The notes under the pieces: model-generated
Database searches by the model: none
The model's input: only the letters and a program-made list of their open reading frames with translations
Told to the model about the DNA's origin: nothing
DNA from: a virus
Lineage: Duplodnaviria > Heunggongvirae > Uroviricota > Caudoviricetes
Virus record (IMG/VR): IMGVR_UViG_3300042894_006602
Strand: one strand, 5' to 3'
Length of the DNA: 64,000 nt
Translations under genes and position numbers: made by a program
In this document: positions 1 to 64,000 of the stretch, piece after piece
Position numbering within the stretch: the first letter of the stretch is position 1
Layout: every line of letters begins with the position of its first letter

Positions 1-149
1 ATCGCGTCTTTGAATTTATCTTTGACTTCATCATTTACAGTAAAGTCTAAAATTACTTCACAATTGGGACAAACACAGATAGGATTTTTAATGATGTATT
101 GTAAATCTAAACCTAAAGGTGTTTTACAAGATGGACAGGGCATTGGCAT
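1..149 (-). CDS. partial CDS (N-terminal part; continues beyond window start), small Cys-rich zinc-ribbon-like protein
   Basis: The reverse complement of 1-149 reads ATG then MPMPCPSCKTPLGLDLQYIIKNPICVCPNCEV... with no stop before position 1. It has two CxxC pairs. Confidence 0.3.
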   Translation of the reverse strand, partial: MPMPCPSCKTPLGLDLQYIIKNPICVCPNCEVILDFTVNDEVKDKFKDA

Positions 150-159
150 AATCTATATA

Positions 160-651
160 TTATGTATTTGTTGATGTGTCTTCTAATCTTTGAATATAAG
201 AATCTATCAATCTTGAAATCATTTCTGGTTTTGTATCTGATTTGAATTTGACTTTAATTTTGGCCAGACCAGAAGAATCGTCATGTTTCCCAGAATCTAC
301 TTCTATTGATTTGATATTATGATTTGAATCTTTACTTACCTTACCATCTTTTGTTTTGAATATTCCAAGTAAACTTCTTTTTAATTCAGATGCATGATTA
401 TCACCAAATATAAGTCTTGCTTCAAATTCAATATCTAATTCATCTAAACCAATTGATGAGTGGTCGGCTAAAATAAAAAGTGGAACTTCCATATCTTTTT
501 CGCCTATCTTAAAAGTTTGTGTTTTGGGTGTTCCATCAGCACTAAAGTAGTTTATCATATTACTAATGTGTTGTCTTTCAGCTATTCTTTGAGCAACCAT
601 TCCTGCTTCTAACAATCCACTAACAAGTTCTTCTACATTTAATTTTGACAT
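160..651 (-). CDS. hypothetical protein (163 aa)
   Basis: Long ORF in the six-frame track with no recognisable motif. It is co-directional with the next gene. Confidence 0.5.
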   Translation of the reverse strand: MSKLNVEELVSGLLEAGMVAQRIAERQHISNMINYFSADGTPKTQTFKIGEKDMEVPLFILADHSSIGLDELDIEFEARLIFGDNHASELKRSLLGIFKTKDGKVSKDSNHNIKSIEVDSGKHDDSSGLAKIKVKFKSDTKPEMISRLIDSYIQRLEDTSTNT

Positions 652-696
652 TATTACCCTATATTTTTATTTATAACTAAAAATTATATTAAAGTT

Positions 697-731
697 TAAA
701 AAAAAAGGAGACCGAAGTCTCCTTATCTTTT
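697..731 (-). terminator. rho-independent terminator (hairpin GGAGACCGAAGTCTCC flanked by A-run and T-rich tract)
   Basis: A perfect 6-bp stem with a 4-nt loop at 707-722. The minus strand reads hairpin then T-run, directly after the stop of the 738-1337 gene. Confidence 0.6.
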
Positions 732-737
732 GTGGAA

Positions 738-1337
738 TTATTTGTTTTGTGGATCCTCTGTTAATGGAATTAAAGATGGCTCTAACATCTGAGTTAAATA
801 ATCAGATAATTTTAACATACCTTCAGTTGGTGGTAATTGCTCAGCGTGAACTTTTACATTATACTTAGCAGAGTTGTCAGTACTTCTTGTATTTTCTTTA
901 TGAGTAGCAACTTTACCAGCCATAGATACAGAGTATTTCATACCCCAGAAACCACCAGAAGCAGATGCTTGGAAAGAAGCTTCAGTATCTGTAGAAGATT
1001 TGTCAACCTCAGAAGTTTTAATCTCCATTGTAAACTCGATATCAGCAGATGTGATAGCAAGTGAAGGTAGTGGAACTAAAGGCAACATAGGAACTTGAGT
1101 ATAGATCTTTTGAAGAGATTGCTTACCAGTTTCTGGATCAGTCATTACTCTATTCATTTGAACATCTAATGCTCTTGCTGTAGTGTTACCATCTTTGTCT
1201 TTTGTAAATGCAACTTCAGAAATATATCTCCAAGTAACATCATTAAGTTGTGCTTGTCCTTTTGCCATTCCAACCAAAGGAGAAACTATTAGGTCTTCAA
1301 TCGGAAGCCCAGAAAATTGTGATGTGATATCAGCCAT
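738..1337 (-). CDS. hypothetical protein (199 aa)
   Basis: Long ORF followed by the terminator at 697-731. No recognisable motif. Confidence 0.5.
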   Translation of the reverse strand: MADITSQFSGLPIEDLIVSPLVGMAKGQAQLNDVTWRYISEVAFTKDKDGNTTARALDVQMNRVMTDPETGKQSLQKIYTQVPMLPLVPLPSLAITSADIEFTMEIKTSEVDKSSTDTEASFQASASGGFWGMKYSVSMAGKVATHKENTRSTDNSAKYNVKVHAEQLPPTEGMLKLSDYLTQMLEPSLIPLTEDPQNK

Positions 1338-1607
1338 AGTAATAAATTATTTTTTATTATATATCAAGACTCTAATGTCAAAAAAACATCAAAAATTGGT
1401 CCATTTTCAACAAAAATCTATATCCACTAAAGGCTATCAGAAATATTAAGTATTTAAAAAAAGATTAAATTTTTTTTTATTCGTCTATAATCATTGTAAA
1501 CATTAGGAATTTTAAAAAAAATTATTATGTATGCATAGTTTTTTTGTTTCTGATTTAAATATATAATCTTGTCGACTTATGTCGGTAAAAAAAAATTAAC
1601 CACTACA

Positions 1608-3512
1608 ATGAAAATTTTTAAAATTATTAGCACTTTGTTGCTACTGTTTAGTTTTGTGTCCGTGTCACAAGCTCAAACAGGACCCCCAGCGCCATCAGGT
1701 GGTATCTGGGCAATTATCGACACCAACTATCAAGTTGGTACTAGTGTCTCAGGACACACAACCGCAAAACTTACTATACAAAACACTACGTTTAGTAAGA
1801 TCACTGGAGTTCAGTTCAGAGTATTTTATGATAAAAATGCTTTTGCATCATGTGCTGTATCTCTTGTTACCCCATCAAACAACCTTTATCTACAAAGTTT
1901 AGATAACAATGCTAACGGTTACGTTACTATTACTTTAGTTTATACAGGTTCAAGTGCAGCTTACTCAATACCGAATGGTGAAACTTTCTTATTAGATTTC
2001 ACACATATTACACCGAGTTCGTCTTTTCAAGCACTTGCTGCGATTAGTAACTTGACTTGGTCGGGTATTTCTGCTTATCCACAAGTTGCAGCTGAGCAAC
2101 CAGGTAATGATATTGCACTATCTCAACATAACTATGGGGGTATCTTTATCAGACCAACATTGGACTTTCACGGAACATTTACCAATGTCACTGGTTCACC
2201 AGCTAAATACTTAACATTAGCATTAGAGAAAAAACCTAAAACATCAGCAAACTGGACACAACACGATAGTTATATTACTGATATTAACGGTGATTTTCAA
2301 TTTACAGAAACAATTGATACAACGTTCTGGGATGTTAGATTAGCAATTCAAGGAGATACAATGGCGGTTGGAAATGTTATCTCTGTTGCAGATGCTCAAC
2401 AAATCAATCAATGGGTATTAGGCGGTTCTAACCCACAATCTTGGGACTACTATCACTCAGATGTTAACGGTGATAACAACTTGACTATATCAGATGCTTG
2501 GGGTGTATTTGGTAGATTGTCAGGAAGATTTTCAGTTTGGCCAAACAACGTAAAAGATGTAAAATTCTTTACAGTTGCTGACTACAACACTATTACAGGT
2601 ACACCAGCTACAAACTACACGTCATCAATACCTGGCCAAACAAACTTCTACTTTAATATTTTACCAAATCAACCTGATTCGGTATCATTCTATGTACTTG
2701 TACCTGGTGATGCTAATAACACAGGTTATAATATGGCACGTTTAGTTCCAATTATTATTGAGAATCCAACTAACGCGCCTACTCACTTAATTGACGAGTC
2801 TGTTATTTATGATTTTACTGTACCAACTATGGAAGTAAATGTTCCTTCTCTTTCAGTTGAAGAAGGTAACTTAGTAAAACTTCCAGTTAAAGTTTTTACA
2901 AACGGTGACAAAATCGGTGCTTTACAATTGTCATTAAAATATGATGAAGAGTTATTAGAATTCATCGAATTAACAAACAGTGAAAAATCTATGAACTGGA
3001 TGTCATTTATCAACCCAACAGACGGTATCGTTGAATGGGGTGGTTACGATGCTTCAAATAAAGAAAACTTATTCATCAATGGTGAAACAGTTTTCACTTT
3101 AAACTTCTTAGCTAAAAAGCCACAAGGTCAATGGGCAGTTAGTCCACTTTATACAACAAGAAAATTTGTTGGTGATGAGAATGCTTCTGATATGGAAATT
3201 ACACCAACTAACGGAGTTTATGAGGTTAAATCTATCAACGGTGTTGAATTAAAAGAAAACGAAATACTTGTTTATCCTAATCCAACAACTGGTGAAGTAG
3301 TTATTAAATTCAATGTTGCAGTTGACGGTGATGTAAGTCTTGCATTTGTTGATGGAAACGGCAAAAGAGCTATTACGGTTTTTGAACAATATATGCCGAG
3401 TGGTAATTATTCTTACTCAGCAAGTTTAGAAAGTTTAAGACCAGGTACTTATTATACTACACTTACAACTAAAGTAGGTATATCTGTAAATAAGACAGTT
3501 CTTCAAAAATAA
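1608..3512 (+). CDS. secreted protein with T9SS (Por) C-terminal sorting domain
   Basis: Probable start at Met14 of the track ORF (MKIFKIISTLLLLFSFVSVSQAQT is a signal peptide). The C-terminal about 80 aa (VYPNPTTGEVVIKF...GTYYTTLTT...) match the Bacteroidetes type IX secretion CTD pattern. Confidence 0.8.
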   Translation: MKIFKIISTLLLLFSFVSVSQAQTGPPAPSGGIWAIIDTNYQVGTSVSGHTTAKLTIQNTTFSKITGVQFRVFYDKNAFASCAVSLVTPSNNLYLQSLDNNANGYVTITLVYTGSSAAYSIPNGETFLLDFTHITPSSSFQALAAISNLTWSGISAYPQVAAEQPGNDIALSQHNYGGIFIRPTLDFHGTFTNVTGSPAKYLTLALEKKPKTSANWTQHDSYITDINGDFQFTETIDTTFWDVRLAIQGDTMAVGNVISVADAQQINQWVLGGSNPQSWDYYHSDVNGDNNLTISDAWGVFGRLSGRFSVWPNNVKDVKFFTVADYNTITGTPATNYTSSIPGQTNFYFNILPNQPDSVSFYVLVPGDANNTGYNMARLVPIIIENPTNAPTHLIDESVIYDFTVPTMEVNVPSLSVEEGNLVKLPVKVFTNGDKIGALQLSLKYDEELLEFIELTNSEKSMNWMSFINPTDGIVEWGGYDASNKENLFINGETVFTLNFLAKKPQGQWAVSPLYTTRKFVGDENASDMEITPTNGVYEVKSINGVELKENEILVYPNPTTGEVVIKFNVAVDGDVSLAFVDGNGKRAITVFEQYMPSGNYSYSASLESLRPGTYYTTLTTKVGISVNKTVLQK

Positions 3513-3520
3513 TAAATATA

Positions 3521-3548
3521 ATCAACCTCTGGGAAACCGGTGGTTGAT
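3521..3548 (+). terminator. possible terminator hairpin (ATCAACC...GGTTGAT) without clear T-run
   Basis: A 7-bp inverted repeat immediately after the stop of the T9SS-CTD gene. There is no U-tract, so the call is weak. Confidence 0.3.
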
Positions 3549-3587
3549 TATCCAAAAACACAAAAACACAAAAAATAAAAGTAAACT

Positions 3588-3926
3588 ATGGCAAGAAAAG
3601 CACAAGAAGCACCAACTGAAGGTTGGTCGACATTGAAAAAAACAATTATCGCTACATTAACAACACTTATTACAGCTGGTGGTGTTTATCTAACAACACT
3701 CATCACTGGTGGTGGAGGTGAAGAAGAAAAAGAAGAAACTAAAACTGAGCAATCAGGTGGGCAATCTGCACCTATCACTATCAACGTTCAACAAAATCAG
3801 GAGAACAAACAAAAGTCTGAAAACAACAACGGTGGTGGAGTTGTAAGAGAGAGAATTATTGAAAGACCATCACCTGCTACTCAACAACCAGCTCCTCAGC
3901 CAAAGAAAGAAGAAGATTCTTGGTAA
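3588..3926 (+). CDS. small membrane protein with low-complexity Gly/Glu/Gln tail
   Basis: ORF with one hydrophobic helix (TLKKTIIATLTTLITAGGVYLTTLITGGGG) and a P/Q-rich C-terminus. Confidence 0.5.
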   Translation: MARKAQEAPTEGWSTLKKTIIATLTTLITAGGVYLTTLITGGGGEEEKEETKTEQSGGQSAPITINVQQNQENKQKSENNNGGGVVRERIIERPSPATQQPAPQPKKEEDSW

Positions 3927-3945
3927 TAAAAAATAAAAAATAGTT

Positions 3946-4314
3946 ATGAAATTAAAAAACTTTTTAAGCGCAAAAACAGAATATGTAAAAGTAGAAGACA
4001 AAAATAGATTCTATTATATGCTTCAACAAATGCAAGCAAACAGATGGAAAATTACAGCAATCGTATTAGGCCTTTTCTTTTTTATCATCTTAGGAATCAA
4101 CGCTGGAGTATTTATGGGAGCTACAATTAATGAAGATTGGAAAGAAATGTTACTAATTCTTTTAGGTGCCTTTGTTGGTAACTTAAATAAAGTAGTTGAC
4201 TATTGGTTTAACTCAGAAGATAGAGACAAAATGTTAATTCAGAAAGTTGACGAAGAAGATGGCGTTGCACTTTCAAATGTAGCAGATCCTTCTGGGGAAA
4301 GCGAAGTAGTTTAA
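3946..4314 (+). CDS. small membrane protein
   Basis: ORF with a central transmembrane segment (ITAIVLGLFFFIILGINAGVFMGA). Confidence 0.5.
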   Translation: MKLKNFLSAKTEYVKVEDKNRFYYMLQQMQANRWKITAIVLGLFFFIILGINAGVFMGATINEDWKEMLLILLGAFVGNLNKVVDYWFNSEDRDKMLIQKVDEEDGVALSNVADPSGESEVV

Positions 4315-4341
4315 CTACCAAAGATAAAATAATATAACATA

Positions 4342-5070
4342 ATGAAACCACTACGAAAACTTATATTAATGACTTCTATGCTACTTGGAATGTTTCAAGT
4401 AACATTTAGTCAAGTTGGTTCTGTTAAAACAGAATCTTATCAAGCATCTTTTGAAAAAACACAATCAATTGATAGTGTTTCAAATTACACAGACACAATT
4501 CAAGTTCCGATACAGTTACTTAAAATTGGTATCAATGCTGAACTTTATGACCTTTATCCAGAATTGAAAGACAAAAGAGTTGGTTTAGGTGTTACTAACA
4601 TCGTGATTGAATATTTAGAGATGACGGGTAGATTTGTCTTTACTGAAGAAAAAGAAGAAATCAAACAAAGAATGATTGCTCAAGATAAAGCATCAGATAA
4701 AGGTGTTTCTTCAAATAAGATTGAAGTAAAAGGAAATGTTGTCTTAGCAAAATATTTTGTTTATATCGAAGTTTATGACTTTTCTGTTTCTGAAGATGAA
4801 GTTGTAAAAATCAATGGTGAACAAAAAACAACTCAGACTACAAGATTAGGTCTACAAATTAAGTTTGTAGATGCTGAGACTTCTGAAGTATTGGTAGGTT
4901 CTGGCTTAGGTGAAGCATCAACTATTAAAACAGAGTCTATTTTAGATGGTGTTGAAGATGGTGTTAAATTCAATCAATCAACAATTGGTATTACTACTAA
5001 AAAGGCACTTGAAACTGCTTCTTCAAGAGTAGTTACGAGAATGATTAAAAAAGGAATATTTAAAAATTAA
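4342..5070 (+). CDS. secreted/lipoprotein-like protein, possibly CsgG/LPP20-like
   Basis: N-terminal signal peptide. The segment RVGLGVTNIVIEYLEMTGRFVFTEEKEE loosely resembles the CsgG family. The family call is weak. Confidence 0.5.
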   Translation: MKPLRKLILMTSMLLGMFQVTFSQVGSVKTESYQASFEKTQSIDSVSNYTDTIQVPIQLLKIGINAELYDLYPELKDKRVGLGVTNIVIEYLEMTGRFVFTEEKEEIKQRMIAQDKASDKGVSSNKIEVKGNVVLAKYFVYIEVYDFSVSEDEVVKINGEQKTTQTTRLGLQIKFVDAETSEVLVGSGLGEASTIKTESILDGVEDGVKFNQSTIGITTKKALETASSRVVTRMIKKGIFKN

Positions 5071-6896
5071 TGAAAATTTTAATTACTTTCTTTTTAATAC
5101 TAATTAGTTATGCAGTAAAGTCTCAAACATTTCTTTACTCATACACCGATCCGTGTACCGGATTACAAAAAAGTCTCACAGTTCCATCAAATGGTGTGAC
5201 TGTGACTTATTTTGGTCAAATACAAACATTTAATCCAAATGATTTTCAGAATGGAGTTTTTGACCAATGGGCTAGTGGTGTTTTAAGTTCATATGGTAAC
5301 TCAAATCCTTGTGGTTCTATTTTAGGTGTTAGTACATCAGTAGATCTTGCTCAGGGTTCTGCAATAAATTTCATATCAATTATAAATAATATATCAGCTG
5401 TTAGTGATATGCAAAGTGCAATGGGTGGTGGTTCACTTAACACTATGAGTGTTATAGAAAGTAGTAAATCTGCTTCATCAAAGAAAGATAAAAAAGAAAA
5501 TAAGAATAATAATCAAAGTAATTCTAATCAAACAACAATAACAAATAATTCAAATCAATCCAGTAATAACAACACTACTAATCAGAACTCGACCAATTCA
5601 GCAAATGTACCAAATTCAGGTAGTAATTCCGGTTCTGGAAGTTCTAATAATTCCGGCTCAGGTAATTCAAACAATGGTAATGGTAATGGTGAGAATGGTG
5701 AAAATGAAAATAATTCTGGTGTTGAAGCTGGTCAGATCAATAATAGTCAAAGTAGTTCACAAAGTGGTAACACTCAAAATACACCATCAAATTCTGGTCA
5801 GATAAATCAGAGTGGTGGAGAAGGTGGTCAAATTACAACTGGTCAAAATACTGGTGGTGAAGGTGGTTCAATTAATCCTCTCGGACAAACTAGTCAAACT
5901 CTTACACAATCAACTGAAACAAATTCTCAATCTTCTGAGCAAAGTAATAATCAAAACTCAAATCAAACCGGTACTAATACAAACTCAGAGAATTCTAACT
6001 CACAAAATCAATCTGGTGGTGAGACATCTCAAAGTTCTGAGCAAACAAATTCTGAAAACCAAACAGGTGGTGAGAACTCAACATCTAATAGTTCAAATAG
6101 TTCTTCTACAGGTTCAAATGGGGGAAATGGTGGTAATGGAGGTAACTCTAATGAAAATCCACCAAATGGCTCAGAGACTTCTACAGAAACTACAGAAGAC
6201 AAAAAAACAAATGTATTAGGTGGCACGGTTAAGTCATCAGAAAGAGCAACAGAAACAAATAAACCACAAATAGTTTTGAGTTCTGACTTTGCTGGTTTTA
6301 ACTTCAGAGACAAAGAAGTAAGTTTTGGTGGTAAAGGAACTGCGGGTTATACTTCTATGAGATGGGATGGAAAAAGAAGTTATGGTGTTCTTTTAGATTA
6401 CACTTCAATTATTAGGGGACCAAACGTAACTGCTTTCTGGGCAAATATGGCTAAAAGAAGAATAGATTTAATATCAGCAACTGCAACAATTAGTTTTTAT
6501 GGTAGAGGTTCTCAATACGGAACTTTGGCGGTTGGTCAAATGTGGAGTTTCCCTAAAGTTAAAAACTTAAAAGCTATCTATTTAGCAACTGGTTCATTTG
6601 GAAATGTATACGGTGAGAAATTTTTAGGAACAGCTATGATTGCTGGTGGTATGTATGACTGGAAAGTATCTAAAAGAATTGATGTTAAAATGATGAATTT
6701 ATTTATCTACGCACCTTATGTAAGTTACTATAATGATATCTTACTTAAATCTCCTTATGTTATTATGCCAATTATCGGGACTAATATCGGAATAACAAAG
6801 AAGTTTAAATTCAATGTTAATTTCGGAGGAGCTTATGCGATAAAACAAAATGTAATGAACTTTACTTTAATGTTCGGAACAAGATTAGCAATATGA
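5070..6896 (+). CDS. secreted protein: signal peptide, about 300-aa S/N/G/Q/T low-complexity region, C-terminal beta-barrel-like domain (PorP/SprF-like?)
   Basis: Signal peptide MKILITFFLILISYAVKSQ. Extreme compositional bias over residues about 120-420. The C-terminal 200 aa have alternating hydrophobic/aromatic strands. Start overlaps the stop of the previous gene (ATGA). Confidence 0.6.
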   Translation: MKILITFFLILISYAVKSQTFLYSYTDPCTGLQKSLTVPSNGVTVTYFGQIQTFNPNDFQNGVFDQWASGVLSSYGNSNPCGSILGVSTSVDLAQGSAINFISIINNISAVSDMQSAMGGGSLNTMSVIESSKSASSKKDKKENKNNNQSNSNQTTITNNSNQSSNNNTTNQNSTNSANVPNSGSNSGSGSSNNSGSGNSNNGNGNGENGENENNSGVEAGQINNSQSSSQSGNTQNTPSNSGQINQSGGEGGQITTGQNTGGEGGSINPLGQTSQTLTQSTETNSQSSEQSNNQNSNQTGTNTNSENSNSQNQSGGETSQSSEQTNSENQTGGENSTSNSSNSSSTGSNGGNGGNGGNSNENPPNGSETSTETTEDKKTNVLGGTVKSSERATETNKPQIVLSSDFAGFNFRDKEVSFGGKGTAGYTSMRWDGKRSYGVLLDYTSIIRGPNVTAFWANMAKRRIDLISATATISFYGRGSQYGTLAVGQMWSFPKVKNLKAIYLATGSFGNVYGEKFLGTAMIAGGMYDWKVSKRIDVKMMNLFIYAPYVSYYNDILLKSPYVIMPIIGTNIGITKKFKFNVNFGGAYAIKQNVMNFTLMFGTRLAI

Positions 6897-8065
6897 AAAA
6901 TATAATTATAACACTTTTAGTAATTTTTAATATCTTTTCTTTAGATGCTCAACCATTTACTTATTCTGGTTGGGTCAAAGGCGCAAACGAACAAGGATTG
7001 GCAAACATTCCAGTAACACTCTGGGGAAGAAGAACTGACCCATATGATATTACTTATCCATCTTATTCAGTAGCAGCACCTTACACAACAGGAACTATAG
7101 TTCCTTCATCGGATGATGTCACACACGGTCCATTTAATATTGGTTTTACTTTTACTTTCTTTGGAAATAACTATACACAATTTTATATAGGTTCTAACGG
7201 ATGGATTGGTTTTAGTCCTGGTCAAACAACTGGATATGTTGCACAGTTCATCCCGAATGCTTCTTCTCCGATGAACTGTATACTTGGTGACTGGGAAGAC
7301 TTACTACCAGGAGCTTCAAATATTAGATATACAACTATTGGAACAGCTCCTAATAGAAAATTAGTTGTGTCATTTAATGCAGTTCCACATTATAGTTGTG
7401 GTGCTAACTTACATACGTTTCAATTTGTATTAACTGAGACATCAGGTATTATTGATATCAATTACCAATCAAAACCTCAGTGTGGGGCTTCAAATGCAAC
7501 AGCAGGTCTTGTCAATTCAAATAATACTAATGTTGTACCAGTTGGTGGTAGAAATGCATCTCAATGGACTGCAACAAACCTATCAATTAGATTTACACCA
7601 TCTGCTCCAGAAACAGTTTTTTCACTAAAAGGAACTTACTTAACTAATTCTTCTGGATACTTTACAATGGTTCCTAACTTGGATGCTCAATCATTTCAAT
7701 TTGAAGTTAGATTAGAAAATTTGACTATGCCAAATTTCACATCAACTGAGGCAAACTATCCAAACCAATTAAGTCAATCTAATACTACAATAAATTCAAA
7801 GTTATTTTATCAAATGGACATTAATAATGATGGTAGAGTTAATGTAGCAGATTCTTGGTGTATTTACGGTAGAATGTCAAATGTTTTTCCTACTTTGTTT
7901 AATTCACCGAGCTATAGAATATTTAATCAAACACAATGGAATGTTATTAAGGTTGGAACGACTAATCTTAAATCAACATATCCAGGTGTTCAATCAATGA
8001 TAATAACACCAGTTAATAATGGCTCAACAACTTTCTATGTTGTAAGAACCGGATTTACAAATTAA
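6893..8065 (+). CDS. secreted protein (390 aa)
   Basis: Signal peptide MKNIIITLLVIFNIFSLDAQ. Overlaps the previous stop by 4 nt (operon-like). Confidence 0.6.
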   Translation: MKNIIITLLVIFNIFSLDAQPFTYSGWVKGANEQGLANIPVTLWGRRTDPYDITYPSYSVAAPYTTGTIVPSSDDVTHGPFNIGFTFTFFGNNYTQFYIGSNGWIGFSPGQTTGYVAQFIPNASSPMNCILGDWEDLLPGASNIRYTTIGTAPNRKLVVSFNAVPHYSCGANLHTFQFVLTETSGIIDINYQSKPQCGASNATAGLVNSNNTNVVPVGGRNASQWTATNLSIRFTPSAPETVFSLKGTYLTNSSGYFTMVPNLDAQSFQFEVRLENLTMPNFTSTEANYPNQLSQSNTTINSKLFYQMDINNDGRVNVADSWCIYGRMSNVFPTLFNSPSYRIFNQTQWNVIKVGTTNLKSTYPGVQSMIITPVNNGSTTFYVVRTGFTN

Positions 8066-8082
8066 AAAATAAATTAACCACT

Positions 8083-8538
8083 ATGAAAAAGTTTTTAAGC
8101 CTACTAATTACAACCCTACCATTTTTAGTTGTTGCACAAAATTGTGTAACTGTAGATTCAGTTTACTCTACTTGTAAAGCAAAAGAAATGTCAAGAAGAG
8201 ATATAAGATTTGGTCTTAAACAAATCGCTGAAGATGAATTGTCTAATAAATATTGTCTTTCTGAAGCTGGTGATGATATCGACTTGGAAGTTTATTATTT
8301 TGGTACACCAAAAACAACAATAAGAGTTTTAGGTGTTGAAAAAACTGATATCAAAACACAAGTTGGTATTAAGATGACATATAAAGGAATTACTTATGAA
8401 GGTATTGGTGAGTCAGAAGTTGAAGTAAGAGCAGTAATGATTGAATTAGTTGAAGGCTCACTTCCTTTTAATCAAACTGTACTTTCATCAGCTATAAAAA
8501 AGGCTATCATAGAATGTGTTTCAAAAATGCCTCAATAG
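8083..8538 (+). CDS. small secreted protein
   Basis: Signal peptide MKKFLSLLITTLPFLVVAQN. Preceded by AATTAACCACT, the same upstream motif as the gene at 1608. Confidence 0.55.
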   Translation: MKKFLSLLITTLPFLVVAQNCVTVDSVYSTCKAKEMSRRDIRFGLKQIAEDELSNKYCLSEAGDDIDLEVYYFGTPKTTIRVLGVEKTDIKTQVGIKMTYKGITYEGIGESEVEVRAVMIELVEGSLPFNQTVLSSAIKKAIIECVSKMPQ

Positions 8539-8972
8539 TTTTATTCTTTTTATTACTAACTCAGACATTATTCTCACAGATATTAGTAGATGATGTTGGT
8601 GATGGTTGGAAGTCTCAAGTTGATTCAGCTCTAGCATTAATCGAGAAAACAAGTCCAGAACACTGGAATGAAGTTAAAGAATATTGTACGCATATCACTT
8701 ATTGGTTGGGTGACTTTTCAACTACAACTGATAGTTCAACAGTAATGATATCTACAAAAGATATGAAAATTGGCTCAGTCAATAATCTTGCTTGTATTAT
8801 TATACATGAAACACACCATCTTTATCTTCTAAGAAATAATATTTTATTATCTCCGAAAAAAGAAGAATTGAATTGTTATTTATATGAACTGGAATTTCTA
8901 AATAAAATTGAAAATTGTGAATTTTGGCTTAAAGCACATGTGATAAAATGTATCAACCATTACTCTGAATGA
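8514..8972 (+). CDS. small secreted protein with HExxH zinc-metallopeptidase motif
   Basis: Signal peptide, and CIIIHETHHLYLL contains HETHH (HExxH). Too short for confident family assignment. Confidence 0.45.
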   Translation: MCFKNASIVLFFLLLTQTLFSQILVDDVGDGWKSQVDSALALIEKTSPEHWNEVKEYCTHITYWLGDFSTTTDSSTVMISTKDMKIGSVNNLACIIIHETHHLYLLRNNILLSPKKEELNCYLYELEFLNKIENCEFWLKAHVIKCINHYSE

Positions 8973-9689
8973 TTATTTCCAATAACCTTGGTCGTTAGTA
9001 AAATAATCTTTATTATTCTTATTAAAGAATGATGACAACATTAGTTGTAACATATACCAAACACCTTTGTTTTCAAACCTTCTTGGTGGTGTATAAACAA
9101 TGTTATTAATTCTTCCGAACTTCTTTGGACTTATCTGTTTTGAAAACATATAATCCTCGGCTACTTTTATCTCTTCATTAAAACCACCGATTGATTTGAA
9201 AGTTTCTGACCTGACTAACATATAACCACCTAAACAAAATGGCGTTGACCACTTTGAAAGCATTTGAATAAAATCAAATGTTTTGTAAACATAATTGAAT
9301 TTACCATTATCACTTCTGAATTTAGCAGTTACTAAATCTAGATTTTGTCTGTGTATTCTAATAATTGACCTTTTTATAATCTTTGGATCAAGTAAGAAAA
9401 CATCACTATCAATAAAAAGAACATAAGGTGTTTTGACTAATTTGAATCCGTTATTACGAGCAACTGATGGTAGACCACCATCCATTATGTATAAATCAAA
9501 TGAATCATAAAAATTTTCTATTCTTTCAATTAAGTCTATTTTCGTAACACCATCATTCGAAGCATCACAAACAACTACTCTTACATTTCTAATACCCTGT
9601 TGATAATTAAGTAAGTCAAGTGTTTTTTGAATTATTGACTTCTCATTCTTACAAGGTATGACGATAGTTACAAATTCTTCTAATTTCAT
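8973..9689 (-). CDS. family 2 glycosyltransferase
   Basis: N-terminal VTIVIPCKNE with a DxD-like FIDSDVF motif, the layout of GT-A fold GT2 enzymes. Confidence 0.65.
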   Translation of the reverse strand: MKLEEFVTIVIPCKNEKSIIQKTLDLLNYQQGIRNVRVVVCDASNDGVTKIDLIERIENFYDSFDLYIMDGGLPSVARNNGFKLVKTPYVLFIDSDVFLLDPKIIKRSIIRIHRQNLDLVTAKFRSDNGKFNYVYKTFDFIQMLSKWSTPFCLGGYMLVRSETFKSIGGFNEEIKVAEDYMFSKQISPKKFGRINNIVYTPPRRFENKGVWYMLQLMLSSFFNKNNKDYFTNDQGYWK

Positions 9690-9702
9690 ACTTATTTATT
9701 TA

Positions 9703-10437
9703 TTAGTTTATAACTACTAAGTTTATTTTACCAGATAAATCTTCATATAAAAAGGAACAAGTTTCACAGAAATCACCAGTATTGTAATAATTTTTATTAT
9801 CTATTTTCTCAATAGCCGGTGTGTGTATGTGACCTATCATTATAGAGTCGCAACCAACCTCATCTAACTTTTTCATTGAGAGAATTTTAAAGTCATTTAT
9901 AAAAGCAATAGCATTTTTGACTTTAAGTTTTAAATATTGAGATAGTGACCAGTATTGCAGACCAAAAAACCTCCTAAACTTATTATACCAAGTGTTAATC
10001 TTAAAACTCATTTCATAAGCCCAATCACCTAATACATAAATAAACGGGTGTAGCCTAATAAAACCGTCAAACTGGTCACCGTGACATATATAGATTTTTT
10101 CACCAGAAACCGTTGTATGATAGTGCTCATCACAAAGCAGAATATCACCTATACTTATATTTTCTTCTTCGATTAATCCCCTTAAGTAAAAGTCATGATT
10201 TCCAAGAATGTAAACAACTTCTACTCCTTTTCTCGAGGATCTTAATATCTTTTGTATTACTGTCGAATGGTCTGACTTCCAATAGAATTTTCTTTTAAGT
10301 GAAGTCAAATCAATAAAATCACCAACTATAACTAATTTTTCATACTCGTAATCTTTAAGAACTTGTAAGAGTTTTTCAGCCTGACATTTTGATGTTCCTA
10401 AATGAACATCGGAAATGAATAAAGTTTTAATTTTCAT
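9703..10437 (-). CDS. LpxH-like calcineurin-type metallophosphoesterase
   Basis: Motifs LFISDVHLG, VGDFIDL, LGNHDF, CHGDQFD and GHIHTP align block by block with E. coli LpxH (UDP-2,3-diacylglucosamine diphosphatase). Confidence 0.6.
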   Translation of the reverse strand: MKIKTLFISDVHLGTSKCQAEKLLQVLKDYEYEKLVIVGDFIDLTSLKRKFYWKSDHSTVIQKILRSSRKGVEVVYILGNHDFYLRGLIEEENISIGDILLCDEHYHTTVSGEKIYICHGDQFDGFIRLHPFIYVLGDWAYEMSFKINTWYNKFRRFFGLQYWSLSQYLKLKVKNAIAFINDFKILSMKKLDEVGCDSIMIGHIHTPAIEKIDNKNYYNTGDFCETCSFLYEDLSGKINLVVIN

Positions 10438-10579
10438 CTTAAGTATTTATTTTTTTTAAAGATGAATTATTAAAAAAGTGAGTGGTTTTTTATGGTGTTG
10501 ATATTAAATTAAAGTTAAATTTTTGCTATAAAGAATGTTTTTTTATATATAGCTAAGAGGATAAAAATAAATTTAAGCT

Positions 10580-11125
10580 ATGGAAAAAGAATTATTAGAA
10601 AGTTATTTAAATGACGGACATTCACTAAATCAAATCTCAAAAATTACGGGAAAATCATTGACTAGTATCAGATATTGGAAAGATAAGTATTCTTTGAAAT
10701 CTTTATTTAGTTCAATTAAAGATAAAGCAGTTCAAGATTATGGTGAATATAGGTTTTGTCCGAGATGTAAAAAAGATATAAAGACAGACCAATTTTATAA
10801 AAGAAGAGGCAAAGAAAATAGCTCGGTATATTGTAAAAGTTGCACATCAGATCAGACTTTAGAAAGAATGAGAAAATTAAAATCTCAAATGATTGAATAT
10901 AAAGGTGGTTGTTGTGTCAGATGTGGTTATGATAAATATCAAGGTGCTTTAGAATTTCATCACTTAGATCCAAAAGAAAAAGATTTCAATCCTTCACGCC
11001 TAAAAAAATACTCTTTTGATGATAGAGTAAAGTTTGAGCTGGATAAGTGTATTTTAGTTTGTTCTAACTGTCACAGAGAAATTCATCACGAAATAAATCA
11101 AAAAGAAAAAGAGACCCAAATCTGA
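10580..11125 (+). CDS. HNH endonuclease with N-terminal HTH and Cys4 zinc finger
   Basis: CPRCKK...CKSC and GGCCVRCGY...HHLDP...N...CSNCHREIHHE fit the HNH fold. Confidence 0.65.
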   Translation: MEKELLESYLNDGHSLNQISKITGKSLTSIRYWKDKYSLKSLFSSIKDKAVQDYGEYRFCPRCKKDIKTDQFYKRRGKENSSVYCKSCTSDQTLERMRKLKSQMIEYKGGCCVRCGYDKYQGALEFHHLDPKEKDFNPSRLKKYSFDDRVKFELDKCILVCSNCHREIHHEINQKEKETQI

Positions 11126-11140
11126 GTCTCTTTTTTTTGT
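11111..11140 (+). terminator. rho-independent terminator (GAGAC...GTCTC + T8)
   Basis: Hairpin gagacccaaatctgagtctc followed by tttttttt immediately after the HNH gene stop. Confidence 0.7.
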
Positions 11141-11423
11141 GATCCCGTTTGGATTCGAACCAAAGACCTACTGCTTAGACATACCACTATAGTTTTCACT
11201 ACCATTTCTGTTTGTGGTCTGGACTATATCATCACCTTCAACATTACTTGTTAAGGTGCCTCCCCCTTAGTCTCTACACATTTCCTCATTTCTGAGGGTT
11301 AGCTCGGTATTACCATCACCTCGAAGTGTTAAGGCTTCACCGAATTCGAGAAGTTCTATTTAATCATTTCTGACTAAACGCCCCCTTTGAGGCAGTTGCT
11401 CTATCCAGCTGAGCTACGGGACC
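11140..11423 (-). tRNA. intron-containing tRNA gene, probably tRNA-Arg(UCU); exons 11390-11423 and 11140-11179
   Basis: Minus strand reads GGTCCCG-TA-GCTC-AGCTGGATA-GAGC-A-ACTGC-CT, then a 210-nt insert, then TCTAA-GCAGT-AGGTC-TTTGG-TTCGAAT-CCAAA-CGGGATC-A. Acceptor, D, anticodon and T stems all pair. The anticodon assignment depends on the inferred splice junction (after U33; omega-G at 11180). Confidence 0.6.
11180..11389 (-). other. group I intron (IC3-like) in tRNA anticodon loop
   Basis: The intron contains GAAUUCGGUGAAGCCUUAAC and GUGUAGAGACUAAGGGGGAGGCACC, close matches to the P4-P6 and P7/P3 strands of the Azoarcus tRNA-Ile and Anabaena tRNA-Leu introns (AAUUCGGCGAAACCUAAG / GUGUAGAGACUAGACGGCACC, recalled from memory). 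A short P1 forms between exon GCCU and intron GGGC. The terminal G precedes exon 2. There is no internal ORF. Confidence 0.75.
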
Positions 11424-11459
11424 CTTTATTTATAAGGCTTTCCGAAGATTACCTTTTTG

Positions 11460-11543
11460 TAGTCGAGGCGGGAGTCGAACCCGCACGGGCAAATGCCCAC
11501 AGGATTTTAAGTCCGGCGTGTCTACCTATTCCACCACTCGACC
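11460..11543 (-). tRNA. tRNA-Leu(UAA)
   Basis: Minus strand reads GGTCGAG..CTTAAAA..TGGGCATTTGCCCGT (long variable arm)..GCGGGTTCGACTCCCGC..CTCGACT-A. T-arm and acceptor pair cleanly. There is one C-U mismatch in the anticodon stem. Confidence 0.65.
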
Positions 11544-11711
11544 TTCTTATTACAAAGATAAAAATTTTATTTGAATTGTGCTATATTGTTTACTATTTTT
11601 TTTAAATATTTACAGAAATCGATGAACTCATTCAACGTAAAACTATTACGATGCTCTAGGTGCATCTGTGAAATGGCTTGCTGATATTTGGCAAACCACT
11701 TTTTAGATAAA

Positions 11712-12449
11712 TTATTTTAGTTTAAATCTTAAAGGGTCTAGGTATTCGTTTGGAACTGCATCAGTTGGTAAATCCGCCACTCCATCCGCATTCCAATCTA
11801 AATAAACAGGTCCCCAACCTATTGTTCCATCTGGTGAATTAGCACCAACACCAACTGGAAGTGTTGATTGACTTGTTATTTGAGTCATAAGTAGAAACTC
11901 AACAATAGTAATTCCAGATTCTAACTTAAATACTAATTTAGGATTTCTTCTACTACGAAGTATTGTTCCAACACCAAGTGAAAATCCACTATTCCCGGAT
12001 GGCTGTGTTACAGAAGTCTGTGTAACCATTTCAAGATAGAAATTTATAGCATCATCCAATGTAGGAAATGTATAGTTATAATCATCAACCTTAGTGAAAT
12101 TTATTTCAGAGTATGTAAATCCAAAAGATTGTGTTCCTAATAAATTATTAGAATTAATATTAGAAACTGTAGTATCTAAATCTAATTGAGGATAAATCCA
12201 AGCTGTATTATAAGGAGTTCCTGCATATCCATTAATCCACTCTAACGTAATTGTTCCTCCAGCTCCAGCTCCAGCAGCTGCATTAGAAGCATTTGATACA
12301 GACTCATACATTTTTATTCTTTTTAAATAATCCTGTCTTTGTTTTTCTCTAATATCGTAGATTTCTTTTTCTTTTTGTGCTTCAGATTCCCTTTTAGATT
12401 TTAAATCTTTCTGCATTTTTTCCCAGATTTCTTCTAATGATTTTCCCAT
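11712..12449 (-). CDS. hypothetical protein with N-terminal coiled-coil/charged region
   Basis: Long ORF with no recognisable catalytic motif. Confidence 0.5.
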   Translation of the reverse strand: MGKSLEEIWEKMQKDLKSKRESEAQKEKEIYDIREKQRQDYLKRIKMYESVSNASNAAAGAGAGGTITLEWINGYAGTPYNTAWIYPQLDLDTTVSNINSNNLLGTQSFGFTYSEINFTKVDDYNYTFPTLDDAINFYLEMVTQTSVTQPSGNSGFSLGVGTILRSRRNPKLVFKLESGITIVEFLLMTQITSQSTLPVGVGANSPDGTIGWGPVYLDWNADGVADLPTDAVPNEYLDPLRFKLK

Positions 12450-12474
12450 AGACTATATATTAGAAATTAAACTT

Positions 12475-13101
12475 CTAAAATACCAATACCAAACTGTCTA
12501 AATTTTTACCAATTACTTTATAAATTGGTTTTCTACCGTGTGGTTCAATCTTTCCAATTGGTGGTTCAACCACCACAACTCCCAATTCAGAAAACTTCTT
12601 ATAATAATCTTTAACTTGTGTTTCGGTTTTATTTGAAACACCACCCCAGCCCCAAGAACCTTGTACAACATAAAGTTTAGCATTTGGAAACTTTACTTTA
12701 CATTCAGTGACTAATTCTGAAATCTTATCGTTTTTATTAAAACCACCATTTGTTCCAATAACAATTGCTAAATTAGTTACTGTTGTATCACCTTTATAAA
12801 CTTTGACTGCTTCTAATAACCAACTTAAAGATTTACCACCTAACCAAAGAGAACTTTCAGAACCTACAGTTGAAATTAAATTAAAACTCTGACTTCCCCA
12901 GTCAACATAAGGAGATTGTGAATCACCTATGATAATATTCTTTTGAGGTAATACTTTTACTTCTTTCTTCACGGTTTTTTTAACTTCAACTAATTTACTA
13001 TCATAAGTTGATGAATAACAAACTGTGAATAATAAAAATACTAGTATTCTCATGATAAGAAAAGAATTGTCAAAGAGATTGCGACAAACGCAACTGTACA
13101 A
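12475..13101 (-). CDS. secreted SGNH/GDSL-like hydrolase (tentative)
   Basis: Signal peptide. IIIGDSQS (GDS block), GGKS and GTNGG blocks resemble the SGNH family. Weak. Confidence 0.4.
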   Translation of the reverse strand: MYSCVCRNLFDNSFLIMRILVFLLFTVCYSSTYDSKLVEVKKTVKKEVKVLPQKNIIIGDSQSPYVDWGSQSFNLISTVGSESSLWLGGKSLSWLLEAVKVYKGDTTVTNLAIVIGTNGGFNKNDKISELVTECKVKFPNAKLYVVQGSWGWGGVSNKTETQVKDYYKKFSELGVVVVEPPIGKIEPHGRKPIYKVIGKNLDSLVLVF

Positions 13102-13330
13102 TAAAATACAATCTTAGCGGATGTCTCATATTGTGCTTTACGTTTTCCTTGAAAATCAAAATTATCCATAGTTTAAAATTCTTCTTTAATAAATGCCCAC
13201 ATTAAAATATAAATCCAGAAGCCACCTCCGAATATAAAAATAAGTCTAAAAAGCCAAGCATCAATTCCAGTTGCTTTTGCTAGTCCGCCGCAAACACCTG
13301 CGACTATTCTATCAGTTTTACTTCTTTTCA

Positions 13331-13627
13331 TTATTTATGTTTTTCTAGTGTATCTATTCCAGTTTCACACACACCAAGATTATAGTGAATTGGATTTTTA
13401 CAATTTCCTTTGTGTGATCCCCATCTGTCTTTTCCGTATCCAACTACAACATATTCACACCCTTCAAGAGTATAGACTTTGTAGTTTTGGTCAGAGTATC
13501 GTGATTTTGGATCAAGTTGAAAGCGTTTTGATGCGGGAGCTTTTATTCCTTTATTTTCATCACACGAGTTGATAATGATTGGTAAAAAGAATAAAACCAA
13601 CAGTAAAGTTATAAATGTTGTTCTCAT
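13331..13627 (-). CDS. small secreted Cys-containing protein
   Basis: Signal peptide MRTTFITLLLVLFFLPIIINSC. Confidence 0.45.
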   Translation of the reverse strand: MRTTFITLLLVLFFLPIIINSCDENKGIKAPASKRFQLDPKSRYSDQNYKVYTLEGCEYVVVGYGKDRWGSHKGNCKNPIHYNLGVCETGIDTLEKHK

Positions 13628-13628
13628 A

Positions 13629-13844
13629 TTAAATATAAATTGGATTATCGTTTAAGTAAATTAAAAAAATAAGTAATAGAATAGTTATATATCCCATTAC
13701 AAACCATCTTGTTTTCGGGGCAAATCCTTCTGAGATTTCAATGCCTAAAAATTTTCTCTTATCAACCCAGACTTCTTCGTAAGAAGCTTTTGTGATAATA
13801 CAAGACATAATAAAAAGTAAAAATACAATTAGTTTTAGTTCCAT
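13629..13844 (-). CDS. small membrane protein
   Basis: Two hydrophobic segments. Stop-start is adjacent to the 13331-13627 gene. Confidence 0.4.
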   Translation of the reverse strand: MELKLIVFLLFIMSCIITKASYEEVWVDKRKFLGIEISEGFAPKTRWFVMGYITILLLIFLIYLNDNPIYI

Positions 13845-13899
13845 TCTGATTTAATTTAATAGGGTAGTGATAATAATATCACCACCCTATTTTTGATTA

Positions 13900-14850
13900 T
13901 TATTGTTTAATGTTTAAAAACGTTCCTGAGCCACCAGCAACTGTTGTTGGAAGTTTTCCATCCCAAGCATTCGCTTTCAAGTATTCGATATACAATGGAG
14001 AAAGTTCACTTTGTTTAATCTTAATAGCTTTTGCTGCTGCGTTCGCGTTAATCACAGTTTCTGCAGAATCTGCTCTTGCTACAGCTACCTTACGTCTTCC
14101 CTCAGAGATTGCTGCAATCGCTTGTTGTTCAGACGCTTCAGCTTGTTGAATTGCTTTTGTTTTTGCGATAATTGATTCTTGTAGTGTTTCCGGTGGTGTA
14201 ATATTAGTTCTTAACTGACTTACATTAAACCATTTAGATAGTCTCACATTACATTCTAAAACTATAGCTGATTCAAATGCTTGTCGGTGATTAAAGATAC
14301 TATCAACTTCCCAGGTATTTGCCACGTCATTAACTGCTCCAATAATAGCGTTTTTAAGCCAACCCTTTTCAACTTCATTAATAGGAAGTCTTAAGTTAAC
14401 AAACATATCACCAATAGCATCTTCTCTTAAAGAGTAGTTGAATGTTGGTTTAATCGTTGCTGAGAAACCACCTTTAAGAATTACACCTTGGTCTTCATAC
14501 TCAATGTGTTGTTGGTATGTTGGAAACTCCAATACTTGTTCAGTCCAAGTGTTATACAATACCCAACCTGTTTTGTATTGGTAAGAAGATACACCTCGTT
14601 GGTCACCAACTAAATTAATTTTTAATCCTTTGTGTCCGGCATCAACTTTTTCAATTGCGAATGGTTGTATCATTGATATTACAATACCGGCTACAAAAAT
14701 ACCAATAGGCTTAATTAGCCACGATGCGCTAAATTTTTCAACTTGGTTTCCATATCTATTTGTGCCTTTCACAAACATACTACCTCTTGTTTTAAGCGCG
14801 GTGAGGACTGCCGCAATTAAAAACACTACAAAAATTACTGTACTAATCAT
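13900..14850 (-). CDS. SPFH/band-7 (stomatin/HflK-like) membrane protein
   Basis: N-terminal TM helix followed by an SPFH-like core and an alanine-rich coiled-coil tail (AIQQAEASEQQAIAAISEGRRKVAVARADSAE...), as in the HflK/C and stomatin families. Confidence 0.65.
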   Translation of the reverse strand: MISTVIFVVFLIAAVLTALKTRGSMFVKGTNRYGNQVEKFSASWLIKPIGIFVAGIVISMIQPFAIEKVDAGHKGLKINLVGDQRGVSSYQYKTGWVLYNTWTEQVLEFPTYQQHIEYEDQGVILKGGFSATIKPTFNYSLREDAIGDMFVNLRLPINEVEKGWLKNAIIGAVNDVANTWEVDSIFNHRQAFESAIVLECNVRLSKWFNVSQLRTNITPPETLQESIIAKTKAIQQAEASEQQAIAAISEGRRKVAVARADSAETVINANAAAKAIKIKQSELSPLYIEYLKANAWDGKLPTTVAGGSGTFLNIKQ

Positions 14851-14856
14851 TTTTCT

Positions 14857-15045
14857 TTATTTTTTATTTATAACTTTAATGGTTTCGTTTACTACTAACG
14901 TCAAGAGTCCAACCATTCCAACGAAACCTACAAGTTGGATGAACCCGTTTACTTCTCTACTTACGACATACTCACCGTAATAAGTGGTCCCAGCAATAAG
15001 TGCTATCCACATCAAGAATACTTTAAAATACTTCATTTTTATCAT
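14857..15045 (-). CDS. small membrane protein
   Basis: Two TM helices. Downstream partner of the SPFH gene (a pairing like SPFH with NfeD/YuaF). Confidence 0.4.
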   Translation of the reverse strand: MIKMKYFKVFLMWIALIAGTTYYGEYVVSREVNGFIQLVGFVGMVGLLTLVVNETIKVINKK

Positions 15046-15053
15046 TACATTTT

Positions 15054-15275
15054 TTATTTAATTTCTAATACATTTTCAATTTTAGCGTCTCTTATATCCT
15101 CTAAGTCTACATAATAGATGATAGCGGTATATCTGTAAGAGCTAGTAGTAGCCGCAGTTGAATAATCAGTTTTAATTATCTGTCTCACATCAATTGTCTG
15201 TAGAAATTCACTCATTTCACCTTCGAGACGAGTTGAATATTCACCATAAAATATTTTTACTTTAGCGTTTATCAT
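15054..15275 (-). CDS. small hypothetical protein
   Basis: ORF only. Confidence 0.35.
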   Translation of the reverse strand: MINAKVKIFYGEYSTRLEGEMSEFLQTIDVRQIIKTDYSTAATTSSYRYTAIIYYVDLEDIRDAKIENVLEIK

Positions 15276-15547
15276 TTATTACGGTTAGCCCAATACTGGT
15301 TGTGATTAATATTTGAATTTTTAGGACGAGGAATTTTACCTAATTTAATAAGTTTGTTCCATTGAAGTCTTTCGTGGTATTTACCAACGATAAATGCGGT
15401 AATAGCTACCGGAATAATAATAAATGTTATCATAAACTTGGGATTAAAAATGTAAGAATTAATAATGCTACCGGAATTGAAAAAATAAGACAGATCTCAA
15501 ATATTTCGTAAGGTGTTAACTTTTTCATTTTTTATTTATTAAAAAAG

Positions 15548-15574
15548 TTATCAAAGGATTACCCTTTGATAACT
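15548..15574 (-). terminator. terminator hairpin GTTATCAAAGG/CCTTTGATAAC
   Basis: A perfect 11-bp stem overlapping the stop of the 15559-16176 gene. The minus strand continues with TTTTTTAATAAAT. Confidence 0.5.
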
Positions 15575-16176
15575 TCAACGTTTTTAAGTGCTACTACTGG
15601 TTTAACAGCTTCCATTACTTCAACAACATCACCGTATTGGTTCAATTTGTCGATGGTTCCTTTAGCAACAGAGTATTTAGTTGTGGCTTTGATGATTTTC
15701 TCTTTGTCAGCGTCTGTGATATCAGCACAGTTCTCGATAAGCATTGAAAGAACTTCACCGTATTTCTCAATCATAGCAGAGTCAAATGAGAAAGTAGTTT
15801 CTTCTTCAACGATTTCTTCACCGTAAGTCTCACGAAGTTCCTCGGCACGAGCCTCAGTAACTGTGATGTACTTGTCTGATGGTACAAACATAACTTGTGC
15901 TGTGTCTCCTGCTACTTCTTGAACAATCATAACAGACTCTGGATTTTTACCAGTTTTGTCGTAGTATTGAGCCCACTCAGTTTTAGCCAAGTCTTTGATT
16001 TCGTCAGAAATCATGTCAGCTTGAGCCTTAGCTGATTTCAAAGTATCGTTTAGTTGCTCCAACTTCTCAACTTTTGAGAAGAAGTTAGCGTCAGTAACTT
16101 GAAGACGGATTTTTTTGTCTTTTGCACTTTTTGTCTTTTCAACTTGATTTTTTTTGGCTTTTGCGAATAAACTCAT
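15559..16176 (-). CDS. hypothetical acidic protein (205 aa)
   Basis: ORF with noticeably higher GC than its surroundings. No recognisable motif. Confidence 0.5.
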   Translation of the reverse strand: MSLFAKAKKNQVEKTKSAKDKKIRLQVTDANFFSKVEKLEQLNDTLKSAKAQADMISDEIKDLAKTEWAQYYDKTGKNPESVMIVQEVAGDTAQVMFVPSDKYITVTEARAEELRETYGEEIVEEETTFSFDSAMIEKYGEVLSMLIENCADITDADKEKIIKATTKYSVAKGTIDKLNQYGDVVEVMEAVKPVVALKNVEVIKG

Positions 16177-16220
16177 AATTTTCTTTGTTTTTTAAATTTG
16201 TAGTGATTAATTTTCTTTTA

Positions 16221-16324
16221 CAAAGATAAGGACATTCTCTGGTTTCACCAAATATTTCCTTATCTTTTTTTCTGATTGTTGTATCTAAATCGTTGCCTCA
16301 ATCAGACAATACAAATATACGGAA
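16221..16324. repeat. 104-bp intergenic repeat, copy 1
   Basis: About 80 bp are nearly identical (1 mismatch) to 17236-17314. Contains CAAAGATAAG, which on the minus strand gives a Bacteroidetes -7 box (TAtcTTTG), and the inverted repeat CTGATTG..CAATCAG. Confidence 0.7.
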
Positions 16325-16345
16325 CATTTTTTATTTGACAAATTA

Positions 16346-16702
16346 TTATTGAATTTGTTTGTTAATAACATCAACTTTTTTAGATACATCGAAGCTCCCT
16401 TCTGGTAACCAAGAACTAACATTAGTGATACAGAAGTATTCTCCCACATGAGCGTTCATCCAAACTTCCTGAGAAAAGTAGTAAGTGCCTAAATTACCAG
16501 AACATTCGTTTTGAATTGTTAGAGAGTAATACATATTTCCAGCACCATCAAATACAATATCATCATTTGTAATAGTACCACAGTTGCAGTTTTCTGTTGG
16601 TGTAGTTGTTGTTGTAGAATTTGGCTTGATTTCTTCTTTCTTACAAGATGTCAAGCTAATAGCGATTAAGATACTTACAATGATTGATTTAATTGTTTTC
16701 AT
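16346..16702 (-). CDS. lipoprotein (118 aa)
   Basis: Signal peptide ending LTSC (lipobox-like), Thr-rich linker and Cys-rich body. Confidence 0.5.
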   Translation of the reverse strand: MKTIKSIIVSILIAISLTSCKKEEIKPNSTTTTTPTENCNCGTITNDDIVFDGAGNMYYSLTIQNECSGNLGTYYFSQEVWMNAHVGEYFCITNVSSWLPEGSFDVSKKVDVINKQIQ

Positions 16703-16764
16703 AGATTTTGTGTTTTTAAGTTGTTAATAATTGATTTCTGTAAAAGATAAGAATTTTTTTAAAA

Positions 16765-17175
16765 TTATTTCAATCCCAAAGAGAATTTTTCTAATTCAAA
16801 TCCTGCCTTTTTTTGATTATTATTAGATGAAATTTGTAGAGATAGTGTAGCTACTGCAGTTCCTCCTAAAAGAACATAACCAAATACTGGTGTTTGACCT
16901 CTTGTAAAATCTTTTGTAATTAAAATTGATGAAACTACACCACCGATTAATCCGATTGCTATAGATTGATTTCTTTGTTTTGCGGATTTCATATTAAATT
17001 GAGAGGATCTCATCATAGTCTCCTTCATTAATTTATTTTGCAAATCCAATTCCTGAACTCTATATTTAAGAATATCAAATTCATAAGTGAGGTTTTCAGA
17101 GTTTTCTGTCTGTGAGTAAAATACACCTGATGTAAGTGTGAATAAGAAGATTAAGATAAATTTAAAAGTTTTCAT
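16765..17175 (-). CDS. secreted/membrane protein (136 aa)
   Basis: Signal peptide plus an internal TM segment (IAIGLIGGVVSSILIT). Confidence 0.5.
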   Translation of the reverse strand: MKTFKFILIFLFTLTSGVFYSQTENSENLTYEFDILKYRVQELDLQNKLMKETMMRSSQFNMKSAKQRNQSIAIGLIGGVVSSILITKDFTRGQTPVFGYVLLGGTAVATLSLQISSNNNQKKAGFELEKFSLGLK

Positions 17176-17210
17176 AAAAATTTGTTTTTAGTGGTTAATA
17201 ATTAATAATA

Positions 17211-17314
17211 CAAAGATAAGAAGTTTTTGTAAATTCACCAAATATTTTCTTATCTTTTTTTCTGATTGTTGTATCTAAATCGTTGCCTCAATCAGACAAT
17301 ACAAATATACGGAA
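17211..17314. repeat. 104-bp intergenic repeat, copy 2
   Basis: See copy 1. Lies upstream (minus-strand sense) of the 16765-17175 gene. Confidence 0.7.
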
Positions 17315-17333
17315 ATTATTCTAAATGTCAAAT

Positions 17334-18677
17334 TTATTTTTCAGTATCGTAGTCTTCACCTACCCTTACAGTATTACGCTTTGCAAATAAAAGTTGATGT
17401 ACTCTCTCAATCGTATTATTTGTATTATTGGTTGCGTCATCGATAACCTGTTCAATAGATATTCTGAAAACAACGAGTTCAAGTTCTTCTTCTCTTCTTA
17501 CATATAATACTCTAGTTCTTGTTGAGGGTAAAAAAACACACATTGGATATTTGTTGAAAGTTAATAAATTGTATGTTCTGAATTCTTTATCAAAATTTGA
17601 AGTTTCTTGATCTCTATAATATTTGGCATCACCGATGAATTTCTTATTGTTGTAAATTGAAAATATATCAGGTCTTGATTCAACATCGAGTTCGTATGTA
17701 AGATAAAATCCCGGTGTTTCTCTAAGTTCGATTTTTTTATCTTTTATTTTATTACTATAAATAAATTTTTCCATTTCACTTTCAGTTTGAAACCATTTGG
17801 TTCTGGTCTCGATTCTTTTGAAATTGTTATCTAATTTATTCTTAAATTCAATATTATGATGAAGAGCTTTCTGAATCAGCCTTTCCCAAACAAATTGAAA
17901 CTCACTTGTATAAAATGCTTTTACATCTATTTTCTTTCCGGAGATTTTCATTGATTCAAAGTAGGCCAGTAATGTATTTTTAATCGGATAGTGAATAATT
18001 CCGACTTGACAATTATTTACATCATGTATCATTTTTATTGAATTTGAAATGTCTATGTTTTTTATTTTGTATCCTTCTGAATCTAAAAATTTTTTCATTT
18101 GTAGAACTTCTCTTCTATCATTGTGTTTTTGTGATAATTCATCAATGACAGACCAATAAATATCATCAATGTTCCAATCTTTATTATTTTTAATATCTTT
18201 TATATCGTAAGTTATTCCTGGGCCTTTTTGTCTTCTATTTTTTAAAGTTGAGAAAACATCTATCTTTCCACCCCTGACTGGACTTGTAGAATGTTTTTTA
18301 ATAGTTTTATTTGGATAAATAAAGCCATATGTTATAAAATCTAAAAAATAGCCTTTTAATTGTTGATAATAAAACTTCTCGGATTTGTATTCACCTGATT
18401 TATTAATTAAAAAAGAAGTTTTTTGACCTAAGCTTTTACCATCTATTTCCTTGTATTTTTCTAAGACTTTATCAAATAGTTCGGTATTTTCAGGTGGAAA
18501 ATTTTTCGGAACTGAATAAAATTTATTTTCTGGAGTTTTTATTTCACCAACAAATTTTGAAAAAAAAACACCACCTCTAACATCTATGAAACCATGATCT
18601 CTGAAAAAATTTAATTCATCAGTTGTCAAATCTGATTTAGGATAAGCTTCAGACTCTGTGAAAATTTTTTTATACAT
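17334..18677 (-). CDS. McrC-like PD-(D/E)xK nuclease subunit (candidate)
   Basis: C-terminal ..RPDIFSIY..FIGDAKYY.. gives PD...D-A-K, a PD-(D/E)xK signature. The start sits 2 nt after the stop of the upstream P-loop NTPase gene, as in mcrBC operons. Confidence 0.4.
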   Translation of the reverse strand: MYKKIFTESEAYPKSDLTTDELNFFRDHGFIDVRGGVFFSKFVGEIKTPENKFYSVPKNFPPENTELFDKVLEKYKEIDGKSLGQKTSFLINKSGEYKSEKFYYQQLKGYFLDFITYGFIYPNKTIKKHSTSPVRGGKIDVFSTLKNRRQKGPGITYDIKDIKNNKDWNIDDIYWSVIDELSQKHNDRREVLQMKKFLDSEGYKIKNIDISNSIKMIHDVNNCQVGIIHYPIKNTLLAYFESMKISGKKIDVKAFYTSEFQFVWERLIQKALHHNIEFKNKLDNNFKRIETRTKWFQTESEMEKFIYSNKIKDKKIELRETPGFYLTYELDVESRPDIFSIYNNKKFIGDAKYYRDQETSNFDKEFRTYNLLTFNKYPMCVFLPSTRTRVLYVRREEELELVVFRISIEQVIDDATNNTNNTIERVHQLLFAKRNTVRVGEDYDTEK

Positions 18678-18678
18678 T

Positions 18679-20280
18679 TCAATCAGTTTGATTTCTCTTA
18701 GCGTCTAAAACATCAAGAAGTCCTTTTTTTTCCGATAGTTTTGTCTTACGGAGAGAGTTTAATTTTTCTATAGAGCTTGGTCTTTTATCTTCAGTAATTT
18801 CAACTAAATCTACTCTATTGAAAAAGTCTGGATTATTTTTGAATATTTCAGGCTTTGACGAGATGAAAATAAAACCAAAATTAGGCGGTATTTCTATATT
18901 TCCAGTTGCGGACTTTTTTGAATTTTTATACAACTGTGATGTATCCTCATCTAATGATACAAATCTTTTTCCATCGTTTCTATCTTTCGATATTGCTTGA
19001 AGAAGCTCGTCATTTATCATTTCAATTCTATTTTCTCTGTGACACTCATCAAAAACTGCAGTATAAAGTTTTGTAGGATTTTGCCAAGCATCTTCAATCA
19101 TTTTACCAAGTCTAGATTGTATATATCCATTAGTTCTTGGTGAGAATTGGGATAAAAGTCCCGTTGTTGACGATGAAGGTATAATAAATTGATAAACATG
19201 TCCTAAATCGTTTAATATTTTATTAATGGCGTATGATTTCCCAGCACCAGATTCACCTAAAACACAAATTGCTTGTTCAAATGGATTTTTTAAAAATGAT
19301 TCCAAATCATGTTCTTTACTTTCTTCTTTTCCATCCGGTTGTATATCTCTTGTGAGTTTTATTTCATATTTATCCGGCTTAGTTGGAGTTGGTGTGTCTC
19401 TATAAGTATAATTAGGATTCGATACACCGGTGGAAGAAAAATAATCGTAAGGACTAATAACATCTCTTTCTTCTTTTTCAGTACTATTTCCAAATTGTTC
19501 GACAATTTCTTTTACTAATTTTCTATATTCGTCTTTAATTTTATAGTTGTCTCTTTTACCACCTACTGACTCTGGATTCCACTTTTGAATATCATACTCT
19601 AATATTTGTCTCAGATGCTCATTATATTTATTATTTATATAGTTTGATATACCAGCTAACACATAACCAGCTGAACCTACCGAACTACCGTATCCATTTT
19701 TATATAATTCTTCTTTTATTTCTTCTCTTGTAAATTTTCTATTATCTGATAACAATAATCTCAGAATTGTAAGCATTTTAGGAGATTCTCCACAAGTAAT
19801 TTCTAATTTGGTTTTTAAGTCTTTTTCATTATAAAAACTTTTGGTTTCACTATCTTCAGAATCAATAACATCACTTGAGATAAAATCTAAATTTTCAAAA
19901 TCAAAATTATTAATTTCAAATACAGTTTTTGGTTGATTAACAATAGGATTTTTTTCAATTTCGTCAAACCACTCAACATTAATTCTATTCGGATATCTAT
20001 CATTAGATAAATATATATCAGAAGATACTACACCAACGTGAACTGAATTTTTATCAGGTGAAAGAACAATGTCTCCTTCTTTTATGGATTTAAATAATTC
20101 AATTTGAGATAGATATTGAGGAACCGATTTCACATCGTCAACTTTATCTAATAAAAATGAGTTTATTTCTTCTTTAGAATGTTTAGAAACATCAAAATTG
20201 TTCGTTCCATATCCTATACCAACAAAGCTTTCATCTAAAAAAATTGAGATGTCTTCATTTGCACGACCTGCTCTTACCAC
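18679..20280 (-). CDS. McrB-like P-loop NTPase with N-terminal DNA-binding-like domain (candidate)
   Basis: Walker A ICVLGESGAGKSY, Walker B AVFDECHRENR (compare McrB IDEINR). About 300 aa of N-terminal extension. Confidence 0.4.
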   Translation of the reverse strand: MVRAGRANEDISIFLDESFVGIGYGTNNFDVSKHSKEEINSFLLDKVDDVKSVPQYLSQIELFKSIKEGDIVLSPDKNSVHVGVVSSDIYLSNDRYPNRINVEWFDEIEKNPIVNQPKTVFEINNFDFENLDFISSDVIDSEDSETKSFYNEKDLKTKLEITCGESPKMLTILRLLLSDNRKFTREEIKEELYKNGYGSSVGSAGYVLAGISNYINNKYNEHLRQILEYDIQKWNPESVGGKRDNYKIKDEYRKLVKEIVEQFGNSTEKEERDVISPYDYFSSTGVSNPNYTYRDTPTPTKPDKYEIKLTRDIQPDGKEESKEHDLESFLKNPFEQAICVLGESGAGKSYAINKILNDLGHVYQFIIPSSSTTGLLSQFSPRTNGYIQSRLGKMIEDAWQNPTKLYTAVFDECHRENRIEMINDELLQAISKDRNDGKRFVSLDEDTSQLYKNSKKSATGNIEIPPNFGFIFISSKPEIFKNNPDFFNRVDLVEITEDKRPSSIEKLNSLRKTKLSEKKGLLDVLDAKRNQTD

Positions 20281-20438
20281 ATAACACTTTTTTTCAGATT
20301 CAATATTTTCTGAGTCAGTTTCTTCTTCAAAACCATTTTCAGAATCAATTGGTACTAACCCAGCATCACCTTCTATATTAAAGTGATTGAGGAATGATCT
20401 GATAATTCTAATTTTTTCATTATTAAATTTTTCAGAAT

Positions 20439-20654
20439 TTAGTAAACTCTTTTAATCAATTCAATTAAATCTTGCGTTCCCTCTCTATAAACAAATTCAT
20501 GTAATCTTTTCTCTGGAAAAGATGTGTTTCTCCATGCAGAAGATACAGATTTAGTTACACTAAAGTATTCTTCTAATTTCTGACTATATTTCTTTTTAAT
20601 ATAAAATTCTATAAAATCAACATCTATTTTCATAACTATTTTATGGTTAAACAA
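20439..20654 (-). CDS. small HTH (XRE/Cro-like) DNA-binding protein
   Basis: LEEYFSVTKSVSSAWRNTSFPEKRL fits a helix-turn-helix recognition pattern. Confidence 0.4.
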   Translation of the reverse strand: MFNHKIVMKIDVDFIEFYIKKKYSQKLEEYFSVTKSVSSAWRNTSFPEKRLHEFVYREGTQDLIELIKRVY

Positions 20655-20720
20655 AAAAAAGTTTAAAATTTTATGAGGAAAGACGAACTTTTTAATATAT
20701 AACTAAAATAAAGTTCGTAT

Positions 20721-21503
20721 ATGAGAGTTTGTAAAGAATGTAAATTAGAAAAACAGTTAGTTGATTTTCCATTGAAGAAGAACGGTAAAGTTAAAAGTTC
20801 TTTATGTAAAGAATGTTACAATGACTTTTATTACCATCAAAATAAAGAAAAGGTTGTTGAATATAAAAAAAATTATTATGAAGAGAATAAAGACAAAATA
20901 AAAGAGAAAAATAAAGAAACCTATCACCTCAACAAAGATGAGATAAATAAAAGAAGAAGAAAAAATTATGAAGAAAACAAAGAATCCTTTAAAGAAAAAA
21001 GAGATGAATACTTTAACAATAATAAAGAAAAAATAAATGAGAGAAGAAGGTCATATCACAGTAAAAATAAAGATATTATAAATAATAGAAGAAAAGAGAA
21101 AAATAGAAAATACGCTTTAGAATATTATTATGCAAATAAAGAAAGACAAAATAAAAGATCAGTTGAAAGAAGAATTGAAAAATTAAAAACTGATCCTTTC
21201 TATAAATTAATACATAATATTAGATGTTTAGTCAGAAAGTCCTTACAAAATCAATTCACAACTAAATCCAAAAAAACAATAGAAATACTGGGTTGTTCCT
21301 TTGAAGAATTCAAACTTCATTTAGAATCTCAGTTTGATGATAAAATGAATTGGGAAAATCAGGGAACTTATTGGCATATGGATCATATAATACCTATATC
21401 GTCTGCTAAAACAGAGGAAGATGTTTATAGGTTAAATCACTATACAAATTTTCAACCTCTTTATTGGGAAGATAATTTGAAAAAAAGTAATAAAATAATA
21501 TGA
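20721..21503 (+). CDS. HNH endonuclease with N-terminal CxxC zinc finger and basic repeat region
   Basis: CKECK..CKECY. Four basic repeats of the form NKxxINxRRRxxY. C-terminal WHMDHIIPIS...N matches HNH. Confidence 0.5.
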   Translation: MRVCKECKLEKQLVDFPLKKNGKVKSSLCKECYNDFYYHQNKEKVVEYKKNYYEENKDKIKEKNKETYHLNKDEINKRRRKNYEENKESFKEKRDEYFNNNKEKINERRRSYHSKNKDIINNRRKEKNRKYALEYYYANKERQNKRSVERRIEKLKTDPFYKLIHNIRCLVRKSLQNQFTTKSKKTIEILGCSFEEFKLHLESQFDDKMNWENQGTYWHMDHIIPISSAKTEEDVYRLNHYTNFQPLYWEDNLKKSNKII

Positions 21504-22648
21504 GTGAATATAAAGTTGAAGATTTAGGTCAGGTTTTTACACCAATTGATATAGTCAATAAAATGACATCAATGATTAAAAACGGCATGAGAATTTTAGA
21601 ACCTTCTTGTGGTGATGGTGCATTTTTAGAGGTTTTGGAAAATTTATATAAAAATGTAATTGGTATTGAGTTTGATGGTCATCATTGTCCTCCAAATGCA
21701 CTTAACATGGATTTTTTTGATTATTCTGTAGATGAAAAGTTTGATACAATTATAGGAAATCCACCATACGTTAGTGGAAAAAAAATAATTAAAGAAACAA
21801 TCGACAAAATTAGTAGCAAATTAATAACTCATGGTAAATCAAATCTTTATCTTTATTTTATAGAAAAATGTATCAATCATTTAACAGAAAACGGTGAAAT
21901 TATATTCATAACACCAAGAGAATTTATAAAAAACACATCATCTTGTAAATTAAATAATTTCCTATATGAAAAAGGAACTATAACACATTGGTATGAATTT
22001 GGTGATGAGGTCATATTTAAAGGTTACTCACCATCAGTTGTTATTTTTAGATTTGAAAAAAATAACTTTTCTAGAAAAACAATAACTAATGATGGTGAAA
22101 AGAATTTCATAAATTCAAATGGTCAATTATTATTTTTAGATAAGGAATTAAAAGGAAAAAAACTTGGTGATTTATTTTTAGTGAAAGTTGGTGGTGTGAG
22201 TGGAATGGACCAAATATTTGCTGAAGAAAGTGGTAATGAAGATTTTGTTTGTTCATATACAGCCCAAACAGGTAGTTTAAAAAAATTTCACTACAATATA
22301 TTAAATGACTATATGATTTCTAAAAAAGATTTAGTCATAAAAAGAAAAATTAAGAAATTCGATGAAACTAACTGGTGGACGTGGGGTAGAGACTTTTATA
22401 AATCAGATAGAAGAAGAATATATGTAAATGCAAAAACGAGAAATCCCAACCCATTTTTTATAAATGAGTGTAGAAATTATGATGGTTCTATTTTGGCTTT
22501 AATACCAAAAAATGATGAGATAGAATCAAATATTGATAATTATTTGATTAAATTAAATAAAATTGATTGGAACTCGTTAGGATTTAAAGTCGGTGGTAGA
22601 TATATGTTCACTCAGAAAACACTTGAAAACATAATTTTAGATATCTAA
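21500..22648 (+). CDS. N6-adenine DNA methyltransferase (gamma class, Eco57I/TaqI-like)
   Basis: VFTPIDIV, the AdoMet site ILEPSCGDGAFL, and the catalytic IIGNPPY. Start overlaps the HNH gene stop by 4 nt. Confidence 0.75.
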   Translation: MSEYKVEDLGQVFTPIDIVNKMTSMIKNGMRILEPSCGDGAFLEVLENLYKNVIGIEFDGHHCPPNALNMDFFDYSVDEKFDTIIGNPPYVSGKKIIKETIDKISSKLITHGKSNLYLYFIEKCINHLTENGEIIFITPREFIKNTSSCKLNNFLYEKGTITHWYEFGDEVIFKGYSPSVVIFRFEKNNFSRKTITNDGEKNFINSNGQLLFLDKELKGKKLGDLFLVKVGGVSGMDQIFAEESGNEDFVCSYTAQTGSLKKFHYNILNDYMISKKDLVIKRKIKKFDETNWWTWGRDFYKSDRRRIYVNAKTRNPNPFFINECRNYDGSILALIPKNDEIESNIDNYLIKLNKIDWNSLGFKVGGRYMFTQKTLENIILDI

Positions 22649-23614
22649 CCCACAGTCAATATACCAAGCTAAATTTGCTGATTGGTTAAGTCTAAAATAG
22701 TCACCAGCTGGTTTTATTTGGTCATCATCAACCATTCTAAAGAATTTACTAACATCACTAGTTATTATTTTAACATTATCATTTTTGAAAAATGCCATGT
22801 TAGAAAATTCATGCCTAACAGTAACTTGATGCTTGAAAAAATATTTTATAATTTCTTTTCTCAAAATAAGAGTATCTATAAATCCATCGTGTAAAATTCT
22901 TGTAGCCGAATCTAATGATTCTGATTCATTAAAAGTTTTTGTCATCATTAACCATTCAGATAAGAATGATACTCTTTCTTTTAATTCTAATTTAGAAAAC
23001 TCTTTCATCCAATGTTCTTTTATAGAACCTTCAGATGTTAATTGAACACCTAATATATTACCTCTTAAAGATAAATTTGGTCTTAGTCCAAATGACTGAC
23101 AAATATCTAGTGTTTTTAATCTAAAAGAATTACCTAAAACACTAGATGTTACTCTAGGATTTTCACCTTTAAGTTCTATTATAGATCTTCTACCATTTAT
23201 ATTAATTTCAATGTCACCTCTTGTTGGCTTTCTACAAGAAGGAGATAAACAGAGAAGCATAAACTCACCTTCTCCACAGGCTGAATTAGGACTACCCAAT
23301 CCAACCGGTCTAGTGTGAAATAAATCAATAGCTAATCCTCTATATTCTTCTTTTATGAAGTTTCTCCAATTATAGCTACCAGTCTCAACTAAAAATGAAA
23401 CATTTATTATATCATCATTTATATAATCTTGAATAAATAATCTAAATCTTCTACCCATGAAACCATTTTTTAATAGACAATAAGATAACTGCCTAGTTAA
23501 ATCACTAATAGCTTTTTCACCTTTTGATGGACTTATGATTTCATTTTCTAAAATAAATTTTCTACACTCTTCTTCGCTTCTATCAAACTCTTGTCTAGTT
23601 ATAATATGTCTCAT
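22637..23614 (-). CDS. candidate restriction endonuclease (PD-(D/E)xK-like) convergent with the MTase
   Basis: Its 3' end overlaps the MTase 3' end by 12 nt. RGDIEININGRRSIIELKGE gives a D-x13-E-L-K pattern. Otherwise uncharacterised. Confidence 0.35.
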   Translation of the reverse strand: MRHIITRQEFDRSEEECRKFILENEIISPSKGEKAISDLTRQLSYCLLKNGFMGRRFRLFIQDYINDDIINVSFLVETGSYNWRNFIKEEYRGLAIDLFHTRPVGLGSPNSACGEGEFMLLCLSPSCRKPTRGDIEININGRRSIIELKGENPRVTSSVLGNSFRLKTLDICQSFGLRPNLSLRGNILGVQLTSEGSIKEHWMKEFSKLELKERVSFLSEWLMMTKTFNESESLDSATRILHDGFIDTLILRKEIIKYFFKHQVTVRHEFSNMAFFKNDNVKIITSDVSKFFRMVDDDQIKPAGDYFRLNQSANLAWYIDCGLDI

Positions 23615-23637
23615 AGAGTATATATTATTTATTGTTA

Positions 23638-24273
23638 TTAAAAATCAACATCTTTAAACAATTCTGCTGGTGATACTATTCTTTTATAGATATAGCTTTT
23701 CCATAAACTATGTATAAATTCAAATTTTTCTTCATCACTTCTAATAACAACTGATGTTGGTATTTTAGTTTGAATACAATTAGATGGGTTTGCTACGACA
23801 TCGACAGGAGCCATTTCGGATAAATAAACATGTTTAAATTTATTTGTAATTTTATCAAAAAATAAAATTGAATAATCATTTGTTAGTCTGAGTTCACCTT
23901 TAGATTTTTTATCAGAATAAGACTTAGCTACCGTTTCATATGATGTTCCGGATAGATTAATCATTCTTGAGAGTTTTATGAAGCTAATTGTATTAGTGAA
24001 GTTGCCTGGTTCCACAATTTTAATATCAACACCCTCGGATATTAATAGATCACCATTAATATCAAATATTTTAAATGTTAAATCATGTTCGTCTCTATTA
24101 GTTGATTTACCATCAACTTTGATAACTGACATATTGGATAAATTTAATATTATATCTTCAACTAGTTTATCTTCAGATTCAAGTGAGTTGACTCTACCAT
24201 CATCACTTTTATTTGATAGTTTGTAGTTGCTAAACGTATTTAATAGATCTATAATTTCTTTTACATTTTTCAT
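23638..24273 (-). CDS. hypothetical protein (211 aa)
   Basis: ORF only. Confidence 0.45.
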   Translation of the reverse strand: MKNVKEIIDLLNTFSNYKLSNKSDDGRVNSLESEDKLVEDIILNLSNMSVIKVDGKSTNRDEHDLTFKIFDINGDLLISEGVDIKIVEPGNFTNTISFIKLSRMINLSGTSYETVAKSYSDKKSKGELRLTNDYSILFFDKITNKFKHVYLSEMAPVDVVANPSNCIQTKIPTSVVIRSDEEKFEFIHSLWKSYIYKRIVSPAELFKDVDF

Positions 24274-24327
24274 ATATTTTTCTTGTGAAATTTTTTCAAG
24301 TTTTACAAATATAAGAAAATTATTTTA

Positions 24328-25323
24328 TTGAAAAAAATAATATATAGAATTATGAGAAAAATTAAAAATTATCAAGAATTCACAAATGAAGAGATAAACT
24401 GGAAAAAAGGTGTCGCTACGGCAGCATTAGGGGCTTCTTTGTTGGGTGGTACTTTAACATCTTGTAAAAAAGAAGATATTAAACCAATAAATCAGACAGA
24501 AATAACTAACACATCTAATGACACATCTATTGAAAATATCAATGATGAAAAATCAAAATACTTTTCATTTGATATTGATAAGTACATTCACATTGGCAAG
24601 GGTGATTCTGAAATAAAATTATTCAAGAATGATACACTAATTAATAGTGAAATAAATAAAGTAGTATTTGGAGATACTCTTAAAGAAGGTGATATTATTA
24701 GAATAAACATTAATAATATTAAGCAATTTTGTGACCATCACGGTTTTTATAATGGACCTGGGGCACCAAATGTTGACATATCAGATCCAGTATGGTATGC
24801 ACCAAGTGGGAACTGGCAAGGTGCTTTAGCAAATGAACACACCACAAATGGTGGTTCTATGTTTTCTAACGTAAATAAAAATAAAACTTTATATATGGGA
24901 CCAAGTATTTGGGATCCTATACAAAGTGGTGTTATTGCTTATTCATGGCCAAATCCATCTCAAAATGCAGGATCGAGTCCTGAGCATTCGGGATTTCCTT
25001 GCGGTGGTCACTATGTTACAACACATAATGGTTTAGTTGGAACACAGCAATATGGACAAGATTGTGACCATTCCGATGCTATTAAAATTGACATCAATGG
25101 TGATGGAGTGTCTTTTTCAAATGTTTTGGGTGGTAAAAGTGAGAGTCATGCAATGACTATGGTTTATGGTACCAGTTATTATCAAGCATATGGTATACAT
25201 CACTCTTTTTTACCTATAAATCCTTCTATCGGAGGAAGTAATAAACCGGATGGTAAGGTAACTATTACAGTTAAAATAATTAAATCAGAAGGAGTATTAT
25301 TACCTGAGGTTACTTATGAATAA
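24328..25323 (+). CDS. lipoprotein (331 aa)
   Basis: Signal peptide with an LTSC lipobox, and His/Gly-rich motifs. Confidence 0.5.
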   Translation: MKKIIYRIMRKIKNYQEFTNEEINWKKGVATAALGASLLGGTLTSCKKEDIKPINQTEITNTSNDTSIENINDEKSKYFSFDIDKYIHIGKGDSEIKLFKNDTLINSEINKVVFGDTLKEGDIIRININNIKQFCDHHGFYNGPGAPNVDISDPVWYAPSGNWQGALANEHTTNGGSMFSNVNKNKTLYMGPSIWDPIQSGVIAYSWPNPSQNAGSSPEHSGFPCGGHYVTTHNGLVGTQQYGQDCDHSDAIKIDINGDGVSFSNVLGGKSESHAMTMVYGTSYYQAYGIHHSFLPINPSIGGSNKPDGKVTITVKIIKSEGVLLPEVTYE

Positions 25324-25335
25324 ATTACTTAAATA

Positions 25336-25572
25336 TTAAAAATTTTCAGCAACTCTTTTCATATCACTAAGCCATTTTTCCATATGAGATTTTGCAGAAT
25401 CAGGCAAGTCATTTGCCTCAAAATAAAACATTGATTCAAATAAAGTTTTATCTTCTGTTAAAAGAACACGACAACCAGGATACCAATATTTGAGTTTCTC
25501 TTTAGAATTATTTAATTGTCTTCTAACAGAACCTCGGTTAAGAAGTTTAAAACCGCTCAGCTTCAATTTCAA
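25336..25572 (-). CDS. small hypothetical protein
   Basis: ORF only. Confidence 0.35.
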   Translation of the reverse strand: MKLKLSGFKLLNRGSVRRQLNNSKEKLKYWYPGCRVLLTEDKTLFESMFYFEANDLPDSAKSHMEKWLSDMKRVAENF

Positions 25573-25624
25573 AAAATACTTTCATATCACAAATATAATT
25601 AAATTATTTCTTATTCAATTTTTT

Positions 25625-26800
25625 TTAAGATAACTTTGGAATATCATTCCAATCAGTTGTCCATTTTGGTGAAAGAAATTCTCTTCTTGTCATCCACATT
25701 TGACTTGATACCGTTGGTCTTTTTACTAATGGATAATCTTCTTGAAACAAAGTTTTAATATTGACATTTTCATCAATCAAGTCTAAAAAGATAACACCGG
25801 CTTTTGCCCAAAGTTTCATAGGTAGTTCTTCAAAATGTGGTGAAACTTCATTCCAAATTGATTGAACATCATTACTTGGAGTATAAAGTTTAATCTTTCT
25901 CGACCAAACAAAATAACCTTCTTCAAATCTATTAGTTGTACAAAATAAAACTATAGTTCTTCCTTTAATAGATTCTGATTTCATTTTACTACAAGCATCT
26001 TCAATAAATGTCCAGATAGCATCACTAACTTGTTCTTTTTGCCAAACAGTTCTTCCAAAACTTCTAGAAGAAGTAACAACTTTTGGTTTCTTAAACTTAG
26101 TTTCAATCTTATGGATTAACTCACCGTGTAGTTCAGACCAAGTTCTAAGACCAACAATAGTAAACATTTTTCTAACTTGATAAGCTTGAAGTTCTTTGAA
26201 TTGACCAATCTTGTCAACACCAATACTGTTGAGTTTCTTTCTCCATTTATTTCCAATTCCCCAAACTTCACTAATTTCAATATCGTCTATATCAGGTGAA
26301 TCAAAATAGGAACAAACACCTTTTTCCATCTTTTTTGCTTGATGGTTCATTAACTTTGCAATAGTTTTATTTGGAGCAACTCCAATTGAAACTGGAATTC
26401 CAGTAAGTCTTAAAACTTCAGAACGAATAAGGGTCATATAATTTATTAACTCACTATCATCAATATGAGTTAAGTCCATAAATGATTCATCAATTGAATA
26501 TATCTCAAGTTGTGTGGTAAATCTTTTAAGAATGTTTGATATTCTATCAGAAATGTCTCCGTAAAGTACATAGTTAGATGAGAACTTTACCATTTTTTCT
26601 TTAATCTCATCATCTAACTTAAAGACCGGTTGTCCCATTTTAACACCCATATCTTTAATCTCTTGACTTCTAGCAATAACACATCCGTCATTATTAGAAA
26701 GTACAACCGTTGGTGTAGATTTTAATTTAGGATTAAATAATCTTTCACACGAAACGTAAAAGTTATTACAATCGACTATTGCTATTTTTTTATTTGACAT
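25625..26800 (-). CDS. umuC: Y-family DNA polymerase (UmuC/DinB-like)
   Basis: Start taken at the internal Met (MSNKKIAIVDCNNFYVSCERLFNP). This matches the UmuC/DinB N-terminus, as does SLDE and the palm/finger layout. Confidence 0.8.
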   Translation of the reverse strand: MSNKKIAIVDCNNFYVSCERLFNPKLKSTPTVVLSNNDGCVIARSQEIKDMGVKMGQPVFKLDDEIKEKMVKFSSNYVLYGDISDRISNILKRFTTQLEIYSIDESFMDLTHIDDSELINYMTLIRSEVLRLTGIPVSIGVAPNKTIAKLMNHQAKKMEKGVCSYFDSPDIDDIEISEVWGIGNKWRKKLNSIGVDKIGQFKELQAYQVRKMFTIVGLRTWSELHGELIHKIETKFKKPKVVTSSRSFGRTVWQKEQVSDAIWTFIEDACSKMKSESIKGRTIVLFCTTNRFEEGYFVWSRKIKLYTPSNDVQSIWNEVSPHFEELPMKLWAKAGVIFLDLIDENVNIKTLFQEDYPLVKRPTVSSQMWMTRREFLSPKWTTDWNDIPKLS

Positions 26801-27102
26801 AATTTCCAAGTTATAGTTCCCCAAAGTTTTTCAGGGTCAATGTTTTTATATAAGTCTAGTGTTAATTTTTCATTACCATTTACAATTACTAAATCCTCTG
26901 GTTCAGGAGTTGACGCTCTATCAACAACAAGATAATCACCCCATTTTAGGTCAAACTTTTCTTCACCTTCCCATTGAAAAAAGAAAGTAGAATACGGGTC
27001 GTTAATTAGTAAATCATTAGGGTCTAATCGTTTTCCAACATAGGCTCTAGCAGGTGAGCCAAACCCAGTGGTTTTGGTATTAATTGTGAAATTATCTTGC
27101 AT
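26782..27102 (-). CDS. umuD: UmuD'-like S24 peptidase-fold protein, N-terminally pre-truncated, catalytic Ser absent
   Basis: Aligns with the E. coli UmuD C-terminal domain (FPSPA..LL..P..TF vs GFGSPARAY..LLINDPYSTFF). GDSM is replaced by GEEK. At 106 aa it is about the size of the processed UmuD'. Overlaps umuC by 19 nt. Confidence 0.6.
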   Translation of the reverse strand: MQDNFTINTKTTGFGSPARAYVGKRLDPNDLLINDPYSTFFFQWEGEEKFDLKWGDYLVVDRASTPEPEDLVIVNGNEKLTLDLYKNIDPEKLWGTITWKLCQIKK

Positions 27103-27115
27103 AATTATAGTATTG

Positions 27116-27131
27116 CACCAAATATACGGAA
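27116..27131 (-). promoter_or_regulatory. Bacteroidetes-type -7 promoter box (TATATTTG) upstream of umuD'
   Basis: The minus strand reads ttccgTATATTTGgtg about 20 nt upstream of the start. The same CACCAAATAT / ATACGGAA halves flank the 104-bp repeats. Confidence 0.45.
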
Positions 27132-27368
27132 TTTATTTTAATTAAAAAAATTATTAGTAGTTTTTCGCAATCTCTGGTTCTTTATTTATTTGTCAATTTC
27201 TAAACTTTTAATCTTCGTTTTGATTGACCAACAATTACATTTTCTTTCAAGCCTAACATATTAAATTTTATTTTTGTTTTTTAGATTATTTTTTTAAAAA
27301 TATTAATATATACATTAATTAAATTAACAATATTAAGTTTTAGGTTGGTAAAAAAATAATAACCGACA

Positions 27369-28478
27369 ATGAGAAATCTACCAAAAGAAGAGTTATTAAG
27401 CAGACTCGAAGCAATTAACAGAAGTAATGCTATTATCTACTTTGATCTTGCAGGTACTATATTAGGAGTTAATGACATTTTTTTGGAGGCAATGGGTTAT
27501 GGTAAAGGTAATCATGATGATATCATTGGTAAACATCATAGCATTTTTGTATGTGATGATTATGCAAGAACACTTGAGTATGAGAAGTTTTGGGACATCT
27601 TAAGAAGTGGTAAGTACTATACTGGAGAATTTGAAAGAAGAAGAAAGGATGGAAGTCTTATTAATCTTCAAGCAACTTATAATCCTATCTTTGATGAGGA
27701 TGGTAAGATTACTAAGATAATGAAAATTGCGACTGACATTAGTGCAATTGTCGATAGTAAAAAACAGATAGATGCAATTAACAGAAGCACAGCTCTTATT
27801 AGTTTCAACATCGATGGATTTATAACAGATGTGAATTCTATATTTTTAGAAACTATGGGTTATAAAGCTAATGAAAAAGATAAAGTCATTGGTAAGCATC
27901 ATAGTGTTTTTGTTAGTTATGAATATTCTAAATCTGATGAGTATATTAAGTTTTGGGATAGTTTAAGAAAGGGTAAATTCTTTGATGGAATATTTGAAAG
28001 AAGAAAAGTAGATGGTTCTACTGTTTACTTACAAGCATCTTATAATCCTGTAATGGATAGTAAAGGAAATATCACTGACGTAGTTAAAATCGCAACTGAT
28101 GTTACTGAGTCTGTAATCAATAAGAAAAAAATAGATGAACTCACAAAGAATTTACAAATAGAGTTAGATAATTCCGAAAAACTTAAAAACTCAATAGAAT
28201 TAGAAAAAGATGCAGCCCTAAATGACTTAGATGTAATGATGAAAAAAAGTCAAAGTGAGCTAATAAAAATAATTGTTAAGGTTGCTTTAGCTGTTATAGT
28301 TGGAGTAGGAGTCGTAACAACAGTTTTATACTGGGCGGCTATTATAACAGGACAAGACACACAAATAATAGGATCAACTTGGAGTAACATGTTTAGTGTG
28401 TTGTTAACAAATGCCTTTTCAATAGTTGGTACAATTATGGGTATAAAGTATGCTACTCAAGATAGTAACAAAAAATAG
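27369..28478 (+). CDS. tandem PAS-domain protein with coiled coil and C-terminal TM helices
   Basis: Two repeats of about 115 aa (..NRSNAIIYFDLAGTILGVNDIFLEAMGY.. and ..NRSTALISFNIDGFITDVNSIFLETMGY..) typical of the PAS fold. Hydrophobic C-terminus. Confidence 0.6.
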   Translation: MRNLPKEELLSRLEAINRSNAIIYFDLAGTILGVNDIFLEAMGYGKGNHDDIIGKHHSIFVCDDYARTLEYEKFWDILRSGKYYTGEFERRRKDGSLINLQATYNPIFDEDGKITKIMKIATDISAIVDSKKQIDAINRSTALISFNIDGFITDVNSIFLETMGYKANEKDKVIGKHHSVFVSYEYSKSDEYIKFWDSLRKGKFFDGIFERRKVDGSTVYLQASYNPVMDSKGNITDVVKIATDVTESVINKKKIDELTKNLQIELDNSEKLKNSIELEKDAALNDLDVMMKKSQSELIKIIVKVALAVIVGVGVVTTVLYWAAIITGQDTQIIGSTWSNMFSVLLTNAFSIVGTIMGIKYATQDSNKK

Positions 28479-28509
28479 AATTGTTAGATAACAATTCTAT
28501 TATCTTAAC

Positions 28510-29217
28510 TTAATCAATAAATTCAATTTCATTGGTTTCACTATCCCAATCAATTGTGATTGGTTTATTTCTAAACTCATATCTATCATTAAGAACTGAT
28601 GCGTTGAAAAAGTGTGTTGTTCCATCAAATACATAACCAGCACCTTCGTGAATATGTCCAAAAACATGAATTTTAGGTTTAACACTTTTAACTACATTAA
28701 GTAAATCTTCACATCCGACATTTCCACCTCTGTTTACAAAATCTAATTTACCAAAAGGTGGTCCGTGTGTTATTAGTATATCAGTGTTTTGTGGAATTAA
28801 ATTCCATTTCCCTTTAATTTCTTCGCCTCTTTCTAAATTAAAGGCCCAGTTCATAAATTTTGGTTGCCATGGACTACCCCATATATGAATATTATCTTCT
28901 GGAAAATCTCCATTAGGTCCATCAAAATAAAGTGTTAAGCCACTATCCTGTAAATATTCTATTGTTTTATAACCTGATAACATACCAGACGCCCAACTTG
29001 GATCATTCTCCATAATTCTATCATGATTTCCAGATATAAGAATCTTAGTTTCATAACCTTTTATTGAATCATACCAACTAAAAAAGCTTTCGGCTTCTGA
29101 TGGGTTATATCCACTTGACATAAAATCACCAGCATGAATTAATATATCACCACCCGGTAAGAAAGAATTTACTAATCTGTGTTTAGTATGTGTATCTGAT
29201 AAAAGTGTAATTCTCAT
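28510..29217 (-). CDS. calcineurin-like metallophosphoesterase
   Basis: MRITLLSDTHTKH, GDFMSSG, GNHD, GPPFG and GHIHEG motifs. Confidence 0.7.
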   Translation of the reverse strand: MRITLLSDTHTKHRLVNSFLPGGDILIHAGDFMSSGYNPSEAESFFSWYDSIKGYETKILISGNHDRIMENDPSWASGMLSGYKTIEYLQDSGLTLYFDGPNGDFPEDNIHIWGSPWQPKFMNWAFNLERGEEIKGKWNLIPQNTDILITHGPPFGKLDFVNRGGNVGCEDLLNVVKSVKPKIHVFGHIHEGAGYVFDGTTHFFNASVLNDRYEFRNKPITIDWDSETNEIEFID

Positions 29218-29234
29218 AGATTATATATTGAGTT

Positions 29235-29245
29235 ACAAAGATAAG
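29235..29245 (-). promoter_or_regulatory. Bacteroidetes-type -7 box (minus strand cTTATCTTTGt)
   Basis: TAnnTTTG consensus 18 nt upstream of the metallophosphoesterase start. The same ACAAAGATAAG occurs in both 104-bp repeats. Confidence 0.45.
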
Positions 29246-29345
29246 GATTAAAAACCAAATGTTACATTATTGTTTATCACTAATTATTTTGTGTATGTCT
29301 TAAAAGGACCTCTTTCAATTCAATATATAAAAATAAAAATTAATT

Positions 29346-29636
29346 ATGTATGAACCATTCGTAGGAGAAATATGTCAGTATCCTTATAATTTCGCACCAA
29401 AAAACTGGGCACCATGTCACGGTCAAATCATGCCTATACAACAAAACACTGCTTTGTTTTCACTATTAGGAACTACTTTCGGTGGTGATGGTAGAACCAC
29501 ATTTGCCTTACCAGATTTAAGACCAAAAGATGAAAACGGAAATGTTATTCAACTTAGATTTGGAGATATTTATGAAGGTAAACCTTATATGGATTACTAT
29601 ATTGCATTAAACGGAATTTATCCTTCAAGAAGCTAA
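29346..29636 (+). CDS. phage tail-collar domain protein (MdpB-like), paralog 1
   Basis: G.I..YPYNFAP..W..CHGQ..PI..N.ALFSLLGTTFGGDG.TTFALPDLRP matches the phage tail collar domain consensus. Confidence 0.75.
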   Translation: MYEPFVGEICQYPYNFAPKNWAPCHGQIMPIQQNTALFSLLGTTFGGDGRTTFALPDLRPKDENGNVIQLRFGDIYEGKPYMDYYIALNGIYPSRS

Positions 29637-29652
29637 AAAATAAAATTTAATT

Positions 29653-29943
29653 ATGGACGAAGTATTTATTGGGGAGTTAGCTCAATTTCCTTACAATTTT
29701 TGCCCCGCAGGTTGGGCTTACTGTCACGGACAGTTATTATCTATCGCTGAGAATGATGTATTATACACATTATTGGGAACCACTTATGGTGGCGATGGTG
29801 TTCAAACATTTGGCTTACCGGATTTAAGACCAAAAGATGAAATGGGAAATGTCATCCAACTCAGAGTTGGTGAGGTACACAATGGTAAAGTTTTTATAGA
29901 AACTTATATAGCATTAGAGGGTATTTATCCACCAATGTCTTAA
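29653..29943 (+). CDS. phage tail-collar domain protein, paralog 2
   Basis: About 55% identical to paralog 1 with the same conserved motifs. Confidence 0.75.
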   Translation: MDEVFIGELAQFPYNFCPAGWAYCHGQLLSIAENDVLYTLLGTTYGGDGVQTFGLPDLRPKDEMGNVIQLRVGEVHNGKVFIETYIALEGIYPPMS

Positions 29944-29952
29944 TAACTTATA

Positions 29953-29985
29953 AAAAAAACCTCACCTAAAAATGAGGTTTTTTTA
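29953..29985. terminator. bidirectional terminator (A7-CCTCACCTAAAAATGAGG-T8)
   Basis: Hairpin with an A-run on one side and a T-run on the other, between convergent genes. Confidence 0.7.
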
Positions 29986-30498
29986 TTAAACTATTTTATT
30001 AAATATTAATTTACAACTTAAGTTATGTGCTAACTGACGAATGAAACCAGGTGTAGCCTTAGTTTTGTGTAGAAGTTTTGGTTTTTTAACCACATCAAAA
30101 GTAAAGTCTTCATTTACATAAATTAATCCAGCGTATTCAGGAACTTCTTCAACTGAAATCAAATCTTTTGGCACAACATAGTTAAAGTAGTTACACACTC
30201 TCCACAACTGTTCACCCTTTCTAACATAAGTAAACTTTTCGTTTAAGATGTGTGAATGTTTTTCTTTGATGAAATCTTTTTTAAAGTCTTGACGACTTAT
30301 TTTAATTTCATACTCATAGATATAATCCGACTTTGATACCGAAATAACATCACACTCTTGAAGGCCCATTCCAGTAAATCTAGTTGTGATTGGAGAATGT
30401 GATTTCTGATAAAGATACATTACTAAAGCCGCTTCTATGTTTTTAGACTTTGAGTTATCTCTTTTTATTTTATTAATTGATGATTTTCTACCCATCAA
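29986..30498 (-). CDS. hypothetical protein, possible PD-(D/E)xK (MmcB-like) fold
   Basis: ECDVISV...YEYEIKIS gives a D..E-x-K pattern. Weak. Confidence 0.35.
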   Translation of the reverse strand: MMGRKSSINKIKRDNSKSKNIEAALVMYLYQKSHSPITTRFTGMGLQECDVISVSKSDYIYEYEIKISRQDFKKDFIKEKHSHILNEKFTYVRKGEQLWRVCNYFNYVVPKDLISVEEVPEYAGLIYVNEDFTFDVVKKPKLLHKTKATPGFIRQLAHNLSCKLIFNKIV

Positions 30499-30561
30499 TT
30501 ATGTATAATTATTTTAGATGTTCATAAAAAAAAAGAGAGAAACTAATTTCTCTCTTTACAT

Positions 30562-31068
30562 TTAATCATTGATATAAACTTTATCAAAAGTTCCATCAGT
30601 ATAGTAAATGATTAGATATTTACCCTTTTCAATTTGACATTCTTTACCATTCAAATCAACTACCTTAAGTATATTTTTATCTGTGTTATTTGTTAATGAT
30701 TCAATTCCTAAAATTGAACAATCTGTAGAAAATGTAAGTGATGCTCCTGAATTTAATACCTGTGTTATACATTGTGGAATTGGACCGGGAGCTGGTGGTT
30801 GGATAGATCCTACATATAAACACACAGTTACTGTAATGGGATAAATACTATCATAAATAGCATAGTGGTATACATCTCCGAAAGTAGTATCAACTGATAA
30901 AAGTGTCATACTACCAGCTCCATTAGGACCACTATAAGTATCTGTTAAAAAGTAAGGGCAATTCTGATTATTGATTACATAAACATCAACAGGGGTGTAA
31001 AATTGTTGTTGAGAATAGGATAAAAAATGGGTTAACAATAATGTTAAGGTAATTATTAAATTTTTCAT
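30562..31068 (-). CDS. secreted protein (168 aa)
   Basis: Signal peptide MKNLIITLTLLLTHFLSYSQ. Confidence 0.5.
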   Translation of the reverse strand: MKNLIITLTLLLTHFLSYSQQQFYTPVDVYVINNQNCPYFLTDTYSGPNGAGSMTLLSVDTTFGDVYHYAIYDSIYPITVTVCLYVGSIQPPAPGPIPQCITQVLNSGASLTFSTDCSILGIESLTNNTDKNILKVVDLNGKECQIEKGKYLIIYYTDGTFDKVYIND

Positions 31069-31138
31069 ATATTTTTTATTTTTTATATATGATATTTTAA
31101 TAATGTTTAATACATCAGTTGATTAAGATTCAAAAGAC

Positions 31139-31627
31139 TTAAGTAGTTTCTTGAAAAAGAGATGCTAAAGACCAAGCAATAATTGATACTACTGCTCCTA
31201 CTAAAAATAATAATCCGTTGCTTGTTGCTAATCCTATAAAAGCCGCTACTGGTGCTCCGAAACAAAGTAGTAATGCAACTGATGCGCCTGAAATACGAGC
31301 TATTTTTTCTAATATTGTTTCACTTTCTTCTTCAACTGATTCGTTAACGATAGGTTGAATTTGTAATGGGTTTCCAACAAATGATTTAATCCAATTCCAT
31401 AGTTTCATTAATTCAGACTGACTTTGTTGTTTTAGTTTTTGTAAAGTTTCTTGCATCAATTCAGTGTTTTCTCCAATCCATTCCATAGCAGATTCAGCAC
31501 CTTCTTTAACTTCACCAGTTAATTTTGATATCCAACTTGATAGTTTCTCTTTTATCCATTCATAGGTTTTTTGAAACCAGTTTTCATTTACACCGTTAAA
31601 ATTCTCGTAAGTCTTAATATATTTCAT
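31139..31627 (-). CDS. N-tagged (MKYIKTYENF) protein with C-terminal TM helices
   Basis: Shares the N-terminal MK[YF][LI]K.[YF]EN[FY] motif with at least 10 other proteins in the window. Confidence 0.5.
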   Translation of the reverse strand: MKYIKTYENFNGVNENWFQKTYEWIKEKLSSWISKLTGEVKEGAESAMEWIGENTELMQETLQKLKQQSQSELMKLWNWIKSFVGNPLQIQPIVNESVEEESETILEKIARISGASVALLLCFGAPVAAFIGLATSNGLLFLVGAVVSIIAWSLASLFQETT

Positions 31628-31654
31628 TTGTTTAGAATTTTTTTTATTAAGATA

Positions 31655-32167
31655 TTACTCGAAAGATTCTTTGGTGAACTGCTTGTCAATACCAGGCAAC
31701 TCTTCCTTGAATTCTTTAGCCCATTTAGATTGGCCTAATAAGTATTTAATGAATTTATCTTGATGTTCTTCAGCAACATAACCAAAAATAACTTTGTCGC
31801 TGCTTGCTTTTCCGACTCTCACAAATTTATCTTTCTTTAGTTTGAAACACATCTCAACAGGTTGTTTCAATAATTCACTTTCTAACTTAAAAACCATTGA
31901 CGTGCTGTCAGCAAATAATTTACTGAAGAATCCCTTTTTCTCTTCGGCAAGAAATACTTCACAATCAACTAACTTACAATTATAACTACCCCATTTTGTC
32001 GCACTCATAGGAGTAACGAGTGCATCACAAAGGAATTCATCTGGTTTATCTGAAGCTTTTTCTTCTGTAGGTTTTTGTGACTTATACTGACCACCAGCTA
32101 TAGCACCCATTGATCCTGGTACCATTTCATTAATTTTATAGTTTTCGAATGTTTTAAGATATCTCAT
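31655..32167 (-). CDS. N-tagged (MRYLKTFENY) hypothetical protein
   Basis: Shares the same N-terminal motif. Confidence 0.5.
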   Translation of the reverse strand: MRYLKTFENYKINEMVPGSMGAIAGGQYKSQKPTEEKASDKPDEFLCDALVTPMSATKWGSYNCKLVDCEVFLAEEKKGFFSKLFADSTSMVFKLESELLKQPVEMCFKLKKDKFVRVGKASSDKVIFGYVAEEHQDKFIKYLLGQSKWAKEFKEELPGIDKQFTKESFE

Positions 32168-32260
32168 TTTTAAAATTGTATTTTAGGTTATATATTAAAA
32201 ATTAAAATTAAAAAAGTTTTTGAAAATATTTCCGATCTCTTACTTAAAAGATTGTTTAAT

Positions 32261-33220
32261 TTATTTAAAAAACTTTTCTAATTGTTTCATTAAATCCGGA
32301 TTATCAAATATTTCTTTTTGAACTTTATCAACTAAATATTTAGTAGTTTCTGGTCTTGAATCGGCCATATCAGTTTTTGTTTCATCATCAATTCTAATCT
32401 GAAGTCTTAAATGTTTTTTTAGTAATTGTTCACTTTGATAATCAACTGACATTGATGAAGCTTGCATCATAATAGTAGTGATTGGCTTTACCCATTCTAC
32501 CAATCCCCAACCTTCAGTTTTAACTCCTAAACTTTCAGCGTGAATACCTGTTCCTAAAGAAAGACATTCAATATCAGATAATCTAATATCACAGTTTTTA
32601 ATTACATCAGAAACAGCGGCTAAAACTGGATTGTTGATGTAAACACCACCATCGACTAACACTCTATCTTTGCCGTCATACTTCATTTCATATGAAGGTA
32701 GGTAAGTCGGTGCTGCTGAAGTAGCCCTACAAACATCTTTTAATTTAGCATCAAATCTTTGTTTAGACCATTTAGCATTTCTAGTCTTAAACATTATAAT
32801 CTCATTTGACTTTAGGTCATAAGAAGTTACAATAATAGGTTTTAGTGTATTTTTAAGTGTTAGATCACCAAAATATTGAGTTAAGAGTTTATCTAATCCT
32901 TCTGGTGAATACTTAGGATTGAAAACTGATTTAACACCTTTTGACCACTTTTGAAATATATTTTTTGGTTGTGGAAAAATAGTATCTCCTTCTGTTGTAT
33001 ATAATTTATAAAGTGTGTCTAAATCTAAGTGTGTTGTTTTACCATTTTTAGTTGCTGTTAGACCAGCTGCGATAATACCACCGGTAGAAGTTCCAACAAT
33101 ACAGTCGAATAACTCATAGATTTTTTTACCAGTAATTTCTTCAATTTTTTTTAAGATTAACACTGGAATAATTCCTCTTAATCCACCACCGTCAAGTGAT
33201 AATATTCTATACTTTGCCAT
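32261..33220 (-). CDS. patatin-like phospholipase
   Basis: DGGGLRG oxyanion motif, GTSTGG (GxSxG nucleophile) and the downstream DGG catalytic Asp motif. Confidence 0.8.
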   Translation of the reverse strand: MAKYRILSLDGGGLRGIIPVLILKKIEEITGKKIYELFDCIVGTSTGGIIAAGLTATKNGKTTHLDLDTLYKLYTTEGDTIFPQPKNIFQKWSKGVKSVFNPKYSPEGLDKLLTQYFGDLTLKNTLKPIIVTSYDLKSNEIIMFKTRNAKWSKQRFDAKLKDVCRATSAAPTYLPSYEMKYDGKDRVLVDGGVYINNPVLAAVSDVIKNCDIRLSDIECLSLGTGIHAESLGVKTEGWGLVEWVKPITTIMMQASSMSVDYQSEQLLKKHLRLQIRIDDETKTDMADSRPETTKYLVDKVQKEIFDNPDLMKQLEKFFK

Positions 33221-33303
33221 ATTTAACTTTTTTTAGTTATATATTGACTTATTGTATATCTATATTATTTTCCTAAATTATTTGATATCTTATTAGTAAA
33301 TAC

Positions 33304-33615
33304 TTAAAATAAAGCAGCAATCCATTGAGCTGTTTTGTAACCAGCAAATGCTCCTAAAGCAGCACTACCTGGAAGAATGATAAATCTACCTAAGCGTGTT
33401 TGGTATTTGGCTCTATTGACAATATAAGACATCAAACTATAATAAACTAAAAAGTTAATAAAAACCATAACATCAAGTTCTTTTGAAATAAAAAGTACAA
33501 TTGAGTTACCAACAAATCCCCAAAGGAAATTTATCATTGTTTCTCTAATCAATTCACCAGGTGTTGTGATTGCACCATAGATGTTGAGTTGTTTATCTAA
33601 TATGTTTTTATCCAC
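33304..33615 (-). CDS. small membrane protein
   Basis: Three hydrophobic segments. Confidence 0.4.
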   Translation of the reverse strand: MDKNILDKQLNIYGAITTPGELIRETMINFLWGFVGNSIVLFISKELDVMVFINFLVYYSLMSYIVNRAKYQTRLGRFIILPGSAALGAFAGYKTAQWIAALF

Positions 33616-33624
33616 TTTTTTAAT

Positions 33625-34587
33625 TTATTTTTGGTAACCAAATCTTATAAAATCTTCTTTATAGATTTCATAAATGATATCTTTTTGTTCGTCAGTCAAC
33701 TCATATTCATATTTAGGTGTCTTATTTTCATAAGGAAGTTGAATAGGGTCTAATCCAATTACTTTACAAATTTCGTTAAAGTCTTGTTGCATTGTTTCTA
33801 CATGACCTAAATAATCTACACCGTCAGGAATAAAATAGTGTTGTGGTGTTAAGTGTTCCTGTTCTAATGAATTTACTAATTTAGTTTTGATAAATTCATC
33901 TATATCAGAATTTCCAATAAACTTATCTTTTTCTTCTTCTTGTTTTGTTCCTAATCCACCATTAACTAAGAAAAAGTAAGCACTTAAAAATCTTTGATAA
34001 GGATTTCTAACAAAAGCAAATGAAAAACATTTTGAATTTTTCCTATCAAATACATTATGATTTGTCCGCACACTAAGAACTTTTTTCACACTTGTTCCGC
34101 CAGTTTTTGGAATATGACAAAAAGTGTATTGTTCATTTTTTATATGATTTGTGTGAATTACATTATCCCATTTGTCTTTGACAATTAATAATAGGTTACC
34201 AATTTTCGCTAACTTTTCTACCGGTGAATGCCAAAATCTTTGTCCACCGAATTTGTGAGAGCTTCTCCAAATAATACGGTTATTAAATGTATCGTAAAGT
34301 CTAAATTTTAATTCTATATGTTCATTTGAATTAATATAAATCTTATTTGAAATATAGTCAATAGAAGTTGTGATTATTGGAACTGAAGGATTGATACTAA
34401 TTTCTGGACTATCAATTTCTGAGGTAGTATTAATTCTAAAATTAATATCTGGTGATAACTCCCAGCAATTTCTTTCAAAGATTAACTTACCGTCGATATT
34501 TCTTACAGAAATTTGAAAAAGTCCTGATTTTCCAACTTCAAAATATATCGTTTGTTCTGGTTCTGAAATTCTTAATTTTGTAATCAT
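33625..34587 (-). CDS. sulfotransferase family 2-like protein with N-terminal beta-rich domain
   Basis: FCHIPKTGGTS matches the 5'-PSB (PAPS-binding) motif of Sulfotransfer_2-type enzymes. RNPYQRFLSAYFF fits the 3'-PB region. Confidence 0.55.
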   Translation of the reverse strand: MITKLRISEPEQTIYFEVGKSGLFQISVRNIDGKLIFERNCWELSPDINFRINTTSEIDSPEISINPSVPIITTSIDYISNKIYINSNEHIELKFRLYDTFNNRIIWRSSHKFGGQRFWHSPVEKLAKIGNLLLIVKDKWDNVIHTNHIKNEQYTFCHIPKTGGTSVKKVLSVRTNHNVFDRKNSKCFSFAFVRNPYQRFLSAYFFLVNGGLGTKQEEEKDKFIGNSDIDEFIKTKLVNSLEQEHLTPQHYFIPDGVDYLGHVETMQQDFNEICKVIGLDPIQLPYENKTPKYEYELTDEQKDIIYEIYKEDFIRFGYQK

Positions 34588-34646
34588 ATTTTATTTTATT
34601 ATAAAATAGTTTTTTGTTTGAAATAATTTTCTTTTATATATATCAA

Positions 34647-35330
34647 ATGTTACTAATTGACTCGAAAAATAAAATTGATTCTAATAAACTCTATATTGAA
34701 AAATTTAAAAAGGTTTATATAGAGGCTTTTCCAGATGAAATGGAAAGAGAAGACTTTAATGAAATTCTTTACAGAGTTAGATACTCAGATTTTTTAAAAA
34801 CTGTGATTGTTTTAGATATTGATGGTGATGATTTGTCTGGTGGTATGGTTTTAGATATTTATGATAATCAAATATATCACCTAATTTATTTAGTCACTGA
34901 TCCAAAATTCAGAGTAAGAGGTTGTGCCAAAAAATTAATTAAAGAAGGACTTCCAAGACTTTTTAAAAATTATCAATCAGCTTCGACTGGTGTTTTTGTT
35001 GAAACAAATATACCTCACCTAACTAAAAAAGATTCTTTTTCACCAAAGACTAGAGTTGAAATATTTGAAAAGTTAGGTATGAAAAGAATTCCAATTAAAT
35101 ATATCCAGCCGCCACTGGAATATGGTAAAAACTGGGTATTTAATTTACAACTTCTTTACTGTCCAGTGACTAGTGATTTATCTGAAATTTCAACCCATGA
35201 AGTAGTTTATTTTTTAAATAGTCTTTATCGTGGTTTAGAGCAACCATATGATAATTCAAATTTAGATTTTATGAGAAAAAGCCTGGGAGATTTTGGGGAT
35301 ACCGTAAAACTGGGCACAATTATTAAATGA
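34647..35330 (+). CDS. GNAT-family acetyltransferase-like protein
   Basis: LVTDPKFRVRGCAKKLI resembles GNAT motif A. The start is set at the first ATG; the track ORF begins at a TTG. Confidence 0.4.
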   Translation: MLLIDSKNKIDSNKLYIEKFKKVYIEAFPDEMEREDFNEILYRVRYSDFLKTVIVLDIDGDDLSGGMVLDIYDNQIYHLIYLVTDPKFRVRGCAKKLIKEGLPRLFKNYQSASTGVFVETNIPHLTKKDSFSPKTRVEIFEKLGMKRIPIKYIQPPLEYGKNWVFNLQLLYCPVTSDLSEISTHEVVYFLNSLYRGLEQPYDNSNLDFMRKSLGDFGDTVKLGTIIK

Positions 35331-35370
35331 ACTTTTGTCTAAAAATCTTATATAATAAATAAAAAAATTA

Positions 35371-36252
35371 ATGGCAAAAGACACTTATTTAGATCCACTC
35401 TACAAATGGACTGGTGGTAAAAGAAAAGAAATCAAAACATTTAGTAAATACTATCCAGAGTTTATTACTAACGGAGAAGAATATACTTTTGTTGAACCGT
35501 TTTTTGGAGGTGGTGCTGTTTACTGGTCACTTAACGCAAAAAATAATGTTATCAATGATATTGATGAAGAGTTAGTAAATTTCATTAGACAAGCAAAATC
35601 AAATCCAGAGGCAATCAGATTGGCAGTTAAACAAGTTGGAGATAAAATTAAAGCAGTCAGTGAAAGAGAAAAAGCAAAAGAACTTACAATCGCTGAGGCA
35701 AAAACACTTAGAGGCGAAAACTACTATGAGTGGAGAAATAAAGACCGTAAAGATGGTTTAACTTGGATGTCTGAATTAGATAGAGCCAGTCGTTTTTATA
35801 TCGTTAATCAATTAGCGTTTAATGGTATGAGACGTTTTAACTCCAGAGGTGAATTTAATATTCCATACGGTAATTATAAGTCATTAAATATTGACCTGTC
35901 TGAAAAACACGTTGAACTTTTACAAAGAACTGAAGTACTTTGTGGAAGTTACAAAGATGTTATGTTGGCAAATGATAAACCAAACACATTCATTTATTTA
36001 GATCCACCATATACCAGAGAGTTCAATGAGTATTCACATGAAAATGTATTTGGTACAAAACAACAAATTGAATTAGCCGATACATTTAAATCTATGAAAG
36101 AGGCTAAAGTTATGATTATCATTAACAAAGATGATTTCACAACTGAACTTTACAAAGACTACATCAAATTGACTTATGATTTAAAGTATTCAACTAATAT
36201 CAAAAACAGATATGACAATTCAGTTCAACATATTGTCGTTACAAATTATTAA
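35371..36252 (+). CDS. dam: Dam-family N6-adenine DNA methyltransferase
   Basis: YKWTGGKRK (KWAGGK), FVEPFFGGGAVY, FNGMRRFNSRGEFNIPYG and FIYLDPPY align with E. coli and T4 Dam. Confidence 0.85.
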   Translation: MAKDTYLDPLYKWTGGKRKEIKTFSKYYPEFITNGEEYTFVEPFFGGGAVYWSLNAKNNVINDIDEELVNFIRQAKSNPEAIRLAVKQVGDKIKAVSEREKAKELTIAEAKTLRGENYYEWRNKDRKDGLTWMSELDRASRFYIVNQLAFNGMRRFNSRGEFNIPYGNYKSLNIDLSEKHVELLQRTEVLCGSYKDVMLANDKPNTFIYLDPPYTREFNEYSHENVFGTKQQIELADTFKSMKEAKVMIIINKDDFTTELYKDYIKLTYDLKYSTNIKNRYDNSVQHIVVTNY

Positions 36253-36254
36253 TT

Positions 36255-36896
36255 ATGAAAATGAAAGGTATTATTAATTATTACACAGCTTGCCCAGAGA
36301 CTGTAAATTCAATTGAAGGTTGGGTTATTAGTCCACGAGAAAAAATATCTATCTCAGAGTGTTATACACTAACAGATACCTCTGATGCTGAAGTTAGAAA
36401 AAGGGCAGAACTTGGTCAACTAAAATCAGGAGATGATGTCGAATTCGAATTAGTAACAGATTGTTATATCAAAGATGATGGTGTTAGAAGTGTACACACT
36501 ACAAAAGCTAAAATAATTTTTGGAAAAGATAATACTCAAAAACTATTCTTAATTGATATTGATGGAACTATTTGTGATGATATTAAAAATGAAGACTCAC
36601 ATCTTTATGAAACGGCTGGTGTTTTTGAAGGCGCTTTAGATATAATAAACAAATGGCATGATGAAGGTCACGTAATTACTTTCTTTACTGCCAGAGAATC
36701 AAAAGATAGACTGGTAACAGAAGATTGGTTACAAAGATATGGATTTAAATATCACGGTCTTGTTATGGACAAACCAAGAATTTCTGATGGTCAGGAGTAT
36801 GTTTGGATTGATAATAAAAAAGTTAGAGCCGTAACATACTTGGGAACTTGGTCAGACTTAGTTGAAGTTGATGCTAGAATACAAATCTTTATTTAA
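36255..36896 (+). CDS. HAD-superfamily phosphatase with about 90-aa N-terminal extension
   Basis: LFLIDIDGTICDD (DxDGT motif I), ITFFTAR (motif II region), and a C-terminal Asp-rich block. Confidence 0.55.
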   Translation: MKMKGIINYYTACPETVNSIEGWVISPREKISISECYTLTDTSDAEVRKRAELGQLKSGDDVEFELVTDCYIKDDGVRSVHTTKAKIIFGKDNTQKLFLIDIDGTICDDIKNEDSHLYETAGVFEGALDIINKWHDEGHVITFFTARESKDRLVTEDWLQRYGFKYHGLVMDKPRISDGQEYVWIDNKKVRAVTYLGTWSDLVEVDARIQIFI

Positions 36897-36915
36897 AAAA
36901 ATAATATATAACTTT

Positions 36916-36973
36916 AGCTCCGTGTGACTAACTCCTATCGTGCGCAAAACTTTATGGTTCACGGGGCTTTTTG
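36916..36973 (+). terminator. long terminator hairpin GCTCCGTG...CACGGGGC + TTTTTG
   Basis: An 8-bp stem enclosing a structured loop, followed by a T-run after the HAD gene. Confidence 0.45.
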
Positions 36974-37024
36974 AAAGTCGCAAATCTTTACAAAACTTTT
37001 TACACTTTATTAAATATCAAACAT

Positions 37025-37594
37025 ATGAAATCAATTGATTTAAAATCATTACTTATAACAGAAAAAAACATTGATCTACTTAAAAAAAATGACCAACTGG
37101 CTTGGAATATTAAAAGGCTGTTAGATGTAGACATTGACCAATCTCAATCGATTAGATTTGGTAATATGTTTCAGAATTTTATAAAATCTGTTGTAATTGA
37201 GGCGGGTGGTAATGTTCTTACACAACAGTTTGCAGATATTTATGGTGTAGGTGAAACTAAATCAAATAAAGGTCAAAAAGACGTTGATATTTGGTTCAAT
37301 TATGGTGATAAAATGTATTACTTTGAAGCAAAAACAAATCTTGATTTAGACTCCGAAAAATCAAAAGCAACTGACCAAAAGGTTTCTGCAATTTCTGACT
37401 GGATGAAAATCACATACCCAGACTGTGAAGTAGTTTTTGGTATTTTATCTTGTTGGTTTACAAAAGAGCCTGGTCTTCCTGTGAAGGTTAAAAATGTGTT
37501 CTTTATGAAAGACCTCTTTAATTTATTAGATATTAAAATAAGTGCAGAAGAATATTATCAAATTATGAAAGATTTTGGTAAAATGATTAAATAA
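37025..37594 (+). CDS. hypothetical protein with PD-(D/E)xK-like motif
   Basis: Start taken at MKSIDLK, because the track ORF start lies inside the upstream terminator. VDIWFNYGDKMYYFEAKT gives D...E-A-K. Confidence 0.4.
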   Translation: MKSIDLKSLLITEKNIDLLKKNDQLAWNIKRLLDVDIDQSQSIRFGNMFQNFIKSVVIEAGGNVLTQQFADIYGVGETKSNKGQKDVDIWFNYGDKMYYFEAKTNLDLDSEKSKATDQKVSAISDWMKITYPDCEVVFGILSCWFTKEPGLPVKVKNVFFMKDLFNLLDIKISAEEYYQIMKDFGKMIK

Positions 37595-37627
37595 AAAAAA
37601 CCTCAGATTTCTCTGAGGTTTTTTTAT
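37593..37627. terminator. bidirectional terminator (A8-CCTCAGATTTCTCTGAGG-T9)
   Basis: A perfect 7-bp stem between convergent genes. The core CTCAGATTTCTCTGAG is identical to the terminator at 51019-51038. Confidence 0.75.
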
Positions 37628-38265
37628 TTTGTAGATTTCTCAACTGCTTTTCTTTCTTTTTCAATAAGTTTTTTTGCTTTTTCAAAGCTTTTTACCGTTG
37701 TGGTTGGTGTTCTTTGACCAGTATATCTTGTTCCTCTTGTTACAGGGTCTACATATTCAATTTGACAAGTTTCAGCAAGTCCTTTTGTGAGGATTTTTGG
37801 ATAAATATCTATTAAGATTTTAAACCACTCTGATGTGTCTACATATCCTGATCCTATTGTATAAACAAGATATTCTGAGCAACTTGTAAAGGCTTTAGAG
37901 AATTGTTTTTCTTCTGCTGGAACGGTGGTTAGTTTTTCATAAACTTTAAGTCCGTCTGTTGTCATTTTTGTTTTATCCCACGGAGTTTTTGGACACCATT
38001 GCTCAAAGGCTTTAATAAAATTTTGAACTTTTTGAGCATAATCGTCACCTAAAGCAACATTAAGTTTAGTATCTAGTACAGACTGCTCTTTAATTGCATT
38101 AAATAATTTATCACCTGTCATTTCTGAATCAACTTCAGCATTAAGTATAGTAACTTGGTAACTATCAAGACTTTCAGGGGCATTAATAAAGAAGTTAGTT
38201 AGGTCAGTTTCATTGTCGAACCATCTAAAATTTGTTTTCTTTCGCTTAACTAAATAGATTTTCAT
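37624..38265 (-). CDS. hypothetical protein (213 aa)
   Basis: ORF only. Confidence 0.45.
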   Translation of the reverse strand: MKIYLVKRKKTNFRWFDNETDLTNFFINAPESLDSYQVTILNAEVDSEMTGDKLFNAIKEQSVLDTKLNVALGDDYAQKVQNFIKAFEQWCPKTPWDKTKMTTDGLKVYEKLTTVPAEEKQFSKAFTSCSEYLVYTIGSGYVDTSEWFKILIDIYPKILTKGLAETCQIEYVDPVTRGTRYTGQRTPTTTVKSFEKAKKLIEKERKAVEKSTK

Positions 38266-38303
38266 ATGACAAAGATAATAAAAAATATTATTTTGTCAAA
38301 ATT

Positions 38304-39566
38304 TTACTCATTTTTTATTGATTTGTAAAGTGAAGTCACTTTAACATCAAGACCTTTTGCTATATCAACACTTCTGTTATAAACGTCATCGAATTTCTTT
38401 TCGTTAAGTAGTTTACCTTCTTCATCAACTCCAGTTAAAATTGATTCGATATTATATTGGAACTTACTTAAATCAGCATAAACATCATCAATTGCTTCTT
38501 TAAGACCATCAGCAATATCTTCAATTCTTTCTTCAATACCCATCAGATAAAGTGTATATTTATGTGGTGAGCCTTTCAATTTAGCAACTGAAAATAAATT
38601 ACTTGGTGTAAAAAAGTTTCTATAACAAAGTGGATCTGTCTTATCTTCAATGCCTCTAAGTACAGTAATTTCAATTCTATCAGCAAATTTTAAACATATA
38701 ACAAAGTGGTCAACCGGTGTTGGTAGTCTTCCTTCTTGTTTTGCTTTTTCTTCATCTAAATAAGCAACTGGAAGTGTAGCAGTTAAACTATCATAAAGTT
38801 TTATTTGCCAAGTTTCACCATCGGCTCTAATATCAGCTTTCGAATTGTCTTCAACAATTTTAGAGTTTTTAATCATACCACCTAAGAATGATTCAAAAAG
38901 AAAACCAGAAGAAGCTGGAGTAAAAAAGTCCTTAATTTCATTAATATAATGTAGAAGCATAATTGCTGACATCTCTTTTTGAATTGTTCTACGGCTTCTT
39001 TTTCTTTTTTCAATACCCTGGCTTAAAGATTGTAGTTCAGAAAGTTTCATTACAAAACCATCACGACCCGAACCAGTTCCGAGACCTCTTGAGTATCTAC
39101 GAACTTTCTTAACAACTTCCATATCAACTTTAGTGTTGACCCAACCAGTTGATAAGATTGGAATTAATTTTGAATAATCATATGGATTACCTTCTTCGAG
39201 TTTGCCTTCTGGTGTTTTTACAGTATCATAAAATTTCCAAAATCTACTTTTAACATTCTTTATATAACTTGGAACTTTTACTTGGTTACCATCAGCGTCA
39301 ACTAAGTGTCCATTTTGCATATTTTTCTTAGGAGCAACTAACTGTCCATTTTTATCAATTCCTGCTAAGTATCTAATACCATCGTGTCCAATAATTCCCA
39401 CGACTTCATTTCTACCACCAACTTTTGCTTTTTCAATATTTCCTTTTCTTAGGGGATATTGTTCAATTGAGCCATTATAAAGATTTCCCATTTCGTCGAT
39501 TACGCAATCGAGAACAGGAATCATTACAACTTCATTCAAAAACTCGGTAAACTTAAATAAATTCAT
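38304..39566 (-). CDS. N-tagged (MNLFKFTEFLNE) hypothetical protein (420 aa)
   Basis: Shares the N-terminal motif. No recognisable catalytic motif. Confidence 0.5.
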   Translation of the reverse strand: MNLFKFTEFLNEVVMIPVLDCVIDEMGNLYNGSIEQYPLRKGNIEKAKVGGRNEVVGIIGHDGIRYLAGIDKNGQLVAPKKNMQNGHLVDADGNQVKVPSYIKNVKSRFWKFYDTVKTPEGKLEEGNPYDYSKLIPILSTGWVNTKVDMEVVKKVRRYSRGLGTGSGRDGFVMKLSELQSLSQGIEKRKRSRRTIQKEMSAIMLLHYINEIKDFFTPASSGFLFESFLGGMIKNSKIVEDNSKADIRADGETWQIKLYDSLTATLPVAYLDEEKAKQEGRLPTPVDHFVICLKFADRIEITVLRGIEDKTDPLCYRNFFTPSNLFSVAKLKGSPHKYTLYLMGIEERIEDIADGLKEAIDDVYADLSKFQYNIESILTGVDEEGKLLNEKKFDDVYNRSVDIAKGLDVKVTSLYKSIKNE

Positions 39567-39635
39567 TGTAGAGTATATATTAAAATCTTTTAACTAATTA
39601 TCGATTTAATGAAAAAAAATTAAAATATATAGAGT

Positions 39636-40463
39636 ATGAAAATCATTTTATTTATAGCCACATTAAGTTTACTTTTAGGTTGTGCAAAGTCAAATTTACC
39701 CGAATCTGATTCCGATGTTAGTTTAAATAATATCAATAATATAGATTCATTGAAGAGTAATCAGAAGATTTTAGATACTATGGTAATCCAAGAGGAACTT
39801 ATAGTTGTACAAGAGCTAAAAAGAATACCGATGGATGAAAACAAAAGTACTGTGGATGAAGTAAAGATAATTGAGAAACACGAAAAGAAAACTCAATTAA
39901 AAGTTGTTGATAGAACTTCTAAAAATTCCGATGTAAATAAAGGTTGGATTGCTTATTCAGTTCCAGAAGAAATGAAAGTTGAAAAGAGTTTTTCAGTTAA
40001 AGTTAGAATATCTAAGAAAAGCGGTCAATCAAAAGCTGAATTGATTTTAGGCAATGATGATGCTATAAACAATCCAGACTATCCATCAATTGCTATGATT
40101 GAAGATGTTAAAGTGTCTGGTGAGATGTCTGCTGAATTGAGAGGTGATTTAGATGCTTTCAAAATCGTGTGTCTTTCTACACCAACACAAAATATAGATG
40201 ATGAAAGTTATACTGAGTGGGATTGGATTGTAACACCTAAAAAAGGTGGTCAAAATCATTTAAAATTGGTTGTTAAGTTAAAAGACTTAAATAAAGATAT
40301 CATAGTTTTTAATAGAAACATAAATGTAAAGTCTAATGTGCCGGTTGTTGTCAAAGGTTTTTTTGAAAAATACTGGCAATGGCTTATGACAACTATAATT
40401 ATTCCAGTATTTATATACTTCTGGAATAAGAAGAAGAAAAAGAGACAAACAAAAAAGAGTTAG
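39636..40463 (+). CDS. lipoprotein with C-terminal TM anchor and poly-Lys tail
   Basis: Signal peptide with an LLGCAKS lipobox, a C-terminal TM helix and KKKKRQTKKS. Confidence 0.5.
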   Translation: MKIILFIATLSLLLGCAKSNLPESDSDVSLNNINNIDSLKSNQKILDTMVIQEELIVVQELKRIPMDENKSTVDEVKIIEKHEKKTQLKVVDRTSKNSDVNKGWIAYSVPEEMKVEKSFSVKVRISKKSGQSKAELILGNDDAINNPDYPSIAMIEDVKVSGEMSAELRGDLDAFKIVCLSTPTQNIDDESYTEWDWIVTPKKGGQNHLKLVVKLKDLNKDIIVFNRNINVKSNVPVVVKGFFEKYWQWLMTTIIIPVFIYFWNKKKKKRQTKKS

Positions 40464-40486
40464 AAAAATCTAACTCTTTTTTTTTA
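40452..40486. terminator. bidirectional terminator (AGAGTTAGAAAAATCTAACTCT + T9)
   Basis: Hairpin overlapping the stop codon of the 39636-40463 gene, between convergent genes. Confidence 0.65.
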
Positions 40487-40753
40487 ATACTCTTCATCGT
40501 AATCATCATAACCAAAGTCATCATAATCATCATCTTCTTCATCCCTATCTAAATAAGGAAAAACATCATTCTCATCAAAAAGTTCAATCAATTCTTCAAT
40601 TTCTACTTCTTCTAAATCCAAGTCTTCAATTTTGAAAACCTCACCATCCAATTCGAATTTAATTTTTAATTCTTTCTGTAGTTGCTTTAATCTTTTTAAT
40701 ACTGCTTTTCTATCAATTGCTTCGTCTAAACTGTAATAATTGTGGAGTTCCAT
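40484..40753 (-). CDS. small highly acidic protein (C-terminal DDDYDDFGYDDYDEEY)
   Basis: 89 aa with a strongly acidic C-terminal third. Confidence 0.45.
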   Translation of the reverse strand: MELHNYYSLDEAIDRKAVLKRLKQLQKELKIKFELDGEVFKIEDLDLEEVEIEELIELFDENDVFPYLDRDEEDDDYDDFGYDDYDEEY

Positions 40754-40761
40754 ATTTTATT

Positions 40762-41505
40762 CTATTTTTTATTTAATTTTTTTGCTATTTCGGTTTCTGA
40801 TAATCTTGGTAATTCCTCAGTGATTGGATATTTAGTTAAGATAGCAAATTTTTCACCATCATCCATATAAGTAACATCTAAATAGTATCCAGCACACTTA
40901 ATCTTCATTCTGGTATCAGAAATCTCAACTGGAATTATCTCAGAAGTTTGTGGTAAATCGAATGATTTAATATTTCTGATAAATCCCCAGTTGTCATTCT
41001 TATAAAATTCTGCCTTCAAAAGTTGTAAAAAACTTGAATCTTTTTTTAATAACTCATTTTTTCTAATACCATGAACATCTTTAAATTTGAAGCCAAGTGT
41101 TATGTGAAAGTCAAAAGGTTTTAATCCGAATCTGTTTCTTATAGCGTTTAATTTTTCAGATTTACAAACTATAAAATAACATCTATTTTCATTCTGAAAT
41201 GCGGTTCCGATACCTAACATTTTCAAATCATCAATCTCATAATGAAATATTGGTTCGAGTGAATTAATGAATTTGTCAATACCCAAATCTTTTGAAAGTT
41301 GATTGTAATCCATTACATTAATAACGGTTAGATGATATTTGCCACCATCACGTTGCTTTTGTAAATCAGTGAATATTTTGAAATCATCTTCGCCAATAAT
41401 AGACTCCAATTCATTCAAATAAGGCTCAACAATGTCATGTGGTATATCTAAACCCAAATAATTGTTAGCCACGCGGTCTTTTAAATAAGAAACATAATAA
41501 ATCAT
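40762..41505 (-). CDS. 2H phosphoesterase superfamily protein (LigT/CPDase-like)
   Basis: Two H-x-T-x motifs (GKYHLTVIN and FDFHITLGF) at the spacing typical of 2',3'-cyclic phosphodiesterase / 2'-5' RNA ligase folds. Confidence 0.6.
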   Translation of the reverse strand: MIYYVSYLKDRVANNYLGLDIPHDIVEPYLNELESIIGEDDFKIFTDLQKQRDGGKYHLTVINVMDYNQLSKDLGIDKFINSLEPIFHYEIDDLKMLGIGTAFQNENRCYFIVCKSEKLNAIRNRFGLKPFDFHITLGFKFKDVHGIRKNELLKKDSSFLQLLKAEFYKNDNWGFIRNIKSFDLPQTSEIIPVEISDTRMKIKCAGYYLDVTYMDDGEKFAILTKYPITEELPRLSETEIAKKLNKK

Positions 41506-41524
41506 AAGTGTATATATTCAGAAA

Positions 41525-42697
41525 TTATAAAAGATTTTTGAAATTTTCTATTTCTCTCTTTTTAATTTCAATTCCTAAATCTCTACCCTTAAAACCCTGA
41601 GACATAAGCTCTTCAGCCGATGTGATTGGTTTATACTCAACGAATTTAATTTTGACATTATCATTAATGCCCAATGCTTTATACCATTCAATTATAGTAT
41701 TATCATCAATGTGACACTGAAGTTTAGATTTATACATATCAAAAGCCAACTCAGGAGTTAATTGTAATAATCTAATTAAGAAAACCACTTTTGTTGATAC
41801 TTCTGATTCTATTTTATAATCTTGAACCAATTTCTTTTCTAATCCATCCGTACTTTCATTCTTAAATAGATTAGCAATAACTACAACAAAATCTTTACTA
41901 TCAACTAATTCAGTATTGATATCAGAATCCGGAAATACTTCAGACCACATATCAAACTTAGTAAAGAAGTTCAAATAGTTTCTATAATCTTTTGCTTGTT
42001 TCCAAGCTTTCTTCATTTCTTCCCAGACTCTTTCTTGAGAAATTCTTTTCATTTCACCAGTTTCAGGTTCTATATTTTCTAATTGTTTTCTTTTTTCAAT
42101 TGCCTTCTCAGTGTCTACATGAAGTGGATGTCCATATCTCGAAGCAAAACGAAATGCTCTTAAAATTCTTAAACTATCTTCGTCAAACCTTTCTATAGGA
42201 TCACCAACCATTTGAGTTATACCTTTTTCTAAGTGCTCACGACCTCCAGTCAAATCAACAATCTCTTTATTATCTAAGTCATAGAAAAGTGCGTTATAAG
42301 TCAAATCTCTTCTTTTAACATCATCTTCAATAGTAACTCCTAATTTAACTTCAGGGTTTCTTCCTTTACTAACATCTTCTCTGAATGTAGCAATTTCCAT
42401 TCCCTCTGGTTGATCATCGGTGAATACAACTACAACTCCAAATGCTTTACCCTGTAAGTTAGTCTTATAATCTTTTCCGATGATTTCTAATACCTCATCT
42501 GGGAGAGCGTCAGTTGCTAAGTCAAAGTCTTTTGGTTTATCTCCAGTGAGGAAGTCTCTAACGGCACCTCCGACGACATACAATTTTTTTCCTTTTGATT
42601 TGAAAAGTAATTGCAATTCTTTAACCGATTGTGGAATTATATTCCACATATCTGAACTTTGTGATTCTAAAAACTGTTGATATTTTTTAATTTTCAT
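41525..42697 (-). CDS. cca: tRNA nucleotidyltransferase (CCA-adding enzyme / poly(A) polymerase head-domain family), N-tagged (MKIKKYQQFLES)
   Basis: LYVVGGAVRDFLTG..PKDFDLAT (the GG..RD..DxD nucleotidyltransferase core), RDLTYNALFYD and DPIERFDEDSLRILRAFRFASRYG match class II CCA enzymes. Confidence 0.8.
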   Translation of the reverse strand: MKIKKYQQFLESQSSDMWNIIPQSVKELQLLFKSKGKKLYVVGGAVRDFLTGDKPKDFDLATDALPDEVLEIIGKDYKTNLQGKAFGVVVVFTDDQPEGMEIATFREDVSKGRNPEVKLGVTIEDDVKRRDLTYNALFYDLDNKEIVDLTGGREHLEKGITQMVGDPIERFDEDSLRILRAFRFASRYGHPLHVDTEKAIEKRKQLENIEPETGEMKRISQERVWEEMKKAWKQAKDYRNYLNFFTKFDMWSEVFPDSDINTELVDSKDFVVVIANLFKNESTDGLEKKLVQDYKIESEVSTKVVFLIRLLQLTPELAFDMYKSKLQCHIDDNTIIEWYKALGINDNVKIKFVEYKPITSAEELMSQGFKGRDLGIEIKKREIENFKNLL

Positions 42698-42713
42698 TTT
42701 GTAAATATAATAA

Positions 42714-44009
42714 TTAATCTCTATATAATGAATTTAATCTCACCACTCTAAGTTTATCAATAAAATCTTCCAACTCTGACAATTCAACTGGTCTTTCTTC
42801 ATGTTCACACCAAGTTTCGATTATATCTTCTTTAAAGTCTTTACCATTTGGTTGTATATAATCAATGTCACCTTCAAAAAGATCAACTAATAAATTTCTA
42901 AACTTAATAGCTTCTCTTCTGTTTGAGAAATAAACTTCACTAAACTCAGATCCTTCAATCGATACAACTCCTGTAGACACCATAGGTAGTTTTACACCAT
43001 CTTCATCTTTGCAGTTTTGATTGGTCAGATTGATATAAACATCTTGTAACCAAATTATACCATTATTTGAGTTTGTATAACCTCTGATATCACCACCAAC
43101 ATACCAATCTAAAACTTCTAAATCTTCTTCTGAAACTGGATGAACTCCAAACATAAACTGTGGCCAAAGTGAATTTCTATCAAGATCTAACCATTCTGGT
43201 AGCATCTCACTTAGGTAATAGTCAGAATTAAAATACAATTGTATATAACAATTTGCGAATTTAATTTCACTTCCCAGACCCATAACGGTACCACCACCCT
43301 TAACAAATCTTAGTTGAAATTGACCTAATTTTTTTGCTTCTTCTAAAGCCATCTTGTGTTTAGCATCCTTTTCTCTTTGTCTAACAACCTCTGCCCAAGC
43401 TCTTAGTTGTTCAGGTCTTTTAATATGACCTAAACTTTTTAATTTATCAGCCGCACTTATGTATGTTCTTGGATCAAGATCTTCATTTGTTGAAAGGTGT
43501 CCTCTCGTTCTATCTACAAAAATTTTTTCCTTAGTGAATGAAATCTCAAATGTCCATTTATTAACTCTATCAAAAGTCGTTGGATCATATACTGGTGAGT
43601 TTATAATTTGAGGTCTTCTTTGGTATTCTTTTTCAATAGACTTGACACCAAATGTTTCAGGATCTGTTGTCCAATGATAACCTTTAATTTTCTGGTTAAT
43701 TGTGAATCCATCTTCTGATTCTTCAAAGTTTTCATCTTCTACACAAGTAAAGTGTTCTATTTCAAATCCCTCTCCACTTAAATAAGACCAAATAGATTCA
43801 ATTGGTATTTTTATATCACTATATGTGAATTCTTTATTCCTACTCACAGAAACTTTAACTCTTTCTTTTTGTGAATGATAATCTATCTCAGAAACATTAG
43901 TTTGAAACTCATCATCCCTTAATTCAATAAGCAAGTCTTCAACTGTTGATTTCAATTCTGATTTCAATCTAACACCGACAGCTTCTTCATATCTTTTTAA
44001 ATACTTCAT
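42714..44009 (-). CDS. paralog family member A (431 aa; N-tag MKYLKRYEEA, C-term SLYRD)
   Basis: Part of a 4-gene tandem array with overlapping stop/start codons. Confidence 0.55.
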   Translation of the reverse strand: MKYLKRYEEAVGVRLKSELKSTVEDLLIELRDDEFQTNVSEIDYHSQKERVKVSVSRNKEFTYSDIKIPIESIWSYLSGEGFEIEHFTCVEDENFEESEDGFTINQKIKGYHWTTDPETFGVKSIEKEYQRRPQIINSPVYDPTTFDRVNKWTFEISFTKEKIFVDRTRGHLSTNEDLDPRTYISAADKLKSLGHIKRPEQLRAWAEVVRQREKDAKHKMALEEAKKLGQFQLRFVKGGGTVMGLGSEIKFANCYIQLYFNSDYYLSEMLPEWLDLDRNSLWPQFMFGVHPVSEEDLEVLDWYVGGDIRGYTNSNNGIIWLQDVYINLTNQNCKDEDGVKLPMVSTGVVSIEGSEFSEVYFSNRREAIKFRNLLVDLFEGDIDYIQPNGKDFKEDIIETWCEHEERPVELSELEDFIDKLRVVRLNSLYRD

Positions 44010-44012
44010 CTT

Positions 44013-44870
44013 TTAATCTCTATATAAACCATTTACTGACATTCTCTTAGCAGCATCAACAGCTCCTTTATAAGTATCTTCACCAAAAGGATTTTTTGGC
44101 CAGGTATCTGGATCTGTTAAATCATATTCATCCTCTCTACCATTTAAGTAATGGTCCATCAGTTTTTTTCTCCACCCCTCTTCATCTAAACTAAGTGTTG
44201 ATTTTAATTGTTCTGCAATTGTTCTTTCACCATAAGTACCCCAATTTGATTTTCCTTCTAATGTATTAGATAACAAGTTTTTAAATTTCATAGCATCTGA
44301 TCTATAGTTAAAGTGGAAAGTAAATCCATCTCTATCTTCAAATCCACCAAGTCCACATGTATAAGAAGGAACTCCGCCTTTACCAAAAAGAGTAAGCCAC
44401 AATCTATTAGTCCAGTATCTATAGTCACCCCACATAGAGTTATTTCTAAAATACTCAATGTCTTTATTTTCGCTTGTTTCAAGCATTTTAAGCGTTTCAT
44501 CATCAGCTGGTATAATGGCAAATTCCATAGCAATTCCCATTGACCAATCCATACCTTCGTCTAACCAATCATGTAACTGGTCTTTAAACCAATCAGATTC
44601 TAAACACATTTGTAGATAAAATTTACCAGAAAATATATCTTTCTTATTTGATCCATAACCTCTTGCCACTGTAATATCAAATAAACCAAACTCTTTATTT
44701 TCACTTTGAGCTTGTAATAACTTTTGAGATTTCTCTTTTAATTCAACTTGAGTTGCATAATCTAATAATTCCGCACCTCTTCTTTTGTGACCCATCTGAG
44801 TGAATTTTTCACCTGCTTTTTTGTAAGTAGATGCTTTTAACTCTTCATTAAATCTTTTTAAATATCTCAT
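44013..44870 (-). CDS. paralog family member B (285 aa; N-tag MRYLKRFNEEL, C-term NGLYRD)
   Basis: The N-terminal 40 aa are alignable with members C and D (..TY..AG.K....GH..R...L). Confidence 0.55.
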   Translation of the reverse strand: MRYLKRFNEELKASTYKKAGEKFTQMGHKRRGAELLDYATQVELKEKSQKLLQAQSENKEFGLFDITVARGYGSNKKDIFSGKFYLQMCLESDWFKDQLHDWLDEGMDWSMGIAMEFAIIPADDETLKMLETSENKDIEYFRNNSMWGDYRYWTNRLWLTLFGKGGVPSYTCGLGGFEDRDGFTFHFNYRSDAMKFKNLLSNTLEGKSNWGTYGERTIAEQLKSTLSLDEEGWRKKLMDHYLNGREDEYDLTDPDTWPKNPFGEDTYKGAVDAAKRMSVNGLYRD

Positions 44871-45592
44871 AGTGTTGAAGAAAGTAAATTTGGACTAATT
44901 GTTCTCATGTATTCAGCAGCATCTTCTAATTTAAATCCATAATCAGAAGAGAATGAATTCTCAGCTAAGATACAATTTGTTAATTTTTCATATAAGTCAT
45001 CAGCATCCGTATAACCAGAAGGATACCCTAATTGCGGATTACTAAATATTTGAATAAGTAAATTTTTGAACTTGTTAGCGGACCCTCTATCAGCAAAATT
45101 GATTTTACCATTCATATCTTCATCATAGTCCCACATATTCCACTTAGTAAATCTAACAGTATCTCCTAATTCATATTCTAAATTAAAGATTTTACCCCAG
45201 AAAAATCCATTTCCAAAGTCATAGTCTGGACAAAGTTCCATATACTGATAGATTAAATCTTCAGATGTTGGAATTAAACCTATAAAAAAAGTAATACCAC
45301 TTTCTGGTTCATCACCAAATGCCAAATCATCAAAGTTAACATCTAAATGAAAATCACCAGTTAATGTACTTCCGGTCTCTGGATTTTTTATAGTCATCTT
45401 AAATGTTCCGAATTGAGCATAATCTTGAATTCGGTCTTGCCACTTAATCATCTCTTCTTTTTTCTCAGTTTCTTTAGCCCAGTCTTTTAAAGCATTTGCT
45501 CTATCATGATGACCTAATTTATCAAGTTTTCTAGCAGCAGACATATAAGTCTGTGGTCTTAATTCTTCGTTAAACTTTTTTAAATACTTCAT
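44867..45592 (-). CDS. paralog family member C (241 aa; N-tag MKYLKKFNEEL)
   Basis: 4-nt overlaps (ATGA) with both neighbours. Confidence 0.55.
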   Translation of the reverse strand: MKYLKKFNEELRPQTYMSAARKLDKLGHHDRANALKDWAKETEKKEEMIKWQDRIQDYAQFGTFKMTIKNPETGSTLTGDFHLDVNFDDLAFGDEPESGITFFIGLIPTSEDLIYQYMELCPDYDFGNGFFWGKIFNLEYELGDTVRFTKWNMWDYDEDMNGKINFADRGSANKFKNLLIQIFSNPQLGYPSGYTDADDLYEKLTNCILAENSFSSDYGFKLEDAAEYMRTISPNLLSSTL

Positions 45593-46491
45593 AAACTTAT
45601 TTCTTTTTCATACCATCTACTACGAATCCAATCACCAGATCCACCACGAGTTGGTAAATCATCATCATAAAGACCTTGAATTTTTATTTTTGTAAAAGCA
45701 TCAACAGCTTTTTCTATGTTTTCTGATTTACCACCAACAATTCTTAAAACATTCATAATAGCATCTTTGATATCATCTAAGTGATTAGTGATAAGCCAGT
45801 TTTTAAATTTAACTGCTGATTTTCTGTCACTGAAAATACCATATTGATTATCATTAGGAGATTTTATGATTACATTATAACATGCAGACCAATTATAAAA
45901 TTCCGTCAAAGTAGTTGGAGTAAATTCTTCACCATCGCGAAGAAGTCCATTTTCAGCATCCCATCTAGCATCAGCATCCCAATCATTTAAACCACTATAC
46001 CATTCACTTAAGTCTATTTGTAAGTTAAAGGCTTTTACTTCTTTAGCAGTAGGATTATTAGCATTCCAACAAAAATTTGAGCTTCTATTACTTTTTTCTA
46101 TAGTTTCTCTTGTAGCCTTAAAGGAAAACTCAAAACTTATATTAAGTCCATCTTGACCCAATTTCCACCTTTCAACTAAATCTTCTGCTAACATTTCTGG
46201 ATCTTTTCCATATGACATTCCATTAAATCCTTTAAATTCATCTTTGTATTTTGTTGGAGTTGAAGCATAATAAATACCCGTCAATCTAGGTTGAGTAAAT
46301 GATGATTCTTTTGCTATAAAGACTGGATTATTATTTGCCCATGTCATATTATAAAAACCAAACTCTCTTTCATCAGCAAAATCATGTAGTAAAGAAGCTT
46401 GACTAGTCTTATTATAATAATCTAATTTACTACCAGCACTTCTGTAAGTCTTAGGATTTAACTCTTCGTTGAATTTCTTGATAAACTTCAT
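45589..46491 (-). CDS. paralog family member D (300 aa; N-tag MKFIKKFNEEL, C-terminal IQGLYDDD)
   Basis: Same N-terminal architecture as members A-C. Confidence 0.55.
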   Translation of the reverse strand: MKFIKKFNEELNPKTYRSAGSKLDYYNKTSQASLLHDFADEREFGFYNMTWANNNPVFIAKESSFTQPRLTGIYYASTPTKYKDEFKGFNGMSYGKDPEMLAEDLVERWKLGQDGLNISFEFSFKATRETIEKSNRSSNFCWNANNPTAKEVKAFNLQIDLSEWYSGLNDWDADARWDAENGLLRDGEEFTPTTLTEFYNWSACYNVIIKSPNDNQYGIFSDRKSAVKFKNWLITNHLDDIKDAIMNVLRIVGGKSENIEKAVDAFTKIKIQGLYDDDLPTRGGSGDWIRSRWYEKEISL

Positions 46492-46526
46492 ACGTTTTTA
46501 TATATTAAGTTTTTAATATATAAATT

Positions 46527-46781
46527 ATGAAATGGATAAAATTATTTGAGGATTTCAAACAAAATAATGAAGAAGGAACTCTTATTACAATTGATGATAT
46601 TATAAAATGTATTAAGAAAAGAGGAGTTATTTATGCGACGATTGTTAAAGAATATCCAGATAATAACCCAAAAGATCCAATCACTCCTGTTGATATAGAT
46701 GAAGATGGTTTAATAACAGTTGATATTGATGGAAAAGAATATCAAATTGACCTAGATGATGTTGAGAAAATAGAATACTAA
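46527..46781 (+). CDS. small N-tagged protein (MKWIKLFEDF)
   Basis: 84-aa ORF with the shared N-terminal motif. Confidence 0.4.
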   Translation: MKWIKLFEDFKQNNEEGTLITIDDIIKCIKKRGVIYATIVKEYPDNNPKDPITPVDIDEDGLITVDIDGKEYQIDLDDVEKIEY

Positions 46782-47275
46782 TCAATTAAGTTTCTTAATT
46801 TTATATCTCTTAATATAGGTTTCGTTTTTTCATTTACTAAATGAGTTATTTCATTTTCGCTTCTATAATTCATACCAGTTAAATCATAAGTGCTGTATTG
46901 ATAACCACCCAATATATCTTTCATTATTTGAAGGTGTGTTTCTTCAGTTCTCCAGAAATTTTTTAGCGGAAAAGGTATCCACATATCAATGTTATTAGAT
47001 TGACAGTAACCAATTAGGTCTTTAAATTTATAGGTGTCTTCTTTATAGATATCAACATGAAATAACATTAGATTTTTACCATCAAGTTTTTCTAAATCGA
47101 TTTTATCAGGATGATTACATCCAAATTTAGTCCAGATATAAGGTTCCGATACTTGGTGTCTATAAAGTAACATACATTCTGGAAGACTATAGAATATTTG
47201 ATAACAAGCTCGAGCGGCTACATTCCAAGCGAGCTTGTATTCAATACTCATATCCATTTCTAAAACATTAATCAT
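46778..47275 (-). CDS. hypothetical protein (165 aa)
   Basis: ORF overlapping the next gene by 8 nt. Confidence 0.45.
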   Translation of the reverse strand: MINVLEMDMSIEYKLAWNVAARACYQIFYSLPECMLLYRHQVSEPYIWTKFGCNHPDKIDLEKLDGKNLMLFHVDIYKEDTYKFKDLIGYCQSNNIDMWIPFPLKNFWRTEETHLQIMKDILGGYQYSTYDLTGMNYRSENEITHLVNEKTKPILRDIKLRNLID

Positions 47276-47834
47276 TTAAGAACTTAATAATTTTTTCTTT
47301 TATCCCAGATTGTTTAATACCAATATATTGTTTAGTCATAACAAAATTGGATAATCCACCATTTGAATTACCAGAAACCGGTCCAAACTTTTCACCTAAA
47401 TCCATATCATCAACAGCAACCCAATTAGTAACTTCTGGATGTTGGTCTAACCAAGTTTTAATTTCCTTAATTCTCCACTCCTCTAACTCACTTTGTGTGA
47501 ATTGGGATTTAGACTGATAACTTACTAAATTAGGAGTAACATCAATTGGTGATTTGATAACATCATATTTATCAAACATATCTTGAAGTTCTTCAAGTGT
47601 AGCAAACAACTTCCAATCTGAACTAACAACAATCTCAACATCATAATGTAACAAAATCGAATTGAGAGTTTTAGTTGCTTTAAAATCAAAGTTGTCTAAC
47701 TTAATCCAAGCCGGCATATCATCTTCAGATGAACCAGGAAATTCTTTTTTAAACTTAATCATTTTTTTAGCACGACCACCCCACTGCTCAGCGAGACACA
47801 TCACACCATCGAAATCTAAAAATATTACTTTCAT
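47268..47834 (-). CDS. HAD-like hydrolase
   Basis: N-terminal MKVIFLDFDGVM (DxDGV motif I) and VVSSDW. Confidence 0.5.
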   Translation of the reverse strand: MKVIFLDFDGVMCLAEQWGGRAKKMIKFKKEFPGSSEDDMPAWIKLDNFDFKATKTLNSILLHYDVEIVVSSDWKLFATLEELQDMFDKYDVIKSPIDVTPNLVSYQSKSQFTQSELEEWRIKEIKTWLDQHPEVTNWVAVDDMDLGEKFGPVSGNSNGGLSNFVMTKQYIGIKQSGIKEKIIKFLND

Positions 47835-47863
47835 ATTTTATATATTTAATCAAATATAGTTAA

Positions 47864-48694
47864 TTATTTTGACCAATTAACGTTTTTATTTTTTAATTGT
47901 GGTGTCCAGTAAAGTTTATAAACTGGTTCATCTACATTTACTTTCCACTTATTATAAAAATCTCTTGCCATTTTGATATCTCCTGACCTTATTATCTCTA
48001 TGGATTTTTTATAGAATTTAAATGGTATCTTTTCAAAAATCAAATCATCTATATCACAATCATTACTAAATTTTTCATACCAACTTTCAAATGTCGGTGA
48101 TTCGAAATGTAAAATCACAATATCTTTAGTATTTAAATTGGCAACTTTTCCCTCAAAACCATGAGGGCAAAAAACTTTACCAACTGGTGTGTCTTGTTCA
48201 ATTAACTTTAAACTACTAACTCTGGCTGCACTCTTACCATTGCTGTAGGCTAATTTATTCAATACTTTAAATTTGTTTGTTTGATAAAAAGGATTTTCTA
48301 AATTATCTCGGTCATACACAGCTTCATAATTTTGTATTTTAACAACATCATAATCTTTTGAAACATTGCTAAGTAGTTCTTTTAAATTAAGAACTGAACA
48401 AATTAGTTCATCAGAGTCTATATGAAACAACCAATCAATTTCCAAACTCTGTATTTTTGGCAAATGATGTTGTATCAATTGTTTTTGTCTGTTCATTTGT
48501 GACCAGTAATTATTTCTTTTAGAAGAATTCTCATCAAAAATTACAAAGACATTTTCATACCTATCAATTATTTGAGCAAGTTCTGGTGTATCTTCAACTC
48601 TAAGAAAGATATAATCCACACCTAAACTAAAGTGATAATCTATCCAAGTATCAAAATTAACTGGCTTTCTTACCATCGAACAAATCGCAATCAT
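47864..48694 (-). CDS. possible GT-A-fold glycosyltransferase
   Basis: HIDSDE (DxD-like) and overall alpha/beta character. Weak. Confidence 0.3.
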   Translation of the reverse strand: MIAICSMVRKPVNFDTWIDYHFSLGVDYIFLRVEDTPELAQIIDRYENVFVIFDENSSKRNNYWSQMNRQKQLIQHHLPKIQSLEIDWLFHIDSDELICSVLNLKELLSNVSKDYDVVKIQNYEAVYDRDNLENPFYQTNKFKVLNKLAYSNGKSAARVSSLKLIEQDTPVGKVFCPHGFEGKVANLNTKDIVILHFESPTFESWYEKFSNDCDIDDLIFEKIPFKFYKKSIEIIRSGDIKMARDFYNKWKVNVDEPVYKLYWTPQLKNKNVNWSK

Positions 48695-48727
48695 ACTTAT
48701 ATGATATAGGATTTTTATATATAGTTT

Positions 48728-49285
48728 ATGAAGTATCTTAAAAAGTTTAGACTATTTGAAAAAAGTGCCAGTTCTTTAGTATCTGAACAAATTGATTTAG
48801 TGGAATTAGAGAATATTCTAATTGACTTTGAACAAATGGGTTTAGACTATGATATTAAAGCTGGATCATCTATTGTAATAGATTGGAATTTATTTAACGA
48901 TGATAAAACTGGTGGTACAAAATGTTTACACTCAAGAGAAATTGATAAATACACAAAATCATCTGGTAATTCATTAACAATAGAATTCAATACATCAGAA
49001 CCACATACTTATAATATAAACGAAACATCAGAAGCTTATGAAATGTTAAAGCATTATCTTTTTGATAATTATAATCTAATTCCAAACTATATCTATATTA
49101 ATAGTCATTGGAATTATATGTACTTTGAGGACTTTGATAAGATAAAAGAAATAGAAGTTACTGATAATTGGCAGTTCTCAAATCCGAGCCTTCCATTAAG
49201 ACCAGAAAATACATTTAAAGCACACAAATTAGTTTTTGGATTTTATTTAGATCCTAACGCAGTTTTCAGAGGACCTGAGTTCTAA
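48728..49285 (+). CDS. N-tagged ([13 protein letters not shown]) hypothetical protein
   Basis: Shared N-terminal motif. Confidence 0.5.
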
Positions 49286-50979
49286 CTACACTCCGGACAA
49301 TCGTGACGTCCATTTCCATCACAATCATAACATTCTCTTTCACCGTCACCATCACAATCACCACACTCTACTCGACCATCACCATCACAGTTTCTACAAT
49401 CGTAATTTCCATCACCATCACATTTGTAGCATTCTTTTCTACCATTACCATCACAGTCTAAGCATTCTTGTTTTCCACTTCCAGAGCAGTTTCCACACTC
49501 TTCTCCGTCTATTTCACCATCACCATCACAATCATCACAATCTACTTTACCATCTCCATTACAAGGATCACAGTATAAATCACCAGCACCATCACAGATA
49601 TGACATAGTTCTTTACCACTTCCATCACAATCATCACAGTCTACATTTCCTCTACCATCACACTCGTAACATTCTCTAGTTCCATCACCATCACAGCTTC
49701 CACATTCAACTCTACCATTTCCGCCACACTCAGAACAAGATCCGTTTCCACCTTCTGTGTCAGTAAGTTCATATTCGTAATCAAAGTTTGATGAATTGTA
49801 AAGCATTCCTTTTCTTGGATTATAATACTTAAATGAATCCATATAAGGATAGTGAGCATACTCACCACCATTATCTAATTCAACAGAGAATTCACCTTGT
49901 CTTTTTTCAACAGTTCCGTCTTCTTTATGAAACTCAAAGTCAGTATATTCACTAAAGTCTTGTCTTGATTTAAACCAATATTTGTTTGCAATGGCCCACT
50001 CTTTAAATAGTTGTTCATCAGCAGTTCTGATACTATAAATTCTTTCCATAACATTTGTCGACAACTCATAAGGTTCCATTTCCCAAAGAATAGCTCTTCC
50101 ACAAATCTTATCTGGATTACTCTCTGACATTAATAACAGAAGTTTACATTGACTATTATCTGTATAAATACTTAAATAGTTTTGACATCTATCATAGCGC
50201 ATACAAGAGCTTCCTAAACTTCCGGATTCTTCTTCATACATACTTCTATGATAGTATTTTTTGATATCTTTTCCTTCTACAACTTTAAATCTTGTATTTA
50301 GAACGTCTTTTAATTTTTCAATCTCAGCACGATACTTATAAACAAAGTCTTCAATTTCAGCGTCTTTGAATTTAACACCGGATTTTGTAAGAAGTGCTCT
50401 AACAAATCTACCAACCGAAACTTCAGAACTACGAACAGCACTTGGGCCATCATTAACTGCAGCTTTATTTATAAGTATTTGATGTTTTTTTCCATTCTTA
50501 ACCCATTGAAAAATAACTAATGGATTTCCTGTTATAAATGAGTATTCAAAATTAGATTTGTATTCAGGAAGAAGTGAACTTATCTCTTGTAAAGTGTAAA
50601 TTTTTACAACTTGACCAACTGTGTCGTTTTCTGGAACAATAAATTCCGACTCCTCGTATTTATCAACTCCACTTCCTTCTATTTTACTTAATTGATACGT
50701 GATTTGTGGATAAATTCCATTTTGACTTATGACCTTACCTGTCTTACCAACTTTATCATCTGGTTTGAAGAAAAGTGTATCAGTTTTTTCTTTATTAATA
50801 TCAATATAGTTTTGGTTGATATCAACTTCTTTACCTTCAATATCAAACAAATGAGTTGATATTGGCGAGTCAATTTTTTTTAGAACAGAAACAAAATCTT
50901 TAGAAAAGTCTATGTTTGCTTCTAATAGCAAAAAAAGGTTAGACTCTGTAATAAAATCGTCATATTTGAATAACTTCAT
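49282..50979 (-). CDS. N-tagged ([14 protein letters not shown]) protein with about 16 tandem DnaJ-type CxxCxGxG zinc-finger repeats at C-terminus
   Basis: The C-terminal 150 aa read [45 protein letters not shown]..., regular C-x2-C-x-G-x-G units. Confidence 0.65.
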
Positions 50980-51004
50980 ATGACTATATATTAAATAATT
51001 TTGC

Positions 51005-51047
51005 CTAAAAATAAAAAAGTCTCAGATTTCTCTGAGACTTTTTTTAC
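51005..51047. terminator. bidirectional terminator (GTCTCAGATTTCTCTGAGAC + T7)
   Basis: Perfect hairpin with the same core as the terminator at 37601-37618. Confidence 0.75.
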
Positions 51048-52516
51048 TTTTCATTTCCCTCAATAGTAATTTGTTTCACCTTACCATTAGTTCTTGAAAT
51101 GGGACACTTAACACCAACTGAGATAATCAAAACCTTACCTTTTACTTTTGAAAAATCAAGAGTGTCGGTATAACCATCCGTCAACAATACACTATTACAA
51201 TCGTTGTGATGTTCTACAATGTAGTCAATCATTGGTTGTAAGCAAGTTCCTCCCAATCCTTTAATCGGAATACTTTCAAGTTGTCTTTTACTTTTGATAT
51301 TTTCAACCCAGTTCACTTGTGTATCACTTTCCATGAAATTTATTTCAATATCATTTCGATAAACATAAGAAAGAACTCTCTCAAATGTTCCCTGACCACC
51401 CATTGAACCAGAAGTATCAAGTCCAACATTAATCTTAGTTTTCACCTTACGAGCTCCTTTCAATCCAGAGATACCTTTACGATTAGGCTTAACAATAGTT
51501 CTTTCTTTAACGGTTCCGAAAATCATATTAGAAACTGCTCTTTTGATTTCACGAAGATAATCTTTACGTTTCTTACGAAGTTTGTTCAATGTTTGTTCAA
51601 CATTACCAGCAGAAAGACCACGAGCCGCCAATCGCTCCATAACATCTTTAACCATCGCATCTCTCAATTCTTCTGGAACATCATCACCAATATGTTTATC
51701 AAGATATTCACCGCTACCGTTTTCCATATCTTGGAAGATTTGCTCTTTTGACCATGTGTCGAGTGATTCACCATCTTTTGATGGATTTTTTCCATAAGGC
51801 CCATAAGAAGGCTTTCCAGTAGAGTCTTTACCACCTTCGTTTCCGGTACCATCGCAATCAGGACACTTTTCATCTTGAGGTTGACCATCACCACTACCAG
51901 TGCCAGAACCTTTTTCATCTTTTTTATCACCTTTGCCTTCACCATCAGATTTTTGGCCATCACCTTTGTTATCAGATTTCTTACCAGATCCGTTACAAGA
52001 TTGACATTGTGAGTTTTGTTTTTGCTCTTTTTGCCATTTATCTTTTTCATCTTTTAGCCACTCATACAATTCTTCAAAGATAAGTTTTCCTGTATATTCT
52101 TTTGGAACAAAAAGAGCCATATTCTTACCATCAGAAGATTTTGGAATTTCAACAAACGCATGTGGAATATCCTCCCAAATAACGTGGTTAATAATCATAT
52201 CCTGTGCAATGTTTGACAATTTGTGGTCGTATTGACCAGTAATTGTTCTACGAGGGTGGTTAAAAAGAAGGTGAAAATCTTCGTGTAGAGTGATAAAATT
52301 CACTTCTTTTTGAGACATGTTTTCTAAAAACTTTGGTGAGTAGTAGAAGTTCATGCCCTTTGAGGTTACGTTTACTGCACAAGTTCCGATAGAATCTTGC
52401 TCGTGGAAACTGACGTGTAGGTTAAACTCACCGTAATAAGGAAGATTGATTTTAGTATCAATCAACATTGTTTGGATACCGTTGAGTAATTTTTCGTGGA
52501 TGTTCTTAATTATCAT
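51044..52516 (-). CDS. putative metallopeptidase (HExxH) fused to VWA domain (DUF2201-like architecture) with Gly/Asp/Lys-rich CxxC linker
   Basis: LHEDFHLLFNHP (HExxH). MIDAS-type GLDTSGSMGG. The central low-complexity linker contains CQSC and CPDC. Confidence 0.6.
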   Translation of the reverse strand: MIIKNIHEKLLNGIQTMLIDTKINLPYYGEFNLHVSFHEQDSIGTCAVNVTSKGMNFYYSPKFLENMSQKEVNFITLHEDFHLLFNHPRRTITGQYDHKLSNIAQDMIINHVIWEDIPHAFVEIPKSSDGKNMALFVPKEYTGKLIFEELYEWLKDEKDKWQKEQKQNSQCQSCNGSGKKSDNKGDGQKSDGEGKGDKKDEKGSGTGSGDGQPQDEKCPDCDGTGNEGGKDSTGKPSYGPYGKNPSKDGESLDTWSKEQIFQDMENGSGEYLDKHIGDDVPEELRDAMVKDVMERLAARGLSAGNVEQTLNKLRKKRKDYLREIKRAVSNMIFGTVKERTIVKPNRKGISGLKGARKVKTKINVGLDTSGSMGGQGTFERVLSYVYRNDIEINFMESDTQVNWVENIKSKRQLESIPIKGLGGTCLQPMIDYIVEHHNDCNSVLLTDGYTDTLDFSKVKGKVLIISVGVKCPISRTNGKVKQITIEGNEK

Positions 52517-52582
52517 TTGTTAATTATTTTTTACAAATATAAGTATTTATTTTATTTCGACAAAGATTTTTAGTCAAGTATT

Positions 52583-54346
52583 TTATTCAACAACTTTATT
52601 AATTTTATTATCTCTCATTAAGGCAACTGGAACTTTATGATAATCATCCATTTTTAAAATCTCGGTTCCTTCAGGTAGTGTTAAGGACACACAGGCATCT
52701 TCTACTTGATGTTGAATATAATCATCCAAATCAAAGTCAGATGTGAATTCACCTACATCATACATAGCAGTTACTCCAATAGTTCCTTTAAAGTATGGAA
52801 GTAAGAATGAACCTATTCCACCACCATCTTTCATAGCATCTGGATATTGTTTTTGCCATTTCTTAAACTCTGGTAAAGTCATAATTGAGATAAAACCATC
52901 AGAATCATAAGAACCTTTCATCTTTTTATTACCAACATAAACTTCAAATGAAGTGTAATCATCAGTAATTTCAACAACACGATTATCAACGTGGTCGATT
53001 GTACCTACAACCACTAATGTAGTTTCTTCTTCGTAAGTAACTAAATCTTTAGATTTGATTTTAATCGGAGTTATTTTTGTTTCAACTTCAGTAACTTCAA
53101 CAGTCTCTTTTGTTTCAACTTCTTTCTCTTCTTCTTTACTTTTGTAAGAATTAGATTGACACAATTTATCAAACTCTTCATCTTGAGCAAATCCAGATTT
53201 AATCATCTTAGAAACAAGTTGATGCCAGTTCAATTTACCACGATATTCAAATCCTTCTTCAGTAAGTTTCATCTTACCATCAATGTCCAAAGTAGCAATC
53301 TTTTGATATACTTCTTTTTCTAACTGAAAGTCTTGGTTTGTGATATCATCTGACTTAGCAATATTGATTTTATAGTAACCCTCAGTAAGCATCTTCATTA
53401 AGACATCGGTTTTTAACTTCATAATGTCAGCAATTTTAGCCGCTACTTTAGCCTCAGTTTCATCCAACTCTTCCATATCCTTCATTTCTTCAGATACAAA
53501 GAATACATAACCATTTGGTTCATCACCAGGTTTCATTGTTTCAAGTCGAGTTTCTAATACACCAAGAGCTTCTTTCTTCTCTTCGGCTTTTTGTTCAGCC
53601 ATTTTAGCATCATTTTTATATCGAATGATTTCTTTTTTAGTTTCGTCAATACGATATTCTAACTCAATGATTTTTGCTTCATTCATTTTACGGAATTGTT
53701 GTTCCATATAAGACTCAGCTGCAACTTTTAGTTTATCATTAGGTTCGGATGGGTTTTCTACTTCTTCTAAAATAGTTTTGACATCTTCTTCTGAAAGGTC
53801 GTCTAACATAGAATTCATCACTTCTGAAAGTGCGTGGTCTTCGTCAAATTCACCTTCATCATTACTACCAAATAAATCATCAAGTAAACTTAAACTCTTT
53901 TCAGATACTTCTACTTTATCTTCTTCATCAAAAAGAGATTTTAATTTATCAATAGGTTTTTGATGTTCAACTTCTAAGTAACAACGGTCACCTTTGACAT
54001 CAGCGAACTCTAAACCGCCAACAACAAATTTCTGTGCATAACCAGTAACATCCATTTCATCAATTTCATTAAGTAATCGTTGAATCATAGCTTTATCAGA
54101 AAGATTAGTTCCTTCTTGTTCTTCAATGTTAATTGTACCTTCATCACAAATAGTGATTTTAAAAATAGCACCTTCTAAAACACCAGATAGTCTTTCACCT
54201 TTAAGAAAGGCAACGTCACGTATAAAACGAACACGAGCACCATTAACTGCTGAAACAAAGTTTAGGAATTTTCTTTTAGGTTTAAATTCGCCAATGAGTG
54301 GCTCAGTTCTTACTTCCATTTCTGAATTTTGAATATCTTCTTGCAT
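52583..54346 (-). CDS. large acidic coiled-coil protein (587 aa)
   Basis: Long ORF. No Walker motifs found by eye. Confidence 0.5.
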   Translation of the reverse strand: MQEDIQNSEMEVRTEPLIGEFKPKRKFLNFVSAVNGARVRFIRDVAFLKGERLSGVLEGAIFKITICDEGTINIEEQEGTNLSDKAMIQRLLNEIDEMDVTGYAQKFVVGGLEFADVKGDRCYLEVEHQKPIDKLKSLFDEEDKVEVSEKSLSLLDDLFGSNDEGEFDEDHALSEVMNSMLDDLSEEDVKTILEEVENPSEPNDKLKVAAESYMEQQFRKMNEAKIIELEYRIDETKKEIIRYKNDAKMAEQKAEEKKEALGVLETRLETMKPGDEPNGYVFFVSEEMKDMEELDETEAKVAAKIADIMKLKTDVLMKMLTEGYYKINIAKSDDITNQDFQLEKEVYQKIATLDIDGKMKLTEEGFEYRGKLNWHQLVSKMIKSGFAQDEEFDKLCQSNSYKSKEEEKEVETKETVEVTEVETKITPIKIKSKDLVTYEEETTLVVVGTIDHVDNRVVEITDDYTSFEVYVGNKKMKGSYDSDGFISIMTLPEFKKWQKQYPDAMKDGGGIGSFLLPYFKGTIGVTAMYDVGEFTSDFDLDDYIQHQVEDACVSLTLPEGTEILKMDDYHKVPVALMRDNKINKVVE

Positions 54347-54378
54347 AATTATTTTTTTACAAATTTAGTAAATTATTT

Positions 54379-54765
54379 TTAAATATCATTATTAATGATA
54401 TTAATTTTTACGTCTCTAACTTCTTCTTTAGTTAAAGGCTCTGGAAGTTGATTTCCATCCACATCAACAATATTATCAGTTTCGATGTATTTGTCACCAC
54501 TTTCTTCAATTAGCTCTTGTAAGACAGGATTAAGAGTTTCTTTGTCGTCTTGTATTTCAAATAACTCCATTACTTCATCTCTAAACGGTTGAAAGTTATA
54601 AACAACAGTTGGTTGTTCATCATCATGTTTATCTAAACAAAGAGTCAATAATAAATATAGCTCTTTTCTAGAAAGTGCTTTCATTTCTTCAACTTTATTT
54701 ATAACATTAAAGTTTTTGAAGATATCAACAAACTCGTTTGATACTTTTAATTTTTTTGTTTCCAT
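54379..54765 (-). CDS. hypothetical protein (128 aa)
   Basis: ORF only. Confidence 0.45.
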   Translation of the reverse strand: METKKLKVSNEFVDIFKNFNVINKVEEMKALSRKELYLLLTLCLDKHDDEQPTVVYNFQPFRDEVMELFEIQDDKETLNPVLQELIEESGDKYIETDNIVDVDGNQLPEPLTKEEVRDVKINIINNDI

Positions 54766-54776
54766 ATTTTTTTATC

Positions 54777-54983
54777 TTATTCTTTTTCGTCAATTATAGG
54801 ATTTCCATATTTGTCCCACTTCATGTCACTATTGATAAAGGTTTTATTAATAGTTTCATTATTAAAAAAGGAATCAGTCACAAAAAATAAAATTGTTCCT
54901 ACAACAACACAAACAGGTAATATTACCCACCAAAAATTTATTAACATAAAGTTAGAAAATTCTATAAACTCATTCATTTTCAT
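54777..54983 (-). CDS. small membrane protein
   Basis: One TM helix. Confidence 0.35.
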   Translation of the reverse strand: MKMNEFIEFSNFMLINFWWVILPVCVVVGTILFFVTDSFFNNETINKTFINSDMKWDKYGNPIIDEKE

Positions 54984-55278
54984 CGGTTTTTATAATTTGA
55001 TTTATTTTTTCGTCTCTTAGATTTTGAATATCATATTCAAACATTATCTTAAACCAGGCTCTTTGTATTTCTTGTTTTTCACCTTGTTCATTTACAACCC
55101 AGTATTTTTTCCAACCCCCATTCAATTTAAACCCATCTTCAAATGACCAAGTTTCATACTCACCGTCATACCACTTTCCCTTTTCAAAAGTTACTAAATC
55201 CGTATCAAATAATCTACTGGATTTACCACTTGATATTTTTGTAGTTCCTTTACAAAGAAATTTTGACTTGACAATCAC
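54970..55278 (-). CDS. hypothetical protein (102 aa)
   Basis: ORF only. Overlaps its neighbours. Confidence 0.4.
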   Translation of the reverse strand: MIVKSKFLCKGTTKISSGKSSRLFDTDLVTFEKGKWYDGEYETWSFEDGFKLNGGWKKYWVVNEQGEKQEIQRAWFKIMFEYDIQNLRDEKINQIIKTDENE

Positions 55279-55784
55279 AGACCAAGTTTTTCTAATTTAT
55301 ATTCTCTGTAATCTTGTTTAGAAACAGAACCTAATTCATATGCTCTTTGAAAAAAAACTTCGAAGATTTCTTCCTGTTTCATTTTCTTAGCAGCAATTGC
55401 TCTATTAATTGCTTTGCCTTCATTAGTTATGCGGTTGGCTTGTGTTCTAGCAAGAGATATCATTTTATCAACATCTCCATCTGATTTTTCCACTATGTCA
55501 GATACCCTTTTAATATTTTTTTGAAATTCTTCAAATGATTGAGGTTGTTCTTTTAAATCCATATATTTTTTTAATTTATCTTCCAATATACCAAAACAAT
55601 GATTAAATCCATTCTGGAGTCTTATTCCATTCCATTCACATTTACCAGAAAGGTTTTGTTCATAAATTTCTCCAGTATCTCTATTCTTTCTTCTTGTGAT
55701 TTTACCTTTAAACCAAAACCAATAACAATTTAATCTTTCTTCTTTTAAGAAGTCAGAATAAAAAGTATTGTTCCATTTCTCCAT
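55275..55784 (-). CDS. hypothetical protein (169 aa)
   Basis: ORF only. Confidence 0.45.
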   Translation of the reverse strand: MEKWNNTFYSDFLKEERLNCYWFWFKGKITRRKNRDTGEIYEQNLSGKCEWNGIRLQNGFNHCFGILEDKLKKYMDLKEQPQSFEEFQKNIKRVSDIVEKSDGDVDKMISLARTQANRITNEGKAINRAIAAKKMKQEEIFEVFFQRAYELGSVSKQDYREYKLEKLGL

Positions 55785-55822
55785 ATTACAAATATAAATA
55801 GAAATAATGAATAAACAAATAA

Positions 55823-56578
55823 TTAATTCAAAATATCATCAATTCGATTATTCCTGGAGTAAGTGATATCAGACTCTCTGACAACTTCAGATTTATCATA
55901 TTTAATTATTTGTCCTTTAGTCATCATTTTACAAATCTCATAATTAAGTATGAATTCATTATAATTCTTCTCTGCGATAATATCTAAAACAAGATAGTCT
56001 TCTGATTGGTCTTTTACTCTACTTACAATATCACCAATTGTAAATTTGGTTAGTAAGTGTTCTCCACCATCTTCATCATAGCCCCAGATTTTAGAAAATA
56101 TCTCAATCGTATCTTCTAAGAACATAACATAAGCCATGATTGAAGATAATTTACCTTGAAATTCATAAGTAAATTTAGTGTATTCTTTTTCTTTAATTTT
56201 ATGTTCAGTTTGTGTCTTTGATTTGATAATTGATTCAGAAACATGAATATCTTTAATATGCTCTTGATTTTTGTTATCTTCAAATAATGTTTTTGTTTCT
56301 ATTTCGTTTGAGAACCATTTGTTAAAAATATGAAAGAAATTATCTACTCTGTTTTTAGCAACCGAAAACGAAAAACTAAATTTCATGTGTGGGTCAAGTG
56401 TAATCACTTCTTCTTGTGGATCTGTTCCAAACGAACCTAATCCTTTTCTTACTGTCTGTTTAAAGACTATCATAGGAAATGAATGATGTGTGTGATATCT
56501 CGGTATCACAAAATATGAAGTTCCATCCAATCTGTTATTCCAATTCATTATTTCACTGTCTGATAAATACTTTTTCAT
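55823..56578 (-). CDS. hypothetical protein (251 aa)
   Basis: ORF only. Confidence 0.45.
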   Translation of the reverse strand: MKKYLSDSEIMNWNNRLDGTSYFVIPRYHTHHSFPMIVFKQTVRKGLGSFGTDPQEEVITLDPHMKFSFSFSVAKNRVDNFFHIFNKWFSNEIETKTLFEDNKNQEHIKDIHVSESIIKSKTQTEHKIKEKEYTKFTYEFQGKLSSIMAYVMFLEDTIEIFSKIWGYDEDGGEHLLTKFTIGDIVSRVKDQSEDYLVLDIIAEKNYNEFILNYEICKMMTKGQIIKYDKSEVVRESDITYSRNNRIDDILN

Positions 56579-56582
56579 ACCA

Positions 56583-57074
56583 TTATTTTTTAATCCAAAT
56601 TACTGCTATATACTTTGTTCCTACTTCAACTGGTAGACCAGTGTGTAAACTCATAGTGTCTTCTTTTCCATTTTCATCAATGTTGTCCCAAATAACCAAC
56701 TTACCAATTTCTGGTTTAATTGTCCTGTTTAATTTAGGAAATACAGTTTCACCACCTCTAAATCCATTATTTAAATAAACCAATGCTGTCTTTTGACGAA
56801 ACTCACCATCGGTATGTTCTTTATATTCACCACCTTCGACATATCTTACAAAATGAAGTCTTTCTTGTTTATCTATATCAACACCAGATAGGCGAGCAAC
56901 ACCGACTTTGATTTTTGTGACAACTTCATTTTCATCCAACCAATTTACTTTTGCTTTTCTGTATCCTATTTTTACACCACCGGTTGTACCAAGACTTAAA
57001 TTAGAAGACTCACCAAATCCGATTAGTGATTGACACTCATCTGCTGTAAGAAAATTTTCGTATTCAATAATCAT
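56583..57074 (-). CDS. 2OG-Fe(II) oxygenase, prolyl 4-hydroxylase-like (P4Hc)
   Basis: FLTADECQSLI start, HTD..(HxD), RGGETVFP and a distal HTGLPV..G.KY.AV.W match the P4H alpha C-terminal domain pattern. Confidence 0.7.
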   Translation of the reverse strand: MIIEYENFLTADECQSLIGFGESSNLSLGTTGGVKIGYRKAKVNWLDENEVVTKIKVGVARLSGVDIDKQERLHFVRYVEGGEYKEHTDGEFRQKTALVYLNNGFRGGETVFPKLNRTIKPEIGKLVIWDNIDENGKEDTMSLHTGLPVEVGTKYIAVIWIKK

Positions 57075-57307
57075 TTTAATATGTCGTTAATTTTAATATC
57101 TCTCATTTCATCAATAGTTGAGAAGTATTTCTCGTAAATTTTTAATGTCAATGGTGTTCTTAAAGATTCTTCACAATCTACCCAAAATATCAATCCATTT
57201 TCGTACTCAAATTCACTAGAAGGTATAGTTTGGTAAATCTTACCTTTTGCACAAATAACTGAATTATCATCAGGGTTAAACATTGTTCGTTTGCAATAAA
57301 TCTCCAC
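57071..57307 (-). CDS. small hypothetical protein
   Basis: ORF only. Confidence 0.35.
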   Translation of the reverse strand: MEIYCKRTMFNPDDNSVICAKGKIYQTIPSSEFEYENGLIFWVDCEESLRTPLTLKIYEKYFSTIDEMRDIKINDILK

Positions 57308-57316
57308 TCATATCAA

Positions 57317-57658
57317 TTAGTTTTTTGTATCAATACTTACATTTGTAATTTGATTAAGTTTAATATCTCTTAACAATTGAATAAAATATCTTTCTAAATC
57401 ACTTGGTGAATTAAATTCAATTCCTATATAACTATCTTTACTATCAAAAACTATCCATTTATCTTTAGAATAAATATGATTATAGTTTGTTACACCTGGT
57501 ATAATCACAAAACTATCTAATTCATTACCTCTGTAATTTGAATCGACTTCTTCTTTCGTGAACCATTTGATGGTTTCAATACCGCTTGTCTTAGTTATTC
57601 TAAGCATATTCTTTAATTCTATTATTAGCGACTTCAATATATTCTTGTTGTCTTTCAA
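57317..57658 (-). CDS. hypothetical protein (start uncertain; overlaps MTase 3' end)
   Basis: ORF only. Confidence 0.35.
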   Translation of the reverse strand: MKDNKNILKSLIIELKNMLRITKTSGIETIKWFTKEEVDSNYRGNELDSFVIIPGVTNYNHIYSKDKWIVFDSKDSYIGIEFNSPSDLERYFIQLLRDIKLNQITNVSIDTKN

Positions 57659-58403
57659 AGCCTATAAAGGATCTACCCAGTTTTTGAGCAGAAACTCCAG
57701 TTGTTCCAGTTCCCATAAAAGGATCTAAAACTATATCACCTTCTTGAGTTGAACCTTTGATAAAATAGTCAACCAATTCGACTGGATAAACAGCGACGTG
57801 ATTATCCGCAATTCTTTTTGATTCAGATGATATATTTACCAGTGTAGTTGGAAGAGCACCAAGTGGATTAGGAGCCCAGTCTTTATATTCTTCTACTTCA
57901 TTTTCAGTTCTGGCATATCTTTTTTTCAGAGGTTTCTTCATTCTTTTAATTGATTTCTCTGAATATTCGGTTCTCATTTCATCTAAATAAAACTTGAAGC
58001 CCTTTTCTTTAGCAAACCAGAAAATATATTCTACACGGTCTCCAAATCTGCTTCTATTTGGAAGACTTTTCATTTTATTCCAGAAAAGTCTTTCAAACAT
58101 TTTTAGTTCAGTTCTTTTGTGTATTTGAGATATTAAATCAAAAACATAAGGGTGTCTGAATCCACCTTCGACTTTATCATTTATATTTAAAATAAAAGAA
58201 CCTGTCGGTTTAATAACTCGACAGATTTCATTACAGATTGGTAGAAACCACTCAACATATTCATCAGCTAAAATGCCTGGATTATCTATGTAGACTTTTA
58301 AATCAGCATATGGTGGTGATGTGATCACCAAATCAACTGAGTTGTCTGGTAATTTTAATAGAAGTTCTAAAGAATCACCTTGATATATCTGATTTAATTC
58401 CAT
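57600..58403 (-). CDS. DNA methyltransferase, beta-class N4/N6 (ParB-less DNA_methylase N-4/N-6 family)
   Basis: IYQGDSLELL, DLVITSPPYA (catalytic SPPY) and a C-terminal DPFMGTGTTG AdoMet motif. Confidence 0.8.
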   Translation of the reverse strand: MELNQIYQGDSLELLLKLPDNSVDLVITSPPYADLKVYIDNPGILADEYVEWFLPICNEICRVIKPTGSFILNINDKVEGGFRHPYVFDLISQIHKRTELKMFERLFWNKMKSLPNRSRFGDRVEYIFWFAKEKGFKFYLDEMRTEYSEKSIKRMKKPLKKRYARTENEVEEYKDWAPNPLGALPTTLVNISSESKRIADNHVAVYPVELVDYFIKGSTQEGDIVLDPFMGTGTTGVSAQKLGRSFIGFERQQEYIEVANNRIKEYA

Positions 58404-58987
58404 TAAATTCCTTTACTTTTCTTATCTAAAAATTCTTTTTCTTCATCAGATAAAGAATCAAAACCTTGACTGGAAATTTTATCTAAAATTGAGTCTAAGT
58501 CTAAATCTAACTCCTCACTTAAATCACCCTTAACAAAATCTCGTATAGTATCAAATGAAACTATCTCTCTGTTCAATTCCGGAATTGAGTTAGTAATTTC
58601 GGTGTTTTCGTGATATTCAGATTCAACTATCATTTTAACTTTAGTGATCTCGGCTACGATTTCTTGAATCATTTCCGGAACCACTCCTTTAGGAAGGCGG
58701 TCAGCCAACATAAAGTTACCAATCTTAATAGTTAAACTAACTCTAACCTTAGACATTTCAAAGTTTAATCTTTCTGGATACTTCAGAGTTGAACTGTCTT
58801 CAGTCATTTTTAAGTACAATTCTTCTTTGTCTGAAACCTTTGGTACAAAAAATCCAAAGGTGTAGAAGAATTGTAATTTATCTTCATTTATGTCTTTTTT
58901 TAGATATTCTTTTATGTTCTGTAACCATTGTTCAACAACTGGGAAATCTTCTAAAACTTCAATTTTGGAAACTGGTATTGTATTCAT
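58403..58987 (-). CDS. hypothetical protein (194 aa)
   Basis: ORF only. The acidic C-terminus reads ILDKISSQGFDSLSDEEKEFL. Confidence 0.4.
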   Translation of the reverse strand: MNTIPVSKIEVLEDFPVVEQWLQNIKEYLKKDINEDKLQFFYTFGFFVPKVSDKEELYLKMTEDSSTLKYPERLNFEMSKVRVSLTIKIGNFMLADRLPKGVVPEMIQEIVAEITKVKMIVESEYHENTEITNSIPELNREIVSFDTIRDFVKGDLSEELDLDLDSILDKISSQGFDSLSDEEKEFLDKKSKGI

Positions 58988-59014
58988 TTTTTTGATTATT
59001 TGATATTTATATTT

Positions 59015-59641
59015 TTAGTTTTGATTTAGTTCATTTCTACCATCAAGTTCATAGTATGATATAAAAATAAAAATTATAGAAAAGAATATTAAAATAAGGT
59101 CAAATGCTAATAAGGCGTATAATAAAACTAAGATAGAAAATGCCATTGATACAATACCACTGTACAATTGACCTCTTTTTCCAAAGTGTTTTAGAAATAC
59201 CGCTTTAGTAATTCTACCACCATCTAATGGATAGATAGGTAGTATATTAAATATAGAAAGAAATAGATTTATAATTATAAAAAGTTTGGTAAATTCAATA
59301 AATGCTTCTGGGATGATACCAGAAAAAAGTAAACACGAAGAAAGTAAAACTAATGCCGCATTTGAAAGTGGACCAGCTGAAACAATTCTAATTGTGTCTT
59401 TATAATTATTCTGGTATCCTAAATCAATTTCAGCAGCACCATGAAATATATCTAAATATATTCTATGAACAGGATATCCAAGTTTTTTAGCAACCCAAGC
59501 ATGAGACATTTCGTGAATTAACACCGAAATGAAAGCAATGAAAACTAACTTTACAGAAAGAAATAAGAAGAGTATAAGAAACCAATATTTTAGATAGACT
59601 GGGGTTCCATGAAAGTCGAATAATTTAAAGCTGTTTTTCAT
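59015..59641 (-). CDS. M50-family (site-2 protease-like) membrane metallopeptidase
   Basis: HEMSHAWVA (HExxH in a TM helix) and NLLPIYPLDGG (the LDG motif), with multiple TM segments. Confidence 0.7.
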   Translation of the reverse strand: MKNSFKLFDFHGTPVYLKYWFLILFLFLSVKLVFIAFISVLIHEMSHAWVAKKLGYPVHRIYLDIFHGAAEIDLGYQNNYKDTIRIVSAGPLSNAALVLLSSCLLFSGIIPEAFIEFTKLFIIINLFLSIFNILPIYPLDGGRITKAVFLKHFGKRGQLYSGIVSMAFSILVLLYALLAFDLILIFFSIIFIFISYYELDGRNELNQN

Positions 59642-59643
59642 TT

Positions 59644-60075
59644 TTATTTATTTAAAATTTTATTTAATCTACCTTCTCTAAACTCTACAATACTAATACC
59701 TTTGACAATATTATCTAATGCATCTTCAACATCTTGAATAGATGGGTTCATATCTTGACAGAAATTTTTTAATATAGAATCTCTTAATTTATTGTTTTCA
59801 CCTTCAGATTTGTAGTTTGAAATAAGAATCATTCCATCTGGTAAAGTTTTATTCTTTAACCACAAATTGGGACCATCTTCTAATTCCCAATTATCATTTT
59901 TGAGTGTGAATTTTATCTCAATTTCATACTCAGTTCCATCTTCGCCTTTACTTAACATTTTTCTTTTGTAACCTCTTGAAACTGAATTTGAATTATCTTC
60001 AGTCCACTTCAATATTCCAGTATCGGTTAGATATGTCAGTGTTTTTGCTATTTCTATAATTTTATCTTTCAACAT
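59644..60075 (-). CDS. hypothetical protein (143 aa)
   Basis: ORF only. Confidence 0.4.
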   Translation of the reverse strand: MLKDKIIEIAKTLTYLTDTGILKWTEDNSNSVSRGYKRKMLSKGEDGTEYEIEIKFTLKNDNWELEDGPNLWLKNKTLPDGMILISNYKSEGENNKLRDSILKNFCQDMNPSIQDVEDALDNIVKGISIVEFREGRLNKILNK

Positions 60076-60274
60076 TTTTGAAATTTTTTTCTACCCATTC
60101 GAGTGGATACTCATTATACTCATTTGAATAAAGTCGGTGATTTAAAACAACCATAACCTCTGTTTGTTCATTATCTACATAAAGAACTTTGTACTCCTTT
60201 CCTTTTTCGAAAAGGGGCCAGCCAATAATATTGTTAATTGTTTTTTTACAGATTAATTTATCATCTTTTCTCAT
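60062..60274 (-). CDS. small hypothetical protein
   Basis: ORF only. Confidence 0.3.
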   Translation of the reverse strand: MRKDDKLICKKTINNIIGWPLFEKGKEYKVLYVDNEQTEVMVVLNHRLYSNEYNEYPLEWVEKNFKNVER

Positions 60275-60289
60275 AATAGAATTTTTAAT

Positions 60290-60664
60290 TTATATTCCTA
60301 AAACTTTGAATTTATCCTCTCTTAATGATATCTTATTTGGTTTAAAAGTTGTCTTAACATAGCCAAACCATTCAGCCCAGGTTTCAAATACTGGGTCAGA
60401 ATACCATCTATCTACATCTTTAGTTGAAATAGCATCTAATTGAACAGAATAAAGTGACATAATTTTTTCTTTATCACTATCTCTAAGATGTTTCCACCAA
60501 TATTTATCAATTCTTCCTATCAAAAACTTTTGATAGAATGTAGAAAACCGATGTTCTTTTTCTCTGCGAATTTGTCTATCAGATTTGCGTGACCAATAAT
60601 CATCAAATTCACCGTCTCGTTGCTTTTCTTGATACTTTACAAATCTATTATCTTTATATTTCAT
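60290..60664 (-). CDS. hypothetical protein (124 aa)
   Basis: ORF only. Confidence 0.4.
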   Translation of the reverse strand: MKYKDNRFVKYQEKQRDGEFDDYWSRKSDRQIRREKEHRFSTFYQKFLIGRIDKYWWKHLRDSDKEKIMSLYSVQLDAISTKDVDRWYSDPVFETWAEWFGYVKTTFKPNKISLREDKFKVLGI

Positions 60665-61137
60665 CTGATTAAATTGTCAATTTTCATATTTCTTAAAACA
60701 ACTTTGATATTGTTTTTATTTCCTTCTAAAATTTCATCAACAAATCTATTTGTTTTATGATGTAATCCCGTTTTATCTGAAATACCTGATATCATAGTCA
60801 TTGGTCCAATATATTCTTCAAACTTCTTAGACATTGTGATAACGTTTAGATTTTGTGTTTCGTAGAGATACATCAAAATATTTTTGAATTTACCATCAAT
60901 ACTTTTTCTATCTGGTCTCCACACTTTCCAATATTTATTGAAAAAGTCAGTCATATCATCTGGTGTGTATAACTTATGTTCAACTGTTGGTTCAAATCCA
61001 ATCCAATGATTATATTTCTCAAGTATATAATCAGGACTTTGACTTAAAGGATCATTATTATCTACATACTTACTGAAATTCACATTGAATTTCATAAGAT
61101 TAACAATTTGATTATACTCTTTATCTAAAGATAACAT
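60661..61137 (-). CDS. hypothetical protein (158 aa)
   Basis: ORF only. Confidence 0.4.
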   Translation of the reverse strand: MLSLDKEYNQIVNLMKFNVNFSKYVDNNDPLSQSPDYILEKYNHWIGFEPTVEHKLYTPDDMTDFFNKYWKVWRPDRKSIDGKFKNILMYLYETQNLNVITMSKKFEEYIGPMTMISGISDKTGLHHKTNRFVDEILEGNKNNIKVVLRNMKIDNLIR

Positions 61138-61208
61138 TTTACAAATATATCTAAAATTCGGAAGAAAACAAAGGTTTTTTATATATAGTCTAAAATATAT
61201 TTTTTAAA

Positions 61209-62099
61209 ATGAGAATTAAACACAAATTATTATCTGATTATCAATACACAACACCTGATAAGAAGATATTTTTAATTAAATCTGGAACTATTCTTGAAGA
61301 GTATGTATATAAGGTAAAAAATGAATCTATTATTATCGATAGAGATATTATTGACAATAATCCGGACTTTTTTGAGGTTGTTGATTGGAAATATGAGTTG
61401 ATGAATTATATGAAGGTTCAAAAATTACCGACACCAGCTCAACTTCATAAAAAAATTGTTCCTTTTATCGAAGAAATGGTTCTCTCTTCTATTTCACAAA
61501 ATTCTAATTCTGGTCCAGTAGTAGACGAAGCTAAAGTTAAAGAATTAGAATGGAAAGAAATCGATCTTAATAACAGAGAAAAAAGAATTTCAGATAAAGA
61601 AGAAGAAATTGATATTAGACTTAAAAGAGTTGAAAAAAGAGAACAAGACCATAAAGATGAACTTAAAGGTTTAGATAAGAAAGAAGATGAACTAAGAGAA
61701 AGGTCAAGAGAACTTACAGAAAAACAATTAGACTTAGAAGATAAAATTCAAGACTTAAATGAAAAAGAAAGAAATTTTGACAGAAGTGTATTAGAATCTG
61801 CTGGTCAGTTAGATGAGAAATATAAAGAACTTCAACAAAAAATTGATAAAGATTTAGAAGTAGTATCAGAAAAAGAAAAAGAGTTAGAGAAACTATCTAA
61901 AGAACTGAAAAGAAAAGAAGATGAATTGATAAAAAGAGAATCTGCTATAGAGGATAAAGCAAGAGATTTCGATATTAAAAACGAAGAATTTATTCAATGG
62001 AGTCAAGAAATTATCAAATTAGATAAGGAAATAAAAGACTGGGAAAAATTACATTGGAAATTTAAAAGATCAGCAAAACCACCTTCAATAGAAAAATAA
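61209..62099 (+). CDS. coiled-coil protein (296 aa)
   Basis: The C-terminal two thirds are a Lys/Glu heptad-rich coiled coil. Followed by a terminator. Confidence 0.5.
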   Translation: MRIKHKLLSDYQYTTPDKKIFLIKSGTILEEYVYKVKNESIIIDRDIIDNNPDFFEVVDWKYELMNYMKVQKLPTPAQLHKKIVPFIEEMVLSSISQNSNSGPVVDEAKVKELEWKEIDLNNREKRISDKEEEIDIRLKRVEKREQDHKDELKGLDKKEDELRERSRELTEKQLDLEDKIQDLNEKERNFDRSVLESAGQLDEKYKELQQKIDKDLEVVSEKEKELEKLSKELKRKEDELIKRESAIEDKARDFDIKNEEFIQWSQEIIKLDKEIKDWEKLHWKFKRSAKPPSIEK

Positions 62100-62127
62100 A
62101 AAAGAGGACTTTTAAAGTCCTTTTTTT
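62097..62127 (+). terminator. rho-independent terminator (AGGACTTTTAAAGTCCT + T7)
   Basis: Hairpin then T-run immediately after the stop. Confidence 0.7.
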
Positions 62128-62154
62128 ATGTCTAAAATATTTAATATATAATAT

Positions 62155-62898
62155 ATGAACGATTTAAAAAGACTTTATAACTACTTAAAGAAGAATAACA
62201 AAAAGAAAATTCTTTTTTTAACAACTTCAAATAGATGGAGTGGTGATAAAGAACTTCCTAAATCATCTATTATAGCCGAAGAGATTATGAAAAAATTAGG
62301 CGGTGATAGATGTCAAATAATCAATGTCGCAAAACTTAAAATATTTCCATGTGAAGGTAATGTTTCAACTAAAAGGGGAAATACTTGTGGATTGAAAGAC
62401 GCTTTACTTAAAGACAAAGAAAAGAATCCAACTGGTAACATACGATGCTGGGCATCACTTAATAATAAGTCCGATGAAATGTATAAGGTAGCAAATGCTA
62501 TTTTTGAAGCAGATATTGTAATTTTTTTTGGATCAATCAGATGGGGTAAAATGAATGCTATCTATACTTCTTTAATCGAAAGACTTACTTGGTTAGAAAA
62601 TAGACACACTACACTTGGTGAAAGTAATTTACTTAAAAATAAAGAAGCTGGTGTAGTAGCAGTTGGTCATAACTGGAATGGTGAAGAAGCAGTAAAATTA
62701 GAAAAAGAAGTTTTAAGTTTTTTTGGATTTAAAACACCTACACAATTATCATTTAACTGGCAATTCTTAAAAAATGCTAATGATGAATCTAAAGATGGTT
62801 ATTTAGAAGAGTTTGGAGAATTTCTAAAAGACTTTAATTTTGTTGAAACACTACAAGAATCAGTAATTAAATTTACTGAATGGATTCGTAAAGTTTAA
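62155..62898 (+). CDS. flavodoxin-like NAD(P)H-dependent FMN reductase family protein (tentative)
   Basis: KKILFLTTSNRWSG..S, then ADIVIFFGSIRWGKMNAIYTSLIERL, fits the FMN_red / iron-sulfur flavoprotein layout. Confidence 0.4.
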   Translation: MNDLKRLYNYLKKNNKKKILFLTTSNRWSGDKELPKSSIIAEEIMKKLGGDRCQIINVAKLKIFPCEGNVSTKRGNTCGLKDALLKDKEKNPTGNIRCWASLNNKSDEMYKVANAIFEADIVIFFGSIRWGKMNAIYTSLIERLTWLENRHTTLGESNLLKNKEAGVVAVGHNWNGEEAVKLEKEVLSFFGFKTPTQLSFNWQFLKNANDESKDGYLEEFGEFLKDFNFVETLQESVIKFTEWIRKV

Positions 62899-62917
62899 TC
62901 TTAAAAAAATATTCTAA

Positions 62918-62955
62918 TAAAAAATAACCGGTCTTTTGAACCGGTTATTTTTTAT
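62918..62955. terminator. bidirectional terminator (ATAACCGGTCTTTTGAACCGGTTAT + T7)
   Basis: Hairpin between convergent genes with an A-run and a T-run. Confidence 0.7.
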
Positions 62956-62970
62956 ATTTAGAATTTCTAT

Positions 62971-64000
62971 TTAGTAGATTTTGTTGAGTGTGAATATGTC
63001 ACCATAAATAGTATTATTTGTACTCGCTGTACCCCACTCAACAGTAACATCCAATGTATTACTAATTGTAGTATTAAAAGTTGTATTATTGACTGTGTTG
63101 AATGAGAATCCTTCGATTGTCGCATTAACCGTCTTTGTATATTTGAAAACACCAAGAGTTACAATAGATGCAACGGTGGTTCCACCTAATGCTCTAATCG
63201 TAAAGTTGATTGAAAGAGACCATACATCATTTGTAGTAGCATTCAGTGTTTGTACACCACTGTCAGCTAAAACCACAGCTCCTGACTTAACACGGACTCT
63301 AATAGTATTATTATTTTGATTACTAATCAATCCACCAAAATCAGCTCTAAAGCTATCTCCCACAGAGAACTGATTTGCTCCTACTGTAAGAGTTCCCACA
63401 CCTGAACCAATAATAGTTGTTTCTGTTGTTGTATTAGTGACCGCAGTGCTATTAGCTGTTTGAGAATACAAACCATATACTAATGGTAAAGGGAATACAG
63501 GTGTAGTACCGCTCGTTCCTGAAGTTCCAGCGGTTCCGGCAGAACCGGATGTACCTTCAATTCCTGAAGTTCCGGATGAACCAGATGTTCCAGATGATCC
63601 AGCAGTTCCGGAAGAACCACTTGTACCGGAAGAGCCGGATGTACCTTCAATTCCTGAAGTTCCGGATGAACCAGATGTTCCTGAAGAACCAGTAGTACCG
63701 GAAGATCCAGATGTTCCTGAAGAACCAGTAGTACCGGAAGATCCGGATGTACCGGAAGATCCGGATGTACCGGAAGAACCAGCAGTACCAGAAGAACCAG
63801 CAGTTCCTGATGAACCACTTGTACCAGAAGAACCAGCAGTACCAGAAGAACCAGCAGTTCCTGATGAACCACTTGTCCCGTCAATTCCAGATGTTCCTGA
63901 AGAACCAGTAGTACCGGAAGATCCAGATGTTCCTGAAGAACCAGTAGTACCGGAAGATCCGGATGTACCGGAAGATCCGGATGTACCGGAAGAACCAGAT
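62971..64000 (-). CDS. collagen-like (Gly-X-Y, Ser/Thr-rich) repeat protein with C-terminal globular domain; N-terminus beyond window end
   Basis: The reverse complement of 63480-64000 translates in frame with the 166-aa C-terminal ORF as ..GTSGSSGTSGIEGTSGSAGTAGTSGTSGTTPVFPLP.., Gly at every third residue. The track ORF 63480-63884 is an alternate frame of the same repeats. Confidence 0.65.
   Translation of the reverse strand, partial: SGSSGTSGSSGTSGSSGTTGSSGTSGSSGTTGSSGTSGIDGTSGSSGTAGSSGTAGSSGTSGSSGTAGSSGTAGSSGTSGSSGTSGSSGTTGSSGTSGSSGTTGSSGTSGSSGTSGIEGTSGSSGTSGSSGTAGSSGTSGSSGTSGIEGTSGSAGTAGTSGTSGTTPVFPLPLVYGLYSQTANSTAVTNTTTETTIIGSGVGTLTVGANQFSVGDSFRADFGGLISNQNNNTIRVRVKSGAVVLADSGVQTLNATTNDVWSLSINFTIRALGGTTVASIVTLGVFKYTKTVNATIEGFSFNTVNNTTFNTTISNTLDVTVEWGTASTNNTIYGDIFTLNKIY
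63480..64000. repeat. nucleotide-level tandem repeats (9/18/27-nt units such as GTACCGGAAGATCCGGAT) underlying the collagen-like coding region
   Basis: Visible repeated units in the sequence. Coding, not CRISPR. Confidence 0.7.

Follow-up and report, generated by a model that had tools for sequence, protein, structure and literature searches.

Recurrent pairing of CCA-type nucleotidyltransferase and 2H phosphoesterase genes in huge phages suggests a ligase-independent route for keeping tRNA 3′ ends usable

Bacteriophage T4 counters the nuclease PrrC with Pnkp and Rnl1. A HAD phosphatase and a kinase heal the ends of the cut tRNA, including the 2′,3′-cyclic phosphate, and a ligase seals the internal break, so that the tRNA can be reused. 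In E. coli, end healing and nucleotide addition at the tRNA 3′ end are combined in the multifunctional Cca (NCBIfam NF008137), whose HD domain has 2′,3′-cyclic phosphodiesterase, 2′-nucleotidase and phosphatase activities. The CCA-adding enzymes of Bacillus, Geobacillus, Planococcus and human (1miv, 6ibp, 4x4w), on the other hand, are HD-less proteins of ~390–420 aa with motifs A–E. In fungal and plant tRNA ligases the CPD domain (tRNA_lig_CPD, PF08302) acts on tRNA>p, and in Trl1 it works together with a kinase and a ligase. In human cells, angiogenin clips the CCA end of tRNAs so that a cyclic phosphate stays behind, and repair with the CCA-adding enzyme was carried out only once PNK had been applied (PMC3757041). 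In this eukaryotic stress response, the genes of the healing enzyme and the CCA enzyme are not linked. CCA-adding enzymes, 2H enzymes and SAK-type HAD phosphatases have already been listed as RNA-repair parts of jumbo phages (PMC7824862). Here we describe a phage locus in which a CCA-type nucleotidyltransferase and a 2H phosphoesterase are encoded side by side.

The locus lies in a 64-kb stretch of DNA, referred to as the window, from a Mahaphage-type huge phage of Bacteroidota. The features that are relevant here are the following:

41525..42697, minus strand: class II tRNA nucleotidyltransferase of predicted CCA-adding type, HD-less, 390 aa (Pfam, PHROG, NCBIfam, solved relatives, motifs)
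40762..41505, minus strand: 2H phosphoesterase, 247 aa, with a 2H-SAK family domain (aa 1–150; Pfam PF22547) and a C-terminal alpha/beta domain (aa ~155–247)
40484..40753, minus strand: acidic protein, 89 aa, third member of the cluster, found after the 2H gene in 23/27 related loci
40451..40482, minus strand: terminator-like hairpin (14-bp stem and T-run) closing the co-directional gene block
47268..47834, minus strand: HAD_SAK_2 phosphatase with the DxD motif FLDFDGV (Pfam PF18143)
11459..11543, minus strand: tRNA-Leu(UAA) gene (ARAGORN; Rfam 55.4 bits)
11140..11423, minus strand: tRNA-Arg(UCU) gene with a group I intron (Rfam Intron_gpI; exons read by eye)

A previous sequence-only reading of this DNA had described the first two genes as a CCA-adding enzyme and a 2H phosphoesterase. 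Both open reading frames were found where it had placed them, and the Pfam and PHROG profiles agreed with the two identities. An identical public contig, for which genes were called independently, contains the same genes. They are arranged head-to-tail with the nucleotidyltransferase as the upstream gene. The gaps are 19 nt between nucleotidyltransferase and 2H gene and 8 nt between the 2H gene and the acidic ORF, and the hairpin begins directly after the stop codon of the latter (RNA folding: −20.9 kcal/mol, z=−4.6), which gives the block an operon-like layout. A chance pattern is excluded by the E-values given below and by the 575 to 5,637 database homologues.

The nucleotidyltransferase matched the Pfam PolyA_pol head domain (E=2.9e-30, 105.7 bits; cut-off 23) and PHROG 2244, ‘tRNA nucleotidyltransferase’ (E=1.9e-58), and its family carries this name in 506 phage records as well. 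Motif A of the pol-beta head domain (GGxVRD ... DxD) is present as GGAVRD (43–48) and DFD (57–59). Motifs B (RRD), D (the EDxxR nucleotide template) and E were found as RRDLTYN (129–135), EDSLRILRAFRF (173–184) and ERVWEE (222–227), all of which align to 6ibp. Across 20 relatives, the positions of motifs A, B, D and E do not vary; in motif A these are G43, G44, R47, D48, D57 and D59. Between motifs A and B lies the loop REDVSKGRNPEVKLG, which is 3 residues shorter than in 6ibp and in which RNP aligns to RRP of that enzyme. A flexible loop at this place is needed for the addition of A76 and is absent from CC-adding enzymes.

Among solved structures, 6ibp, 1miv and the human enzyme, all of them CCA-adding, come closest, aligned over head and neck only (E 5e-30 to 1e-26), and E. 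coli poly(A) polymerase is found among the solved relatives as well (E~1e-26). The top NCBIfam match was the CCA equivalog PRK13299, which covers residues 33–368 with 155 bits and thereby stays below its cut-off of 290 bits, while the PcnB subfamily model reached 148 bits over residues 33–277 only. The whole-protein score is thus neither above the CCA equivalog cut-off nor clearly above PcnB, whereas coverage favours the CCA model. Since the curated cut-off was not reached and PcnB scored nearly equally, we infer CCA specificity from the motifs, the full-length coverage and the context. No HD domain was found with Pfam, and the alignment to the E. coli Cca model NF008137 spans model positions 2–211 of 409 only. 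By its motifs, which are intact, the protein appears to be an HD-less, Bacillus-type class II tRNA nucleotidyltransferase. It differs from the solved Bacillus-type and human enzymes in that it is encoded by a phage and its gene is linked to that of a 2H. The earlier view that an HD-less enzyme would speak against a tRNA function was mistaken, since bona fide CCA-adding enzymes of the Bacillus and human type lack this domain and the best-matching solved structures are of this kind.

The second protein matched the Pfam 2H-SAK family with E=5.3e-20 and 72.4 bits (cut-off 27). Its two motifs, H58-L-T60 and H134-I-T136, do not vary among 44 close relatives, so that the second H-x-T motif, for which an alignment check had been suggested, is present. 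The motifs are also kept in 22 of the 25 distant relatives, and both are missing together in the other 3. A Foldseek comparison showed the 2H alpha+beta fold, with a better match to the SAK 2H (8e-7) than to Acb1 (E=0.087). When the sequences of solved structures were searched with the profile of the 2H protein, nothing came up at E<=10. No close relatives were found in bacterial genomes. In distant members of the 2H-SAK family, the 2H domain is fused to P-loop kinases that resemble polynucleotide kinase and to HAD phosphatases of the PNKP type. By Pfam score and fold, the protein is a member of the ‘Swiss Army Knife’ 2H family of RNA repair and does not group with Acb1. RNA 2′,3′-cyclic phosphate is its probable substrate. 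Its partner, in contrast to those of the SAK proteins, is a CCA-type nucleotidyltransferase and not a kinase, phosphatase or ligase. The C-terminal domain (aa ~155–247), of alpha/beta type, is novel. An Acb1-like, anti-CBASS function was also considered, as Acb1 likewise comes from phages, has the 2H fold and carries two HxT motifs; it was rejected as the main reading and is retained below as a rival, there being no Pfam match to Acb1 at E<=1 and a fold match weaker than that to the RNA-acting 2H.

The 89-aa acidic protein has an N-terminal YYSLDE(C/A) motif and an Asp/Glu/Tyr-rich tail with a final Y; it gave no match in Pfam, PHROG or PDB. The HAD_SAK_2 protein (E=1.5e-24, 87 bits; cut-off 27.5) is encoded 5.7 kb away from the 2H/CCA genes. 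It is possibly an accessory monoesterase that is loosely linked to them. PADLOC matched neither the trio nor the HAD gene to a defence system. Pfam scans of those ORFs called in the 64-kb window that are 70 aa or longer, the low-complexity pair 4342..6896 excepted, gave no RNA ligase, RtcB or PNK domain. Repair of anticodon cuts of the PrrC, RloC or colicin E5 kind, which had been included in the sequence-only reading, is not supported: it needs a ligase and a 5′ kinase, and neither was found in the window. The two enzymes would suit damage to the 3′ acceptor end alone.

Conservation of the gene order was studied in 27 non-identical viral loci anchored on the nucleotidyltransferase (42–86% identity). 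A 2H-SAK gene was found downstream on the same strand, 0–3.5 kb off, in 26 of them, and the acidic protein followed directly after the 2H in 23. Insertions of 1.3–3.5 kb between the two genes never broke their order or strand. In the sole exception, L058, both genes are on one contig ~50 kb apart (L058 and L013). The other neighbours in the window were retained far less often: downstream genes in 1–2, the HAD gene within 10 kb in only 4 and upstream genes in 9–14 of the 27 loci. The retained upstream genes are members of a paralogous family. When the search was anchored on the 2H gene, the nucleotidyltransferase was upstream in 19 of the 25 distinct loci that have a long-form 2H, the most divergent of the 19 being L032 with 36% 2H identity. 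The linkage between the two genes, for which a comparison of related genomes had been proposed, is therefore kept, but the proposed module of two genes proved to be a conserved trio with the small acidic protein. The pairing is recurrent but not universal, because the nucleotidyltransferase gene was not within 10 kb in 6 long-form 2H loci, no CCA gene adjoins the short-form 2H-SAK genes (11 loci) and the majority of the distant CCA genes lack a 2H close by. Inside one phage clade, the linkage could partly be inherited synteny.

Fusions with two other 2H families were found independently of this linkage. In a sister clade (39–43% identity), the nucleotidyltransferase runs in frame into a ~125-aa domain with the motifs HHMT(I/V) and PH(I/V)T, as seen in four distinct sequences (L102, L119/120, L124–128 and L130). 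This mini-2H domain matches the tRNA_lig_CPD family (24.1 bits, cut-off 23, E=2.9e-5), as found in 3/4 members. The mini-2H of L103 is a separate gene adjoining the nucleotidyltransferase. In addition, a 2,490-aa polyvalent phage protein has a LigT-type 2H (aa 1899–2021) immediately before a CCA-type nucleotidyltransferase (aa 2115–2483). When the profiles of the fused mini-2H and of 2H-SAK were compared, no significant similarity emerged (hhalign probability 0.3), and we therefore treated them as independent 2H families. Thus, three different 2H families adjoin or are fused with CCA-type nucleotidyltransferases. The mini-2H also occurs without an adjacent CCA gene in cultured Bacteroides crAss-like and DAC19-type phages, and no CCA domain was found in the accessible C-terminal portion of the large DAC19 protein. 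At the level of sequence, the conserved linkage together with the independent fusions makes a functional coupling of nucleotidyltransferase and 2H well supported.

The suggestion that the phage has its own tRNAs was borne out by the tRNA-Leu(UAA) gene and by a second, intron-split tRNA gene in the window. Neither of them encodes CCA; in tRNA-Leu(UAA), the discriminator A is followed by CAA. The tRNA-Arg(UCU) gene was overlooked by ARAGORN and contains a group I intron, matched by Rfam Intron_gpI with 67.4 bits at 11198..11399 and placed at 11180..11389 when the splice sites were read by eye. Relatives have the same pair of Leu and Arg(tct) tRNAs, intron-free. The encoded CCA is missing in nearly all of ~100 tRNA genes of the related loci, and tRNA arrays adjoin the nucleotidyltransferase genes of the sister clade. 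Both tRNAs of the window are likely substrates of the nucleotidyltransferase. As their genes do not encode CCA, the enzyme would also serve plain maturation of phage tRNAs, a role that the sequence-only reading had overlooked. Self-cleaving RNAs beside the tRNAs were considered as a source of cyclic phosphates and set aside, since Rfam searches of the window and 10 related loci gave only tRNAs and one group I intron; theta ribozymes may be outside Rfam. According to the theta-ribozyme paper, from which this idea came, the gene for tRNA adenylyltransferase (the CCA-adding enzyme) is enriched 250-fold in phages that carry such ribozymes; cyclic phosphate is not mentioned there.

On balance we lean towards the view that the trio is a ligase-independent ‘heal and extend’ unit through which the huge phage maintains usable tRNA 3′ ends in the infected cell. 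The nucleotidyltransferase, the 2H and the acidic protein would be made as one expression unit closed by the terminator-like hairpin. The 2H would act first, on tRNA 3′ ends blocked by the 2′,3′-cyclic phosphate that metal-independent RNases or self-cleaving RNAs leave behind, and its opening would make the 3′-OH available. LigT/CPD-type 2H enzymes leave a 2′-phosphate; the leftover monophosphate would probably be taken off by a phosphatase, for instance the nearby SAK-type HAD enzyme. The CCA would be rebuilt last, as a repair of the acceptor end without ligase. In this last step the nucleotidyltransferase would add or restore C74-C75-A76, which would be obligatory for phage tRNAs whose genes lack CCA, and the same activity could mend any tRNA that has partly lost its tail. 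We infer tRNA>p as the substrate, the order of the steps, the 2H product, the roles of the HAD and acidic proteins and the source of the damage.

Such a unit would be a functional analogue of E. coli Cca, with a 2H in place of the HD domain. The two share the chemistries at the tRNA 3′ end and a homologous nucleotidyltransferase head. However, the phosphoesterase of the window has an unrelated fold and is encoded by a separate gene, and in the sister clades the 2H is fused C- or N-terminally. With T4 the unit would share the logic of healing a cyclic phosphate end for reuse, but here a nucleotidyltransferase would extend the acceptor end where T4 seals an internal break. The sequence-only reading had called the pairing a different solution from that of T4. 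The pairing itself stands, whereas its novelty is smaller than supposed, as the parts had already been listed and E. coli Cca is a precedent. The parts are known; the CCA/2H pairing has hardly been described.

Other explanations have to be weighed against the heal-and-extend unit. The two enzymes might work apart, and to this we give a minor but real chance: the nucleotidyltransferase would only mature phage tRNAs, the 2H would be a counter-defence phosphodiesterase that destroys cyclic oligonucleotides, 2′-5′ oligoadenylate or 2′,3′-cNMPs, like Acb1 and viral 2′-5′ phosphodiesterases, and their adjacency would reflect shared expression timing. RNase or anti-signalling roles have been proposed for ligase-less phage 2H domains (PMC5512222). 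Yet three 2H families beside or fused to CCA-type nucleotidyltransferases are hard to explain without shared substrates, the profile and fold comparisons described above point away from Acb1, and other 2H-SAK fusions carry kinase and phosphatase domains for RNA end-healing. It is rather unlikely that the 2H is a Usb1-like 3′ exoribonuclease or RNase which trims aberrant 3′ extensions or unprocessed trailers, such as nucleotides added by toxin nucleotidyltransferases of the MenT/AbiEii type, before the CCA enzyme resynthesises the tail. Trimming of the Usb1 type leaves a cyclic or 3′ phosphate, which would block CCA addition again, and the fusions of the family point to end-healing, although no sequence feature separates trimming from cyclic phosphodiesterase activity.

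The nearly equal scores of the PcnB and CCA models and the presence of E. coli poly(A) polymerase among the solved relatives would also agree with a poly(A) polymerase or RNA-tailing enzyme that, with the 2H, remodels 3′ ends of mRNAs or small RNAs for decay or stabilisation. We regard this as improbable, given the longer coverage by the CCA model, the CCA-adding enzymes as top solved relatives, the RNP loop aligned to the RRP of one of them, the naming in PHROG and the 506 phage records and the tRNA arrays beside the sister-clade genes. An inherited gene order without functional coupling, in a young clade or as a frozen order, is the explanation we find hardest to accept. The linked loci all come from one huge-phage lineage and no relatives occur in bacterial genomes, which would suit it, but the trio is kept where flanking genes are not, insertions leave order and strand intact, and independent fusions with non-homologous 2H domains are found elsewhere.

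Phage CCA-adding enzymes are common, and whether they serve maturation or repair was never settled; likewise, ligase-less phage 2H domains have so far been given speculative roles only. The recurrent pairing offers a testable answer to both, namely that phages may repair tRNAs by acceptor-end ‘heal and extend’ as a second route in addition to the heal-and-seal route of T4. This predicts that the hosts of such phages attack tRNA 3′ ends. The natural CCA::2H fusion enzymes may also provide compact tools with which tRNA ends could be made or repaired in vitro. More speculatively, the trio might be a dedicated ligase-independent counter-defence against unrecognised Bacteroidota nucleases that clip CCA ends and leave cyclic phosphates, with the acidic protein as a mimic or decoy of the tRNA end. 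If this doubtful proposal were true, it would also account for how phage tRNAs that self-cleaving RNAs release have their ends healed, and the same logic would cover the many 2H domains without a ligase partner in phages and polyvalent proteins. Two kb downstream of the 2,490-aa polyvalent protein, a stand-alone mini-2H gene is directly followed by a HAD_SAK_1 gene.

Two minus-strand ORFs, for a putative CCA-adding enzyme and a 2H protein, were found where the sequence-only reading had placed its tRNA end-repair pair. The gene calls agree with those of the public contig JGI 3300042890, which is identical to the window. The pair is followed by a small ORF for an acidic protein, and four paralogous genes lie upstream of the CCA gene on the same strand.

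Features of the gene block and of the tRNA end-repair proposal
41525..42697, minus strand: nucleotidyltransferase ORF, 390 aa, upstream member of the pair
40762..41505, minus strand: 2H ORF, 247 aa, 19 nt from the nucleotidyltransferase ORF
40484..40753, minus strand: acidic ORF, 89 aa, starting 8 nt past the 2H ORF
40482..40451, minus strand: strong hairpin with T-run, directly 3′ of the acidic ORF
47268..47834, minus strand: HAD_SAK_2 gene, candidate second-step phosphatase
11140..11423, minus strand: tRNA-Arg(UCU) with an intron in the anticodon loop, a group I intron by Rfam (67.4 bits)

The 2H protein matched the Pfam family 2H-SAK (E=5.3e-20, residues 47-145). Its motifs H58xT60 and H134xT136 are invariant across 44 close relatives, and the second HxT motif, whose absence would have counted against the sequence-only reading, is intact. 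Both motifs are kept in 22 of 25 distant relatives and are lost jointly in the other three. A sequence search of solved structures found no match, and among viral structure models the top hit was a 'Swiss Army Knife 2H' protein (E=8e-7), with Acb1 at E=0.087. Residues ~155-247 form a separate domain (a helix and four strands), for which no informative relative was found. An exhaustive search returned 779 relatives in a long form (~245 aa) and a short form (~150 aa), including fusions of P-loop kinase, PNKP-type HAD and 2H, of kinase and 2H, and of 2H and HAD. In the relatives P0257 and P0214, the fusion partners of 2H-SAK are a Cap15 cyclic-dinucleotide receptor domain and a radical SAM domain, which points to roles beyond RNA end healing for some family members.

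The nucleotidyltransferase carries a PolyA_pol head domain (Pfam, E=2.9e-30) and matched PHROG 2244, 'tRNA nucleotidyltransferase' (E=1.9e-58). The top NCBIfam model was the Bacillus-type CCA equivalog PRK13299 (residues 33-368) with 155 bits, which falls short of its curated cut-off (290); the model for the PcnB subfamily was a close second (148 bits, residues 33-277). The closest solved structures are CCA-adding enzymes (6ibp, 1miv and the human enzyme), and E. coli poly(A) polymerase ranks only slightly lower. The protein has motifs A, B, D and E and an A-B loop, and its motif residues do not vary among 20 relatives. Pfam detected no HD domain, which the sequence-only reading had counted as a sign against a tRNA enzyme; since this absence is normal for this type of CCA enzyme, the sign does not apply. 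The protein is very probably a CCA-type enzyme.

Related viral loci were fetched with either the 2H protein or the nucleotidyltransferase as anchor. With the 2H anchor, 19 of 25 distinct long-form loci had a nucleotidyltransferase upstream on the same strand, and the pairing extends to L032 (from a 597-kb contig), where identity falls to 36% for 2H and 38% for CCA; it was seen in 0 of 11 short-form loci. The nucleotidyltransferase anchor gave 27 non-identical loci at 42-86% identity, which confirm that related genomes keep the pair linked.

Genes kept in the 27 CCA-anchored loci
2H gene, downstream on the same strand, at 0-3.5 kb: 26 of 27
Acidic protein after the 2H gene: 23 of 27
Upstream paralog-family genes: 9-14 of 27
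HAD_SAK gene: 4 of 27
Downstream neighbours in the window: 1-2 of 27

In the sole exception, the CCA and 2H genes lie ~50 kb apart on one 281-kb contig (L058 and L013). Insertions of 1.3-3.5 kb between the two genes, as in LR745206 and LR756502, never altered order or strand. The conserved unit is therefore the trio of CCA, 2H and acidic-protein genes, set among variable neighbours. In L010/L011 (7473-8036) and L028/L029 (7893-8474) only the N-terminal half of the CCA enzyme (residues 3-187) was detected, ~1.5-2 kb upstream of 2H, where a split, an interruption or a truncation may have affected the CCA gene. The acidic family shares a YYSLDEC motif and an Asp/Glu/aromatic tail with a final D-Y; no known relative was found, and the protein is possibly a nucleic-acid or tRNA-end mimic.

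No 2H-SAK gene was found near CCA genes at 39-43% identity. In four distinct sequences of this group the CCA frame runs on into a domain of ~125 aa whose HHMT(I/V) and PH(I/V)T motifs lie ~50 residues apart. This mini-2H matched Pfam tRNA_lig_CPD (24.1 bits, cut-off 23, E=2.9e-5; three of the four members match) and showed no detectable relation to 2H-SAK. In L103 the mini-2H has its own gene, which overlaps the stop codon of the CCA gene, and most of the 1,037 mini-2H relatives are stand-alone proteins of ~127 aa. A polyvalent phage protein of 2,490 aa contains in its C-terminal part a LigT-type 2H (aa 1899-2021) and, after it, a CCA-type nucleotidyltransferase (aa 2115-2483); on the same contig, a mini-2H lies 2 kb downstream, with a HAD_SAK_1 gene directly after it. 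CCA-type enzymes are thus found joined to three 2H families that are not homologous to one another, which is the strongest argument for a substrate shared by the two enzymes. In more distant viral contigs, a GNAT acetyltransferase domain precedes the CCA-type nucleotidyltransferase in the same open frame (L078/L079, 4684-7212, 843-aa ORF; L084, 5104-7167, 688-aa ORF). In Bacteroides phage PhiCrAssBcn1 (L145, 4998-7936), a stand-alone mini-2H precedes the gene for a TROVE (Ro60-like) protein by ~1 kb, another RNA-repair-type context, in a growable crAss-like isolate.

The window contains two tRNA genes, tRNA-Leu(UAA) and tRNA-Arg(UCU), the latter split by the group I intron (11180..11389, after U33 as read by eye) and missed by ARAGORN; related loci have the same Leu and Arg(tct) pair, intron-free. 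Both genes have CAA after the discriminator, not CCA, and among the ~100 tRNA genes of the related loci only a handful encode CCA. The CCA enzyme is therefore needed for phage tRNA maturation regardless of repair. CUA-anticodon tRNAs, which are amber suppressors, are common among related huge-phage loci (L006, L010, L065, L100, L112, L117, L118), which suggests that part of the clade recodes TAG; the window's own ORFs read normally in the standard code.

A 2H partner would make sense if some tRNA 3′ ends arrive blocked. Metal-independent RNase cleavage leaves a 2′,3′-cyclic phosphate. For CCA clipped by angiogenin, PNK treatment preceded tail repair by the CCA-adding enzyme (PMC3757041). We therefore propose that the 2H and CCA enzymes heal and extend the tRNA acceptor end. 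Since the product of such 2H enzymes is a monophosphate, HAD_SAK_2 could provide a second-step phosphatase; it is only loosely linked to the pair. A scan of the window ORFs of 70 aa or longer, other than the low-complexity pair at 4342..6896, detected neither an RNA ligase nor RtcB nor a polynucleotide kinase. The anticodon-loop repair invoked by the sequence-only reading is therefore not supported, so that the pair itself is confirmed but its interpretation only in part. Rfam showed no self-cleaving RNA next to the tRNAs in the window or in 10 related loci.

In E. coli Cca the same two chemistries are joined via an HD domain. Published surveys (PMC7162821; PMC7824862) already list CCA-adding enzymes of huge and jumbo phages along with 2H enzymes and SAK-type HAD phosphatases, and ligase-less phage 2H domains have been called unexplained, with RNase or anti-signalling roles suggested (PMC5512222). 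The parts are thus known; we found no description of a CCA-2H operon or of CCA::2H fusions in the searchable literature.

The window has a G+C content of ~30%, and its nearest GenBank relatives are the uncultured huge phages LR745206 (634 kb) and LR756502 (642 kb) of the Mahaphage clade, with Bacteroidetes as predicted hosts (PMC7162821). A secreted protein (1608..3512, plus strand) that combines a cohesin domain with a C-terminal T9SS sorting domain agrees with, and hints at, a Bacteroidota host. The four tandem paralogs directly upstream of the CCA gene (42714..46491, minus) belong to a family with the conserved N-terminus MKYLK(K/R)FNEEL, and similar N-termini occur at 31139..32167 (minus) and 48728..49285 (plus). 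Most members share an FKNLL motif, none matched Pfam or PHROG, and such paralogs also flank the CCA gene of relatives. A phage-encoded patatin-like phospholipase (32261..33220, minus) matched PADLOC CBASS-type phospholipase effector models (E=9.6e-72). The gene for an SPFH/Band-7 protein, a domain proposed in the literature as an RNA-repair scaffold, lies at 13900..14850 (minus), within a few kb of the tRNA genes. A Y-family (ImpB/UmuC-like) DNA polymerase gene (25625..27102, minus) and a small ORF (26782..27102) overlap at the 5′ end of the polymerase gene. Finally, neighbouring genes (49282..50979 and 51044..52516, both minus) encode a protein in which CxxCxGxG zinc-finger-like repeats form a long run and a DUF2201 metallopeptidase/VWA protein, and both are kept in LR756502.

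Follow-up and report, generated by a model that had tools for sequence, protein, structure and literature searches.

A probable undescribed family of four anciently duplicated phage paralogs at the head of a predicted tRNA-end repair operon

The window, a stretch of 64,000 nucleotides of tailed-phage DNA (IMG/VR record IMGVR_UViG_3300042894_006602), carries between positions 42,714 and 46,491 four co-directional genes for proteins of 431, 285, 241 and 300 aa, as had been predicted from the sequence; all four are on the minus strand. The features of the locus, read along the minus strand, are as follows.

47268-47834, minus strand: RNA-repair-type HAD phosphatase, matching HAD_SAK_2 at 1.5e-24; lies in the neighbourhood upstream of the array
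46527-46781, plus strand: divergent gene for an 84-aa acidic protein with a tagged start (MKWIKLFEDF), adjoining the array on its upstream side
45589-46491, minus strand: position-1 paralog, 300 aa, the most divergent of the four types
44867-45592, minus strand: position-2 paralog, 241 aa, a minimal core and the best-conserved type among relatives
44013-44870, minus strand: position-3 paralog, 285 aa, with the C-terminus NGLYRD
42714-44009, minus strand: position-4 paralog, 431 aa, made up of tag, extra domain "X" and family core
41525-42697, minus strand: CCA-adding tRNA nucleotidyltransferase (PolyA_pol head domain, 2.9e-30, Pfam)
40762-41505, minus strand: RNA-repair-type ("Swiss Army Knife") 2H phosphoesterase, matching PF22547 at 5e-20
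40484-40753, minus strand: acidic 89-aa protein (pI 4.05, net charge -24), the final operon cistron, kept in relatives
40451-40482, minus strand: terminator-like hairpin with a 14-bp stem, directly 3' of the last cistron

The original prediction held that start and stop codons within the array overlap as ATGA. This is the case at two junctions (45589-45592 and 44867-44870), while the third has a 3-nt spacer, reading TAA-AAG-ATG. The gene for the CCA-adding enzyme follows 16 nt downstream of the array. Since the cistrons are separated by ATGA overlaps or by spacers of 3-19 nt, and since the hairpin at 40482-40451 is the sole minus-strand terminator-like site between 46491 and 40451, the arrangement shows a single predicted operon of seven genes, in which the four paralogs come first and are partly translationally coupled, followed by the CCA-adding enzyme, the 2H phosphoesterase, the acidic protein and then the terminator. 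A variant of the tag of the array proteins, MKIKKYQQFLES, forms an N-terminal extension of ~15 aa on the CCA-adding enzyme. Neither a ligase gene nor a kinase gene was identified within the module. Many relatives, though not all, have a HAD_SAK_2 phosphatase gene, and of the 38 related loci examined (L001-L036), 32 have the divergent 84-aa gene as the immediate upstream neighbour of the array.

The four paralogs begin with MKFIKKFNEEL, MKYLKKFNEEL, MRYLKRFNEEL and MKYLKRYEE, and the motifs common to them are MK[YF][LI]K.F-NEEL, a TY..A..KL...GH..R helix, F.DR..A.KFKN.L and an N.LY.D end. The predicted combination of N-terminal tag and helix was recovered as NEEL..TY.SA..KL...GH..R, except that DYYNK replaces GH..R in the 300-aa protein. 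In the 431-aa protein, the helix lies at residue 175, behind an extra N-terminal alpha/beta domain of ~170 aa ("X", encoded at about 43500-44009, with the core at 42714-43499). The GLYRD-type ends that had been noted appear as NGLYRD in the 285-aa protein, as NSLYRD in the 431-aa protein, and as QGLYDDD in the 300-aa protein, where an extension of ~20 aa follows and finishes in a W[YF] motif; the 241-aa protein ends in PNLLSSTL, and its orthologs have PNELYKTL. All four proteins, which span 241-431 aa, are acidic (pI 5.26, 4.62, 5.37 and 4.88).

Evidence that the similarity did not arise by chance came from pairwise BLASTP comparisons at a database size of 1e8 (285 vs 431 aa, 3e-13; 241 vs 285 aa, 7e-10; 241 vs 431 aa, 2e-6; 241 vs 300 aa, 5e-5), together with an exhaustive family search in which 112 of 144 representatives start with the tag and 105 of 144 end in N.LY.{1,3}. 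The central regions had been said to differ completely. This is wrong, as three of the four paralogs match one another at 94-99% in hhalign when the first 45 residues are removed: the 285- and 431-aa proteins at 99.3% (E 6.5e-21, 208 columns), the 241- and 285-aa proteins at 97.2%, and the 241- and 431-aa proteins at 93.9%. The core of the 300-aa type is only weakly related to the others (78-82%), with the hhalign match confined to the F.DR.SA.KFK motif and the C-terminus. These comparisons show the four array genes to be true paralogs over most of their length. Two further open reading frames of the window that had been grouped with the array for comparison, at 48728-49285 and 31139-32167, have the tag alone in common with it; neither matches the family HMM or gives a BLAST match, and both were rejected as family members.

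The array is best explained as four anciently duplicated and specialised members of a family of ~250-aa proteins that appears not to have been described before. At E<=1e-3 there are 726 family representatives, each source name that was looked up being "hypothetical protein", and the contigs in which the family was found, phage or metagenomic, are all relatives of two published uncultured phages of 634 kb and 642 kb; the unannotated records of those two phages are the only relatives of the four proteins in the phage database. Pfam, PHROGs, PADLOC and NCBIfam gave no family match for the four paralogs, g84, g165 or the acidic protein, and the PHROG search with the four paralogs returned nothing better than E 0.08. 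A profile search of PDB sequences with the family gave 0 matches, solved structures provided no significant sequence or fold match, and a scan of GTDB genomes with the 241-aa protein, which covered close-relative patterns only, revealed no cellular relative. In the AF2 model of the 285-aa paralog (pLDDT 90.7, pTM 0.84), residues 1-11 form a flexible tag and residues 13-61 a helical hairpin, and a beta/alpha core follows. The residues conserved across the family are mostly hydrophobic or structural, together with H28, R31, R190, N280 and Y283, a pattern that points to proteins that are probably non-catalytic.

Relatives carry 1-4 copies of the family at the same genomic place, the 634 kb and 642 kb phages included, in line with the copy-number variation that the original prediction had raised, and linkage to the repair operon is kept whether there are 1, 2, 3 or 4 copies. 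The order g84(-), one to four family genes, CCA-adding enzyme, 2H-SAK and acidic protein is found in most of ~30 related loci, including LR745206.1 and LR756502.1; the CCA gene is replaced or missing in part of the related loci. For each of the four types, many independent phage contigs of 150-640 kb contain 1:1 orthologs, and the order of the types is fixed. The proposed diversification between conserved termini stood in one respect: alleles at positions 1, 3 and 4 are only 30-40% identical and combine differently among phages whose flanking genes are 80-94% identical, which amounts to cassette-like allelic exchange at these positions, resembling that of host-interaction or counter-defence loci. 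Position 2 follows the flanks, with 72-94% identity among phages with close flanks. At position 4, one version is without the N-terminal domain X, and some relatives encode an X-like ORF separately. No co-variation of allelic types between positions, a test of co-adapted subunits, was seen. A recent expansion that is still diversifying rapidly is contradicted by the 1:1 orthologs in conserved order across independent contigs, by the homology of the cores and by the place of the genes at the head of a repair operon. Judged from these comparisons, the array is ancient and not freshly diversifying.

The N-terminal tag is common to the four paralogs, as predicted, but it is not specific to them. 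Its pattern, M-[KR]-[YHW]-[LI]-K-x-[FY]-[NE]-E, occurs on at least 25 unrelated families besides that of the array, on ~10-15% of the genes in the window and on up to one third of the genes in some related loci. It is specific to the N-terminus: in 19,012 residues the pattern matches 10 times, and 8 of these matches come straight after Met1. The AF2 model of the 285-aa paralog places it outside the fold and with low confidence, and fused paralog pairs keep MKYLKxF on the N-terminal partner only. Tag codons vary synonymously while the amino acids stay constant, which indicates that the tag is selected at the protein level. An RNA-level role, as a translation-initiation or promoter element, was rejected, because synonymous codons are free and internally coupled starts retain the tag; a nascent-peptide effect on translation is possible. 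Searched for in the literature, the tag strings gave no match. Another, distinct motif, located at the C-terminus, R-[DNE]-x-[KR]-[ILFV]-x(1-3)-[ILV]-[ILVG], is present in 19 unrelated families, 0 of 19 having the N-terminal tag.

Natural gene fusions suggest that the paralogs physically associate. In two independent samples (P0186 and P0200), a single ORF has the interleaved arrangement A(1-165)-B(4-197)-A(174-284)-B(197-431), that is A1-B1-A2-B2, with A standing for the 285-aa type and B for the 431-aa type; other fusions between family members are P0306, P0314 and P0362. When the interleaved fusion was modelled with AF2 as a stand-in for the heterodimer, each domain folded (pLDDT 78), and the A-B interface was not confidently placed since pTM was 0.47. 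The reading we tentatively prefer, to which we give a little less than even credence, is that the products of this undescribed family form a hetero-oligomer that acts with the tRNA 3'-end repair enzymes in counter-defence, the tag being a separate element. What the paralogs have in common would hold the assembly of the four products together, namely the helical hairpin near the N-terminus, which includes the GH..R turn, the helix F.DR..A.KFKN.L, and the tail N.LY.D at the C-terminus; its specificity would come from the divergent, exchangeable cores. Together with the neighbouring repair enzymes, the complex might then counter host defence, for example through recognition of damaged tRNAs or of host tRNA-targeting toxins. 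The first ~9 residues (M-K-Y-L-K-x-F-N-E) would act as a portable tag, with sorting or packaging as the leading guess for its role.

The fixed order and 1:1 orthology of the four types and the repeated fusion of paralogs are consistent with a complex. However, alleles are combined freely across positions 1, 3 and 4, which is unexpected for tightly co-adapted subunits, and a role on RNA sits uneasily with acidic proteins (pI 4.6-5.4) that have no known RNA-binding motif. The link to repair is guilt by association within one clade, since the most distant single-copy members (L024, L028, L031, L033) have no CCA or 2H gene adjacent, and the genes may lie in one operon because they are expressed at the same time and not because they act together.

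The paralogs may instead be independent, rapidly diversifying anti-defence or host-interaction effectors, each acting alone on its own target, with the termini serving folding or targeting only. The free shuffling of the 30-40%-identical alleles between phages with 80-94%-identical flanks, the range of copy number from 1 to 4 and a neighbourhood of the counter-defence type all agree with this proposal. We nevertheless regard it as unlikely, given that the four types and their order are kept across distant huge phages, that position 2 is highly conserved, that translational coupling and repeated fusions indicate joint action, and that library searches matched none of the four paralogs to a known anti-defence or defence family. 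Far less probable still is that the genes encode virion structural or assembly proteins, such as neck or tail-associated ring parts, and lie beside repair genes by chance. Scores for a comparison of the fold with the gpU-like alpha-beta sandwich of tail terminators stay below the level normally taken as confident; this class of fold is generic, and the setting of the array in the genome is not structural.

The tag itself leads to another proposal, in which the proteins are packaged internal or ejection proteins and the tag is a capsid-targeting propeptide like that of T4, MKTYQEFIAE (PMC8442874). The tag would dock its bearers, the CCA-adding enzyme among them, on the scaffold core, the prohead protease would cut after Glu, and the mature proteins would be injected along with the DNA and counter host defences immediately; such a role is compatible with a complex engaged in repair and not exclusive of it. 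The T4 signal needs residues 4 and 7 for targeting and residues 8 and 10 for processing (PMC9026906), and in the tag M1 and K2 are joined by a hydrophobic residue at position 4, F or Y at position 7 and E at positions 9-10; it is also N-terminus-specific, selected at the protein level, portable, outside the fold and confined to the N-terminal partner of fusions. Aligned with M-K-Y-L-K-K-F-N-E-E, however, the T4 signal is identical at only 4 of 10 positions (M1, K2, F7 and E10), of which M1 and K2 are trivial; this is a resemblance and not homology. Moreover, tagged genes are many for the contents of a head, and the acidic array proteins of 241-431 aa are unlike the T4 internal proteins, which are highly basic (PMC8442874); this also weighs against the earlier suggestion that the array encodes injected effectors. 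On balance, packaging appears doubtful. It is similarly improbable that the N- and C-terminal motifs are proteome-wide address labels that sort functional toolkits to one destination, with the four-paralog complex and the repair enzymes among the cargo. The destination would be the capsid interior, for co-injection, or a compartment built by the phage. If so, the principle of the T4 signal would extend to a large part of the proteome of a huge phage. That dozens of unrelated proteins share terminal tags selected at the protein level points to a sorting or recognition system of the largest known phages that has so far gone unnoticed.

In giant phages such as phiKZ and SPN3US, inner-body and ejection proteins form paralog families and, in the known cases, are cut after Glu by the prohead protease. 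The array resembles these as a paralogous gene family in a very large phage, and differs in having no PHROG or other sequence match and in belonging to a different host lineage. T4 internal-protein loci are very diverse except for the conserved targeting signal (PMC3012670; PMC9026906). As with T4 IPI, IPII and IPIII, a short N-terminal peptide is common to unrelated or much-diverged proteins, the loci differ between related phages, and a counter-defence role has been proposed for both. The array proteins share no sequence homology with the T4 proteins past the tag, and they are paralogs of one fold encoded in an RNA-repair operon; the tag is also far commoner in the proteome of the array phage.

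Phage RNA-repair gene neighbourhoods with HAD and 2H "Swiss Army Knife" domains were reportedly described by Burroughs and Aravind in 2016. CCA-adding enzymes and 2H phosphoesterases are recognised RNA-repair components of jumbo phages (Iyer et al. 2021, PMC7824862). No description of the four paralogs as such components was found, and unlike the members of those neighbourhoods they have no HAD_SAK, 2H-SAK or other described repair domain (no Pfam match). As in those neighbourhoods, the array is accompanied by repair genes: a CCA-adding enzyme and a 2H-SAK protein are encoded in its operon and a HAD_SAK_2 phosphatase nearby, and its operonic linkage to the repair enzymes is conserved in relatives, as would be expected of an accessory component of an RNA-repair neighbourhood.

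As the original prediction had it, four co-directional genes are present in 42714-46491, encoded by minus-strand open reading frames (ORFs); three genes follow on the same strand.

46491..45589, minus: position 1 of the array, ORF of 300 aa
45592..44867, minus: position 2, ORF of 241 aa
44870..44013, minus: position 3, ORF of 285 aa
44009..42714, minus: position 4, ORF of 431 aa
41525-42697, minus: CCA-adding enzyme (PolyA_pol head domain, 2.9e-30), downstream of the array
downstream of the CCA-adding enzyme, minus: 2H phosphoesterase of the "Swiss Army Knife" (SAK) RNA-repair type (5e-20)
40484-40753, minus: acidic protein (89 aa, pI 4.05, net charge -24), last cistron

The claimed start/stop overlap (ATGA) occurs at two array junctions, while the third reads TAA-AAG-ATG; spacers of 16-19 nt precede the three downstream genes. 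Since these genes share the array's strand and are followed by the sole minus-strand terminator-like site from 46491 onward (a hairpin with a 14-bp stem, 40482-40451), the array very probably forms the front part of a seven-gene operon. The acidic protein has a strongly acidic tail (...DRDEEDDDYDDFGYDDYDEEY) and also follows the 2H gene in related loci; it may mimic nucleic acid.

Upstream of the array lie a divergent 84-aa tagged protein (g84), a 165-aa protein and a HAD_SAK_2 phosphatase (1.5e-24). Further along, 51044-52516, 52583-54346 and 54379-54765 together encode a 128-aa protein, a 587-aa protein that matched no family and a putative metallopeptidase (DUF2201) that also has a VWA-like domain, a trio kept beside the module in most related loci. 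The common layout (128-aa protein, 587-aa protein, DUF2201 ... g84(-) / family x n / CCA / 2H-SAK / acidic protein) was seen in most related loci fetched (metagenome contigs L001-L007, IMG/VR loci, LR745206.1 and LR756502.1). The CCA gene is swapped for another ORF in L001-type phages and missing from a few other loci. Comparison across related genomes, as had been proposed, gave one, two, three or four family copies per locus (three in LR745206.1 and two in LR756502.1 among published genomes), with identical type order in all four-copy arrays.

The window has a G+C content of ~30%, and the phage collection contains one near-DNA relative only: LR745206.1, an "uncultured phage" record of 634,780 bp that carries no annotation. 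The window itself encodes, among other recognizable genes, a cohesin-domain protein with a C-terminal sorting domain for type IX secretion, a sign of a Bacteroidota-type host.

1569-3512; 160-1337; 27369-28478; 32261-33220; 33625-34587; 11459-11543 (listed jointly): cohesin/type IX protein, two DUF2589 paralogs, double-PAS protein, patatin-like phospholipase, sulfotransferase, tRNA-Leu(TAA)
29346-29636 and 29653-29943: adjacent 96-aa ORFs with very similar N- and C-termini (MYEPFVGEICQYPYNFAPKNWAPCHGQ / MDEVFIGELAQFPYNFCPAGWAYCHGQ), which indicate another small tandem paralog pair

The four array proteins are almost certainly paralogs, with sequence similarity reaching well past the termini. 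BLASTP gave 3e-13, 7e-10, 2e-6 and 5e-5 in four of six pairs (database size 1e8). Profile-profile comparison used ortholog alignments with the first 45 residues (tag, first helix and turn) cut off; it matched the cores of the 285- and 431-aa proteins at 99.3% (E 6.5e-21), 241 with 285 at 97.2% and 241 with 431 at 93.9%. Three of the four proteins therefore contradict the statement that the central regions differ completely. The 300-aa type matched the others at 78-82%, confined to the F.DR.SA.KFK helix and the C-terminus.

A word-indexed search found 58 relatives of the 285-aa protein, 140 of the 431-aa protein and 105 via the family profile, all metagenomic and none with a Pfam domain. An exhaustive profile search gave 726 representatives (50% identity) at E<=1e-3 and 369 at <=1e-10, nearly all full-length (230-300 aa); every source name looked up was "hypothetical protein". 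The array proteins had no match in Pfam, PHROGs, PADLOC, NCBIfam or PDB sequences, and a search of GTDB genomes with close patterns found no relative. The tag starts 112 of 144 family representatives and N.LY.{1,3} ends 105. The shared helix and "GLYRD" end are genuine family features, because their residues are conserved family-wide (285-aa numbering: M1, K2, K5, N8, E9, E10, L11, T15, Y16, A19, K22, L23, G27, H28, R31, L35, G62, G82, F84, P121, G150, R190, A193, F196, N280, Y283).

Identity to the window's proteins was compared, locus by locus, between array positions and flanking genes.

Identity of related loci to the window's proteins
L010: flanks 83-92%; position 1, 30%; position 2, 86%; position 3, 80%
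L001: DUF2201 flank 84%; position 1, 79%; position 2, 79%; position 3, 36%; position 4 core, 66%
L013: DUF2201 92%, g84 88%; position 1, 32%; position 2, 90%; position 3, 33%
L005: position 1, 39%; position 3, 75%; position 4, 35%, without the X domain

Position 2 tracks the flanks. The mosaic of identities indicates that positions 1, 3 and 4 hold deeply diverged alleles that reassort among close relatives. The suggested rapidly diversifying cassette thus survives as variable alleles between conserved ends, but not as a recent expansion; the comparison indicates exchange of alleles inside an old, fixed four-slot architecture.

In the 431-aa protein, MKYLKRYEE is followed by an extra domain of ~170 aa, X, and the family helix comes after it, at residue 175. 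This gene looks like a fusion, because relatives have a 266-aa position 4 without X (L005) or a separate X-like tagged ORF of 163 aa within the array (L018). Two proteins from independent samples and sequencing runs, P0186 (698 aa; L008 239-2335) and P0200 (694 aa; L009 123-2207), ~75% identical to each other, are interleaved single-ORF fusions in the order A1-B1-A2-B2, where A is the position-3 type and B the position-4 type.

P0186 1-165: A 1-164, 77% identity
P0186 169-363: B 4-197 (X and first helix), 69% identity
P0186 359-469: A 174-284, 67% identity
P0186 472-698: B 197-431, 78% identity

Such interleaving is an unusual protein-evolution event. Genes upstream of both fusions are non-array genes; P0306, P0314 and P0362 are further family-family fusions. 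We infer that folding of both fused cores would need the A 165-174 loop, the A C-terminal N.LY tail and the B hairpin turn (GH..R) at one point. Such a meeting point suggests a subunit junction formed by the family's most conserved elements.

The best-supported reading, held tentatively, is that the four paralogs form a hetero-oligomer that serves a phage operon for tRNA 3'-end repair and counter-defence as an accessory, probably without catalyzing a reaction itself. Four specialized paralogs would build the hetero-oligomer, conserved termini would hold it together and the cores would be exchangeable within it. That the array proteins form a complex is somewhat favored, and a repair-linked role is possible but less likely than not. 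CCA-adding enzymes and 2H phosphoesterases are recognized parts of jumbo-phage RNA-repair counter-defence (PMC7824862); the most distant single-copy family members are not linked to the CCA/2H-SAK neighborhood genes. A packaged-protein model is a live rival, perhaps complementary to the complex/repair reading rather than exclusive of it.

A second, C-terminal motif, R-[DNE]-x-[KR]-[ILFV]-x(1-3)-[ILV]-[ILVG], had 10 matches in a pattern search of the 82 window genes, all within the last 16 residues (for example ...RDIKINDILK, ...RDVKINIINNDI, ...LRNMKIDNLIR).

15054-15275, 46778-47275, 52583-54346, 54379-54765, 55275-55784, 55823-56578, 57071-57283, 59644-60075, 60290-60664, 60661-61137, minus: C-terminal motif carriers

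With 36 related loci added to the window, the motif matched 81 times, 74 of them at C-termini, in 19 unrelated sequence clusters, none bearing the N-terminal tag. The C-terminus of the paralog family itself, [KR]-x-hydrophobic-x-hydrophobic-N-x-L-Y-[RK]-D, is similar to this motif; a generalized pattern, designed after the data were seen, had five matches, all C-terminal, the 285- and 431-aa proteins among them.

The tag pattern [KR][YFWHLI][ILF]K.[FY] had 10 matches in the 19,012 residues of the 82 window genes, eight straight after Met1. In its strict form the tag begins the proteins of 25 sequence clusters, drawn from the window plus related loci, that have no relation to the paralog family. 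A looser variant, conserved in relatives, opens the CCA-adding enzyme (MKIKKYQQFLES) as a ~15-aa extension before the usual N-terminus; others include a 565-aa zinc-finger-repeat protein (BSD2/DnaJ-like CxxCxGxG repeats).

24352-25323, 31139-31627, 31655-32167, 38304-39566, 41525-42697, 46527-46781, 48728-49285, 49282-50979: tag or looser variant on non-family proteins

In 48 distinct family genes, tag codons vary synonymously (TAT/TAC 21:18, AAT/AAC 29:19, GAG/GAA 24:21, several Leu codons) while the residues are fixed, which indicates that the constraint acts on the peptide. A literature search with the tag strings returned nothing. The T4 capsid targeting sequence is MKTYQEFIAE (PMC8442874), in which positions 4 and 7 govern targeting and positions 8 and 10 govern cleavage (PMC9026906). 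The tag resembles it at M1, K2, F7 and E10 only and, in contrast to the T4 carriers, the tagged proteins here are acidic and very numerous.
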